Positions 1-64,000 of a stretch of 64,000 bases of DNA are shown here, piece after piece. The stretch is from assembly GCA_964035545.1 (NCBI GenBank), contig OZ037769.1:13794633-13858632 (forward strand), written 5' to 3'. Below the pieces are notes generated by a model that ran no database searches, was not told where the DNA came from, and saw only the letters and a list, made by a program, of their open reading frames with translations. A program made the translations under genes and the position numbers. The stretch's first letter is position 1, and every line of letters begins with the position of its first letter. This stretch comes from Bugula neritina. Its lineage: Eukaryota > Animalia > Bryozoa.

Positions 1-804
1 ATTGTCTACATTATTTCTCAAATAAACGTTGACTAAAGCAATCAAATCACAGGTTAATTTGTTTTAATGGTGTAGCTTGTGGATAGTAAGTTTTTGAAAA
101 CTTAGAGCCTTCAGTGTTCCGCAGCTGGTGATATTATTGATAAAATGAAGCAATTTAGTATTCGGGTCTTACCTTATTAAAAACAGTTTTGTAATACAAT
201 TTCTTGCAGATTACCTACATTTTTCAACTTGGGATTCAGATTAATCTAAGCCCAGCAAAATTTGTGGAATGTTTGGCTGTGTTGTTAATATAAAAGCTGA
301 GTCATGTTGCTAATTTTATGAATAGCATAAAGTGGAAATACGCGCCTGACATTGCTTTTGCATGCAGTTAACGTATGATCAGTGACTAAATCAGTTGATA
401 TGCTGGTATATATTAGATAAGGAGATTCTAGTTTTATCATTTTTATTTTGGTACCAGTTCTAGCAATTTAAGGTAGATTATTCTAACTGACATTTTGTTT
501 CTAGAGCTGTATTGTGTTAGAGTTATAATCTGACAGAGCTTTTTATTGCACTAAATATTACAAGCAACTGAACTAAGTAGCACACTTAAGTAGATAGCTA
601 TAAATTGCTATTACAGATAAGGATGTGGTAATAAGCAGTTAAGTACAATAGGCATAAGCTGAGAAACAAGAGCACATTGAAATACCATCAACTGATTCAA
701 CGTGTCTATAAACATATTTACCGACAACATATCGTGTTTTATAACAAGTTGAAAATAATTTTTTTGTAGTGGCCATGTTGATGAATTTTTCTTCATTGTA
801 GCAT

Positions 805-1999
805 ATGATGGCCAAACCACAAAAGATCTTGCTAGCTTTTGATTTCGATCACACGATATTGGACGGTAACTCAGATGTGCAAGTGCAAAAGCTACACAAT
901 GGACCTCTACCAGATGCTGTCACTAAACTATACAGTGGCAGAGATTGGAATCATTATATGGCAGCAGTTTTTGATTTGCTCCATCGTCAAGACATTTCTG
1001 CCGAAGACATCAGGCAGAATATTTTGTCTCTGTCGTTGGTTAGCGGCATGAAGGAGCTGTTTGACCATTTGAGGCAGGACATGTTCGAAGTGATAATAAT
1101 ATCCGACGCTAACTGCCAGTTTATAGACTGGCATCTTCGAGAGAATCAGTTTGACGAGTTCATCGCTCAGATCTACTCAAACCCTGCAAAGTTCGATGAA
1201 AATGGAAAACTCAATCTAGACTTTTATCATCGGCAGGACTGGTGTGACCTATGCTCCAAGAACCTATGTAAAGGTACGTACAGTTAAAATGTTCAATAGA
1301 ATAAGTTTTATCATGTTGGAGCTTACTTTATCTTTCTTTTTTGAAGCCTCTTGTTTTCAAATCTATGAAATGTCGGAGTTGTTGTACCCATAACCCATAG
1401 CTATATATAGCTAAATGGGTGCATGTTACCTGCTCCAGACTTTGTAGCATTACCCACATTGAGAGTTGATCCGAAGTCTTTCAACTGCTGCCTACCTTCA
1501 TCTGTTACTAATCATTGTATCTTCATGTAAAAACTGACGCTGTATTCTATGATAGATTATTGCTGTAGCACATAGGGAGTCTTATCAAAACACGATACAA
1601 TTTTTTATAATGACTGCTTCAAAGTGAGAGGCTTTATCACAGTTTTTTATTTGAGCATGGCATTCATCCCTTAAGCAATGTACCATAACACCCTAAGATA
1701 CTTCTGCTGCGCTGTAGTTGAAACTTAAACTAAGCTATAAATTTACAGGCAGCGTTCTGGAGAAACATGTGGCCCAGAGAAAATCTTCGGGAGTATCATA
1801 TTCTAGAATATTCTACATTGGCGATGGTAACAACGACTACTGTCCCAGCCTGAGACTGGCTGAAAAGGATTGTGTGTTTCCTCGGATCGGCTATGCTCTT
1901 CATCGTAGAATACAGGAAAATAACTCAAAAGTCAAGGCTCAAGTTGTTCCATGGAAAACTGCCTCTACTATAATGGAAGCTGTTACCTCATCTACTTGA
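805..1999 (+). CDS. PHOSPHO2: PHOSPHO1/PHOSPHO2-family HAD phosphatase (pyridoxal-phosphate/phosphoethanolamine phosphatase-like), copy A; exons 805-1273 and 1749-1999
   Basis: HAD motifs FDFDHT (I), ISD (II), NLCKG (III) and YIGDGNND-YCP (IV). A phase-1 intron AAAG|gtacgt...tttacag|GC joins the two ORFs in frame. Confidence 0.88.
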
Positions 2000-2872
2000 A
2001 TAATGTCTCTTGTTATGTAATGATGCACCATATAATATATACAGTGCTTGTGTACTTCACCTTAAACTGATTTCAATGCTTTTATTATTTATTTTTTTAA
2101 GTAAAATTATTGTTTTGACATAATTAATAATATTGTGTTATGAAGTATTAGTAGTGATCATAAAACCTGTTGAAATAAAACATGAATAGACATCTAAGAG
2201 ATGGAGTCTTTAAATAGTGCAAATTTATTTTTGCAACAATCTAATTGCTCTTAATTGTACCATTAACTGTAGATAGAATGTTTACAAAGTTTACAAACTG
2301 ATTTCTTGTTCAGTGCACATCCTGCAACCTCTGCATGTCTTTTGGTATCGCTTCCCAATTGAGCTCATTGACAAACTTGCATACTTTTGACAACACTGTG
2401 TATTTGGCACATGTGTCTTATAATACTACATGGCAGTTTTAAAAATGTTTTATATAAACAAAGAGCGAATACTGTAGAACATGAGCATCATTCAAAGCAA
2501 AATACAGAAGTTTTCTCCTTACTTTTACAAAACTCTTGGAAATTTGGCAAGCACGCTTGTCTTACAGCACTGCATTGTATAGCTTTTCACCATATAAGGG
2601 TTATATTATTATATTTAGACAATGTCAAATTATTTTTTTTCCTTTTGTTGGTCTGTTGACTAAATCTATTTCAATCATAACCTTTGGCCTATGTGGCAAA
2701 AATTAAAATATAAATCTTTTTGGTAAAAAAGAAAGTCATATGTACCTATAAATAGGATTTTGAGCAACTGTTGACAATAATTAACATTACTTTTGCTTGC
2801 AAATGGAAACCTGTTTGCTTCAAGCAAAGAAAAATATTACGCACAACATTGTAATTTCGAGGCACCTATAAG

Positions 2873-4675
2873 CAGGGATGTAGTGGTACCCATACGGTCC
2901 CATACGCCGTATGGCCTAGAAGAAATTAGACTGTTCTAGGCCATACGCCCGTATGGGCATATTTTTGAAAGGAGGGTTTGGGCATCCTCACTGAGAATAT
3001 CATAAATTTCGCTCACAATCTAATTTAAGTTCTTGTTATGTTAATGCTATGTGGGTGGAATGCGTGTTGCCTACTTGTGATTGTTTAGCCTGAGATTACA
3101 CTATGAATAAAATGCAGCTAGCTATCAACATTCCATCTTCTTATCTCTACGTGTTCACTGAAGCACGAAGTGCTGTGCGTTGGTGATTACTAAGGAAAAA
3201 GTATTTCATTTTCAGTGTATAAATCACTAATTTGTAGAAAATCTATGAAGGCTATTGTAAAGATCAAAAAATTTGCCTTGCATAAATTTCTCAGGTTTCC
3301 GACCGTGTTTGTTCTATTCGAATACCATGCTTTCCTGCTGAGATATTTGGCAGGGATTGAGAAATAAATTTTTCAGGTAAAATTGGCAAAAAATGGGTAG
3401 ATTTTTGTCTACAACTTTGCAAAAAAAATATTGAAAACTCAAAAAAGCAGGTGCTCTGAGGAACAGAAACATCTAAAACATGGTTTTTAAATTTTAATTC
3501 TAGTACAATTAAGTGAGGTTTTATTTGGCTGGACTGAATTCTTATAATATACCAATAATGTGGCCTAAGCAAGGCAGTGACAGCTAGAAGGTTGCCCTCA
3601 TCTATCTTGTGTGGACTTGCATTTTGTCAATAAGCAATGGAATTTGGAAAAAAACCAACATGAAATCCAGAAATAAAATCAAAATGTCTCCAAGAAACAG
3701 TACCAGGTGTGTAGGAGAGGCTAATGAAAATTTATCGCTGAGATCTACAGGTACTATATCTACATTTTGGTCAAAAACCTAGCGTTATTGCATGTTAATT
3801 ATAAATGCAATAAGGTTTTGCAAACTGTACACCACCATAAGTAACCTTTTATGTTTGATTGTACTAACGTCTGGCTTTACATTTAATCCTCTTCTAGGTT
3901 AACACATATTAAACCTGTCAAATTTGTTCTTTTGGGGTATATTTCCTTGATATATCTAGTGGAAGCTCAGGGGTTTTATTTTAAAACCAAGTTAACATAC
4001 TCTTGGGTGTGCTTTATTGTGTGTAAGGAGGTGTGGCGGTATCACCTTATGGATTAGACTAGTACTTTAATACACTCCAAATAGGTTTTCAAACCAATTT
4101 CTGCTTGCCAATGAGTTATCAATTCAATTAAATTGCTCTTTATAAATAACCAACACACATTTTCTGATTAGCAATCTTCCTCTGTTCTGATCTATTATTC
4201 TTTTTCTGTGCACGGCAGTGTATTAGTTATTTTATGTAATCAGGTTGCATTTGGAGAGCACTTGTTACCTGCCTCTATCCTTCCATCTTTTTGAGATCTT
4301 CAGCAATTTTTCTGTACAGGTTGGACTTAATGTCAGAATAAACCTAACTGCAGTTGAGTAAGACTATATACATTACATTACATTAAAGTCAACAGGTATG
4401 GGACAAGACTGAATATTTATATAGTTTGCAGCAATGCCCAGTCGTCATGTAGCTGGTATGGTATGAAAATAATAGCGAGGTGCACATTTCAACACAGATT
4501 TTTTTCAGAAGAATTATAATTCACAATGGCTTTAAATTGCATAAATTTGCATCAGAAGCGCTCTGAGGGCTTCGGCGGCCGGGGCGCTGCCCCGGACCCC
4601 GCCGGGGGCCTAGGCGGCCCCCTGGACCCCCGGCCTGAGAGTATGGCCTAGACTATTTTTGCCACTACATCCCTG
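2873..4675. mobile_element. Non-autonomous hAT-type DNA transposon (1.8 kb)
   Basis: Perfect 14-bp TIRs CAGGGATGTAGTGG...CCACTACATCCCTG and an 8-bp TSD CCTATAAG (2865-2872 and 4676-4683). It has subterminal GTATGGCCTAGA/CCATACG repeats and a GC-rich subterminal palindrome at 4568-4635. It is absent from the duplicate copy near 8950 and has no transposase ORF. Confidence 0.92.
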
Positions 4676-4929
4676 CCTATAAGCATAATATTATGGAGCT
4701 TAAGAGAGTTATATGTGTTACCAGCAGCCCCCATAACTAATCATTTTTCACATATATATAAAATGATGTAACGTTGTATTGTCTGCTGTGTATAAATAAT
4801 ATAAAAATATGTAATCTTTACATCAGTATTTGATAGAAACTAGATAGGTATAATGCCAATGTGTTTTGGCAGCCTTTATAATGACATGGCTTTTTAAAAT
4901 CAAATAGTATTAATGGCAGAATACTTAAC

Positions 4930-5920
4930 CTTGAGCCGAATACTGTCTAATTTTGCTGAAGTCAAAGACGGGAGACTTGTTGTCAGATGTCATCACAATC
5001 AAACCTGGTGTCACATGTGCTCTAAGAACTTATGCAAAGGCGTGTCGATATTTTTTGATTTAAATCGTTCTTCTATGTTGCTAGGTTAAATGTTCAGTTT
5101 TACAAATAGTTTGTTTAAGTATGTGTAGTGGTTTTGATTGGTCCACTAAGAACCACACAAGCAAATGAGAGGTTGAAGATACACTGATGTTTTTTGAAAA
5201 GTAGTTTATTTTTATTATTAAACACTTTAGTTCCACAAGCAACACCATAAAGTCTAAAATTAGTACAATTTATGCAGTTATAATATGTAAGATAAAAAAG
5301 GTATAATTACGTAATATAATAATAACAAATATAAAAGCATAAGAAGTAAAAGCAAGTAAGAATATTATGTAAGAATTATTCAAGCAGTAAGATGGTAAAG
5401 TAGGGAGTAACACTGATGCTACTGACCTTTTTGTTTCTCTATAATATATTGCTAGATAATGATACTTTATAGTAGTAAAACTAATTAATAGTAATAAAAT
5501 AATGCCTTTCTTCTCTTTACAAGCTAAAAACCTTTATAACTGGATTGTTGCTGTATATTGCTCATTACAAGTATCATTTTAGGTCACTTGTTAATTGATT
5601 GATTCTTGTACAAGTTCATAGCCATGCAATGTTTTACAGAAATTGCTTGGGTTTACTTTTAGCTCGAGTTTTGGAAAGCTTAATCCAAGAAAGAACTAAA
5701 TCTGGTGCCAGTCATTTAAATGTATTATATTTTGGAGATGGAAAAATGACTTTTGTCTCAATTTAAAGTTGTCAAAACATGATGTAGTTTTCCTTCGACA
5801 TGAGTTTCCATTGCACAAGCTTATCATGCAGAGCAGCTCTAATGTGAAAGCAAAATTGTTTTCTTAAAAAGACGGTCACAAAGTCATGGAGATTTTTAAA
5901 AAAGTCGTTTATTCATTATT
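4930..5920 (+). pseudogene. 5'-truncated, diverged PHOSPHO-family paralog (end of exon 1 at about 4930-5040; exon 2 at about 5663-5920)
   Basis: Translates to ...ILSNFAEVKDGRLVVRCHHNQTWCHMCSKNLCK and RVLESLIQERTKSGASHLNVLYFGDGK/DFCLNLKLSKHDVVFLRHEFPLHKLI...KAKLFS*. There is a frameshift in motif IV and an in-frame stop. Confidence 0.8.
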
Positions 5921-7048
5921 CATTAGTCAGAATTAACTATGTGTTTTAATCGTCAGTTTTTTTATATAAATGTATGTTGATTCACTTTTTATTAATTTTT
6001 ATTATGACTCTCTGAATACCAGTTGCTTGCTCAATTTATTACATCCTTAATCACATGTCTTAATTCATATGCGAATATACATTTATTTTTTTATCTTATA
6101 ATGGAATCTTTATTCCTTTTGTTGATAATTGCTAAATTAAGATATTCAAAATTGTAATAAAAGTTATGCATGGCTAGTTAAGCTGACAACAGTAGATTAT
6201 AATACTGTCTAGCATTGATCTGTTGCTTTTACTGATAATACATGTTTAGTTTTGTTTTAGATACATTACATAGAATTGCATTACATTATTTGCATTACTG
6301 TTTTATATGGAAACTTTAGCTTCCTTGTTAGTGTTTTCTGTTAAACATAACAGTATATACACTAATCGAAAGGAAGGTTGTATTTGAATTTTTCTTTTAT
6401 AATTAAAAATGTATCTTTTAATTTTTGCTGCTTGAGAATTTTGAATAAATGTAAAGATAGAGCCCTTTCTAAAGCTGTTCAAGCAAATAAAATGTGAACA
6501 ATGTAAGCAAACAAATGTAAGACTGAAGCAATCAATTCAAAGATTTATTTGTTTTGATGGTGTGGCTTGTGGATTATAAGTTTTTGGAAACATGAAGCCT
6601 TCAGGTCTCTGCAACTGATAATTTTCTTTTTGAAGATATGAATCAAATTAGTACATCTGTCCTAGCTTGTTAAAACAATTTTGTGATATGATTTCCTGCA
6701 GACTACCTTCAACTTCCTACTTGGAATTCAGATTAATCTAAGCCCAGCAGAATTTGTGGGATGTTCGGCTGTGTTGCGAATTTTATGAATAACATGACGA
6801 AAATACATGCCTGACATTGCTTATGCTTGCAGTTAACATTTGGTCAATGACCCTGAATTAGTTGATATACTGGTATATATTAGATGAGGAGATTCTAGTT
6901 TTATCACTTTTATCTTAGCACCAGTTCCACCAACTTCAGGTATTATTCAAGCTGACATTTTTTTCTAGATCTGCGTTGTGTTTTATAACAAACTGGATTT
7001 TTTTTTGTAATGGTTATGTTGATGAATTTTTTTGCATTGTAGCACACA

Positions 7049-8119
7049 ATGGCCAAACCACAAAAGGTCTTGCTAGCTTTTGATTTCGATCACACAATAT
7101 TGGATGGTGACTCCGATGTGCAAGCGCAGAAGCTACACAACGGACCCTTACCAGATGCTGTCACTAAGTTTGACAGTGAGAGAGATTGGAATCATTATAT
7201 GGCAGCAGTTTTTGATTTGCTCCATCGTCAAGACGTTTCTGCTGAAGACATCAGGCAGAATATTTTGTCTCTGTCGTTGGTTAGTGGCATGAAGGAGCTG
7301 TTTGACCACTTGAGACAGGACATGTTCGAAGTGATAATAATATCTGATGCTAACTGCCAGTTTATAGACTGGTATCTTCGTGAGAATCAGTTTGACGAGT
7401 TCGTCACTCAGATCTACTCAAACCCTGCAAAATTTGACGAAAAAGGAAAACTCAATTTAGAATTTTATCATCGGCAGGACTGGTGCAACCTATGTTCCAA
7501 GAACCTGTGTAAAGGTACGTACAGAAACAATTTCCTATACAAATTGTTCCATGAATATAAAAGCAAGCTTTTAAAAGCTGTGATACCCTCAATCCTTTTG
7601 TTTTTAACTCTAATAAATTTTTGGAGCAGTTGTATAACCCTTTTAGCTTCATTGATAATTAATCACAAGTCTCTTAGCTGCTACTCACCTTTATCTATTA
7701 TTAAACAAAGTATTGGCATGTAAAAGTAGAGGCGGTATATTATTTGATTAATTATTAATGTAACATTTAAGAAGTCTTGTTAAAACACAATTGATAAAAT
7801 TTTTTATAATGACTAAATGCTTCAAAGAGTATATATATATATATATATGTATATAGTATTAATTACAGGCAGCGTTCTGGAAAAACATGTAGCCCAGAGA
7901 AAATCTTCGGGGATATCCTATTCTACAATATTCTACATTGGTGATGGTAACAACGACTACTGTCCCAGCCTCAGACTGGCTGAAAAGGATTGTGTGTTTC
8001 CTCGGGTCGGCTATGCTCTTCATCGTAGAATACAGGAAAATAACTCAAAAGTCAAGGCTCAAGTTGTTCCATGGAAAACTGCATCTACTATAATGGAAGC
8101 TGTTACCTCATCTACTTGA
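7049..8119 (+). CDS. PHOSPHO2: PHOSPHO1/PHOSPHO2-family HAD phosphatase, copy B; exons 7049-7514 and 7869-8119
   Basis: Same motifs and intron position as copy A, with a near-identical protein. Confidence 0.88.
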
Positions 8120-9233
8120 ATAATGTCTCTTGTTATGTAATAATACACTATATAATATATACAGTGCTTGTGTACTTCACCCTAAACTGATTTCAATGCT
8201 TCAATTCATCATTTTAGTAAAATTACTGTTTTGACATTTATGTGTTATGTCTTGTTAGTAGCTATCATGAAACCTGTGGGAATAAAATATAAATAGACCG
8301 AGATGTATTTTTTAAATAGTTCAAATTCATTTTTGCAGCAATTTCATTGCTCTTAATTTGGTCATTGAAATAAAGAGTGTTATTAAATGATAAAGGCTTC
8401 TATGCCGGAAGTTTAAAACCTAATCGCAACTTTTCAGTGCACATACTGCAGCATATGCACGTCTTTTTGTCAGCTTCCCATTTAAGCTCATTGATAAACT
8501 TGCATACTTTTGACAACAATATGTATTTAAGCAGCGTCTAAAAATACTACACGTGCCAGTTATAAAAACATTGATAGTGTAAAAGCTTGAGTAGCATTCA
8601 AACCAGATTACAGAAGCAGTCTTCTTCATTACTTTTGCACAACTATTGGAAATTGGGCAGGTATTTTTGCTTTGCAACACTGCACAAGAAGCTTTTCACC
8701 ACATAAGGGTTACATTCTTATATATGGACAATGTTAAATTATATTGAATTTTTTTTGGTCTGTTGACTAAATTTATTTTTATCATAACCTTTAGCCATTG
8801 AAACAAAATATAAAAAATATTTTTGATGAAAAATACAGCCATGTACCTATTGACATTAATCAGAATTAATTTAGCTTGTAAATAGTTAATGGAAAACTGC
8901 CTTTTGCATGCAAAGAAAAGCATTACACATAACACTGTAATTTCTAGGCATGAAAAACCTAATGAAGTCTTGAAATAGTAAGGGTTACATAAGGGAAATA
9001 GTAAGGGTTACCAGCAATTGTCATAACTAACATTGCATATAAATGACAACATAAAACTATATCACAATACATTGTCAGCTATGAATAAATAATATAAAAA
9101 TATATAATCTTTGCATAAGTATTTGTTAGAAACCATATAGATATAATGCCAAATGTTTAAAAAATAATATATTTTTGGCAACTTTCATAATGAAATCTCC
9201 TTTTAAAATCAAATAGTATTAATGGCAGAATAC

Positions 9234-9855
9234 CTAACTAGCATAAGTGTTGACAGTCCCATATACACATTGCGGGCAAGCTAAGGCACGATAATCTCTA
9301 TTAATATATTTTTCTAAAATAATAGCCCCGGACACAGGAAGTTTGTTAATTATTCTGCTCTCGAGGCTCGGAACCAGCTTAGCGAGTAGAGAGTATTCGG
9401 TGAAGTTATGGCCACATGTAAACACAACTACCTCACTGGAGGAGCTCTTCTCCCGGGAAGTGAGTTCGAAGAGGCGAGACAACTCAAAGTGAGTGACAGT
9501 AGTGTGCGAGTTGCGAGTAGAGCCTCTTTTCAGCATCTGCACAACGCCTTCCCACACACTTCCAGTCTGCTCAACTGCGCTCTTTTTGGTCTGCAGTAGT
9601 AAACTAGTCCTAAAACATAGAGAGATGAATACACAGCGTTGCCTTGGAAACGTGATTGTATTGTTAAGTAACATCTTTGATGGTGGTGTTTACGAAGCAA
9701 TTTTCATAAGAAGAAACTACATGTTCCTATGAATAGCAATGGGGAAATTTACATTCAGTTAAAGCAATGATTTTAAGTTTCTTTGTTATAAATTATAAAT
9801 AAATAAATAAATATAATACATATAAAAAATATATATTAATGAATAATATAAAAAA

Positions 9856-9914
<59 letters not shown>

Positions 9915-12900
9915 TATCTGGCTTTCTGGAAGTTTATGCTTCCAAATTTGGCGCTGATATCAGAATGTTCAAGGAAGATTTGTTTGACAGCGTGTTGAAC
10001 AAAAGAAAACCAAACAAACTTGTAACAGAATGACATGCATCCTGTGAACAGCACATAGCAGTCTCATGCAACACTCACCTAGCAACTGATGTCAGAAATG
10101 AACTGCTGAACTTGTCAAGCAGGCTGTCTGCTATACCGCTTTGTGCATCAAACAGAAACTGGTGAAGGGAAGGAGCGAGTAACTCCAAATGATTCAGGAA
10201 TACTTCTTCTAAATCTGGTCTTACAGGAAGCTGCTTGGCTTGCCAAAACTGAAGTGCCTGTGAAAGAGTGTTGATTGGTCAATGATGTGACAGTAACAGC
10301 AGCAAGTTAAACTATCGAAAAAATGAGTCTGGTTAGAAGGTGTAGAACTTAGTCTGCAGTGACTGCATCAACTTACTCTATGTAGGAGTTGTGTCACCTG
10401 CTCACGCATGTCGCCTGTTTCAGCTCCTGTCAACTTTAGCAGGTAAAATGAGAGAATTTTCAGCACCTGAAAATATAACGCAACAGCTATGAGACAGAAA
10501 AAGCTCAAATAAACTCATCTGGAGACGAAACAAGACAAATATATAAACAGAAATGATTGAAATCCACAAAATACAATCAATAAGAGTGTTGATATTTTTT
10601 ATAAATATGTAGGAAGAGTGTTTTAAAGACACAGCCACATAAACACATAAAAATAGAACATTTTATAAACATAGAAAGATGCACAATATAATATACTGTG
10701 TGTCCACTGTCTTGTGCATAAAATGCATACTATTGAGGCATATAGGCTTATATTTCAAGCCTATGTGCTTCCATTGTAGGCATTTTATGCAGATTATATC
10801 TATGATTATGAAAGATATGTTCATAGAAATATGCTATACACACAGATATAATTTGTAGAGACAGATTTTAAGAAGATAGCATACATAAAATAATGCATAA
10901 TGATCACACTTATCTAAAATAAAACAAACAAACAAGATCATCTATTAATTACATTCATTCACTGCCAGAAAAACGCACCTCTTTGCTATAGCTGTGCTCC
11001 ATGTGCTGTTGGCATGCTAAGAAATGTTTGAGGTGGTAGAAGAACGCCTCCACCCACATATTACAGGAGCAGAACAGGGCTATAACAGCTGGATAAACTT
11101 TACTACTGAGAGATAGCATGAGAGCCTGCTGGACGGGAAAGTTTTCCAAGTGTGTCAGGGAAGCTAACTCCAACAAACCACCTTCTACATAATTAATACA
11201 TTATGAACAAGCACTCAGTGAATCCGAATTTGATTGACCAAGAAATAGGTCAAGAATATATGATGAAGAGGCTGGCATCTCAGAATCAAATCTAAGAGTT
11301 TAATAACTTACAGTGTATATAAACATACAATCATAGCATAGTGTAGTGGTTAGAAAGCTGGCTTAATGTGTGCCTCTAGTCCATATCTAGACTAGTGGTT
11401 ATGTCAGGAAGATCATCCAATCATAATGTGACACATGAGCAGAACACACTTTATTCAGTACCTGGGGTTTCAGTTAGCAGCTCCTGTGACCCTCGCGTGA
11501 CCTTTACCTGATACATCTCTTGTGTGGAAGGTACAGAATATGATTGTAGAATCTTCACTCTACCAGCTGATTTCGTCTCTCTAATGTTGCGTAACGCTAG
11601 ACCAAGCTATCAACAATACACACTTCATATAAATTTAAAAGACTAAGAGCTCTGTTTTGCTGAGCAAGTCTCCAACATATAACCTATCAAGGTAGCAGCT
11701 GTTCACTGAGAAAATTCTCAAACTTTCAGTACGTATTTACACAGAAGTAAAATAATTTGGATAAAGGTGCTGTAGTTGTAATATACTGCATCTAGATATA
11801 TGTTAGAAGATACTACTTGTAGATATATGTTAGAAGATACTACTTGTAGATATATGTTAGGATATGCTACATGTAGATATATGTTAGAAGATACTACATG
11901 TAGATATATGTTAGAAGATACTACTTGTAGATATATGTTAGGATATGCTACATGTAGATATATGTTAGAATATACTACATGTAGATATATGTTAGAAAAT
12001 ACTACATCTAGACCTAAGTTAGAAAATGCCAACAGAACAAAATCAGACCTGTCCATATTGGTTGGATCCCCAGGAATAAATACTACCATCTGTAGTCAAA
12101 GCAAGAGAAAAGCCAAAGTCACATGACACAAACACTGCGTCAGTTACTGTATCTATGAGCTGTAGTGTTGACGAGTTGACACTTTCAGACACCTGTGTGA
12201 CATCTTCCCACAGGTACACCGAACCGGTACTGGTGAGGAAGAGAGTGTGGATGGTGCCGCATTCCACCTGAAAGAAATAGGGCTTACTGGTTTAAATATT
12301 ACCACAGAGAAAATGAAGTGGTCAATTTCATATAAGAAATAAATTAGTAAATGTGGATACACATACATGCGTAGATGCATTACCTGTACTATATCATCTT
12401 CAATAACTCCAAAACTTATTTGTCGAAAAGCTTTCAAACTTTCGGCAAAAAGTGAGTTATCCCACAATGAAGACGTCGTGTTATTTAAGCCAGAAGTGTT
12501 GGTAAAAGTTGAGGGGGTGGAGCTAGTAGAAGTTGAAGGGGTGGAGCTAGTAGAAGTTGAGAGGGTGGAGCTAGTAGAAGTTGAAGGGGTGGAGCTAGTA
12601 GAAGTTGAGAGGGTGGAGCTAGCAGGAGTTGAGGAGGTGGAGCTAGTAGAAGTTGAGAGGGTGGAGCTAGCAGGAGTTGAGGAGGTGGAGCTAGTAGAAA
12701 TTGAAGGGGTGGAGCTAGTAGAAGTTGGGGAGGCGGAGCTAGTAGAAATTGAAGGGGTGGAGATAGTAGAAGTTGAGAGGGTAGAGCTTGAGAGAGATGG
12801 ATTAGTTGAATTCAAGTTTCTCATTCTTCGTTTGGCAACATAAGGATGAACACCCCAAGTTATAATCTTCTTGTCTTTTGTAACAGCCACCTGTCAAGTA

Positions 12901-15900
12901 TTACACCTGAGTAAAAAAATTCTATAGTTTTCAATGTTACAACATTCAGATTGAAAAATCACCAAATGTTTGTTTTTACCTGCATTGAACAACAGTTGAC
13001 GAAAAAAACCGTGGATACAAACGCACAAACTTGTGGGGATATTTATGGCCTAAACACTTTTGATACAGCCAGAAATACAGCCACAAGTAACACAGCGTAA
13101 AATATAGATATAAAGCACACCAACGATAAGTTACAAAATGAAACAATGCCTTCATATATATAGTTACCAGAAAGTAAAAACCCAACTAACGTTATGAAAA
13201 TACTTGGTGGAGAGGAGAGCAATTGGACTGTCAAAGTTTACACGAAGAGGGATACAAGTCTTTCTGATGTCCAGCTCTGAATTGACTTGGCCAAACTCAT
13301 TGCTTCCAAATATATAAACTTCACCCTAGAAGTATACAGTAAAACATTCGATTAAATAATACGGTGTAGTGTAGATTTGCAGTGTACAACATTTAGCTTT
13401 AGATGCTTTCAATCCCAAACCCGTTGTATATTTTTTTTAAAAGTGCTACACTATGTGACACCTTAACCCAACTTATCCTTTTCAGTTCAAGTATGGTTGT
13501 AGTATTTCCCAGGCCTCAAAAACATTAAGTAATAGCAACTAGTTAGTTGACATTATTATCCTTTCAGCAATCAACGCATTAACTTTAGTAGTCAATAACT
13601 TGTTCTGATAAACTAGCAAGTTTTCAGCTTTTTTCATGCTACAAAGGAGTAAATGCAAATTTACAGTATTACAATAATGAATTGTAATTCATATATTTGA
13701 TAGTCATCTTACCTTAAGCTTCTAAATATATTTATTGGAATTATAATAAATTCAAAATTTAATTTAATGAAGCTACAAATAAAGAAAAGCAAAATGTCAA
13801 CAATGCTAAAATTTAAAATTTCATTACGTTGTGCCATACAATGATCCAACAATCAAAAGAAATCGAAAGCTCATTTTGAACCTGTATTTTGCAGAACCAA
13901 GCTGCTTATACTACTACCTCAGAATCATATGCTCTTTGATTACTAGAGATAACAGGTATGCTAGAGATAATACACTCTCTGGAGTCACATTTAGCTAATG
14001 TTAGCACTAGTATCTCCATCAGCTACACTGTAGCTGAGTAAGTGCTTATATTATAATCAACGTATCAATTGTTACTATATCTAACTATTATAATATTATA
14101 TAGTGATGCTAACCTTATATTATGGTGAACACATTTCTGTATCTCACTGTTGGAGTATTATATAGAGTAGGCTAATGCTAATTTCATATTATAGTGAACT
14201 TATGAATAAATTATAGCTTTTGAATGCTGATAGAAATAGTTTCTTTTAGTTTATGCATAACTGTCTACATCATGTATGGCGCAAGGTTATTTGCGGCTAT
14301 AAAACCATCTACTTCATAACAAGCTAAGCACACTATTTCTGCCAGTAATTTTTGACTTCTGAAGCTCTGCTTTCATTAAGCCATGCGTTCAATTCACATT
14401 TAATGAAAAACATTCTTACAGCGAATACATAAGCTAGTGTACTATACTGATGATATAAAACTGAAATAGAATCGGATTCAAATATGACTATACTATTAAT
14501 AGCTCAGTTTTCACATTTAAGAAATATTAAATACCATATTATATACACCAGTGAGCTAAGTATCATCATATATATTAGTATATCAAGTATTATATATATA
14601 TATTAGTATATCAAGTATTATATATACTAGTATATCAAGTATTATATATACTAGTATATCAACTATTATATACACTAGTATATCTAATATCATATATATT
14701 AGTGTGTTAAGTTAACAGCACCTTGTGAGAAAGCACCATGGAGTGACTATGACCGGCAGCCATGCTGACTACAAACACACCACTGAGAGCTTCTATCATA
14801 TGTGGTACACTTTGGTTGTCAATACCTCCATGTCCCAACTGACCGAATACACCCCAGCCCCAGCTGTACACTCTACAACATAGGATAATAAGTTTTATAG
14901 AACATGACAGGGAAGTATAAAGGTATGACAGTGTATTCAAACCATGATACTCATAGTCAGCCTAACTACTAGTGAACTTAGATTGGAGCCGTGACATTTG
15001 TGTTATGACAGTATAATAAGACATTAATAGCAAAGAAGCACCTGTCTAATATGGTTTAGCCTTGTATACAGTAAACCTTTTCTCATCCAAGAGATCTTAG
15101 CAGCTGAATGCAAATAGCAAGCAGTGTATAAGTATTTAGACCCATAAAAATTTTAACACACCAACAAAGCTCAGGATTATCAGCAGATTGGAACTGAATG
15201 TGATAATTTTTATTGTCAGTCAAACAACAATTTTAAACTCAGTTAAATATTCTAGGAGACTGTAAAGAATTGTCTGCACCATGACATAACTGACTAAACA
15301 GCTCACCTGCCGTGCCTGTCAACAGCTAAAGTATGATATCTGCCACACACGACATCCACACATTCCACTGAGTCACCCTGACCACCCACAGAGCCAATAC
15401 TCAATGAGTCATTGCTTAGTGGAACAGGCACAAACTCAGTGGAATACTCCAAACTTCCTGTCCCCAATTGACCATAGTCTGAGCTCCCTCTGCCTTGCAG
15501 CTGCTCAATAACAAGACTTTAGAGTTTTAATATACATAGGAAACACAGTCTAAAGTCATATAGAAATGAAGAGTTATATTATAAAATTAGTTCTATTTAA
15601 TTATAGTAATCAAAGTTATGATAAGGCAGCTAATGTTAAATATTATATTACTTTCCAGTTATACCACAACTCACTCCGTTGGAACATAAAATCATCAGAT
15701 GCTTTTCACCACAGGAGATGGAGTAGACTTGGATATTACTACTGGATAAATCAGTGTCTATGGAAGGAGTAGATAACTTCAACCTCTCTTCTATACACAA
15801 ACTATGAAATAAAAGATACCGCCATGTGACTCTATGAAAACAGCACTACCTGATCAGAAGTGAGAAATTCAACTAATAATTATTTGATTGAGCAGTCATA

Positions 15901-18900
15901 TTAGCTGTATTACATGGCAACTTATCCGTTCTTCATTTGCATATATTTTACTGACATAAATTAAGTATAAAATAATTAGAAAGTATACTTTTCTAGCTTG
16001 GTGTTAGAACCCCAGCTAAAGACTAAGTTCTTTTGCAGACTATAAGCTCTGTGGGATGAGCAGCACACAGGCCGCCCGCCTTTTCTTCTCTGAAGAACCA
16101 TCTGGTTATTTCGCATCTGCAAAACCCGTGGAAAAAATGAATCATATGTACGTCTATTATTAAAAAGATATGAATAGGAGTTGTCACTCCAACAATAACT
16201 AGCTGGTAGACAACCAGATATTAAAAGCACACTTTATTGCAACATGAAATGATAGAACATGGCTTTTCCAAATATACTATTTAAACTTATATATATTTAT
16301 CTAAGCTTTGTCTAATCTTCTAATTTGTTGTTATATTTTTATGCTACCTTTCCTAATACATAGTTAATCAACTAACATCTCTATGCGAACTCACTTACAA
16401 CCTTTATACACATACAACCGTCACAATACTCTAAGAAGTGACTTGTCCATGACAGGTTATAATGTAGTTAGATGATTGATAGTGGAATAACAGACTATTA
16501 AAACCAAAAGATAAAGTGATTGTTTCTACAAAGTGATTAAACTGGAGTACACCATAACCAGTCTTATACCTGTAGCAATAACATTGTTAATGTAAAAATC
16601 AAATGCATTATGTGGTTGTGTGGTCAATCACTATGTGGTTGTATGGTTAAGCACCATGTGGTTGTATGGTCAAGCACCATGTGGTTGTGTGGTTAAGCAC
16701 CATGTGGTTGTGTGGTCAAGCACTATGCGGTTGTGTGGTTACTGAGGCAGACACATAACAAGTTACCTGCATGTCTAATGGATTAGCACTGTATGCTAAC
16801 ATCATTTCCATATCTTTACTGAGAAGACAACTATGAGACTCGTAAGTCGACATTCTCAATACGACCTTGACATAAAACAGGTAGAGCTCCGACACAAACT
16901 CTTCGACTGAGAGTTTACTAGAACTTTCTCCTTCTTCAGCATCCTATAATATATACCGTATTACTATAATATATGTACAGTGCATGAAGCAGTCGTGGTC
17001 CAGGGGTTTGAGCGTTTACTAAGTAAACACAAAGTCATGGGTTCGAAGCTTGACGAAGGCCATTGGTGATGTTAGAAAAAGCATCCAGTCATAATTGCTC
17101 CTGTGCCTTATCTGAATATGTCCTTAGCCCGATTTAACCACAAAAAAACCTTTTAGAACAAGGGTTTTCTCACAGGGATGGTGACTATAAACTTGTGTGA
17201 GGTTATATAAAGTATATACCACAATATATCGTACATATAACATATATTACTAGATGTACAGTATATACTACAACAGATATCATACACCATTTATATATAA
17301 CAACATATGCACAGCAAGTAAAATGTATCACATAACTTAGGTACTGTACATCTGGTACACCCTAGTAAATTCAATACAAGCGCATTCAACAAAAAAATGG
17401 ACCGTAATAATAAAAGCCAGCCAGAAAGAAGAATGCATATTGTCTACATGAGTGAGTCAGAAGCAGAGCTGGAAATGATAAGTCAGTTTACCTGGTGGAA
17501 TCTGGCATACGACTGAGCAGACACACTCTCCACGTACTCAGTAAAGAACTTTATACTACTCTGTGTAAACTTGGAGTGCGGGTGATATCTCTGGGCTAGC
17601 AGACGCAGTGAACTGTAGTCTAATTCGTGTAGTCTTGGAGCAAGCCATAGCAGGTTAGACGTCTCAATACTGTTCGTGTTTAGAAGGTAGGTGCAAAAAT
17701 CTTCCGTATTGAGAAGATAGACCATGGATCCTACGGTTATTACAATATAACATAAACCTTGAATATATGCATGGCAGTGATGTATATTGTTACAATAATA
17801 TATACAACTTGGTAAAACAAAAATACTTAGTAAATTTATGTATTGTGAAGTTAAAAACCAGTCAAGCAACAACACATTATGTATAATAAAACTGGGACAA
17901 TATAACAAAAGTTTAAATCAACTCAGCTAGGGCGAGAAATAAAGCAGTAGAAATTACAAAAGAATGAAAAACAGTTTAAAAAAGGCACATTTATAGTAAA
18001 ATAGTTTCTGTTAGTTACCTGAAGCTACTGAACCAAGTGCTGAAACAAAGTCGCTGTTCTCCACGTGGGCGTGTAGCAAGCTGGGAGTTATCTTTCCCAG
18101 TGAGAACATGTGCTCTAATGCACTCCGTACAAACTTTCTGTGCTACAGATTACCAGACACACGTATATGTTAGTAACACAACGTGCTATAGAGTATAGAG
18201 CAAAAGAAGGGTGTATTATCTATAAAGCCTTACAAAGTGCATTTAAAAATAGAATCTATATAGAAAAATTACTAAATCCCAAGGCTGAAAATCTTTGCTT
18301 TACTATAAAGCCAAACAGAAAAGTTTAAAACATCATTAAAAACGAAAATAATCCACAGTGAGCAAATTCAAGTGAAGATAAATTCACAAGTTGCAAAATC
18401 ATCTTTTGATCACTAAATTAGAAACCATCTCAAAAATTCAACACATATTCTGTTTTTCCGACAGTAAAAGCTCTGAACTAATATGTAAGTGTATGTATAC
18501 AATAAATATACCAGTGAAATCTCCAATAGCAGCGCCAAGTGGTTTTTATCACAGAGAAGTTTCATAGCCTGATCCAATGAATAACTCCGGTTGTATAATA
18601 AGAACTCTCTGAAAGAAAAGCATTGAAACTTTTGATCACAAGTAACAATAGAAAATAGTAGCAGTGATAGCAGCAGCATCAAAAGTAGAAGTAGTAACAC
18701 AAATGGCAGCAGTAGAACCACAGTAAACTGGATAGTGAAAACATTTGACTAGGTACTTGCTAATAACATTGAGAAACGAGCAACAACTGCTATCACAAGT
18801 CAACTACTGGTAAACACAAAACAAAATTAAAAAACATGATAGTAAAATAGCCAAGAAGAAAAAAGCATGTACATAGAACTGACATAAAATACAAACCAAT

Positions 18901-21900
18901 ACCTATAAGCAATAAACTCACATTTTTTTCAACAGTGAACTATTATAAATAGGTTTGAGAAATAATTTTTACATCATCATGTACTACTACCAAGTACTAG
19001 TCACTACTACCAAGTGATTAGTCACTAATGATTAATAACTAGCTACTATTATACTACTAATGATGAGTAACTGAACTAATAGCAAGCCTAAAATTTAGTG
19101 GAATAATTTTGTACTAATGACTAATTTTTGGCATCCTAGTTACTAACAACTAGTAACTAAGTGACTGGCTATAAATTACTAATAACTAGTATCCAGTCAC
19201 TAGTATTAGTGAGAAACTGAGTGCAATACTAGTAATACTTTAGTTGAATACTATTAGAGCAGTAACTAATAGTCACTAGTTACTAATGACCAGTGTAGAG
19301 TCACCAATGACCAGTAGCTAGTTACTATTGAGTAACTGAGTGAAATACTATTATACTAGTAAGAATTTAGTTGAATACCGGAACTCATTGTGAAAAGCAG
19401 AACTATCTGTTCTCTCCTCTAATATTGCCAGAAAGGAGCTCAGCACCATGTTGCAGATGTTACTCGTGGCAGACTTCGTATGACAGGAAGCAGATTGTGT
19501 CAGGGAACGTTCTAGAATATCTCTACCAGTCTGTACAACCAACTCATGCTCTCCATACTTGTATAGCAATGAGACTTTGGAGTTATCATCACACTATAAA
19601 AGACAGACAGTATATTGCTAGTTACTGAGAGAGTATTGCTAGTTACTGAGAGAGTATATTGCTAGTTACTGAGAGTATATTGCTAGTTACTGAGAGTGTA
19701 TTGCTAGTTACTGAGAGTATATTGCTAGTTACTGAGAGTGTATTGCTAGTTACTGAGAGTATATTGCTAGTTACTGAGAGTGTATTGCTAGTTACTGAGA
19801 GTATATTGCTAGTTATTGAGAGTATATTGCTAGTTACTGAGAGTATATTGCTAGTTACTGAGAGTATATTGCTAGTTACTGAGAGAGTATTGCTAGTTAC
19901 TGAGAGAGTATATAATGTATGGAATTATGCGTTACAGATTGTAAATAAAGGCTATAAAACATAAGGATTTGACTATATAATGATAGTGACAGCAGCAAAA
20001 TATATAAATCAACAAATGGGTATTCAGGTAAACATTAGGCACATTCTCAATAATAAAAAGAACAGTTCTTCTCTCATTTACAGGATTTATTAACATATAA
20101 GTGACTGCCCCATGCCTTGCCTTTCTAAGCTACTAATGGCTACACAATCTTATCAAATATTGTACAAGTATAGTAGTGGCACTAACAGCAACAGTTGCTG
20201 ACATCACTCAGCATGTGAGATGGTGCCACAAACATCACAGCTATTGACAGCCTGTATCATAAGAACTAACTTTCACAAAAACTATAATAACATTGTATTT
20301 CCTTGCAATATACAAGAATAGTGTTTACCTTTGAGTAGTGCAGACAATCTAGAGCTTGTTCTAAATTTTCTTTACGCAGGTGGAAGTCAGCACTATGCAG
20401 GTAGAGATTGAGAAAGTCTATATGCGTAACTTGGGCTAAGAGATGGAGTCTCTCCACATCTATAGTCTGACTCGTACTCCAGTTGAGAAAGAGCTGCTCA
20501 GGTGAGAACCTGGAATATATGTGTGGATTTCATCTGAATCTATCAGGTGTAAACTGCAGAGGTTAAGACATACCAAAGTGTAAACTGCAGGTATTACAAG
20601 GCATAGTGGAAACTGGTAAAATTATAAAACATACTCAGATGTAAACTGTATCACTATTCAGGTGTAAACTGTAGAAATTACGTGACATACTCAGGTGTAA
20701 ACTGCGGGTATATGACATACCTAAATGTAAACTACAGATTTAAGACACACTCAGGCGCAATGTGCAGAGATAAGACATACTTAGGTGTACACTGCAGATA
20801 TAAAACATACTCAGGTGTAAACTGTATCATTCTCCGATTTGTGACAAGTAAACACCCATCAAGGATAGTATGCTTTGAAGAAACGCAGTTTTGCTTAGAT
20901 GAGGTGTCCACCAGTTCATTGTGCCTACAGCATATATACTCATACTACGGTATCATACATTTATTAGCCGACTATGGTATGCGGACAATATAAATGGAAA
21001 TATTAAACAGTCTATTAAAATAAAAAGCAGCCGTGGTCTAGGGGTTAGAGTGTTTGCCTTGCAAACATGAGGTCATGGGTTCAAGCCCAGACAAAGGCCA
21101 TTAGTGATGTTAGAAAGAGCATCCAGTTATAATTGCTCCTGTGACCCATCTAAATAAGTCCTTAGCCCATTTTAACAAAAAACCTTTCTGTCAGGGGTTT
21201 CTCACAGGGTTGGCAACTATAAACATGCGTGAGGTTGTTTTATTAAAAAATGGATATGAGCATGGGTTATCACAAGTTGCCACATCTCAACAAATGCAAA
21301 CATTCAAAAACAAAGTTGATGCTTAAAAAATAAATAAAGAATAAGTTATTAATAAAGTTGTCAACAAGTATTAAAAGTTTTGAAAATTACAGGAGAAACA
21401 ACTTAAAGCATCTAACTATAAGCATCTGACCCACATAAAATACATTCAATTTTGTCAACGCCGTTGCTTATAATTGTTATACCTTTTACATGTTCAGGAA
21501 AATCTGTCTGAACACAGACTTCCTTAACCAATGCATTCAGATTGGCTAAACAGTTGGGAAATGTATACACTCGCGTGAAAAACACATTTTGCTACAAGAC
21601 CAACTGTAAAATCAAGTCAACGAGTCGAGCAAAAAGCAATTTCCCTCTAACATAGCCAATAGAAGCCATTCTATCTAAATATGTTTGCTGCCACGATGCT
21701 GATTGCATAATGCCAGACATATCGGTTACGTGAAAGCCAAAGTCTAGCAAACAATCAGTGCTGGTAGTAAAAGCTGTAGATATGATAATACTGGACTCAC
21801 CATGTGACGGGAAACTTGATAGCAGACATGTACTTTATAGATTCGTCTTCTTCCAGGTCATACTGGTGGATGACATAGCCAGTCTGCCGTAACACATACA

Positions 21901-24900
21901 ATAGGTGTGTAACAGTAGTGGGAGTAGAAATGCAGAGTTTCTTACTAGTCAATAGTGTGTATGTATAAAATAGACAGGAAATCTACTCGCAAAGAGCATG
22001 TTTTCATAGTACGAGTTGTCTTTTAAGATCCACATCAGCTGAAGAATTTTTTTGTCAAAGTCACTCTAATTAAAACAGAAAACCGTGAGTTCTATCAGGA
22101 TATCTATACTATAGTAATTACAGTAACACACACCGGTGACAGCAGACAGACTGCTGAAAGAGCTGATGAAATAGTTAAGTATGCAGAAGTGCCGTACCTG
22201 TTGAGTGTTAACATCTTTCTCTGAAAGCTGATTGGCTAAGACTAGCACATGCTTTGAAGGAAAAGCACAGAATATCAACCTGTCTGTGTAGACCAGATGT
22301 TCTGTCCACGCTGGTAGATTGTAAACGTAGAGAGGATGGTGTTCCACACTGCTGTCATATATCTGCAATGTTCATTATAATCTACATTATATTGTATACA
22401 TTATATTGTTCATTATATTGTATATATTATATTATATATATTATAATATAATATATATATATAATATATACATTATATTGTATATTATATTGTATATATT
22501 ATATTATATATATTATAATATAATATATATATATATAATATATACATTATATTGTATATTATATTGTATATATTATATTGTTCATTATATTGCATATATT
22601 ATATTGTATACATTATATTGTTTATTATATTGTATATTATATTGTTTATTATATTGTATATTATATTGTTTATTATATAATTGTACATGTTATTGCATAA
22701 TATAACATTGCATGTTATAATGAACAATATATTGTACACCATAATGCGCAACATAATATACATTATATTGGGCATTACATATGTTCTACAATATAATGCA
22801 TCTGCTATTTGTAAAGAACTTATTTTTTGTAAATATACTTTGCAAATACGAAGCGCAGACACCCTTAGCATAGAAGTTGAGAACTAGGGAACAGCCATGG
22901 TGTAGTGGTTAGAGCGCTGGCCTAGTAAACATGAGGTCAGTAATTCTAGTCCAAACACCATGGTGATGTTAGGAAGAGCATCCAGTCATAATTGCTCCTG
23001 TACCACGTATGAATATGTCCTTAGCCTACTTTCAAAACCCTTTCCATCAGGGCTTCTCATGGGGAGAGTAACTATAAACTTGCGTGAGATTTTAGAAGTT
23101 GAGAGATATCTGAGACTCAAAGATCTCTTATTTTTAGTTGCAACGCGACTACATAAGCAGTGCAGGTTTCACCCAGCCTATGACTGATTACCAAGCAATG
23201 TCGACACGTTATATTACAAAAAACACACCTTTAGAGACAGGTCAGCCTTGTCTACGCCGGATATGAGATGACACCCCTTAGCACTCTGATACCTCAGTGA
23301 CACAGAGATGGGAATGTTGGTAAACCGACGAGGTTTGAACTCGCATTCAGCCTCGGAAGGCTGACTCCGCGTGTGCAGAATCGACTTGATATACTTCTTA
23401 CCTGTACACAATAAGTGAACTTCCTTAGCAACGACAACAGTGACCAGTTGATACTATAGAGTTGATTATTACCGAGTAACAAAATCTATAAATAAATACT
23501 AAAATACAATTAAAAAAAACCGCTAAACCCATTTGCATATATGAATTACAAACAAAAACGTGAATATGATCATGTGATTATATTGTCATCTGCTCTATTT
23601 GTGAGATGATAACCCCAATTTAACCATTAAACTCTATTTTAGATAGCATTTACATCACTGATCAAAATTTTGAAATAATTTTGATTATGGGTTATTTAAC
23701 ATAAAACGTAATGTTATACTGCTACAGACATTTCTATAAAATAATAAAACAATCCTGAAGTCTAAACTCAGTAAAGCGATGAAGTTACAGAAACACATAC
23801 CACCGTAGCCGTAGAATTTATAGCCCAGCTCCAACATCCTTTCTTTAGACAAAGTCATATGAAGGTCAATGTCAAGGACATCTAGCAAAAGCCTCCACTG
23901 TAAACTTGACCTTGCAGATATCTAACAATGAAATGTGACTACTACAGTGTGTACTACTATACTAACAACTACAGTGTATACTACTACAGTGTGTACTACT
24001 ACAGTGTGTATACTACTACAGTGTATACTACTACAGTGTATATTACTACAGTGTATACTACTACAGTGTATACTACTACAGTGTGTACTACTACAGTGTG
24101 TACTACTACAGTGTGTACTACTACAGTGTGTACTACTACAGCGTATACTACTACAGTGTATACTACTACAGCGTATACTACTACAGTGTATACTACTACA
24201 GTGTATACTACTACAGTGTGTACTACTACAGTGTGTACTACTACAGCGTATACTACTACAGTGTATACTACTACAGCGTATACTACTACAGTGTGTACTA
24301 CAGTGTATACTACTACAGTGTATACTACTACAGTGTATACTACTACAGTGTGTACTACTACAGTGTATACTACTACAGTGTGTACTACTACAGTGTGTAT
24401 ACTACTACAGTGTATACTACTACAGTGTATATTACTACAGTGTATACTACTACAGCGTATACTACTACAGTGTGTACTACTACAGTGTATACTACTACAG
24501 TGTGTACTACTACAGTGTGTATACTACTACAGCGTATACTACTACAGTGTATACTACTACAGCGTATACTACTACAGTGTATACTACTACAGTGTGTACT
24601 ACTACAGTGTGTACTACAGTGTATACTACTACAGTGTATACTACTACAGTGTATACTACTACAGTGTGTACTACTACAGTGTGTACTACTACAGTGTATA
24701 CTACTACAGTGTGTACTACTACAGTGTGTATACTACTACAGTGTATACTACTACAGTGTATATTACTACAGTGTATACTACTACAGCGTATACTACTACA
24801 GTGTGTACTACTACAGTGTATACTACTACAGTGTGTACTACTACAGTGTGTATACTACTACAGTGTATAATACTACAGTGTGTACTACTACAGCGTATAC

Positions 24901-26817
24901 TACTACAGCGTATACTACTACAGTGTATACTACTACATTGTATACTACTACATTGTATACTACTACAGTGTATACTACTACAGTGTATACTACTACAGTG
25001 TATACTACTACAGTGTATACTACTACAGTGCATACTACTACAGTGTATAATACTACAGTGTATAATACTACAGTGTATAATACTACAGTGTATAATACTA
25101 CAGTGTATACTACTACAGTGTATAATACTACAGTGTTATACTATTACAGCAGATACTACTACAGTGTATACTACTACAGTGTGTACTATTACAGTGTATA
25201 CTACTACAGGATGATGCCTACCAGAAGATAGGTGATGTGCTGCCGATCATCCGGCACCAACTCGAGCCGAGTAATGTGCCCTTGAACCTGTACCTTGTGT
25301 ACTGACTTCTTATCATCAACATCAATAAAATAGACTTCTCCTTTCTACAACCCAAACAGGTCATAGACAATTAACTGCTGCCAGTATTAGAAGACAGAGT
25401 TTATTGTGGCAGCACATGGTACTTTGGGAAACTCAACTTACAAATCTAACTCTATAATTAGTAGTAGCAGAAATGTGTTAAAATTCTGGATACTTATTCG
25501 CTAGATTTAGTGCAGACGGTGGCAATCTAACAGAAGACAGGAGCTATAGCTTAAGTATTAGATTACTTACCTCTGTGCCAATGATTATGATACTCCTATT
25601 GAGAGCAGTCTGCCACCAAATGCAGGAGCACAGGCTAACTGGTGACATGAAGAAGGGAAGTCTGATCTCTACTACATTCTTCTTGGCTGAAGACAGTTTG
25701 CCAGGACTTGGCTTCTACAGGAAGTAGAACTGTTACCAGCAAATTGTGGTTTTAGACTCAAAACATGTATGAGTGTCGTAAAAATCTTTGAGCATAACAC
25801 TCAAATGTGTGTCAAAGAGGGGCTCTGTTAATGGTTTAATTTGTTTAACAAAATATTTCAATAGCAGCCATGGTCTTAGATACTCTAGAGGTTAAAGTGT
25901 TTGGCTTAGTAAACACAAAGTCATTGTTGATGTTAGGAAGAGTGAGCAGTCATAATTGCCCCTGTGCCCCATCTGAATAAGTCCTTAGCCCTATTTACCA
26001 AAAACCCTTCCATCAGGGGTTTTCTCACAGAAAGAGTGACTAAAAACTTGGGTGAGTTCTTTTTCAATATTTAGATGCCCAACATAAATATTAAAGATTT
26101 GGATTATATTAGAAACTTGTACTTTATTCATAGTAAAAATAATTTTTTCGAAACATACGATATCACATTACTCACCATGAAGGTACCAAATGGAAGAATG
26201 TAGAGAAATCGACTGCAAACCACCGCCAACTTATCTCCAAGTGGATCAAATGTCAGCGCCTGTATTTTACCGTACCCTGATTGGCCCCAGGCTATTTTCT
26301 TTGCTGACGGAGTTTTAATGTGACTTGGGTCAACAATGTAAAGAGTTAAGTCACCTATAGTGAAGAACATAATAGGACTAAATGACTCAAACTTCCACCA
26401 AGGTTTTATAACAAAATAGTTTTCTTTGGTCAAATTAGTTATCTGTAGCATATCAGAGTTAATAAATGATAAATACCATCTAATCCGTTGTTTGACTGCA
26501 ATATATAAGTCCAAATTTATAAAAATGAATTTTTATCAGCAGGCTTTTCACAAAATAAATTATAAATATGAAGTAGTTAGAACATTTGCTCTACAAACAA
26601 CAACAAATATATTTAAACTATTCAAAATGGCACATGTATTTCAGTAACACTAACTGGTAGAGCTGGAAACGGTGGCTATGTGTATTTTCTCCCCAACACC
26701 ATTAGGAGTAAATGCAATGATGGGTGATTCTCCATTTTGCAGTGAACTAGGCTTAAGGACATTTTCAGGGATGATGGGAAATAACTCCAGTGAATCAGTC
26801 TTGAGCAAGTGATTCAT
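9234..26817 (-). CDS. Large multi-exon RCC1-repeat protein with a beta-rich N-terminus, helical middle and C-terminal Cys/His (RING-like) motif; resembles claret/GLO-4-type Rab32/38-pathway proteins
   Basis: Exons join in frame, e.g. 26817-26655, 26354-26176, 25714-25571, 25344-25222, 23921-23801, 23401-23229, 22362-22198, ~21883-21801, ~20926-20811 and ~20509-20289, through to the last exon ~9609-9234. RCC1 blades include GSSDYGQLG, VYSWGWGVFGQLGHG...AAGHSHSM, VYIFGSNEFGQ and YSWGSNQYGQ. The C-terminus has FTCGHNF...CPQC. The family assignment is recalled from the architecture, and some middle exons are approximate. Confidence 0.75.
9860..9911. repeat. (TA)n microsatellite
   Basis: About 25 perfect TA units. 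Confidence 0.95.
11338..11425 (+). mobile_element. Degenerate fragment of the tRNA-derived SINE
   Basis: GTGTAGTGGTTAGA head and GTCAGGAAGATCATCCAATCATAAT core resemble the other copies. Confidence 0.45.
11790..12012. repeat. 27-bp intronic minisatellite (TGTAGATATATGTTAGAAGATACTAC[T/A]), about 8 copies with a 3-unit higher-order period
   Basis: Direct inspection. ORFs 11800..12126 and 11718..12089 are artefacts of this repeat. Confidence 0.9.
12508..12795 (-). repeat. Coding minisatellite (mostly 21-bp units) encoding a Ser/Thr/Pro-rich insert inside an RCC1 exon
   Basis: GTGGAGCTAGTAGAAGTTGAG-type units within exon ~12890-12404. Confidence 0.85.
14570..14705. repeat. About 22-bp AT-rich minisatellite (TAGTATATCAAGTATTATATATAC)
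   Basis: 5-6 tandem copies directly after an exon donor. Confidence 0.8.
16610..16741. repeat. About 22-bp minisatellite (ATGTGGTTGTGTGGTCAAGCACC)
   Basis: About 6 tandem copies. Confidence 0.85.
16989..17201 (+). mobile_element. tRNA-derived SINE copy
   Basis: A-box-like GTGGTCCAGGGG and B-box GGTTCGAAGC, plus the shared body GATGTTAGAAAAAGCATCCAGTCATAATTGCTCCTGTG...GTGACTATAAACTTGTGTGAG. Confidence 0.85.
19610..19912. repeat. 21-bp minisatellite (TATTGCTAGTTACTGAGAGT[A/G]), about 14 copies with alternating variants
   Basis: Direct inspection. ORF 19659..19964 is an artefact of this repeat. Confidence 0.95.
20545..20826. repeat. About 30-bp degenerate tandem repeat built from an exon end plus its splice donor
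   Basis: Minus-strand unit CAGTTTACACCTGA|GTATGT..., with a 30-nt period across 20687-20826. Confidence 0.75.
21027..21233 (+). mobile_element. tRNA-derived SINE copy (best preserved)
   Basis: A box TGGTCTAGGGG, B box GGTTCAAGCCC, and the shared body and tail. Confidence 0.88.
22370..22770. repeat. AT-rich low-complexity tandem array (TATATTATATTG-like)
   Basis: Direct inspection. Confidence 0.85.
22890..23088 (+). mobile_element. tRNA-derived SINE copy
   Basis: GTGTAGTGGTTAGAGCGCTGG head and the shared body. Confidence 0.85.
23936..25209. repeat. 1.27-kb intronic satellite with a 15-bp unit TACTACTACAGTGTA (about 85 copies) and 12- and 17-bp variants
   Basis: Direct inspection. It fills almost the whole intron between exons 25222 and 23921. 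Confidence 0.97.
25864..26057 (+). mobile_element. tRNA-derived SINE copy (B-box region deleted)
   Basis: Shared body GATGTTAGGAAGAG...CATAATTGCCCCTGTG...GTCCTTAGCCC. Confidence 0.8.
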
Positions 26818-28269
26818 CTTTCATGTCATTATCTCGAGAATATAACATACATTTATCTGCAACCATAACGATTATATAACATGAAATTAGTAAAAAATAA
26901 ATACTTACTCAACAAAATATAGGAATATATTAAAAAACACTTAGCAAAGAGAACTATATATAATGTCACCCTTGCTCTTACATTGTAACTTTCCCAACAC
27001 TTTAATTGTACTTGGTCACATTTGAGCTTCTTTCAAAAGCAAAAAGTACAAAAACATAAATGTGTTTAGCAGCAATAACTACCATTATTATGTGCTCTAC
27101 TAACTGTGCCATCTTGGCAACATTGGATGCAAGCTTTAGAAGTTCAAGTGAGATGGCCAATAAGATCTATGTTTAACAGTTTAGCAAAAGTTCATCACTT
27201 TACATTTACATTCGGTGATTTAATTTTTAAATCTCAAGATCACCAAGCAAATCATTGAAAGATTCAATTTCAGATTGCTGTTTGGACTCATATTTAAAAT
27301 TGTAATGGTAATGCTGATCCTGGGGACAATTTTCATTTTCAAACAAAGTGCCAATCAACCATGTAGTGACTTATCCTCACTCTTATTTACTATAAGTATA
27401 ATTTTAGCATATAAAAGAAATTAAATGATCATAATAATAATTATTATTATAATTATACATCAAACTTAAAATGAGTTAAAGTAAAATACTTATATTTCTA
27501 ATATTCAGTAACAATTACTAATACTAATAGTGACAGCAACTGAGGCCAAGAGTAAGACTTAAGAGTATCAGTTAGTGTCATTGTAAGTAAAACTACATCA
27601 GTAAATGTAAATTACTTCAAGTTTGAGTTTACTATAAGTATAAAACTAAATTACAATAAAATCATTATGATTATATTGTAATTAAAATTATAAAGTTATA
27701 ACAATTGTAGCTAATACTAATAGGTATAATAACTATTAGTATTACTATTACTATTAGTATTAGTATTAGTATTAATATAGATATTTGTATTATTAATATT
27801 TTTGTTTATAACTTTTAATTCACAATCATGATTATTATACTTAATCTTATACCTATAGCCTATAGACATAGGCTATAGCATTACCATAACTGATTTCATT
27901 ATGATTGTCATTGTGATTAGCCTTAGACTTAGCAGCAGCACTGGTAAAGCTGCTACTACTACTACTGCAAGTGTAATATTACCAGCCAGTAGTAGTCATA
28001 GTATAGGTCATAGTGCCACTATTACTGCAGGCATAGCCATAGGCCTAGCAGTAGCACTAGCAAGTAGCAGGAAATGATGAAATTAAATTTAATATCATAC
28101 ACTGACTTAAAACTAAGCCTGATGGTAAATATTTGTCACAATTACTATATCTATAAAGTACACTCAGCACTTTCACTTACTTTTTGCAACTGAGAGCGCA
28201 ATGATAATCACAATTACGACGATAAAGTTACTTTTAAAGATAATTATAATAACTACATTATAATCCTAA

Positions 28270-28460
28270 CAAATTTAAAAGAATAAAATCCTTTTCCAGC
28301 GGAAAGCGAAACAGTGATAATATAAATATTGCATGATAGCTGCTATGTCAGATAGAATCAGAAAGGTAGGGACTCCAAAACACCTTTTCCTACCAGAATG
28401 CTTGGTTTTACGCCAATATCAAGGTCAACCTTTAAAACGAAAGTTAGTAACGGATATAAC
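28270..28460. promoter_or_regulatory. Probable bidirectional promoter core between the RCC1 gene and SVIP
   Basis: A non-repetitive, relatively CpG-containing island between the divergent genes, flanked on both sides by periodic low-complexity DNA. Both ATGs appear to be preceded by 5'UTR introns. Confidence 0.35.
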
Positions 28461-29317
28461 AGTTATTTTATTTTGATAAAAGAAACCATTTAATTTTATA
28501 TTCATATTGATATTGTAATTTATTTTTAAGGTCTACTAAATTTTTAAGCCATAACTGTTTTGGATTTTATGTTATATTAATAAATTCTGAAGTGTTAATA
28601 AAGCACTAGTAATACTAATCCTAAATACGACTTGAAACTAGAGTTACCACTCACTCATACTCATAGTCATAGTCATACTGATACTGTCATAGTCATAAGT
28701 TATAGTGATAGTCATTATCATTATGATTATGATTATCAATATAGATTTATGAGTGAATATCATTATCATCATGATTATGATTTATTAATACAGAATATCA
28801 AATCAATATTATTATCATTAACCATTATAGTTACTGTTTTTCCTTTGTGATACTATTAGTATTACTATTAGTATCACTCTATCAGTATAGTATTACTATT
28901 AGTATTAGAGTTACTGTTAGAATGAAAGTTTTAGTGTAGTGTGTAACTACTCCTACTCCTAGGTGAGTACTAGGTCTCTGCTTATAGTTACACTAATGTA
29001 AAAGACAAAGTTATAACTTATTAGGTTTTAGTTATACTTATAGTTATACTGATACTTATACTTATACTTATAGTGTAACTGTAATAGTAGTACTTTTACT
29101 TATAGGCCAAATAAATATGACAACATGTATAGAATGAATTATCAGCGGAGAAGCTCAAATGGGTAAAGCAAACATAAATTGCAGTTTTTGAACAGTAGCT
29201 TTGAAGTTGCAGCTTCTGCGATTTCCTCTACTGACTTTTCGCATAAACGTTTGTGAATTATTTGTTTTATTGTTGATGTCGTTGTGATTTATGATTAGAC
29301 CTTGATGAATTTTCATT

Positions 29318-30730
29318 ATGGGATGCTGTTTCGGGTGTTTTGGAAATGAAGATAATGGATACGGTCAAGCTGATGGCCTTCAGAATAGTCAACGAACTAA
29401 TGATAAAGCCTCCATTGTAAGTACAAACAATACTGCCTTCTACTAGTGGTAATGGTTTTGATCAACTTCTCAAGTGCCATAGAGTTTAAATTTCTATGCT
29501 TTTAAATTTTATTACACATTACTCTAACGATGCTTAAAAACATTTTAGAACTCCTGTACACCTAGCAGTCTGCCATTTTTGCTGCACCACCAGGATGACA
29601 GTTAGAAGGACTAGTTAGTAATGAGCTAGCTTATTAAAAGCTTATGTACTAGGAGTATTTGTATCATAAGATTTGTAAATCATCTAAAGTCAAATTGTTT
29701 CTTATCTTATTTATATAAATAATTGCCACAGCAGTGTAAATTTTATGTCTCTCAAGTAAGTGAAGAAATTCTCAGTCTGAGATTTTTTTCAGTCTGTTGT
29801 AAGCTGTTACAAGTTATGGCCAATTAGTGTCTGAGTCATATCCTTTAACTGATGTTCAAACATCGCTTGTAACTTTTAGAAAATGCATTCTTTTATGGGC
29901 AACCATTGATGTTGCATTACATTGTTTTAAGGAGGAGAGGCGAGAAAAGGCGCTAGAGGCTGCCGAAAGGAGACAAGTGGCTAATCAAACTCGAGGTGTA
30001 GGTCACAATCCCAGACTAGAAGCTAGACAAAAGCGGTTGGAAAAGGAAGAAAAGAAAGCGATACTCTCGGGGAGAGCTAATCAACCAGGAAATTTATCGG
30101 TGAGAGTTGTTTTATCATGTTTGTGTATTTTTTCTAAGCAATCTTAGAAGAGCATGCAATAGCTAATGTAATTGTGGCAAGTGCCGTAGTTTTGAGAAAT
30201 AACATTTTTAATTTTACTATTGTGGCAAGCATAGGCTAGTATATGAATGCTAAGATATTTTTACTTGAGATTCAAAATAATGAAATACATATGAATTTAT
30301 ACCTAGTCAACATTACGCATTGGGCTTGCAGAGCTGAGAATGTTGAATAATATGCTAATGGTACGTGTGGGCTGTATGTAGGATTAAAAAGTTGTGTTTT
30401 TATTATACAATGTGTGTAGTATTTATATTTGTTTTAATTGCATGCCATTTTTGAAAAGGTATTTGCATTCCGTAAAAAGTCACTAATGTGTAGTTCATCA
30501 TTTTCCATGCTGAAGACTCCCTATATATTAGTGGATAATGTGTCGAAAAACCACTTCTTTGATAGTCATTAACCATGTGACACTTTTTTAGATCAAAATA
30601 AAATTGTTACTCATAGATACCAGCTGTACATTTGGTACTCAGTGTTATCTTTATGTCTGTAAACTGTTTTTCATGTTTTCTACATATGTGATCAATAATT
30701 CTGTTTATCTTGTAGTGGAAGATGGAGTAA
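29318..30730 (+). CDS. SVIP: Small VCP/p97-interacting protein; exons 29318-29416, 29932-30099 and 30716-30730 (93 aa)
   Basis: N-terminal MGCCFGC myristoylation/palmitoylation motif, VIM-like EERREKALEAAERRQ..RG, and C-terminal GNLSWKME*. Introns are canonical GT-AG, phase 0. Confidence 0.92.
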
Positions 30731-33700
30731 CTATCATAGCTTCTACATACAGGAACTTTAATCTACGCTTTACATTTCCATTTATCTGGATGCTAATATT
30801 ATATATTTATTCTTATAACTTGACAATATAACACGGTAGACTCATGTATCTGTTTGTACAGGTTACTAATGCTTTCACCAAGAGTACTTCTAAGTTAATT
30901 TATTCCATACCGGTTGGAGTAGTTTAAAATGTAGCTTTTTTTATTTTATATATATTCTACAAAACATTTCCTCTGTACAAGTTTCTATTATTTTCTGTTT
31001 ATTTTCATATTTACAGCTATTTTAAAAGTTATTGTGTTTATGTGTTACACCAACACTACCCAAGTGTTTGTCTCTAATGTTTCATGTACTTTATGTATTG
31101 AGCTATTCGATGTGCTGACTATTAAAAGGGTGCTGCTGTGCTTGATTCTCGGTGTAACATCCAGCCACATTCACATGGTTGGCTGTCATGAGATTAATAA
31201 TTACTTAAATCGTTTTGAAATGGTTAATAAAGATCTGCCTATTTTCTTAGCTGTGAATTATATTTCTGATTTGCACATGAAAATATGGTGCACCCTTTAA
31301 AATTGCTCCTGGTGTGAATTTTTTTATAGCGTTAATATTTAATCTTGCTTTAAGGTTTAAATAGGTTTGCATTATAACCTAGAATATTATACTGTTTTTC
31401 GCTGTTTACAGTTAACTTTTCCTTTAGCGTTCTATTAATTATATACTGTATCCAAATGGAAAACAATCTCGGTAAGTAAACTTGCTGTAAAATACAGTGT
31501 TTTCATTTGTCCAAGAAAATCTCTGATTTAATAAATGATTATGAATAGACTGCAAGTAGTAAAATGTGCCATTTTATATATATACTTTTAAAATATATTC
31601 CAACGTACTAAATAAGTTTTACAAATTATAGCTCATTTGATCTACAACGTAGGAAAAGTGCTACAATAGCTCTATGGTTAAAGTAAATGCTAAGTTAAAG
31701 TTGTGCTCCCACTGATTTTTTTTCACAATTCCAAGTGCTGCTGCTGGCCATTTACTGTAGCGTATATATGGTTAGCCAAAGATCTGTTGTACATACATAA
31801 ACAAGTGAGAGTTTATCATATAAATCTTGAGTTTCAATATCTCCAATGTAGAATATTTGATATCATAACTGATTCAAGGTGTTTTCACTGAAGTCAGTAG
31901 ACAAAGACTAGCCTATGTTGACAAGCACTAGCACCACAGTTAGTTTAAGGTCATTACTTTCCACATTCAGGCACTGCTTTATGTTATATATAAACGGTTT
32001 CCAGGGGATAGCGCGAACAGTTTTTGTCTCACATTAACAAATTTTACATGAAAAGATAGCTCTTGCATTCCTCTTTCATATACTTTTTTAATTTTTCAAT
32101 AAAAAATTTTCTGAGAAAGTTGTTGCATAATAAGTAAAATTTTACACCCTCCATGTTCCACTGCTGTAGCACAGGGGATTCATTTTATAAAGTCTAAAAG
32201 TTAAACTTGACATTCCTTGATATGTTTTCTCTAATATACTTTCTTTGTTTTTTGAAATTCTGTTTATGCTCTTCACAATTTGGTAAAAACATACACCATA
32301 TTGCAAGTTTCACTGCAATTATCTAAATTCTTCATATGGTGGTTCTAGCTACGCTCCTGTGACTAATTATAACATTCCTAGTACTTTTGCCGCTCTGCGC
32401 TATCACAATAACATATAGTACCCTCTCGCACAAATTGGCACTCTATTGGATTTCTGCCAATATAATGTTCCCTGTTTTACATTAGCACTTAGCTGAATCA
32501 TCTCACTATGTTACAATAATATATTGAAAATGCCTCAGCACAACATAATTCTTTGTTTGTTTGGCAGAGTTAATTTCAGCTAAATCACTTCACTTTGCAG
32601 TCTTGTCAGTAAAGGTTTCTCTAATTCACATATGATTATTTTAAGTACATTGTATTCTATAAGATCATTTCAAGGTTTAGTCCAGTGTTCAGTATCTAAT
32701 TATTATGCGTGTATGTTGTCTTACTGTTGAACAAAAGTTAAAAAAAAACTTTACAATTATAGCCATATTTATTATACATGCGTAGGATTTGCATAAGTTG
32801 ACAAAAAAACTGCAACAAATCAGGGTTGAACCATGACCAACCAACTCGTCGCTGACGCCTCTAACCTCTGGACCACGCTGTGATCGTAAAAGAGTCCGCA
32901 TTATATGAGTAACTATCATTACATAAATATTTCGCGCGCAAATGGGTTATAATTATTAGGCTGTCAATTCATGTTGATAGCAGTCAACTGTTGCAATAGT
33001 CTCGGGTTACTATCAAAGCTAATGGTTTTGAACAAATAACCCAAAAGTTTAAAAATAAGTAGCTTGCGTATTACTAGCTACAAAAACAGGTCTGAAATAG
33101 ACTGGTAAAGCAAGCTCTTATTGTAGAGTTTGCAGATGTGCTCTAAAATAAAACTTAAACTGTATGCTATTACATAAGTATTTGTATGCGAGAGATATAA
33201 ATGGACATTACTGAGTTTCTGGAAAACAACATACTTGAAGTTTACTTTGACAATGGTGTTTTCTTTTCATCATAGCTAGCCTATAGCATAAATCTCTAAT
33301 CATATGAATCTTTATGAAGCCCACAGCTCATGTAAGGGTGGCAATGTAATTTGAAACGAACAATTATGTTGCTGCATTGTGTCTAAGGTATATTAGAGAG
33401 CAGAATTTGGTTTTACTAGCCTACCCCAACGGCATTCTACAATGCAGCTTATATGCTGGCAGTTGTAATAAGTACAGCCAATAGCAAGGTTACTATCACT
33501 GCTAGCTCTGTGCAGTATGTAACCTCTTGAATAATTGCGCCAATTTTAAACTCTTGGAAGTTGGCCAAGTTATCATATCGCAGCCAGCCACCGGAGACAA
33601 AGCATCAGAGCTATTCATATAATATTATACTGATGCACTTGGTAGCAGAGTGGCTAATCTAATATAGTTCATAGTTCAACACCCTTTACTTTGGGAATAC

Positions 33701-34822
33701 AGCCTCTTTTTTTAGGTTTACCTTACAAAGCATGAAAATATCTAAACTGATATTCTGATAATTTAGAGGTACATTTTGAAAACTAGGTTAATTGCACTTG
33801 TTTGCACAACAACAATAATAAAATAGATATTATGCAGTATAATAAAAACACACATAATACTATATAATATATTATAATGATAATAATATAATATTATAAG
33901 TACCATTACTGCATTTTATAAATCACATGGTTGCCAAAAAAATGTATCACAAATTTTGTAATTATACATCAAAAATAGAACTAGCTAGGCAGCAGGTTAG
34001 AATAGAGTAAATTCTTAAAACATGAAATCGTGATTTGACTATTGTTTTATTTAGGCCAACCAACCTAGGAATACAAGATTGGGTTTTAGCTGACAGTTTA
34101 TTATAACATTTAGCTTTTGAGCCAGCAGCACTGGCACTTGTGAAGTATAGGCAAAGTTAGTGAAGCGAGACTAACAAGCACTCAAATACAAGGCATATTG
34201 AGACGCGATAACAAGTCAGGAGCGTATAAATTGATAAGAATGTGGAAGGGGGACTATGTTTTTCAACAAGCTATAACTTAAACATGAATTGGCTTTTGAA
34301 AAAAATAAAAAATTATATTGGAGAACATAAGTTTCTTTATCTTTTCATATTTTTTTTGTTCCTGTGACATTCAACCTGTTCGAGCTATCAGTGGAACATT
34401 GTTCATATAGAACATAAAGCACCTGGCAAAGAGCCAGAAAATGAAAAGTATGACCTTAAACCAACTGTGACTAAGCTAAGAAACCTGAAAATCAACTAAA
34501 TTTTTTAGTTATATTTGAATGCAATCATTTAGTACAACAAGAGTTACAGACATACAAACCTACATTTACTACCAACTCTATTTACAGTATGAGTCTGATG
34601 AGTAAATTACAAGAATAATGGAATAGTGTGAGCTCCAAATATTTATATAGGAATACAGCATAGCGTTAGCTAAAAGCAAACTTAATAGATTTGACTTTTT
34701 CTATTTGACAAAGGCAAAATTTAACTTGGCTAACTAATATAATTATTTAAATTGACAGAAAAATAGCCTATTTTTATAGATAATCGATTTAACAACAATT
34801 TATCAGACAGCATATAAGGTGA

Positions 34823-37800
34823 CTAATAGCTTTTGCTCCAGTCAATAACATACTCCAGAGGTTTGTCATGGATATAATTCTGTAGATTCTTAGCTATAAA
34901 CTCCACAGTCTACAACAAAACAGACATGTTACCATCGCTTCATGCATACATATGATATTGAGAAGCAAAACAAATGTGTTAGAGGTATAAAATTATAAAT
35001 TTTCAAGAGAGATAACAATTGTATTGAAACATTATTTTTATATAAAACCACCACTTAAATTTTTAACAATGTGACTAGAAAAGAAAACAAATTTGATCAC
35101 GAATACTTTATTAAAGAATTTACCATGCAGCATTGCATACCAGTATCTAAAACAACAGCCAGTTTATTGAGGGGTGTCTCACAAAAACTACTTATCTCCT
35201 GCTTGTATTTGTCTCAGGTGATGTCAGCAATATTAGATATCAAACATTTCTATTTCAAAACTGTAGCTTGAAAAATGCCATGTTTAAATTAAGGCAAACT
35301 ATAACACAATAGATATTATGTATTTCAACAAAATGCTAAGAAAAACTAAAATTGCAATCAAGTTGCTAACTAACGAATTAAATATCTCGTAATTATATTT
35401 ATACAATAAAAAGCATATAAAGTATAAAATCTAATGCTATTACCAAGATTAGATTTTTAAAGTCAACAATTATTAAAGTAACTGTATGTCTTCTGAAATG
35501 GCTATTTAAATAAATTGCTCACTTTGCATACAGCCATTTTCAACCAAGCAGTCATTTCTAAAATTACCATCTTCAAATAGAAATTTCCGAATGGTGAACA
35601 ATGAAATTTCTCCATACTCCATACAAAAAAATTGTGAAATTACAAAACCGATCAATTGTACAAATGTTTGAGAAGTTGAGATGTTATTTCGATACACCAC
35701 CGAGAAATTAACATTAAATGGGCAATATACATGCGGCATCTACACACTCAATAGTTCAGTTGTTAAATCACACCTTTGGTATTAATGGACCAGCAGCCAC
35801 ATGCGGAGTTATGGTAACCTGGGGGTGTTTCCATAGCAACGAGTCAACAGGAAGTGGTTCTGTGGGTAGCACATCTAAAATGGCCGCCCTTATCCACTTC
35901 TCTCTAAAAATACAAAAATATATTTTAAATTTTACGAGTACAAGCATTAATAAAAATGTAATTTTACAGATAAGCCATTAATAACTCATCAAGTAAAACT
36001 AGACCAAGACACGGGATTACTACAATACTAGAGAGTTGTTGTATCTAGCAACATATCTAGCTCTGATTTCCAAGCAGTAAAGAAACTTTGCAGTCAAAAT
36101 AAAGGACTAAATAAGGCATTTCATCACCATTACAAATCATACTTGTCAGTCCGGCAAAACAATAAACTTTCATAAGATAAATTAATACTACCTGGAATAA
36201 CCACAGAACAACCTCTTGTCTAACTCCGTGCTTGGAGTATAGAGAACAATGTGAGACATAGCCTGAGAGAATGGTGCTTACCTCAGGGCTTGGAGTATAG
36301 AATCCTCTGTACATATGTCACCTCGGCCCACATTGATGAATACAGAACGTTTAGAAGAACAGACCTTCAATCTCTCATTATCCAGTAGACCTCGAGTTAG
36401 CTGTGTACTCGGCAGAATGTTGCAGACGTAATGGCAGTTTGCCAGAAGTTCATCAATTCCCTCAGCTACCCTGTAATATACTGTTAGTTTACTTGTAATA
36501 TATTATCAGTTACTCTGTAATATATTACCAGTCACTGTGTAATATAGTATTAGTTACTGTGTAATATATTATCAGTTACTGTGTAATATGTCACCAGTCA
36601 CTGTGTAATATAGTATTAGTTACTATGTAATATATTATCAGTTACTCTGTAATATATTATCAGTTACTGTGTGATATAGTATTAGTTACTATGCAATACA
36701 TTATCTAAGCTCTGTAACACTGACAGATGATGATAACAGAAGCAAGCGGGCAGACACAACACAACTAACCTGTATTCATCCACATAAGCACATTTATTAT
36801 CATCAGGTGGGAATCGATTAACTAAAGTCCATACTCTCATCCCACAGGCTTTACACATTTCTGCAACTGTAACAAAACCATGCAAATTATAAACAACTTT
36901 AGACCACAACAAAACTTTTCAATTGTGTTGGTTGTCTTTAGAATAGTTTACTTATATTCATGATGTATATCATTCACTACCGCAAAAATCCAAGAAAATG
37001 CAATAAAAAGCATTACATGTTGTAGTGATGAGTTAACCCAGTGGTCCCTGTGGTGTAATGGTTAGCACACTTGTTGCAAGCTAGAGGTCTTGGGTTCAAA
37101 TCCCAGAGGGGGCAATTATTTTACAGATGAATTTATTTATTAACTGATTTACGTGTTCACCTTTTTTTCCTATCTCTCCGAGACCGAGTATGCCGATAGA
37201 AAAGGAGTCCATTGTCCTGCTTTCATTAAATATATGCTCTGCCAGTTCCACGGACCTAAACAAATACATTATATTCTTACAACTTTTAGCAACTCAGAGA
37301 CAGGAGAGTGGAAATAGGTGAGGACAACTCCCTGCAACAGGTGGGAACAACTTCAAGCAACTCAGGCTATGTCAGTAACTCAGGCTATGTGGCCCTGGAG
37401 TCTGTCGTGCATGTACAAGATGGCTACTGCCAATAAAATTCAACACCGGGGAGGAAGATAAAAATAAATTTTACAGGCCACTTTGGATTTTAGTAAGCAA
37501 TTTAGTTTTCATAAAATTCATTCATTAATGTAAAGTGCAAGTGTAGCTACTCAGAGTACAAGAGCTGGATATGATGAACAGACCAGACACTTCAATTTTG
37601 ACTGTTTCATATGCAGGTGTTTTGCTCTGTAAAAGCTGCTGTCAGCATTTTTAAAGAAATGACTAGTTGCTATAGCATGATAGTTAGAAGTTCCTACCAA
37701 TTATTATACAAATATAAAACAATGCTCCATTTGATTATATCGTTTATTTTGTTAACCTGACAATTCAGTACCTGTTCCACACACTATCATAACTCTTACA

Positions 37801-38543
37801 ACCTAACTCAAATTGCAAACAAGCACAACAAAAAGGACTTTAAGACGCTAGTATTACAAGCACCTAAGTCCTAATTCGAAAAGCAGAAGATAAGTTCCAC
37901 TCTTAAAGACATATTTTTGTGGAAACATCACAGCAGAGGAAAGTCATGAAACAAACATACCATGTGCAAGTTTGTTGAACCTCAGTAGCCCACTTGAACT
38001 TTCGTTCTTCGGCTATTATATAGCTCACTACATATTCGGCAATGGGCTGACCAAATATGCCCCCTACTCGAGAGTACTGAAATACGGGAACTTTGCCATC
38101 ATCTGTGATAAACTTTTTAACACTGCAATTAGAAACAAGACTCCTACATACAACAATGTCAGTTTTAACAAACAATGATGTCATCAAGGAACAATGATGT
38201 CTTCTGCAAACAATGCTATGTCATGCTGAAGACTTTAATGTATAGATGGATGACAATGAATTTAAAAGTATATATAATGTTTTTTATGAGCCGTTACTTA
38301 CTTTTCTATTCCAGCCCACGTTCCTTGCACCCACTTTAGATTAGGTTTGCCTTGTAACCAAAGAGATGCGAAATGTGGATCTGAAATAATTACTTCAGCC
38401 TCATTCAATAGAGCCTTGTCAGAATCCGTGATATTCAAAGGGTCGATTGAAGTGACTTTGCTAGCAACTGGGAGGCAGACTCGTTTGATTCCGTCCTCCA
38501 GTGATGCTGTATCACATAGTATGCACACAACTGGCCTCCTCAT
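34823..38543 (-). CDS. D-isomer-specific 2-hydroxyacid dehydrogenase (glyoxylate/hydroxypyruvate reductase A-like), copy A, 7 exons
   Basis: Exons at ~38543-38302, 38121-37961, 37255-37161, 36865-36770, 36471-36282, 35903-35774 and 34910-34823. Motifs [12 protein letters not shown] (Rossmann), [26 protein letters not shown] and ITPHVA. Confidence 0.88.
36472..36705. repeat. About 22-bp minisatellite abutting an exon acceptor (GTAATATATTATCAGTTACTGT); a shorter homologous array lies at 42079-42170
   Basis: Direct inspection. Confidence 0.85.
37044..37114 (+). pseudogene. tRNA-like sequence (tRNA pseudogene or isolated SINE head; GCA in the anticodon-loop position)
   Basis: D arm GGTGTAATGGTTAGCAC and T arm TTGGGTTCAAATCCCAG are present. 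The anticodon and acceptor stems are poor. Confidence 0.55.
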
Positions 38544-40713
38544 ACTCTAGTCACCTCTGTTAATACAACACTTGACCTTTTCAACGGTTTTATTTACAAG
38601 AGGTCAGATATAAAAGTTAAGGGAGTTGAAAGAACAAGCTGTGGCATTGGTTCATTTTACACATTGTGAAGTTAGTACCAGCAGTTTTAGTGGCACCTGC
38701 ATAATAATTTGTGTTACATTTAAATATGTATTTATAAAATAATATAACTGCGTGGACATTGTATGCATAGAAATGTTGGCTATAAAAATGGAAAATAACT
38801 CCAATTTGCTTGTTCATTCCTATTAAACTTATTCACCACATTGATTTATTAATTAACATTAAAATTACCCAGCACCATGATTTATCACTGCGTTTCCAAG
38901 TTTTGAATTGTGGGACTGGATTTTTCATTTGATGCTTGGGAACAGTTGTATGGAATGAAACCATTACCATAAGTTAATGCAAATGCAACCACAAATTCAT
39001 GTATGAGCATCAATTCCCATAATGCAATGTCATGAAAACGTAGTGTATATAAAGTAGTTGCCACATTATTTTCTCTTCAACTCAAAATGACTACAAACTT
39101 ATTTTTGAGAATAACATACTTGCTTAAGTACAACAACAATTCGTATTTAAATAAGATAAGAATATATACATAACTTTAAACTTTAATATTTTTAAATAAG
39201 ACTGGGCGTTTAAGTGAAAGATATGTATAAAAATCGGATTTTTATCAATATGAAGAAACTTAGAAAAGTTTGACTATTTCAACCCTGATTCACTCAAAGT
39301 AATAGCAGAAAATGAGTGCTATCTATTGCAGGTAAAGTCTAAAATTTTATATCCCTTTCAAGAGAAGACATTTTCGAAAGTGTAGCAAAATGACAAGGAT
39401 AAAAACATTACTAATGGATGCTAAGAATAATGTGGTTACAACAGCATTATAGCAAGAAACCGAACATGTGTATTAAAAGATGCATAAGGACAGCAACAGA
39501 AAGAGACAGCAACACAAAGATCCAGCAACACAAAGAGACAGCAACACAAAGAAAAATACTTCATGCCAGCCTGCAGGCGAGAAGGGGGTAGAAACAGATA
39601 TCTCCATCTGTAGATAACAAATGTAGTTTAAACTGCAGTTGGGTCTAGAGTTGAGTCCACAAAGAATGTAACCAGAGCTACAAACAGCAATACCAGACAC
39701 AGGAGTTTGCTGTGAACAGCATATGAAACCTTTTAGAGTTCCTCAAATTAACATAAAAAATGATGGCGAGAGAAATACATATTTATAGCCAATAGATCAA
39801 TAAATCAATAGCCAATAGATCAATGCTTAGGCATCATCAAATTAAGAGCAACATCTCCAGTGAATTCTGAAAATGAATCGTCTAGACACTAAATATACTT
39901 TAGTCATTAGTGGGTATGGTCAAACTTTCTTTGGGAGAAATCTGTGAAGGTAGACAAATAAGAACCAAAACCTATTCCATGCAGTACTGATTATATTAAC
40001 ATTAAAGAATATGAACAATAAAGCAAACAATCGAAAAAGTTTTATTTAATAAAGTATGCTTTTCTAATGTACTTGCTAAACTAGACAAATAGAAACTCAG
40101 ACAATAATAAAATGGCAGTAAAATTTTGTCTAGCATTCATAAAATACATAAGGGCAGACAACTCTAAACAGATCAGGTTTAGTAGGCTGGTAATTCTAAT
40201 GATTGTATGTATATCATTGGCACCATTTATCAGGCATTACCAAGGATAGCTATGCATATATAGGCTATTATACTACGAGTATTTTCACTGACTAGAGCCT
40301 CATAATGAAAAAACTTTTGAATAAAAATTCAAAATTTTACAAATATTAAGGTGCTGAGTTAACACAGAGACAGAAGAGGCTGCTGTAGAAATGCTACATT
40401 TTCTAATAAAACTTATTCTAGCAAAACTATTCTGGCTGAAATAAAATGAAACTTTTCAAAATTTAGATGACAAACTAAAAATTGTAAACCCAAAATAAGC
40501 AAAAATCCCATCTCTGCACCTAATAACATATAGAAAACTAATTGGAGCCAAAACCTCACACGATATCTTTTTATATATAAAAATTAGAAAACCTAAACCC
40601 TTGTAACAAAAATGTAGGGCCCATGAAATCCTAGCTATGTTCATCACATCTAAACAAATGTACCTAATATGTTGGTGAACGACAATATGACTGCAGAAAG
40701 TGACTCAACATTG

Positions 40714-43700
40714 TCAATAGCCTTTGCTCCAGTCTATGAGATAGTTTAGAGGTCTATCATTAGCATAGTTGTGTAGGTTCTCCGCAATTACTTCAGCCAC
40801 CTATACAAAACATAAGAAACTCTGAGGCTATGCTTCTAGACCTCTGTGACCAGTAGCACTAAATAATTATATTGTGCTGAAAATAGAACTAAACACTAGC
40901 AAATAATACTCTAAACTGCACACAGTATAACAGTTTCAAGTTGAAATATAACCGTCTAAAATACAGCAGGCGTAATGTAAGCTGTGTGTACCTGATGGGG
41001 CATAGTGACTGCAGCCACATGCGGAGTTACAGTAACCTGGGGGTGTTTCCATAGTAACGAGTCAACAGGAAGTGGTTCTGTGGAAAATACATCTAAGATG
41101 GCTGCCCTTATCCACTTCTCTCTGACAATATATAGTGACTGTTATATATGTATATAATACGCATATTATAATATAAGCAAGCTAGCCTTAATGTAGAAAG
41201 TTGTGAGGTGATAACGGGGAGCAAACTGAGTATTATTACAAATAGCATTACAGCAGCCAATAAGAAAGAAGTTATGAAGAATATTTAAAAAAATGAACAA
41301 GAAGCTGTTCAATGTTTCTCAGAGTCTTAATCTAGTTCTAATTGATATTTAAATAAAACCTAGACTGGTGAAATGGTGAATATAACTTTTTGTAAGACAG
41401 AGAGAAGACAATTTCAAGTGTAGAATAGCTTTATCATGACATCTTCTAATAAGAAAGGTACAGTGGTCTTTGTATAAGAAGTGTTCTCTTTGAGCTCCAG
41501 CTGTAGACTGATTCTACACTGGCGAGCTCACCCTTTTATAGTCTAGAAATCGGGCACTCGACTTCTAGCATATTTCATCCGATTTCGGGCTGAATCAGGC
41601 ACCCCGAATTTCGGAGTTACACAAGTGAACAAAGAAAGATAACAAATAAACTACGCCAGAAGTTTAGTTATACTAACAACGCAAATAAAATAGTTAATGC
41701 ATTCTAGAACTTTCCAGAATATAACATGATGATAACTTTCAAAATCTACTACAATATACCATATCACAATTGATGAGCTGCAAACAAAAACAAACAATGC
41801 TATATTTACCTACAGCACTAAATTCTAAAGTTCTTACATGAAGACTAAAATGTGAGACACAACACATAGCCTGAGAGAATAGTGCCTACCTCAGGGCTTG
41901 GAGTATAGAATCCTCAGTACATATGTCACCTCGGCCAACATTGATGAATACAGAACGTTTAGGAGAACAGACCTTCAATCTCTCATTATCCAGTAGACCT
42001 CGAGTTAGCTGTGTACTCGGCAGAATGTTGCAGACGTAATGGCAGTTTGCCAGAAGTTCATCAATTCCATCAGCTGCCCTGTAATATATTATTCATTACT
42101 ATGCAGTATATCATCAGTTACTGTGTAATATATCATCAATTGTTCTGTAATATACTATGTAATATGTAATATAAGTTTTCAACTATTTCACTGTACACTA
42201 CACAAGATCTAGACGTCCACCTGTATTCATCCACATAAGCACATTTGTTCTCATCAGATGGAACTGTAGTAACCAGAGTCCATATCTTCATTCCAAAAGC
42301 TTTGCATGCTTCAGCAACTGCAACACAGACATTTCTTCAACACAACAGGATGTTACATCATCATAAATCAATGTGAAAACTCGTCAACTAGTTCAGCTGG
42401 TAGCAATCCTTGCAAAGAGCTAGTTCTCAGAGATTACTGTGCTTCATGTACAAGCTGCTTATAGAATCAGGTCCACCATTGTCACTGTCAGAGAGAGTGC
42501 AACTTAAGTCACTATGACAGGCTAGCAACTAAGGTTAGATAGGTTTTAATGTCTACCTTTTCTAGCAATTTCACCAAAACCTAGTATGCCAATAGATAGA
42601 CTGTTTAGAGGTCGGCTTTCATTAAACATAAAATCCTTCAATTCGGAAGACCTGCAATTAAACAAAACTGCCACAATATTGTTGAACTACAAAAATATCA
42701 ATGCTGAAATAATAGTTAACTGTCTAGTCGCTTTCAAAAAATGATAGTCAAAATTCTAAAAAAATTTTTGAATATACTTTAGAAATAAATTGTTTGAGTT
42801 GCTTAAATGATAATACAATGCAACAAGGTAATCAAACTTTCAAGTCTATTAGCTGAGGGAGATAAGTCCATGTTTTAAGTCAAAATCGAACTTGATCCAG
42901 CAAGTACTTGAGAAGTATTACCATGACCATGATCCAGTTCAGACTTTTGGTATCCAAGAAAAAGGGGATAACCAGAAATTATCTTTTATTACAGAAATTT
43001 GTGTATTTCATAAAATAAATTTTTTCAAGTTGTACATATCAACTTCTACCCAAAAGAAAGTTTTTAAAATGTATTAGATGTTTTTGTCTAAGTCAAAATC
43101 TTACGGCTAAACCTAAGACTAATGCATACAAATAAACTAAGGTCTGTAGAGATGTAGTTGAGACTTCATCTTGTAGTAAAATCTCACATCAGGTGCTTGG
43201 TTTAAATGGCTGTGGTGATTGAGCAAAATGGGCAAAAACAAGCAAAATTTAATATTCAACAAAAACTATAATTGGTATGAACCAGAAAAGAGAACAAATA
43301 TATTTATTTTTAAAGATTACCATGTAGCAAATTGCTGTTCATGATATGCCAGTCTAAAGTTTCGCTCATGAGCCACAATCTGACCAACGACATACTCCGC
43401 CATAGGCTGGCCGAATACTCCGCCAAATTTACAGTATTTGAAGCTCGGAGTTTCTCCTCCAGCAGGGATCAGTTTCATTATACTAAATCGAAAAATTATA
43501 AAGGAAAACACACTATAAAAAACTCATTTGCGTTTAGAGTCACTATTCCTGTGAGAATCTCTGATGGAAAGGGTATTTTTAAATCAGGCTAAGGACTTAT
43601 TCACACGTGACACAGGAGCAACTATGACTGGAGGCTCTTCCTAACATCACCAATGGCCTTTACTGGAGATCAAACCACTAACCTGGTGCTTACTAAGTCA

Positions 43701-44047
43701 GTGGTCTAGCCTCCAGACCGCAGCTGCTCCCCTTATGCAATATTATATACATGATTAAATTTTGCAAGAGTGATAGAGCTGTGACACACATTACACAATA
43801 TTTACCTATCTATTCCGGCCCATGTTCCATGCACCAACTTTAACTTGGGCCTACCATACAGCCAATGGCGTGCAAAATGGGGCTCTGATACAATCACCTC
43901 CGCTTCATCAAGGAGTTTTTCATCTTTCTCGGTAATATTATATGGTTCGACAGAGGTTATTTTACTAACAACAGTCGAGCAAGATTGGTGTATGACATCA
44001 GCGACTTTAGGAATTTCTGATAGAACGCAGACTACAGGCTTCCTCAT
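40714..44047 (-). CDS. D-isomer-specific 2-hydroxyacid dehydrogenase (GhrA-like), copy B, 7 exons
   Basis: Exons at ~44047-43806, 43483-43321, 42652-42557, 42318-42221, 42078-41890, 41122-40992 and 40800-40714. Motifs [26 protein letters not shown] and VTPHVA. Confidence 0.88.
41391..41753 (-). mobile_element. Solo LTR (Gypsy-type) in an intron, related to the solo LTR at 52426-52906; left boundary uncertain
   Basis: TGT...ACTACA ends. It shares GAGCTCCAG..GTAGACTGA.TCTACACTGG, a minus-strand TATAAAAG and CCGAATTTCGG motifs with 52426-52906. No clean TSD was found. Confidence 0.6.
43523..43730 (-). mobile_element. tRNA-derived SINE copy
   Basis: Reverse complement reads GGAGCAGCTGCGGTCTGGAGGCTAGA...GGCCATTGGTGATGTTAGGAAGAGCCTCCAGTCATAGTTGCTCCTGTG...AAGTCCTTAGCC. 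Confidence 0.85.
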
Positions 44048-45169
44048 AATAGTCTGCAATCAATCTTGACTACATTTACCAAAAAATCAACAAGTTTAAA
44101 AAACTATTATAAATAATTCAACCGCAGAAACTTCTAGAACAGAGTAAAACCCGGACACTGCGAAATTGCTATTGTGATATAAAATACGGCCATATATATG
44201 ATTTGCAGCCTAAATAACTGTAGATATCATCCTAGTTTCTGACATCCAAAAGGCATTTGTAAATAACAATAGATTGAATTGCTTATGGCAAGCAAATGTA
44301 ACTCATTAGTGGGTGTGTGCAAAAAAGCATTTCTTTTTTATAATCCTCAATTTTTGCCTAATACAAACACACACAAGCAATCTGAACGAGTGTGTTGTCT
44401 GAACATTGAATAAGCTGTCTCATACTCATCGCGATGGTGATATAGACTTGTTTGTACAAAATTCTGGCTGTTTAAGAAGCACCATTTTGTATAATTCTTA
44501 GAATGAGTTTTAAGGAACACAAAACCAAAGACATTCAAATCTTGTTTTAGAACTGATAAGAAGCAGAAAATTGCAGTGGTTTGAGCATATATGCAGAAGA
44601 GAGAGACATAATGACATCAGAAGAGTAAATGAGATGAGAGTCAGAGGCAAGAGAAATCGGAGATCACATAAATCAACATAGGACACAATCAGGAGGGTCC
44701 TCAATCCTGTTCCCTCAATAAAAAGAACGCTCAAAATAGAGTTAGAAGGAGAAGCCTAGTTAAGCTAAACCTCTGCAGCCACCCGCTACTCAAAAAGGAC
44801 AGACCAGAGATAGGTTAGGATAAGCGAGGATTGAATTTGATGATCATTGACTTAAATTTTCAGCTAGTTGACGGCATTGGATGTTGGTGATTACAATAAC
44901 AACATGGTTACTACATAACACTAACTATAAGTATTAGTATAACTGTAATTATATTCTATAAGTATAATTACAATCATTACTAACTAATAGTAATAGTAAT
45001 ACTAATAGTAATAGTAATACTAATAGTAACTGTAATCAGTAATAGCAACAATTACAATCACAATGTCAATTTAAATTCTAATACTAATATTAGATTTATT
45101 GTTATCTTTAGTTTCGTAAACTTTACTTTTACTTCTAGATTCAACCTAAGACTGACTTATAGTTAATGT

Positions 45170-45468
45170 TGTAGTGGAGCACGCGGTATGTGCCTCCACG
45201 TGCTCCCTAGCCAATCAATTATGTATCAGGTGATACCTCCAGAGATGCGTGTACAGAGGGAATTGCATTACTAGTCAATAGAGTAGATAGCGTGCTAACG
45301 TATAGACGAGATGTAATTTTATAATAACGATACTGGATGTACCTCTTTTCTTGCTATATAGTAGTAAATAAAGACATTCTAACTTTTAACAAACCCCCCA
45401 TTACTTCGGATAATTGGAACCATAATAACAGACTAGAAAACCCACGCATAGTAATTGTGCAAATTACA
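45170..45468 (+). repeat. 5' LTR of element 1
   Basis: TGTAGT...ATTACA with AATAAA at ~45368. About 95% identical by eye to 52406-52425 plus 52911-53103. Confidence 0.9.
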
Positions 45469-45472
45469 ACAG

Positions 45473-45490
45473 TGGTGGCAGCGGTGGGAT
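45473..45490 (+). promoter_or_regulatory. Primer-binding site complementary to the tRNA-Leu 3' end
   Basis: TGGTGGCAGCGGTGGGAT directly after the LTR. Confidence 0.85.
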
Positions 45491-45510
45491 ACTAGTTACT
45501 GTTAGAGACA

Positions 45511-48500
45511 ATGAAAGGACATTACGATATCATGGCAGAAAGTACAGCTTTGAGTGAGGAAGGTGAGCGAGATACTATCATAACCCCTTTCCAGGCTGGA
45601 GAGGAGGCGTATAAGTATAGATTAAAAGCTCCCGTCTTCACGGGCCTAGAAGATGTTGAACAATTTATTCAAGAATTCAACGAAGTTACAGCCATTACTG
45701 AATGGCCGCCAAGAATAGCTTTGATATAACTACGGATGGTGCTGACGGAGAGAGCCAAGCCGTACGGACTGAGATCCAGTGTAAACGGGATCTTTGCTGC
45801 GCTGCGGGCCTGTTTTGGCATATCTGTCATAGACGCCAGGGTCCGTTTACAAAGGCTGCTCCGTAGAACACACACACCACTCAAGGACCACGCTACACTA
45901 GTGAAGAGACTGGCACGGATCGCGTACAGCGACTTGCCAGAAACACATCGACAACACTATACCTTCGAGGCCTTTGTACAGTCCCTCAATAATCTGGGCC
46001 TCCATCATCAGCTTCAAGTAAGAGGAGTGACCACGATAGAGGCTGCGCTACAAAAAGGTGAAGCCTATTTATTGGCCGAACAACTCCATCGGGCAACGGA
46101 GAACTCCCCGCGTCCCCACCCAGTCCGGGTAGCTGTCGCTACTACCAACCCCTCCCTGGGAACGGAGGTAGACCGCTTCATGACCATGCTAGAACAGTTG
46201 GTGGCAATCATAACGCGTGTCAACCCCACAGGATCCAGGACACTGAAGATAGAGGTCCCAAGACCAGCTGCCTTATGTTAGAGATGCGGCACCAGGGGAC
46301 ATCTCCGCTCGAGTTGTCCAAAACCTAAGAAGCAGTTAAACCCTCACGGCCCGCGGATGCCTCCAAAACCCCGCGGCCCAAGAAAGAAGGAGCCACGGGG
46401 TGGATACCACCAGGCGTTTGTACGGACCCCGCAGTATGCCCCCCACCAGTGGCAGACACCCTGTCGGACCAGTCAACCTGACCGGCGGCGGGAACCTTTC
46501 TCACTGCCTCTCACTAACCGCTTCAGCCAGCTACCAGAAACGGAGCTGGCTGGCGAGGTTCCTTCGGACAGCGGAGGGGAACAGCTCACCCCTCCGCAAG
46601 GAAACTCTCACCTCCACCGGCCCCGCAAACCGCGGAACAAACGGGCACCACCCCGTTCGGCCGAGACCGAACACGCTGGGGGAGTACGGGTACAACCTCA
46701 TGGAGATAGCTACTTCTTGCCAGGGAAGGTGGCCGGCAAAGCTGTCACATTCCTGCTAGACTCCGGGTGTACTACTAATCTCTTCAGCCGTCGGGTCTCC
46801 GATACCCTCCCCTCCAGGGAGAGGGGAGCCTTAGCTTCCTATACCGGGGAACCTGGCACCCTTGCAGACGGGTCGCGTATCCCATTCTACGGTATTATAG
46901 AGCTGACTGGACGCATCCGCGACCAGGCTAGAGGAGGATGCCATACTAGGGATGCCGTTCTTGAAGCGACATGGTTACCGCATTGACTTTAGCAAGTCAG
47001 CCATGCTAATGGCCGGCAAGGAGCTCACCTGTGTCGACAAGTTCGGCCATCTCCTAGTGGGAGGCGTGCAGGTAGTACCGAGCTGTACAATACAAGGCCG
47101 CTCCCGGGCTACCATTCACTGTAGGGTGAACAATAGCCAAATCTCGGGATTGGGGGTTGTCGAAGGCGCGCGCACAAGAATACAGCTCGCTAGCAGTCTT
47201 AACCGGCTGACTGATCGAGGAGAGATCTTGGTGCAGTGTGTCAACCCCTTTTCCGAGGCGGTGAAACTACTGTCAGCGTCCATGCTGGGCCGGTTCCATT
47301 CTGTTCAGGAAGAAGATATAGGGCCGTCGCTAGGAGATGCGGCGGAAGGTCCCCGACAGAGCCCGTAATTGAGGCGGGGGACCGTCCCACAGCACGTCCG
47401 GGAGCTGTACCAGGCAGCATGTGACGGCTGCGCGAGCAACGGAGAGCGCCAGGCTATGGCCCGGTTGCTACGCGAGTACAGCGACGTGTTCAGCAGTGGA
47501 GACCATGACGTAGGCCTGACAACGGCCGTCCGTCATGAGATACCGCTAGCTGCAGAGACTGCCCCTATCCGACAACCCACTAGGAGGTTGGGACCAGAAA
47601 AGGAGAAGGAGGTCAGCCAACAAGTCCGGGATCTTTTGGACCGCGGCCTCATAGAGCCAGCACATAGTGCGTGGAGCTCGCCGGTCGTCTTAGTCCCAAA
47701 GAAAGACAGCAGTTGGCGGTTCTGTGTGGATTATCACAAGCTGAATAGCTTACCCCTTACCCCGGATCGACGAATCTCTGGACGCCCTAGCCGGCAGAAA
47801 GTACTTTAGTACACTAGACTTGCTGAGTGGCTATTGGCAGGTCTCCCTCAGTCTCGACGCCCAAGAGAAGGCGGCATTTATCACAAGGGACGGCCTATGG
47901 AAGTGGAAAGTCCCACCCTTTGGGCTGACTTCCGCCCTCGCCACCTTCCAGAGGCTCATGGAACAGGTCCTCAGTGGACTCCACTGGAAGACACTGCTGG
48001 TTTACCTTGATGACGTCAACGTGATCTCCCCAGACTTCCAGACACATATCAGTCGTTTGCGGAAGGTGTTCGAACGACTCAGAGGTGCCGGTCTAAAGCT
48101 CAAACCCTCTATGTGCGCTCTCTTGCAGCCAGAGGTGAAATACCTGGGGCACATCGTCGGCCGTCACGGCGTGGCGACGGATCCCAAAAAGGTATGAGCT
48201 ATAGAAGACTGGGTCACCCCCCAGGATTTGACCAGACTTCGGGCATTCCTCGGGCTGGTGGGGTATTACCGACAATACATACCAGACTTTGCGGGGGTGG
48301 CTCAGCCGTTAAATCGGCTCACCGCAAAGGGGGTGACCTGGCAGTGGACTTCTGTCGAACAGAGGGCGTTCAACTGCTTCAAGGGCCGCCTGCTAGAGGC
48401 TCCCATCTTGGCCTACCCAGACCCCGCTCTGGAGTACATCCTAGACACAGACGCCAGTGACCAGAACGTTGGCGCTGTGCTGTCACAGGTGCAGGAGGGC

Positions 48501-50929
48501 CGAGAAGTAGTAGTAGCCTACTACAGCAAATCTCTCTCACCCACCGAAATAAATTACTGCACTACCCGCAAGGAACTGCTGGCAGTAATCAAGTCGGTGA
48601 AGCACTTCAGACCCTATCTATACGGCAGGAAGTTCCGGCTGCGTACGGACCACGCCTCCTTGATTTGGTTGTGCAAGAGAGCAGAACCGTCTAGCCAGGT
48701 CGCCAGACGGCTCAAGGTCCTGGCTGAGTTCTCTTACCCGATCGAACATCGACCCAGTAAGAAACACGGCAATGCAGATGGACTGAGCCGGCGACCGGAC
48801 GAGGGGTGTAAACAATGCCTCAACATCGAGAGGAGAGACGGAGGTCCCCCACAATCCGAGTTGAGAGCACTGGATCACCCTGGGGTAGAGTATGACTGGG
48901 ACCAGGGTCAACTCCAACAGAAGGCTGATACGCCTCTGGAGGCAATACAGAACCTCCGCGCCAACCCTGCCTTGGCTGATAATGCCAGAGAGCTGCAAAA
49001 ACTCCAGGAGGATCTTCCGGGAGTAGTAGCCAACGTGTACCGGGCCAAGAAGGAGGGGCGACGACCCAGGAAAGAACAACTGCGGCAGGGATGCGCCGAG
49101 TTACGGCTGTACTGCCAACGTTGGGACTCCCCGCGGATCGGGCCAGATAGTCTGCTGACCATGACAGTGGCCGCAAACAACAGACACCCCAAGAGAAAGC
49201 GGGTAGTCTGCCCAGCTACCATCTGCCGAGAGTTAGTATGGGACACCCACAAACAGGCTCACGCAGGGGTCCAAAGGGTGCTCACAAAATTACAGCTCCG
49301 GTGGTATTGGCCCAACATGGAGCGTGACGTACGACTCAGAGTAAAACAGTGTGAAATCTGCCAGGCCAGCAAGCATGGCCATCTCCCTGGTAAAGCGGGA
49401 CGGCATAGGCTATATGCTGGGAGGTTATGGCAAGTGGTAGCTGTTGACCTGGTCGGACCCATGCCCCTAAACCCCAGAGGAAACAGCTATGTCTTAGTAT
49501 TAACCGACCACTTTACCAGGTGGGCCGACGCTCTGGCTATTCCGGATGCGTCTGCCCCAACGGTGGCCAGGGTGCTAGACCAAAATGTATTCTGCTACTT
49601 TGGATTACCCGAGCAGATACATTCAGACCAGGAAGCTCAATTTCACTCTCAACTTTTGAGCGACCTCTGCCGCCTCTGGGGAGTAAACTAAAGCAGGACC
49701 ACTCCTTACCACCCTCAAGGTAACGGAGTGGTAGAACGCAACAACCGATAGTTGGGCGATGCAATCCGCAGTCTTCTCCTCGGCCGAGGTCAGGAGAAAT
49801 GGGATATGGTGTTACCGCAAATCATGCGGGCCTACCGCAATACACCACGCACCAGTACGGGCGAGACCCCTAACCTCCTGATGTTTGGTCGGGAGACGCG
49901 AGTGCCCGATCACCTCACCTACCACATTCCTGAACAGGACTATCCCATCCATGAGTATGCCAGTGAATTGGTAGAGAAAATGAAGGTCGCACACGAAATA
50001 CTGCGAAAAAAGCAGTGACAGGTGTGACAAGAAGACTCAGGAACCACCCCTTTACCAAGCTGGGGACTGGGTGTGGATGGTCAACTACCGTAGGCGTTGA
50101 GGGCAGGCGGCTAAACTCCAGCCTAAGTTTGTGGGACCCTAGGTAGTAGTTGAGGCGATGCCCAATCATATGTACAAGTTGGAGCGCTCAAGCCAGATAT
50201 CTATCCAGAATGAGGCTCGCTTGAAACCGTATTGGGCTAGCCCAGGGGCAGCAGGAGAAGCCCCCCCATTGTTGGAGCCCAGGAGGCAAACAGCAACGTG
50301 CGGGCGGCGACGGCATGGACCAAAATACGAAGTCGTGTGCCGCGGGCGGAAAACTTGGTAAGGCAGGAAAGGCCACTTCCATCAACAGAAGTGCGCCCAC
50401 CGCCCCCAACGCCAAGCCTACCGCCAACACTTCCGGAACCAGACGCGGATCCGGAAGTGCAAACCCCCCCCCCGTGGGAGGGGCTCCATCCGGAGATGAT
50501 GAAGAAGAAGGAAATACGACCATCAACGACGGGCCGGAGACACCACTAGTGGAACCTAATAGTCCACCAGTGAGTACACCGCCCCGACCAGCAACCATAC
50601 CATCTTCCCCAGCTAGTATGCCACCTCCCCTGGAACGGGAACAACGTACTAGACAACCCCCAGCATACTTAAAAGACTTCGTATGTGACCGCGTTACAAA
50701 CGGCAATTATGAAAGTCCAGCTGGGTGCCGTACGGAGAGGCTGGCAGCGAAACGTGGGAGTTGTGAACACCACGGAAATACTAACTTTTGCAAGGGCGGA
50801 GTAGTGGGCAAAATTACTACACCCGGGGCAAACAGTTCCGGCTTTGCGCAAGAAACACGCGGTCCGGTCTTTTCCTACGCTGACATCGCCAAGGGCAGAC
50901 GTATTAAATCCACTAACATCCAAGCTTGA
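45511..50929 (+). pseudogene. gag-pol of element 1 (multiple stops and frameshifts)
   Basis: Fragments 45511-46986 (gag, CCHC C*RCGTRGHLRSSC, PR in the same frame), 47369-48197 (RT), 48228-49691 (RT/RH/IN) and 49752-50929 (IN C-terminus with Pro-rich tail). Confidence 0.92.
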
Positions 50930-50938
50930 ACGCTGAGT

Positions 50939-52089
50939 ATGATTTCAAATACCAGGTTCCATGGTAAGCTTGCCTAGACCTAGTATTCCTATCTATGGAA
51001 ACGGGTCTAACATTAGCTAATTCTGATTTAATCGCTCTGATTGAATCACAATTACTGGGGACTGAGTTACACGTGAAAGACGACGAGGACATAACAATGG
51101 CCGACAATCTACTAGATCTGGAGCTTGACACTATGTCCCTCAGTCAGTCTACGCGCCACGACACAGTCCTTCGAGTGCCGTATAAAAATATGCATGACTC
51201 TCAGACTATTAACAGTCGGTTGTCATCAGAATTATGCTGTAAAGATCACACTCGATCTAACAATAGTTCTGCTCTTTCAGATACCACTCGCTCTTCTAAC
51301 CCTAATGATAGGCCGCCATTGGAGATGGCCTGGAACAAAGAGCCTATCCCCGCCACGCTTCCGGAAATACTCCTAACCCAATCCTGCTGGATCACGAAGG
51401 ACACCGAGACACTCATCCAACAAAACAGAGGCGGCGATCAGTGCACCACCTGCCGTCTGTGTCAGTTACATTTTACCACCCCCCGCAGACTCAGAGTCCA
51501 CGTCCCCCAACACTATATTACCACCTTCTGTCCCTGTGGTGAATATAGTCACCACAGGGACTACATCCTCCGCCACCAACGAACAATGGGGTGCCACGCT
51601 GGACATCTTTATGAAGTGGACAAACCCTCTTTTTCTCATTTCCTCGACCTCATCAGGCCATTTATCTCTGACCCGACCCGTTATGAACGGCTGTGCCAAG
51701 AATTCCCTGCCCCCCGTATCATTACACAAGGACCCTGTCCCAAAACCCCGGGGTTTAAGAAACCCCCGACACCTCGCCAGTCACCCCCCTCCCGCACTGT
51801 ACCCTGTCCCAACTCTATACCCCAAGTCGTCTTACAACGAATAGAAGTACCCCAGAGAGGGCGCCTCTCTCCTCCCGTTTCTCCTCGACCCTCCCGTAAG
51901 CGCCGTTGGCTGTCTTCCTCTCCCAATCGCCACTCTTCTCCTGCTAGGAATTTGAAAGAGACGGAGCAACGAATACATGAGTTAGAGAGAGAAGTTCAAC
52001 GGTTGGCACCTAGAATATCTGCCGCCGCTTCCGAGCTCCGGGCTTTCCGTGACTCCGTGGCCCAATTAAAGAGGAATGCCCAAGACTGA
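50939..52089 (+). CDS. Accessory zinc-finger/coiled-coil ORF of element 1 (predicted micro-exon 50939-50963 plus exon 51281-52089; the unspliced ORF 50995-52089 is also open)
   Basis: CRLC-x12-H-x3-H finger, CPCG-x11-H-x5-CH finger, basic RPSRKRR tract and a heptad C-terminus. Homologous to regions of elements 2 and 3. Confidence 0.75.
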
Positions 52090-52405
52090 GTGTCTACTCC
52101 CTCCCTTCGTCCCATTCCACTATCACTTAACTACGCCGCGAGTGGTGCCTCACTTACCGCCTTCTACATATCACTGCCCGGTGCTATAGTAAGGACTCTC
52201 AATACAGACAATCTTTTAGTTAGTACGCAATTATTTTTTTAGTTTTATATAGGCCTTTGGCATAAAAATACCTTGTGATTCTGTTAACGCTGTCTCGTTG
52301 TTTATTTTTGATTGTGTTTTTTTTATATATATATATGTACGCATTTCTTTTTTTAAAATTTTATTAGTCTTATCAGGAAAGTGGGCTTCCTGCTGGGGGG
52401 GGCGA

Positions 52406-53103
52406 TGTGGTGGGGCACGTGGTATTGTGATAAACTTGTGGGTTGAATGTAACTTAGTGCAGAACAAGAGAGGTTGAGGTAGTAGAGTTCAAAAATGTTT
52501 TATTGTAGCAGAATAACTTCGACTTACCCAGGCGAGCTCCAGTAGTAGACTGAATCTACACTGGAACTCGCCTGCTTTTATACACAGAGAACAATAGAGC
52601 ATGTAGACAAGAGATCTTTTGTGGTCCGAAATTCGGCAGCTCCGAAATTCGGCAGAGCCGAAACTCGGCCCACAAATTTCCAGTATCAGTATTATTGCAA
52701 AACGATAAAATAGCAGCACAAAAGAAAATAACTCCGGAATGCGTATTTCAGCAAAATTACATTATGTTGAAAGCTTTAACAATAATCACAATAATTGGGC
52801 ATTAGCAAGCTAGCTTACTACAATTACAGCATTCAAAACGATACGCAACAGTAATCACAATACACGCAGTTATTTCAGAACTAATAGAGGATGAGAATCC
52901 ATTACAGTACGTGCCTCCACGTGCTCCCTAGCCAATCAATTATGTATCAGGTGATACCCCAGCGATGCGGGTACAGAGGGAATTGCATTACTAGTCAGTA
53001 GAGTAGATAGCGTGCTAACTTATAGACGAGATGTAATTTTATAATAACGATACTGGATGTACCTCTTTTCTTGTTATATAATAGTAAATAAAGACATTCT
53101 AAC
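52406..53103 (+). repeat. 3' LTR of element 1, split by a nested solo LTR and truncated at 53103
   Basis: Starts TGTGGT after the PPT, resumes at 52911, and matches the 5' LTR up to ...GACATTCTAAC. Confidence 0.9.
52426..52906 (-). mobile_element. Nested solo LTR of another family (481 bp)
   Basis: TGTGAT...ATTACA with a 4-bp TSD GTAT/GTAC. The minus strand carries TATAAAAG, an Inr-like TCAGTC and AATAAA. Confidence 0.88.
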
Positions 53104-56100
53104 GCTGGAGGTTCTGTGTGGACTACCGCAGACTCAACAGTGTTACCATCCAGGACGCTTACCCTCTCCCACAAATAGACGAGTCTCTGGATGCCCTCCC
53201 TCGCGGGTAGCAAGTACTTCAGTACTCTGGATCTGCTTAGCGGGTACTGGCAAGTACCCCTCAGTCCTGATGCTCAGGACAAAGCAGCATTCATTACTCC
53301 CGAGGGGCTCTGGAAGTGGAAAGTACTGCCGTTTGGACTACGTCTGCCCCGGCAACTTTCCAAAGACTCATGGAGCAGGTCCTCAGTGGATTACACTGGA
53401 AGACCCTCCTAATCTATCTGGATGACGTCATTGTCATCTCCCCAGACTTTACGACTCATGTCAGTCGTCTGCGGGAGGTCTTTGATCGACTCCGGGCTGC
53501 TGGACTGAAGTTGAAACCCTCCAAGTGTGCACTCCTACAGGAAGAAGTCACGTACCTGGGCCATGTGGTTGGCCGTGACGGGGTCGCTACCGATCCGGAG
53601 AAGGTACAGGCTGTGAAGGAGTGGGCCGTCCCCCGGGACCTCTCTGAATTGCGGGCATTCCTGGGCCTGGTAGGGTACTACAGGCAGTACGTACCCGGGT
53701 TTGCAGGGGTGGCTCAGCCTTTGAATCGGCTAACCGCCAAGGGAGTCCGGTGGCAGTGGACACAGGAGGAGCAGCAGGCATTCGACCACCTCAAATAACG
53801 GCTAACGGAGGCGCCGATTCTGGGGTATCCTGATCCAGCCAAGGAATACATCCTGGACACTGACGCCAGCGACCACAGCGTGGGAGCTGTTCTGTCTCAA
53901 GTCCAGGGTGGAAGTGAGGTAGTCGTGGCTTACTACAGCAAGACTCTCGCGGCCGCCGAGAAGAACTACTGCACCACTAGGAAGGAACTCCTAGCAGTAG
54001 TCAAGGCGGTCAAGCACTTTCGGCCATATCTGTATGGGAGAACGTTCCGGTTGCGAACAGACCATGCATCACTGATATGGCTGTGTAAACGTGCAGAGCC
54101 CTCGAGCCAGATGGCTCGTTGGCTAGAGATTCTTGCTGAGTTCTCCTACCGGATAGAGCACCGTGCCGGCAAGAAGCACGGGAACGCTCATGGCATGAGT
54201 CGCCGACCGGTAGAGAACTGCAAGCAATGCCTACACATCGAGAAACGTGATGGGGGACCTGCTTGCCTTGACGTCGAGGCACAGTTGGGGGACGGCAACG
54301 TCTATCGTTGGGAGCACGGCCATCTTCGGCCTGCAACCCACTCAGACGACGTCCAAGCACTTCGTGCTAACCCCACGCTATACCAGAACGTCAAAGAGCT
54401 GTGTCGACTGCAAGAGACACTCCCTGGATCAGTAGCTGACATCTTCCAGGCCAAGAAAGAAGGCAGACGGCCCTCGGAGGGACAGCAACGGCAAGGGGAC
54501 GCAGAGTTCCAGTTCTTCTGCCGCCGCTGGAATTCTCTCCAGATTTGTTCAGACGGTCTCCTGACAATGACACTCGCAGCAGACAACCGGCAACAGGAGA
54601 AGGACCGCGTCGTGTGCCCGCGCGCTCTCCGTCGAGAAATCATCTGGGATACCCACAGACAGGCTCATGCTGGAGTCAGTCGGGTCATCAGATGCCTGCA
54701 GATGCGTTGGTATTGGCCCGGAATGACCAGGGATGTGCGACTGAGAATTCAGCAATGTAAAGTCTGCCAAGCCAGCAAACACGGGCGCCCCACCGAAACC
54801 ACGGGTCGGCGCCGGCTATACGCCGGCCGGCCCTGGCAGGTCGTAGCCGTGGACCTTGTGGGACCAATGCCCACAACGGAGAGGGGGAATTCCTGGATTT
54901 TGGTCTTAACAGACCATTTTACGAGGTGGGCAGACGCCCTGGCTATCCCCGATGCATCGGCACCCACAGTAGCTCGGGTCCTGGATCAACACGTGTTCTG
55001 CTACTTCGGCCTACCCGAGCAGATCCACACTGACAAGGGCGCCCAATTTCAGTCACAACTGTTGAAGGACCTTTGCCAAGTATGGGGGGTGAATCAGAGC
55101 CGGACCACCCCATATCACCCTCAAGGAAACGGAGTGGTAGAAAAAAATAACCGGATGCTGGGTGATGCCCTCCAGAGTCTTTTGTTGGGGAGGAGCCAAG
55201 AAGAGTGGGACATCATGCTACCACAGATAATGCGAGCATATCGAAGTACCCCTCACTCCAGTACAAAAGAGACACCTAATCTGTTGATGTTGGGCCGTGA
55301 AACTAGGGTGCCGGAACACCTTGCTCACCATATTCTGACCCCCGAATTTCCAGTACACAAGTATGTGGGGAAGTTGGTAGAGACCATGAGAAGAGCCCAT
55401 GACGCCTTGAGAGAGAAACAGTGGACGGTGCGGACAGAAGACTCCGAGGAGCCTCCACTATACCAGGAAGGGGACTGGGTGTGGATGGTCAGTTACCGGA
55501 GGCGGCGCGGACAATCGGCTAAATTACAGCCTAAGTTCGTAGGCCCTTACTGCGTGGTAGAGGTTTTACCCAACCATACATACCGTGTGGAGCGCTCAGG
55601 GCAAATATCTGTCCAAAACGAGCAACAGTTGAAACCCTACTACGAAAGCCCAGAGGCTGCAGGGCAGGCACCACCACTGCTGGAACCGGCATGCCAGCCT
55701 ATTTCCCGTGGAAGGAGGAACCAACCCAGAGACTGGGAAATAATTATTCGCGATCCTGGAGAAGTCCGGGACACCTATGACGCCCCGCCACGAAACCTGC
55801 CACCTACTCTACATATCCCTGATTCACCCACCCGGACCAGCCAACCAGAGGCGCCACCACCACCAACACAGACCTCAGAGAGCCTACCCTTGCCACCAAT
55901 ACCTGTTCCAGAAGACATACCCCCTCCGCCGAACGTCCCAAGTCAACCAAACAGCCCTACCAACCCCACTCTGGGGAGAGGAAAGAGAGACAAGAAACCC
56001 CCGAGTTACTTGGCTGACTATCATGTTGGGTGCCTGACTGAACCCCGCTCCTCGAATCATTCACTCCGACCGAATACGAATTCGGACTGTCATCTCGGGC

Positions 56101-57530
56101 CGGACATAAATACACTAACTATTCAAGAAATTCAAGACCAAAATTCGGGGGTAGCCCGACGTCCGGAGTTGTCTAATTTAACTGACCACTTGACCGGTCA
56201 CGTGACCGGCGATCCCACGAGTTTTAAAATTGAAATTCAAAACTCGGCCATTTTCACTTCAACTCTAGACGAAGAAGCACGCTCTCTCGAACTAAAATCA
56301 GAAAACTTAGCAGATATGGAGCCTATTACGACTGAACAAGCTCAAGTCACTACACGATCAGGTATTTCTAGCATACTAAAACCTCCTTTCATGGAGTACA
56401 GTAGCTCGTTCGATTCATTTTCACCCGACCATCAGTGGGAAAATGAGTTGTTCTTTGACAACAAAGGTCAGGGCGATTCAGAAGAGTCCCCAGTCAATGA
56501 CTACCTGCTAGACCAGGAGATTGGACGGGTGTCTCTTCGGCTATCACCTGACCTACCCATTTGTCAGAGAGTACCTTTCAAGGAGATGCCGAATTTCGGC
56601 AATTATAAGGCCAGGTCACCAAAGCCTCTACTTTCTATTGCAGAAGCCATCGAATGTGAGGAGGTCGGGGCGAGTCATACCGACTCCCCGGCCACAGTGA
56701 CTCCTGACCCGGCTACTACCAACCCACCAGAGGCCCCGATGCCGGAGCCCGCACCCACCACCCAGCCAGAGGCAAGTACCTCCCCTCCGGTCGACGGTTC
56801 CCCGTCCGGTGAGGGTTCTCAGATGAAAGATGAGCCCATGTACCAACAGCTGGCTCTTCCCCAGATCTTGACGGAGCGACCCCACTGGACCACGGAGGAG
56901 ACCCGTGCCAAAATAGAACGGGACTGTGGAGAGGCCGGCAACCGCAAGTGTCGCCAATGTAGTAGGAAGTTAACTACTACCAGGCGACTGCGGGTGCATG
57001 TGCCACAACACTACGCCAATGTTTTCTGCCTGTGTGGCGAATTCTCTTTTCAGAGAGATTACGTGCTGAGACACCAGCGCATAGCCCGCTGCCACACGGG
57101 TCAGATATTTGTGGTTGACGAGGCAACATTCCCCGAGTTCCGGGATTTGATCCTCCCCCACATCTGTGACCCCCACAAGCGGGCGACACTCGCCCAGGGG
57201 TTTCCGGCATGCCGCCCAACGCAGGAAACCACGGACGAGGAGGCACCACCAACGTCCCGGCCAGCTGTCACCCGACCCCTCCGGGTTGTGTTGGCTCGGG
57301 TCGACGGAAATGGAGAGACGACCCCGCAGATAGCCGGCCACAAAAGGGGGTGGCGCCAGAACTCCAGAGCCCCAGTTTCCACTCCAGCTCCACCAGAGCA
57401 GGCACGATGTCCCCATGAGGCTGAAGTTCTCCGGCTCCGACGCCAGGTGCGCCGGCTAGATGACGATCTACACACTGTCCGCCGCCGTCTAGACAAACTG
57501 GAAGACTGCAGAAATAGCCGCCGCAATTGA
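53104..57530 (+). pseudogene. pol (RT-RH-IN) of element 2, read in frame into the accessory ZnF/coiled-coil region (micro-exon 56316-56361, exon 56644-57530)
   Basis: ORF 53880..57530 (1216 aa). Only about 2 frameshifts and 1 stop lie upstream of it. Confidence 0.88.
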
Positions 57531-57705
57531 GGTGTAGCTAACGACAATTACTCAGCTCAAACTATATCCTCTTGTTCCCGGTTGTATATTTTTTTATGAT
57601 CTGTAGCTAGTTTCATCCACCCCAAGATATTGTTTTTTTCTATATCTACATAATAGTTTTTTTTATATATATATCGGAAAGGGGTACTTTTCGATAAGGG
57701 GTGAG

Positions 57706-58121
57706 TGTAATAGATTTGCTCAATTATATTATATTCTTCTCCTGCATTGTGATAACTAGAGTTATGTTCCCTCGCCACTTGTTTTTCTTTTAATAATAAT
57801 TATATGTGAGCCGAAACTCGTGCGAAGTCGGAGGCCGAAGACACGAGGTCGGAGGGGGGCCTGTCCGAGATCGGACAGGATTCCCTCCGATGTCGGTCGG
57901 CGGAACTCCGAGCTTCGTACGAGTTTCGGACCCCCATTAGTGGCGGGAATTCCACCATATATAAGTGCGAGTTTTTCGAATCTAAAGTCAGTACTGCACA
58001 GGAGCTGCCCGATGAAGGAAGCAATAAATACTATTAATTACAGTTTAACAAGACTCTTTATTTCATCATAATAATTGGCATGCAGACTACTTAGTCTCTT
58101 CTCATAACCCGCAAAACTACA
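57706..58121 (+). repeat. 3' LTR of element 2
   Basis: TGTAAT...ACTACA, with TATATAAG at ~57958, TCAGT at ~57988 and AATAAA at 58023. Confidence 0.85.
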
Positions 58122-60051
58122 ACAATATATATTTTGTATGTCAAGTTAAATTTAAAATTAATCATAAAGATAATTATCAAGATGAATTTAAAATTAAATG
58201 ATTGCTGATGATGATGTTATGATGATAATGTCCAGCATGATAAAAGTAAATATTCAATAATCATAATGAGAATGACAATCATGAGCCTAAGAGTAATCAT
58301 AACTATTTTTTTTAATTTTCATTTTGATTTGGTTGTAGTTTGAGTGAGACTAAGAGTAAGAGTAATTATACAACTAAATGGTTTAACTAACAGTTAGTGT
58401 TACACTTACTTGTCACTAAATCAGTTGCTGTAGATCAAGATGAAGATGTAACACCAACGAACACTGACAGTCACTGTGACTGTATCAAGTGAGACTGTTG
58501 GTCTAAACTTAGTCTTGCCTTTTAACTTTTAAGTAATGCAGTATTACTACATTCATTACTATTACTATTAGTATTAGTATTACTTAGAGTTTAATGCTTT
58601 TTATTTAGTTGAGTTCACCAACAGTAATGCTGTCATTATCATTATATTCATATAACTTCTGAAATTGGCAATAAACTTAAATTTTAATCAATGTATTGAC
58701 TTCTCATCGCGACACCCCCTAGTTATTGACCCCGATATTGTGCTTCATGATTTTCATTTTTTAATCTTTACTTAGCAGGTACATGCATTTCAATTAGCTG
58801 AGTTTGTGCAAAATTCAAAGTCTAATTAATGATGATAATTGCAAAATTAGATTTTTTCACATAGCAAAATACAGATCAAAAATTCTTGTAACACCCATTT
58901 TAGTAAAAAGAACACCCCTTGATAACTAAAGTGGAAGGGGTTTGGTCGCGAGGAAACGATTGTTTTATTTGAGGCCTTTAAAATTCTGTTTGGCAGGAAA
59001 GTAGCTTCCAATAATTTTCATACAATTTTTTTTTTAATTCAAATGATTTAAAAATTTCAAATGTAGAAGTATACAATAAAACCTAATTAAATTCGAAACA
59101 AAAACAAGTATTGCAATGCACTGAGAAAGTTGTCTTCTCTATTGCCAGTGAAAAACTGTACTCTAAACTTTTGAAACCAGTAAAATTAACTAGTGATGCA
59201 ACAGTGCATCTGACAAATTTTGCACAGGCTTTAGTATATTTGCTGCACCATGCAGTTTTTGATCTGTAGCTACATGTCTTCAATTACAGATAATAGAGGT
59301 TGTTATATTATTATGTGTCTTTTGTTTATCACTAATTACGGACTAGCGAGATGCTACGTTATAATGTCATGTGCATTTGTTTATTAAAATACATATTGGG
59401 TCAAGGACGAACGAGAGACTACGAGATGAAAGATGTCAGCCTACAGTAGATAAACACGCCGATAGACTTTGTGATAAAATAATTATAAATCAGTACTATA
59501 CTTTTGGTCCTTGTATTTCCCCTGGCCGGCCAGACCCCACTTTAAGTTTATTGTTCTTTCGATACTTCAATGTCATGCCTACATACTTCGAGTAACTCTC
59601 AGGTAATTATATACTCACTATACTTAATGTTTCAGAGGTCAGAGCAGCTGAGCTGTTTCAAAATTTCAATTAGCATAACAATTTAATATGTTTTTGAAAA
59701 AATATATTTAAACTTGTTTATTCTTTATAAGAAACATGAGGCATACATTTCAAATATGTTAAAATTCAATGCAATATATTTTCTATGCAACTTAAACTTG
59801 ATTAGCAAAACACCATTATAAAATAGAACACAGGCTGATTTTGTCTGGTGCATATAAATTCAGAAGCGTGTGTGCTCTATATATATTATAATGTGCATGT
59901 GTATTGTTGAATTCTCTACAAATAAAATTCAATAATTAGTACACTTTAAACCAAACATTACTCTATAGATCCTATTTTGTGTATGCAAGTGTGAGTTGAT
60001 AATAATGGCTTTACATGTATTTAAAATTATGCTACAACTTGGTAATAATTT

Positions 60052-60571
60052 TGTAGTTTTGTGCACTACTAGATGGGGTGTTATTGTGTGCTGGTAATTA
60101 CTGCATATCCACTGGGAGGTTATGTGAAGAACCGAACAAGTTGATCATGGAACGAGAGAACTGTATTGAATTAATTACGCACAATAAAATCAGTATACAA
60201 TAAAAGAGAAAAATATAACAATAGTCAGAGTAATTACATATTATGGTTAACTTAGTAGCTACTAGTGTTATGATTTTCAGAATTAGGGTCGATATGCAAT
60301 CCAGAGAGTCTAATTACTTGCTAGAGAACTTCACCAGGATAAGTCGAGTGAACGAGTATATATTTTAAACACAATAACACATTACAAAAACGATACAAAT
60401 ATATTTAATAATTCACACATCTAGACTATTCAACACTCTAACTTCGACTAACTAACAGCGGGAAAACTTCTACTGCTAATAACTATCAAAGCCGCTAATT
60501 GGCTGTCATTGTTCCGGGTCAATTACGCGACCCTGCGTATCGTGCTGCTGGTAGCTCCACAAGCCACCACA
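60052..60571 (-). repeat. 3' LTR of element 3
   Basis: Minus strand TGTGGT...ACTACA directly after a PPT whose context (GGGCTTTCTGCTGG) matches that of element 1. Confidence 0.8.
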
Positions 60572-60863
60572 CCGCCCCCACCAGCAGAAAGCCCTCTTTC
60601 TGATATAAAAAATATATTTCGTCATTACCCACGTACATCAGTAGACCAAAGAAAAGACATAATACATATAAAGATATACAATAACAGGCAGAGTCATTAT
60701 AACAGCAGGTTACGTACAATTGGCCAGCTATAGAGAAGGAATACCGGCTAGTTGTAGTATTGGACAAGGAATCGAGCTGTTGAGCAGTCAAGCATTTACA
60801 CGATAGTCTTGGGTCTCCCAAGAGGACGAGGCTTGTGGATCATTCCGGGCAACAGAACCAGAG

Positions 60864-61934
60864 TCAGTGTTGGGCACGCCGATGTTTGGCCTGGCATGTA
60901 CGTAACTTCCTTTTAATCCGGCCCACCGAGCCTTTTAGCTGAAAGAGTCCCGTTGTGGTATTAAGCAGATCCGGTGCTAACTAGGTAAACTCAGCTTGCA
61001 GTCGGAGGAGGCGTTCCTCCACTGTGGCCAAGCGAGTAGGGTCTGGGGACGGTGTCCGTCTGCGACGAAGAGGGGGACTTGGAGACCGGGTCCGTCTTTT
61101 CGTCGGGGTAGGGGAGACCTCTCTTTCTTCGGGATAGGAAAACTCTTCGGGGGTGTACACAGTCTGAGGGCGGTCGGATACCAATGGAGATTGTTGCCTG
61201 GCGTAGTCTAGTACGCGCTGGAAACCTGAGGTCAGAACGGCCAACAACATCGCCTTCTTCACTAGAGGTCGTATCAGAGTTAAGAATTCTGGATAGAGTT
61301 TGGCATCCACCACGTAATTTTCTCCGGAAAAACAGCCCGTCGCCCGATGTCTGGTAACGGGGTAGGGTAGACGTCATTATATCCACAGGGGCAGAACGTG
61401 AGCAATAGATGGGCGTTGACATGCAGCTTCAAGGAGCGGTGAGAGGCACACTCCTCGTCACAAATCTGGCACCGCGTCCTTCCTTTGGGTCCCCAGGCTG
61501 TTTCTATCTGTTCCTCTGTTTCCGGCGACACCCACCGCCAACGGCGGCGCAGCGGCTCGAGCCGGTCACCATTGGTATACTCCTCAGGATGCGGAGCGGG
61601 AAGTGCTCTATCCCGTACCCTGGTTGTAACGGGTCGAGTGTAACCTGAAAGAGTTTCAACAGTGTTAGTATAATACACTGCAGTGTTGTCAGCTTTGGAC
61701 AGCCTGGCAACTTCTCGTTCAGTTACCTCGTAGAGATGTATGGTAGTGAATAGTCAGATAGAACACGTATTGCAATGAGATTATACAATCTCTAAGTCAA
61801 CTGAGTTCTTACCACGGTAGTTCACTAGCCTATCTCCAGCTCATTTGACTCAGTGAGTCGGAGCTGAGTGATGCAATCTAGTTTCCATATCAAGATATAG
61901 TTAACTCACCCCACGATCTGTTGTCGTAAGACAT
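60864..61934 (-). pseudogene. Accessory ZnF/coiled-coil gene of element 3 (micro-exon 61934-61910, exon 61644-60864; one frameshift and one stop)
   Basis: CQIC-x12-H-x3-H, FCPCG, YVVDAKLYPEFLTLIRP, KRRTRSPSPPLRRRR, and heptads LATVEERLLRLQAEF. Confidence 0.75.
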
Positions 61935-61958
61935 ACTGAATTTGTGAAATGGTTTGGA

Positions 61959-64000
61959 CTACTGATTAGGAACACGTCTACTCTTGACTGCATCAGCGTA
62001 TGAAAAGATCAAGCAACGTGGTTGGGGTGCGTGAATTAGACTTTGTGCACTCGGCGGATGAATTTTGTTTCTACTTCCGCCGATACAAAAGTTGATATTT
62101 CCGTGGTGTTGACAACTCCCACATTTGCTCGATACTTTTCCCGTACGGTTTTCCCCTAGACTTTCATACGCGCCGCTTTTAATGCAGTCACATACGAAGT
62201 CCTTCAAATATGCGGGGGTTGCCTCGTACGTTGTCCCCGCTCCAGGGGAGGTGACGCACTCGTCGGTGTAATAGTAGGGGCCTCTGGTGGCGTCTCTACT
62301 TCACCGTTAGTGGTCACTTCTTCTTGTTCTCCGGATGGAGCCCCTCCCTCCGTGGGGGTTTGCACTTCCGGAACCGGCTCGGTTTCTGGAAGTGGTGGAA
62401 TCAGACTTGGCGGTGGCGGACACGCTTCTGTTGGTAAAAGCGGTCGCTCTTCTCTCACCAATTCTTTCTCCCGCGGTATGACCACTTCATATTCAGGTCC
62501 CTGCCGCCGTCGCCCGCGCGTTGTTGTCTGCCTCCTGGGCTCCAACAACGGGGGGGCTTCTCCCACTGCGTCGGGGCTAGCCCAATACGGCTTCAAGCGA
62601 GACTCATTCTGGATAGACACCTGTCCTGAGCGCTCAATCTTGTACGTATGGTTGGCCATAGCCTCGACGACCACGTAGGGTCCCACGAACTTAGGCTGTA
62701 ACTTAGCCGCCTGTCCGCGACGCCTACGGTAATTGACCATCCACACCTTATCTCCCGTTTGGTAGAGGGGTGGTTCCTCGGATTCTTCGTGTCGCACCTT
62801 CCACTGCTGTTCGCGCAGTATATCGTGTGCGGCCTTCATCCGTTCCACTAGTTCACTGGCATACTCGTGAATCGAGTTGTTTAGCTCTGGAACGTGGTGG
62901 TTGAGATGGTCAGGAACCCGGGTCTCTCTCCCGAGCATCAAGAGGTTTGGGGTCTCACCAGTACTGGTGTGTGGGGTGCTACGGTATGCACGCATGACTT
63001 GCGGCAATACCGTATCCCATTCCTCTTGGCTGCGTCCGAGGAGAAGACTCCGGAGCGCATCACCTAGCATTCGGTTGTTGCGCTCCACCATCCCGTTACC
63101 TTGGGGGTGGTAAGGGGTGGTCCTGCTCTGATTCACTCCCCAGAGGCGGCAAAGGTCGCTCATCAGTTGAGACTGGAACTGAGCGCCTTGATCAGAGTGT
63201 ATCTGTTCGGGGAGCCCGAAATAACAGAATACATGTTGGTCTAGCGTCCTGGCCACTGTTGGGGCTGACGCATCTGGGATAGCCAGAGCATCTGCCCACC
63301 TAGTAAAGTGGTCGGTCAGTACTAAGATCCAACTATTGCCTCTGGGGGTCAGGGGCATCGGTCCGACCAGGTCAACAGCTACCACTTGCCACGGCCTGCC
63401 AGCATATAGCCTCCGCCGTCCCGCTTCACCAGGGAGACAGCCATGCTTGCTGGCCTGGCAGATTTTGCACTGCTTTGCTCTGAGCCGGACATCCCGCCCC
63501 ATTTTGGGGCCAATACCACGGGAGTTGCAATTTGGAGATCACTCTCTTGACCCCTGCATGGGCCTGTTTGTGAGTGTCCCAGATTAACTCACGGCGTATG
63601 GCACTGGGGCAGACCACCCTCTTCCTCTCCGGGTGTCTGCCGTTGGCAGCTAGAGAAATGGTCAATAGACCATCCTGCCCGATCCTCAGCGAGTCCCAAC
63701 GCTGGCAGAGTAGCCGGAACTCGGCGCATCCCTGCCGTATGCGTTCCTCGCTGGGTCGTCGCCCGTCCGTTTTGGCCCGATATATGTCTGCCACTACCCC
63801 AGGCAACTCCTCTTGGAGCTTCTTTAGCTCCTGGACATAATCGGCCCGTACAGGATTGGCGCGGAGATTTTGTACAAACTCCGGGGACTCGTCAACTTCC
63901 TGCCTGAGATGACCCTGGTCCCAGTCAAACGGTGCTCCGTGGTGAGCCAATGTCTCCAACTCCCATCGCGGGGGACCTCCGTCCCTCCTCTCGATGTTGA
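61959..64000 (-). pseudogene. Integrase and C-terminal pol tail of element 3
   Basis: HKQAH...CKIC, VAVDLVGP, IHSDQG, GMVER and KFVGPY. Frameshifts occur at ~63500 and ~62205. Confidence 0.92.

Follow-up and report, generated by a model that had tools for sequence, protein, structure and literature searches.

LTR retrotransposons are generally held to rely on host transcription factors, whereas DNA-binding activators of their own are characteristic of complex retroviruses, e.g., foamy viruses. Three Ty3/Gypsy elements of Bugula neritina raise the question of what a gene that lies between integrase and PPT, and that is not env, does for its element. The elements are located in one 64-kb stretch of DNA (the window). 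For their common gene, the original prediction had proposed a nuclear, dimeric nucleic-acid-binding accessory protein, possibly acting as trans-activator, RNA-export factor, or anti-silencing factor.

Elements in the window

LTRs, a primer-binding site, PPTs, and the order gag-PR-RT-RNase H-IN are present, in agreement with an assignment to Ty3/Gypsy. None of the three copies is intact: element 1 is decayed, element 2 is without its 5' half, and element 3 leaves the window.

45170..45471 (+): element 1 5' LTR (end 45468 or 45471), 96% repeat of 52907-53103, TG..CA ends
45473..45490 (+): element 1 primer-binding site, from sequence; presumably tRNA-Leu type
45511..50929 (+): element 1 gag-pol (CCHC, PR, RT, RNase H, IN), decayed by stops and frameshifts; final frame stops at 50929
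45532..45568 (+): element 1 gag 5' end, strong phase-1 splice donor after 45562
52375..52405 (+): element 1 PPT region, 88% match to that of element 3
52406..53103 (+): element 1 3' LTR, interrupted by an insertion and truncated at 53103, at the start of element 2 RT
52426..52906 (-): solo-LTR-like insertion of 481 bp; its 4-bp duplication has one mismatch
53104..57530 (+): element 2 pol remnant
53799-57530 (+): element 2 single open frame, RNase H to integrase to accessory module
57706..58121 (+): element 2 3' LTR, many CCGA..TCGG palindromes
60052..60571 (-): element 3 3' LTR
61959..64000 (-): element 3 pol 3' part (integrase, frameshifted), continuing past the window edge

The elements had been called diverged, but they are relatives rather than distant lineages, with a pol DNA identity of 77-81% between elements 1 and 3 and of 69-74% between either of these and element 2. 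Their LTRs were indeed unalignable, as no alignment exceeded shuffled controls; likeness among the LTRs is confined to the termini, and the PPT regions are also alike. Separately, a block of CCGA/TCGG motifs is common to the 481-bp insertion and the element 2 LTR.

The accessory gene and its protein

A homologous gene was found between integrase and PPT in all three elements, at the predicted places. The degenerate pattern C-x2-C-x12-H-x3-H-x4-F-C-x-C-G has exactly three matches in 64 kb (51451, 56949, and 61471 on the minus strand) and none in 100 shuffles, and a six-frame search with the core profile recovered only elements 1, 2, and 3. The positions originally taken as starts (51281, 56644, and 61644) turned out to be the first bases past predicted splice acceptors and not gene starts.

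50995..52089 (+): element 1 long ORF, 364 aa, with acidic N-terminus, zinc-finger domain, basic tract, and C-terminal helix
51355..51714 (+): element 1 folded double zinc-finger domain, from AlphaFold and conservation
51940..52083 (+): element 1 C-terminal helix, 48 residues, heptad pattern
56644..57530 (+): element 2 exon 2, with zinc-finger domain (56856-57215), basic tract, and heptad helix
60864..61644 (-): element 3 exon 2, frameshift near 61365 and stop near 60982; homologue P0149

The placement was seen directly for the three window elements and is supported indirectly by homologues: P0075, P0081, and P0141 run in from the integrase tail, P0073 from RNase H, and P0225 and P0249 from protease, while P0088 and P0103 run out into PPT-like sequence.

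The view that the product is not an envelope protein was confirmed. The best 19-aa hydropathy values are 0.96, 0.56, and 1.51 for elements 1, 2, and 3, and neither a signal peptide nor a transmembrane segment was found; glycosylation motifs number 0-2. A class I, II, or III fusogen fold is absent, the core being a zinc-finger domain and the remainder disordered or a single helix.

The domain comprises ~90 aa, a C2H2 finger and a C-x-C/H/C-or-H finger, and precedes the basic tract and the long C-terminal helix. Five metal ligands are unchanged in 91/91 aligned relatives. Finger 1 has the canonical C-x2-C-x12-H-x3-H spacing and a beta-beta-alpha fold and scores below the Pfam cut-off; its helix is basic, with R at +3 in 64/91 and R/K at +2 in 76/91 relatives. 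Finger 2 (C-x-C-x12-H-x(n)-C/H) follows after five residues without a TGEKP-type linker array and has R at +1 in 71/91 and D at +2 in 68/91 relatives. A resemblance to the C2HC finger of the plant INDETERMINATE domain was considered, but PDB and fold searches returned no such match.

AlphaFold modeled the element 1 domain with a pLDDT of 95.8 and a pTM of 0.87. In the full-length model, the N-terminus is disordered apart from two short helices; the core (121-240) is folded and is followed by the basic/Pro tract, again disordered, and by a helix of 48 residues, the predicted coiled coil. Core residues 29-79 overlay tandem C2H2 fingers that are mostly DNA-bound (Kaiso, SALL4, ZBTB20, and CTCF), with an rmsd of 2.3-2.7 Å over 50-57 residues and a best Z-score of 3.6, a low value that reflects finger geometry only. 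Extra strands and helices wrap the finger pair into one domain. Compared to the tandem C2H2 factors (SALL4, ZBTB/Kaiso, CTCF), the protein shares the canonical finger 1 and the predicted DNA-bound arrangement of the pair, but differs in finger 2 and the linker and has no whole-domain match. C2H2 fingers bind RNA and protein as well as DNA.

Consistent with the original prediction, no Pfam family scored above cut-off for the module and no Foldseek match reached E≤0.001; ESM Atlas clusters were unnamed or generic C2H2 only. Likewise as predicted, the core is under selection, with a pN/pS of 0.42 (95% 0.33-0.54) that is not near 1, at saturated synonymous sites. Values for the module (0.42-0.76) exceed those for integrase (0.13-0.17). 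The accessory gene, its position, its conservation, and the purifying selection on its core are established. With core selection, no transmembrane segment, and a predicted finger fold, the description as a selected, nuclear-type nucleic-acid-binding accessory protein other than env is supported.

Relatives and host genes

In clusters at 50% identity, the domain search gave 362 matches with E≤0.001, which include generic finger proteins. Four relative clusters carry a species name, and each of the four is a bryozoan gene. The same domain is present in uncharacterized annotated genes of Watersipora subatra (XP_067940963/4, XP_067944745) and Bugula neritina (KAF6040922/3), three of which share another N-terminal domain. 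XP_067940963/4 has two domain copies, its C-terminal end is coiled-coil-like, and the tree places it as sister of the clade of the window (92/92). Some of these annotated genes may be element-derived models. Because the domains of the bryozoan genes do not form one clade, their sequences suggest repeated exchange between elements and hosts. The original prediction had named capture of a host gene as a counter-reading, and this applies in part: since annotated bryozoan genes carry the same domain, the module may have been captured from a host.

Scans of metagenome and viral contigs yielded no relative; the single contig match (L001) lies in a glycosyltransferase operon of bacterial type and arose by chance. 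A swap of modules between elements 1 and 3 was also discarded, as the domain tree groups these two just as pol does, with element 3 on a long branch. Fourfold-site differences amount to 10/16 in the core vs 33/98 in pol (p=0.049, with a misframed pol segment of 11 sites omitted), a weak hint. The literature covered, which excluded subscription journals, Repbase, and Dfam, gave no description of the gene.

Predicted intron and activation domain

All three copies have a predicted spliceosomal intron in the same location, in frame and in phase 1.

50939..50963 (+): element 1 predicted mini-exon (ATG, 25 nt, phase 1), donor rank 1 of 85; 25-nt layout as in element 3
50964..51280 (+): element 1 predicted intron, 317 nt, which includes a branch site plus pyrimidine tract; ORF opens at ATG 50995
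56316..56361 (+): element 2 predicted first exon (ATG, 46 nt, phase 1), donor rank 5 of 79
56362..56643 (+): element 2 predicted intron, 282 nt, open in frame; acceptor rank 1 of 112
61645..61909 (-): element 3 predicted intron, 265 nt, closed in three frames (5, 5, and 9 stops)
61910..61934 (-): element 3 predicted mini-exon (ATG, 25 nt, phase 1), donor rank 1 of 100

Sites were ranked with a splice matrix derived from general consensus frequencies; the acceptors of elements 1 and 3 ranked 3/92 and 11/95. The gag donor after 45562 ranked 1 of 62 GT sites in 45473-47000, and its sequence makes the gag 5' end a possible alternative first exon for the accessory mRNA. Among homologues, the element 2 junction encodes Gly in 5/5 mapped cases. 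The residue before the junction is variable (L, S, V, I) but YAG/G-compatible in 53/54, and a Met follows within 20 residues past the junction in 52/54. Among the variants listed, those at the donor bring relatives closer to the consensus than element 1 is, and YAG is retained in the single acceptor variant listed. The introns of elements 1 and 2 share 13 identical residues; nine of these are encoded by different codons, which shows that the intron is also under selection at the protein level. In two runs presumed to be RNA (contigs only, with a depth that tracks the DNA run), no joint at the predicted intron was present, which speaks neither for nor against splicing. A further acceptor, upstream of the mini-exon, looked plausible for elements 2 and 3; element 1 has GAG at this site, with no variant among the relatives listed, and the option was therefore dropped.

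In elements 1 and 2, the intron is itself open to translation and encodes a predicted activation domain.

51007..51144 (+): element 1 predicted acidic activation domain (aa 5-50), inside the predicted intron
56394-56525 (+): element 2 predicted activation domain (aa 27-70), inside the predicted intron

The 39-aa rule applied was trained on human proteins (eq. 1 of PMC10550315), and that paper gives its revised rule a positive predictive value of 0.2-0.7 (PMC10550315). In elements 1 and 2 it fires only within the predicted intron, and it is positive in 25/36 long element-1-like homologues. In 24/37 non-redundant relatives, strongly acidic tiles occur upstream of the domain, vs downstream in 5/37 (p=1e-5); under the strict activation rule the counts are 7/37 vs 1/37 (p=0.056). 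In element 1, the LTR and the sequence ahead of the gene have 22 7-mers in common where chance gives 9.4; elements 2 and 3 show no such excess, and no target motif emerged.

Proposed function

Of the roles originally offered, trans-activator is best supported, by the predicted activation domain, the DNA-bound-type finger geometry, and the predicted splice switch; the other two fared less well and are discussed below. We give an even chance to the proposal that the gene encodes a self-encoded sequence-specific transcription factor, whose predicted intron would toggle it between an activator and a form without the activation domain. An unspliced subgenomic RNA with an internal start near the end of pol would yield a long form, in which activation domain, fingers, basic tract, and coiled coil are combined. 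This form would bind the LTR or internal promoter of its own element and raise transcription. If the local donor or the one at the gag 5' end were spliced, the product would be a short form that keeps binding but does not activate, and therefore would damp the element. The element 3 lineage appears to have the short form only.

By analogy, this arrangement would resemble tas/bet of foamy viruses, in which unspliced RNA encodes a DNA-binding activator of the element's promoters and spliced RNA a dampening product (PMC13220597, PMC517496). In both cases the accessory gene lies immediately ahead of the 3' LTR. However, Tas follows env in a retrovirus, whereas the window elements are without env; here, a zinc-finger pair is the predicted DNA-binding part and would be retained in the spliced form, and the internal promoter is putative. 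No Tas homology was detected in Pfam, PDB, or viral fold searches.

The pol fusion is left unexplained by the transcription-factor model. In element 2 the module is continuous in frame with pol, with 110 open codons between integrase tail and gene, and P0075 (58% identical to element 2) and P0081 (37%) likewise read through from the integrase tail. These cases would fit an integration tether, in which the module steers integrase toward selected DNA or chromatin. It would do so as an extension of integrase in the element 2 subfamily, comparable to the chromodomain of chromoviruses, and in trans elsewhere. The clustering of three elements and a solo LTR within 19 kb and the known chromodomains at integrase C-termini (PMC2774666) point the same way. 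Yet the Pfam scan of the 1243-aa element 2 frame revealed no chromodomain, elements 1 and 3 terminate pol ahead of the gene, and, of 42 proteins aligning at the start of element 1, 37 begin with their own Met at its ATG. Fused forms of 1008-2875 aa were absent among 6079 candidates, a count of little weight. A tether would need neither the intron nor the acidic domain. We consider it unlikely.

Alternatively, the protein might bind CpG-rich motifs of the element and recruit chromatin opening, like the motif-binding VANC proteins of Mutator transposons. Faster evolution of the module than of integrase, the long branch of the element 3 lineage, the unalignable LTRs, and a CCGA/TCGG density of 28 per kb in the element 2 LTR vs 1.6 in host flank are in line with such a function. 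However, Pfam and fold searches found no enzyme or chromatin-reader domain. VANC proteins are described as anti-silencing factors (PMC13547354); the reading overlaps with that of a transcription factor, differing only in the step after binding, and is rather improbable.

An RNA export or processing factor of the Rev/CERV kind would bind the unspliced genomic RNA, which must leave the nucleus with its intron. That RNA has strong predicted donors and an acceptor, and the phase-1 donor in the gag start recalls CERV of Cer1 (Gypsy, C. elegans), made from a spliced mRNA with a start common with Gag and needed for export (PMC10309623). CERV is likewise a nuclear Gypsy accessory protein with a Cys-rich loop, leucine zipper, and NLS, but its domains are H, M, and G, together with a possible C4 finger (PMC10309623), whereas the window protein has a C2H2-type pair and an acidic N-terminus and lies after integrase. 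The modeled fingers are arranged like DNA-bound pairs, a conserved leucine-rich export signal was not apparent, and the acidic domain would be unaccounted for; we regard an export role as improbable, slightly more so than anti-silencing. Lastly, a functionless passenger, i.e., a captured host zinc-finger gene, is suggested by the Bugula neritina and Watersipora subatra genes but is very improbable and already largely refuted by purifying selection at saturated synonymous sites, by start codon and splice signals conserved across dozens of copies, and by retention in two subfamilies with LTRs no longer alignable.

Family-specific ORF3s other than env, coiled-coil types included, also follow pol in LTR elements of bdelloid rotifers (PMC5408684). 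Those encode GDSL esterases, DEDDy exonucleases, and transmembrane or coiled-coil proteins, and the words 'zinc', 'finger', and 'intron' are absent from the text of that paper (PMC5408684).

For the transcription-factor model, a wider reading is less likely than not: an LTR lineage without env may have evolved a complex-retrovirus-style circuit independently, with the activation domain in a retained intron and splicing flipping activator to repressor, and its finger domain may have been traded repeatedly with bryozoan hosts. If true, a Gypsy lineage that encodes its activator and turns it off by splicing would represent convergence on the complex-retrovirus design, and the way in which an element controls the number of its copies could be tested directly. 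The domain defines a new zinc-finger family, shared with annotated genes of two bryozoan genera, and offers a tractable case of transcription-factor parts moving between transposons and hosts.

Element cluster and its setting

LTR retrotransposons form a 19-kb cluster in this AT-rich animal DNA, starting at position 45170 of the window. The three related elements were assigned to Ty3/Gypsy because their domains follow the order gag (CCHC), protease, RT, RNase H, integrase. Pol identity was 77-81% between elements 1 and 3 and 69-74% between element 2 and either of them, and comparison of the three sets of LTRs yielded no alignment above shuffled sequences.

Features of the window
9237-9689: RING-like exon (Pfam below cut-off or none)
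26131-26532: WD40-like exon (by eye)
29803-30144: SVIP-like exon (Pfam below cut-off or none)
45170-53103: element 1, full length, decayed
52426-52906: 481-bp solo LTR, inserted within the 3' LTR of element 1 and splitting it
53104-58121: element 2, beginning with RT and abutting the 3' LTR of element 1, which is cut at 53103
60052 to window end, minus strand: element 3

The junction at 53103/53104, where the 3' LTR of element 1 meets the RT of element 2, may be a deletion, a recombination or an assembly join. The solo LTR and the element 2 LTR (57706-58121) both contain CCGA..TCGG palindromes in repeated form, to which a dimeric protein might bind. The integrases of elements 1 (50660-50929) and 3 (61959-62220) carry a conserved 90-residue tail, containing Cys and His residues, past the usual C-terminal motif. 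Outside the cluster, a PHOSPHO-type phosphatase gene (PF06888) is tandemly duplicated (802-2042 and 7043-8162, 91-96% identical), and host-gene exons with Pfam matches below cut-off or none are scattered over 9234-30147. A dispersed repeat of ~150-250 bp, possibly a SINE or MITE, occurs in at least five copies in both orientations (16987-26064 and 43518-43728).

Accessory gene

Each of the three elements has a single copy of the double-finger pattern, always in the integrase-PPT interval; the window contains no other, and shuffled sequence gave none. As originally predicted, the module is not an envelope protein, since it lacks a TM segment. The element 1 ORF encodes 364 aa from the ATG at 50995, a start matched by an own Met in 37 of the 42 proteins aligning there. 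Database relatives numbered 74 for this protein and 24 for the element 2 version. Searching 1.84 billion representatives with a profile gave 362 matches at E<=0.001, of which 158 reached E<=1e-10; two that were scanned among the 150 matches listed were generic multi-finger proteins. A species name was attached to four of the 30 relative clusters looked up, in each case Bugula neritina or Watersipora subatra.

The claimed conservation of metal ligands held across 91 aligned members, with five ligands invariant and two further His kept in 90 and 88; the W, T and V-D positions were retained in 80-85, and the final ligand of finger 2 was Cys or His at variable spacing. Selection on the module was likewise borne out: pN/pS of the core was 0.42 between elements 1 and 2, with synonymous sites saturated, and 0.65-0.76 against element 3 (integrase, 0.13-0.17). 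The accessory ORF of element 1 (50995-52089) is open for 1.1 kb, and the gag-pol of this element (45511-50929) is interrupted by numerous stops and frameshifts; the RNase H-integrase part contains at least five of the stops. The open frame may reflect chance or a copy retained by the host.

A Pfam scan of the module returned no family above cut-off. AlphaFold modeled the core as a single compact domain (pLDDT 95.8, pTM 0.87), for which Foldseek gave no match at E<=0.001 in the PDB and viral libraries and VIA-align nothing reaching Z>=5. The best VIA-align rows were mostly DNA-bound tandem C2H2 pairs, superposing on residues 29-79 at 2.3-2.7 A. In the full-length element 1 model, disorder at 20-116 and 250-314 is accompanied by short helices (7-20, 35-40) and a single helix at 316-363.

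Predicted intron

Splice signals predict an intron in each element. The ATG is followed by a GT donor exactly 25 nt on in elements 1 and 3 and 46 nt on in element 2, and an acceptor with pyrimidine tract lies 265-317 nt further in all three. In all three the predicted intron has phase 1, and splicing would keep the frame into the fingers; a CTAAC branch site occurs in elements 1 and 3. Scored with a matrix built from general consensus frequencies, the donors of elements 1, 2 and 3 ranked 1/85, 5/79 and 1/100 among all regional GT sites, and the acceptors 3/92, 1/112 and 11/95 among all regional AG sites. Another strong phase-1 donor lies ten codons inside gag. All stops of element 3 upstream of 61644 fall within its predicted intron.

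Among element 1 homologues, 54 of 74 cover the acceptor. The signals are kept: the preceding residue varies yet is YAG|G-compatible in 53 of these, and a Met follows shortly in 52. In the element 2 family, the mapped donors fall on Gly (5/5) and the acceptor fits in 8 of 11 mapped, with Met two to four codons later; family members P0084, P0088 and P0091 did not fit the acceptor or mapped poorly. Among the DNA relatives listed, departures go toward the donor consensus.

The intron of elements 1 and 2 is predicted to code for an activation domain. It is open in both; of 30 residues that align, 13 are the same, and 9 of these use different codons. The published activation-domain rule (PMC10550315) marks aa 5-50 (element 1) and aa 27-70 (element 2) and nowhere else in either protein. 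Strongly acidic tiles occurred upstream of the domain in 24 and downstream in 5 of 37 non-redundant relatives whose flanks span 80 residues or more; the strict rule was positive in 7 versus 1. Stops close the element 3 intron in all frames, and the element 3 lineage sits on a long branch.

Relation to host genes

Annotated bryozoan genes also contain the finger domain. The window clade has as its sister a Watersipora gene containing two domain copies (support 92/92), three other bryozoan genes group elsewhere, and constraining the five host domains together was rejected (p-AU 0.009). The tree comprises 40 of 107 non-redundant rows and 133 columns, with many long branches and unsettled bootstrap. 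Element-host exchange likely occurred more than once, since a protease-fused member also sits on the other side of the tree; its direction is unrooted, and most rows have no known context.

P0113/P0247 and P0128, database relatives, have two tandem domain copies and finish in a coiled-coil-like segment. Among them is a two-isoform RefSeq gene of Watersipora subatra, a candidate domestication. In the annotated bryozoan genes P0201, P0256 and P0259, the finger domain is fused to an unnamed N-terminal domain of ~60 aa that all three have; two of these genes are adjacent in Bugula neritina. P0225/P0249 run in a single open frame from aspartic protease to finger domain and lack RT, RNase H and integrase; they may represent a non-autonomous element from a distant subfamily.

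Discussion

The accessory gene is real. Non-env ORF3s are already known in Gypsy elements of rotifers (PMC5408684), nematodes (CERV; PMC10309623) and plants and fungi (PMC2774666), and the bryozoan elements described in the part examined of PMC13524379 carry env. The literature searched held no prior description of a Gypsy-encoded C2H2-type factor with activation domain.

Two points speak against the transcription-activator reading given below. Genomic RNA carrying the predicted intron would suit a CERV-like RNA exporter (PMC10309623), and a tethering role would fit element 2 and two homologues, where the gene continues the integrase frame over 110 open codons.

The long form has the predicted layout of a transcription activator, comprising acidic domain, DNA-binding fingers, basic tract and coiled coil, and the predicted spliced form differs only by loss of the acidic domain. 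We infer a self-regulating circuit in which the long form would activate the element and the short form would compete with it, presumably as a damper. In foamy viruses, as described in PMC13220597, unspliced tas activates and spliced bet damps; the elements of Bugula neritina may follow a similar logic.

Follow-up and report, generated by a model that had tools for sequence, protein, structure and literature searches.

The window analysed here, a stretch of 64,000 nucleotides of Bugula neritina contig OZ037769.1, holds three related elements (E1, E2 and E3; Table 1), all decayed Ty3/gypsy LTR retrotransposons with an accessory gene on the sense strand, 3' of pol. The Pfam domains of pol follow the Ty3/gypsy (Metaviridae) order of Asp_protease_2, RT_RNaseH, Integrase_H2C2, rve and SH3_Tf2-1, the Asp_protease_2 match being a weak one below the cut-off (E 0.0018) and the RT motif having been read by eye from the sequence. 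E1 has the LTR features of the Metaviridae (TG...CA, PBS and PPT), and the window holds E2 and E3 only in part. The LTR pair of E1 is 96% identical (45186-45383 against 52907-53103), with the 3' copy broken by a 481-bp TG...CA insert at 52426-52906 flanked by GTAT/GTAC, and the primer-binding site, TGGTGGCAGCGGTGGGAT, is presumably of the tRNA-Leu type. Relatives of E2 carry RT sequence further upstream of 53104, a position at which aligned copies have loose ends. The tail ORF of pol stops 10 nt 5' of the accessory ATG in E1, and in E3 the first accessory exon begins 25 nt after the end of that ORF. In E2 the tail reads in frame into the accessory ATG as a single ORF (53799-57530); this link to pol, like a second phase-1 donor in the gag of E1 (45563), goes beyond what an earlier note on this DNA had described.

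Table 1. Features of the three elements, with positions in the 64,000-nt window.
Feature	Position	Strand	Basis
E1 5' LTR (TG...CA)	45170..45471	+	sequence
E1 primer-binding site TGGTGGCAGCGGTGGGAT	45473..45490	+	sequence
E1 gag start and top-scoring donor AAG/GTGAGC (G at 45563)	45511..45568	+	site scoring
E1 gag-pol, decayed: zinc knuckle, protease, RT, RNase H, integrase, tail ORF	45511..50929	+	
DNA-conserved block shared by E1 and E3, candidate cis element or internal promoter	50750..50800	+	
E1 accessory exon 1, 8 codons + G (25 nt)	50939..50963	+	
E1 intron, phase 1 GT-AG, 317 nt	50964..51280	+	
E1 accessory exon 2, open: linker, two zinc sites, helical tail, basic patch, coiled coil	51281..52089	+	
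E1 3' LTR, cut off at 53103	52406..53103	+	
E2 pol, starts within RT, 5' part absent	53104..56315	+	
Palindrome CCGGTCACGTGACCGG, E-box-like, candidate promoter element	56194..56209	+	
E2 accessory exon 1, 15 codons + G (46 nt)	56316..56361	+	
E2 intron, phase 1 GT-AG, 282 nt	56362..56643	+	
E2 accessory exon 2, open	56644..57530	+	
E3 accessory exon 1, 8 codons + G (25 nt)	61910..61934	-	
E3 intron, phase 1 GT-AG, 265 nt	61645..61909	-	
E3 accessory exon 2, one frameshift and one internal stop	60864..61644	-	
E3 pol (integrase and tail), leaves window	61959..64000	-	

The accessory protein is built on the core pattern W...CxxC...H-x3-H...CxCG...H. Its first zinc site, CxxC-x12-H-x3-H, is a classical C2H2 finger that is nearly invariant among relatives and that matches zf-C2H2_4 at E<=0.01 in 12 of 101 members, with PDB profile matches as well, and its second, C-x-C-x12-H, is atypical. 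Structure prediction gives a confident two-zinc fold for the core (pLDDT 94.9), of which residues 22-78 can be overlaid, with weak agreement, on tandem C2H2 pairs that bind DNA (best Z 3.6, rmsd 2.8 over 57). Foldseek returned no match for the model in PDB or BFVD at E<=0.001, the VIA structure comparison gave nothing at Z>=5, which does not establish the fold as new or different, and the Atlas search found only unnamed or generic C2H2 clusters. No env family in Pfam matched the accessory proteins, whose sequences are polar and carry zinc sites and basic patches, and the arrangement was not found in a scan of viral, metagenome and prokaryote genomes. The zinc-finger family comprises at least 168 clusters at 50% identity.

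The earlier note had proposed that the accessory gene begins with an ATG micro-exon followed by a phase-1 GT-AG intron and an acceptor that restores the zinc-finger frame, and all coordinates and motifs of this arrangement were confirmed in E1, E2 and E3. The intron reads GTAAGC...CTAAC...CTCTTTCAG in E1 (branch-like CTAAC at 51257-51261), GTATTT...CTTTCTATTGCAG in E2, which has no clear CTAAC, and GTGAGT...TACTAAC...CTCTTTCAG on the minus strand in E3; U2-type features (GT donor, branch site, polypyrimidine tract and YAG acceptor) are present, the E2 donor being weak. That the same intron occurs in all three elements holds by sequence for E1 and E2, where the shared LLD and R-x-P-[YF]-K residues were recovered, but not for E3, whose intron shows no blastn similarity to that of E1 and is equated with the others via position, phase and acceptor motif. 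The introns of E1 and E2 had been described as open, and both are so in the frame of exon 2, that of E1 only there: its length (317 = 2 mod 3) sets it in another frame than the exon-1 ATG, from which reading ends after 12 codons, and the E2 intron (0 mod 3) shares the frame of its own ATG and of pol. The E3 intron is closed in all three frames in the window copy. The four in-frame stops ascribed to it are those downstream of the internal ATG, the exon-2 frame holding five in total, and exon 2, said to be nearly intact, carries the lesions given in Table 1. An internal ME start, supposed to be common to E1 and E2, is present in the E1-type (M in 34 of 34 rows) and was rejected for the E2-type, where M occurs in only 3 of 27 rows.

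We scored the predicted sites with approximate splice-site matrices over the range from 300 nt upstream of the ATG to the first CxxC, and they rank at or near the top. The acceptors come first in each element (1/47 AGs in E1, 1/64 in E2, tied, and 1/51 in E3), and that of E1 is the best of 531 AGs over the whole element. The donors rank 1/35 GTs in E1 and 1/50 in E3, that of E2 being weak (4/40) and outscored by an alternative donor at 56467. Dinucleotide shuffles gave an equally good ATG-exon-intron-exon structure in 0/300 cases for E1, 19/300 for E2 and 5/300 for E3.

Conservation among copies is likewise in line with splicing, the sites being held beyond coding need, as scored mostly at the residue level in rows that are related to one another and not independent. 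The E1-type acceptor has L/S/V/I followed by D/A/E/G in 59/59 rows, tied with one other of 123 pairs, and the E2-type acceptor has compatible residue pairs in 32/35 rows, with 14 different pairs (A/V/S/L/T/P then E/G/D/A), and is first of 131 positions; the residues at the acceptor thus vary among relatives yet fit YAG/phase 1. At the E2-type donor, within a poorly conserved region, Gly is kept in 21/24 relatives, with S/P/T/A before it in 21/24 and an A-first residue after it in 23/24, against backgrounds of 0.32-0.35. Among the matches listed, E1-type copies other than that of the window read AG/GT at the donor and end the intron in CAG or TAG, and such copies mostly have A at -2 of the donor. 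In E3, P0070, P0071 and P0202 there is no Met between the acceptor and the zinc finger and therefore an upstream exon is needed; the E3-type relative P0144 has Mets near and within exon 2.

One relative, P0235, bears directly on the predicted boundaries. It comes from a 12,168-bp contig and is known as a single protein sequence only. Aligned with its close relative P0180, it shows one gap at residues 43-135, corresponding to 93 intron codons, which spans exactly the donor Gly to the residue preceding the acceptor (identities 15/25 on one side and 11/15 on the other), and this type of gap is unique among the 235 proteins scanned of 247. Against the best overall reference, P0229, which has a more diverged N-terminus, the gap is placed at 30-100, off the sites. 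P0235 looks like a copy of spliced RNA, as in the delta-tas proviruses of foamy viruses; no intron-less E1- or E3-type proteins were found among the proteins compared. As to junctions, contigs aligned over 45390-64000 have no joint at the introns among 15 listed of 370, and those aligned over 50890-51345 have two joints, neither of which is 50963^51281. These contigs also cover intergenic repeats and look like DNA, carry no evidence on expression, and therefore do not show splicing directly.

Judged from the sequence evidence, the accessory-gene intron is very likely a real spliceosomal intron. Of the spliced and intron-retained isoforms that had been proposed, a real intron and a coding retained form are supported, on indirect sequence evidence and not on RNA. 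The further suggestion that the genomic RNA escapes splicing stands, in the sense that it mostly does so, because the intron persists in nearly all relatives, and is qualified by P0235, which lost it exactly. The open introns of homologues are partly a selection effect, because database entries are called ORFs.

In the E1-type and E2-type lineages, two of the three, the intron codes a conserved acidic segment, which in E1 is read from the ATG at 50995 in the frame of exon 2. Over its first 51-55 residues the intron-coded stretch has a median net charge of -11.5 (36 rows) and -11 (26 rows), and F/W/Y/L make up 22-24% of these residues. Of the identical degenerate codons in the LLD and PYK motifs of E1 and E2, 11 of 14 are silently different, much as in the zinc core (37/54) and pol (114/176). 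Within the E1 subfamily the intron variants divide into 11 silent and 18 replacement changes (40 of 116 rows listed), a silent share near the 36% expected for neutral transitions, and the intron is conserved at 75% vs 71% for the zinc core; given this near-neutral ratio, conservation there may act at the RNA level. Keeping or removing the intron likely gives a long form with a predicted activating segment and a short form without it, the activator and repressor roles being read from residue composition only. The acidic segment and the strong predicted folding of the E1 and E2 introns are further features that the earlier note had not described.

This folding speaks for a different reading, which we regard as unlikely, namely that the intron is real and the protein serves RNA export in the manner of Rev or CERV, its short spliced form binding a folded intron element and licensing the export of genomic RNA that still contains the intron. 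Compared with shuffled sequences, the E1 and E2 introns have far stronger predicted folds (z -4.07 and -4.54), and they rank 1 and 5 among 48 tiles, but pol tiles reach comparable z and the E3 intron is not unusual (z -1.58). Only 8 of the 32 variants listed break pairs vs 12.0 expected (97/2000 placements), and one is a compensated change from U-A to C-G at 51021/51051; counted as broken, it weakens the result to 234/2000. In two tests pairing was not significantly related to residue conservation (rho 0.12, p 0.25; rho -0.16, p 0.13), and the Rfam search gave a single chance-level match, on an inverted repeat. The available part of PMC10309623 offers the CERV protein of Cer1, with its cysteine loop, as a precedent, whereas the fold of the present protein resembles, though weakly, DNA-binding finger pairs.

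Still less probable is a real acceptor that is joined mostly to the gag donor of E1, giving an env-like subgenomic mRNA in which the local micro-exon is minor. The donor at 45563 ranks first of 365 GTs in the element, is in phase 1 to both gag ATGs (45511 and 45532) and could supply the acceptor at 51280 as a candidate env-like route, and some errantivirus env messages, those of the idefix subclade, are spliced from within gag (PMC12992720, available part). A phase match is nevertheless expected 1 in 3 by chance, relatives keep the fingerprint of the local donor, and in P0235 it is the local exon 1, with its upstream flank, that runs into exon 2; the route can, moreover, coexist with a retention switch. 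Equally improbable is an absence of splicing, with one unspliced ORF (or, in the E2-type, a Pol-fused domain) as the product, the motifs as by-products of coding or RNA structure and P0235 as a chance or assembly deletion, which would suit the open reading through the intron in most homologues, the in-frame integrase tails of E2, P0226 and P0230 and the further large in-frame deletions among the proteins, but leaves unexplained the chemically unlike residues with G-first codons at one column, the E3-type exon 2 without a start, the shuffle results and a P0235 deletion that matches both predicted ends.

Our preferred reading, to which we give a probability of roughly 0.6, is that the host spliceosome removes the phase-1 intron but that genomic RNA usually retains it, and that in two of the three lineages retention probably extends the zinc-finger/coiled-coil protein, predicted to bind nucleic acid, by an acidic segment with a predicted activation role. 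It builds on direct observations of the element anatomy, motifs, frames and residue patterns, on the relative that lacks the intron codons and on the confident two-zinc model. Splicing would take place in the host and both forms would be made, from the exon-1 ATG in the E2-type and, in the E1-type, from the MET ATG, which an upstream ORF of 12 codons precedes; the E3-type would yield the spliced form only. The long form would activate transcription of the element, and the short form, lacking the acidic segment and still able to dimerise, would dampen or redirect it, the pair acting like Tas and Bet of foamy viruses. Transcription of the accessory mRNA would begin at a promoter inside the pol tail, and splicing from the gag donor would offer a further route. 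Two candidate motifs lie in this region: the palindrome CCGGTCACGTGACCGG, 117 nt 5' of the E2 accessory ATG, at whose position P0078, P0187, P0199, P0226 and P0230 have a GHV/SHV/EHV peptide, and the block at 50750..50800 of E1, chosen after the fact, which is 86% identical in DNA to 62076-62126 of E3 and has 1/13 silent differences vs 36/104 in integrase.

The closest known system is that of the foamy viruses, in which an intron of ~300 nt lies inside the coding ORF of a 3' accessory unit that has an internal promoter, retention giving Tas and splicing giving Bet (PMC13220597, available part), and in which delta-tas proviruses have a 301-nt deletion matching the donor and acceptor (PMC12945018, available part). 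The present elements likewise have a 3' accessory unit with an intron in its coding ORF, and the delta-tas deletion appears to be paralleled by P0235. They differ in being Ty3/gypsy elements without env, and as to an internal promoter and transactivation by the retained form they offer candidate motifs and acidic composition only. The splice that produces foamy Bet shifts into another ORF, whereas the long and short forms here share the C-terminal zinc-finger/coiled-coil part and differ in the N-terminal segment. No likeness of the accessory protein to Tas or Bet was found in Pfam, PDB, BFVD or the fold comparison. It is a tentative proposal, with the odds somewhat against it, that a large invertebrate Ty3/gypsy lineage evolved a Tas/Bet-like autoregulatory switch independently of retroviruses, in which one intron would serve as splice unit, activation-segment code and folded RNA control element before a double zinc-finger/coiled-coil protein shared with bryozoan genes; the sister lineages (a frame shared with pol, an internal start after a uORF, a non-coding intron) would represent stages, and spliced genomes would have been reinserted.

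Other retroelements share parts of this arrangement. Cer1 of C. elegans (Gypsy/Ty3) makes from spliced RNA a non-env accessory protein, CERV, with a cysteine-rich zinc-like loop, and its genomic RNA retains usable splice sites; CERV differs in having G and M domains, and the available part of the source describes neither a C2H2-like pair nor a coding retained intron (PMC10309623). Errantivirus env and bdelloid ORF3 are sense ORFs between pol and the 3' LTR with spliced messages (PMC12992720 and PMC5408684, available parts), but the present ORF has no env or enzyme family match and has its own ATG exon and internal intron. Antisense extra ORFs of proposed regulatory function between pol and the 3' LTR occur in Grande (maize), RIRE2 (rice), Retand and Botrytis Boty (PMC7264820, available part). 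They resemble the present gene in location and differ in their antisense strand, plant or fungal hosts and unlike proteins, the present gene being on the sense strand. An antisense intron is never spliced out of genomic RNA, whereas the sense intron described here is exposed to splicing.

Without control over splicing, a retroelement should lose a sense-strand intron when it is reverse transcribed. That this intron persists in lineages with zinc cores of only 31-47% identity points to its retention being regulated in a simple LTR retrotransposon, on a principle also found in complex retroviruses and Cer1, and the three junctions, two forms and one candidate intron-less copy make for a compact testable case. 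A literature search that covered few subscription papers or Repbase reports and no supplements gave no description of the protein family or the intron, and zinc is unmentioned in the available parts of the rotifer LTR-element paper (PMC5408684) and the metazoan env survey (PMC13524379). Relatives of this family, undescribed within the literature searched, are annotated in bryozoans, where XP_067940964.1 and XP_067944745.1 of Watersipora subatra and KAF6037488.1 and KAF6040922.1 of Bugula neritina have the same core; these are uncharacterised gene models that may be host genes, domesticated copies or elements.

The accessory zinc-finger gene 3' of pol in each of the three elements (E1, E2 and E3) very probably contains a real spliceosomal intron, and we favor, at a probability of roughly 0.6, a model in which its regulated removal switches between a long, intron-retained product and a short, spliced one. 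The coordinates and motifs that an earlier note had proposed for the three introns are all present in the sequence, and in 3/3 elements the junction falls in phase 1 and regains the zinc-finger frame. Splice sites were scored with approximate matrices, giving figures that are relative to local AG and GT dinucleotides; on this scale all three acceptors rank first in their own local region, as do the donors of E1 and E3, with the E2 donor fourth. Across the whole of E1, the acceptor ranks first of 531 AGs and the donor second of 365 GTs. Shuffled sequences equalled the entire structure in 0/300 (E1), 19/300 (E2) and 5/300 (E3) cases. The E2 intron has a length of 0 mod 3 and is open in frame with its own ATG and with pol. 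The E1 intron has a length of 2 mod 3, the exon-1 frame terminates after 12 codons, and a long ORF runs from an ATG at 50995. In E3 none of the three intron frames is open and exon 2 has no ATG upstream of the zinc sites.

Features of the three elements and their surroundings
Feature	Position	Strand	Remarks
E1 intron	50964-51280		317 nt
E2 intron	56362-56643		282 nt
E3 intron	61645-61909	minus	265 nt
pol tile	62210-62500	minus	predicted folding equals introns, z ~-6 (15 shuffles)
pol tile	53168-53458		as above
pol tile	49525-49815		as above
TG...CA insert	52426-52906		481 bp, inside E1 3' LTR, flanks GTAT/GTAC
E1/E2 join	53103/53104		truncated E1 3' LTR fused directly to mid-RT of E2
Imperfect inverted repeat	57811-57929		~120 nt, 3' of E2 accessory gene
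Several minisatellite arrays (units of 15-27 nt), scattered short repeats	11748-12836, 16582-16762, 19587-19964, 23892-25231, 36256-36727		AT-rich host DNA

Site conservation was assessed at the residue level, through the mark that a phase-1 acceptor leaves in the protein sequence: one codon must finish with CA or TA and its successor must begin with G. Among E1-type relatives, all 59 rows with residues there (60 aligned) fit, with L (30), S (15), V (13) or I (1) followed by D (56), A, E or G, a signal tied with one other among 123 adjacent pairs. The E2-type alignment held 38 rows (30 of one search's 32 matches, P0074, P0115 and six further proteins); P0235 was excluded, as were P0068 and P0148, whose sequences begin downstream of the site. 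Here 32 of the 35 rows reaching the acceptor fit, using 14 distinct residue pairs, and this was the top signal among 131 positions; the donor Gly occurs in 21/24 rows, with S, P, T or A before it in 21 and a residue compatible with an A-first codon after it in 23, in a region of only 27% mean identity to E2. The rows share kinship, so these counts are not independent. In contigs from four sequencing runs, almost all E1-type depth carries A at donor -2 and C or T at acceptor -3, and none of the 40 variant rows shown (of 116) alters the GT, AG or branch motif. None of the joints listed for contigs of the sequencing runs falls at the intron sites; these contigs also span intergenic repeats and are uninformative either way on splicing.

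One relative lacks the intron codons. P0235, known here as protein only, comes from a 12,168-bp JGI/IMG contig, and its alignment to P0180 has one gap (P0180 residues 43-135, 93 codons) spanning the donor Gly through the residue preceding the acceptor Glu, with 15/25 identities upstream and 11/15 downstream. The junction residue is that expected from G plus two exon-2 bases. P0235 alone has a gap matching both intron ends among 235 of 247 proteins scanned, where other large gaps exist; against P0229, its best overall match with a more diverged N-terminus, the gap lies elsewhere (30-100). The simplest reading is that P0235 would stem from spliced RNA, extending upstream of the ATG, that was copied back into a genome. 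Its likeness to foamy viruses is the intron-exact loss, in their case a 301-nt delta-tas deletion coinciding with the bet donor and acceptor (PMC12945018).

In the regulated-intron model, the intron would be mostly retained in genomic RNA, and the accessory transcript would yield two forms that share the zinc fingers, the basic patch and the coiled coil, of which only the long one has the acidic segment. This long form would likely activate the element and the short form likely dampen it, by analogy with foamy-virus Tas and Bet; there a single pre-mRNA serves both proteins, and splicing takes a 301-bp intron out of the Tas ORF (PMC13220597). The likeness is intron removal giving two forms from one pre-mRNA, the roles being proposed here. 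The E3-type appears to depend on the spliced form alone, judged from a window copy whose stops may not represent the family, because most depth in one sequencing run (X6) departs from it by single-base length changes in the intron. The main rival is that the accessory protein is an export factor like retroviral Rev or CERV of C. elegans Cer1 (PMC10309623).

The retained segment itself bears on a coding role. Its LLD and R-x-P-[YF]-K-x-M motifs are kept between E1 and E2, and 11/14 identical degenerate codons differ silently, a pattern resembling core and pol that points to probable long-term protein-level selection. In both lineages the first half is rich in F/W/Y/L and acidic, with a median net charge of -11.5 in E1-type and -11 in E2-type proteins, a composition typical of acidic activation domains, and we infer that it may function as one. 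Variants listed within the E1 subfamily (11 silent, 18 replacement) are near neutral, which counts against such selection. E1-type conservation is higher in the segment (75%) than in the zinc core (71%) or linker (48%), and RNA-level constraint may add to it. Predicted folding z scores are -4.07 (E1), -4.54 (E2) and -1.58 (E3), among 48 tiles the E1 intron comes first and the E2 intron fifth, and intron variants break 8 predicted pairs against 12.0 expected; pairing was not found to track residue conservation in the introns, so folding is a lead only. The internal ME start described earlier as shared holds in E1-type proteins (Met kept 34/34) and fails in E2-type (3/27). In the E1-like P0120, an exon-1-like peptide continues in frame into the segment, as in E2-type, which hints that the out-of-frame E1-type state may be derived.

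Candidate internal promoter elements are a block 140-190 nt upstream of the ATG, kept at the DNA level between E1 and E3 (1/13 silent differences versus 36/104 in integrase, for a block picked after the fact), and an E-box-like palindrome 117 nt upstream of the E2 ATG. The top E1 donor, likewise phase 1, sits within gag after 17 codons, and therefore an env-like splice to the accessory acceptor is possible; such a splice would resemble that of the idefix subclade, whose env is spliced from within gag (PMC12992720).

Searches returned 67 E1-type and 4 E3-type proteins and 24 from the E2 query; at 50% identity the family has at least 168 clusters, 150 of them listed. Behind the core (W...CxxC-x12-H-x3-H-x5-C-x-C-G-x11-H) come a helical region, then a basic patch and, at the C-terminus, a coiled-coil-like helix. 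The AlphaFold2 model of the core (101 sequences) reached pLDDT 94.9 and pTM 0.86. Family and structure searches found no match for the whole domain; for its two zinc sites, tandem C2H2 pairs (Kaiso, for example) give a weak superposition over 57 residues, with Z 3.6 and rmsd 2.8. Named relatives are bryozoan gene models only. P0082/P0218, P0189, P0219 and P0248 are such models with the same core, one holding two copies, and either capture from a host or domestication by one may account for them. The distant members P0186 and P0210 have integrase-tail-like N-termini in frame with the core, and the association of the core with the 3' end of pol is therefore probably ancient. In a fourth subfamily (P0236-P0244), P0236 and P0241 begin ...ILYSIA|G, similar to the E2 acceptor peptide, which suggests that the acceptor may be kept there too. 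Gypsy elements with accessory ORFs expressed by splicing are already known (env, rotifer ORF3s, CERV, antisense ORFs). Our literature search, with supplements and Repbase reports outside its scope, found no paper on this zinc-finger family and none describing a gypsy accessory gene with a sense-strand intron that is retained and coding; a keyword look-up in PMC8556966 gave no match.

By Pfam and anatomy the three elements are Ty3/gypsy LTR retrotransposons, GC-rich and beginning at 45.2 kb in AT-rich, animal-like DNA (GC ~33%). E1 is almost full-length yet decayed (LTR identity 96%), E2 begins within RT immediately after the truncated 3' LTR of E1, and E3, on the minus strand, extends past the window edge. 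The E1/E2 join is private to this locus (a rearrangement or assembly join), because other copies extend upstream as RT sequence. The insert in the E1 3' LTR looks like a reverse-oriented solo LTR of a different family, and its minus strand carries a motif resembling a poly(A) signal.
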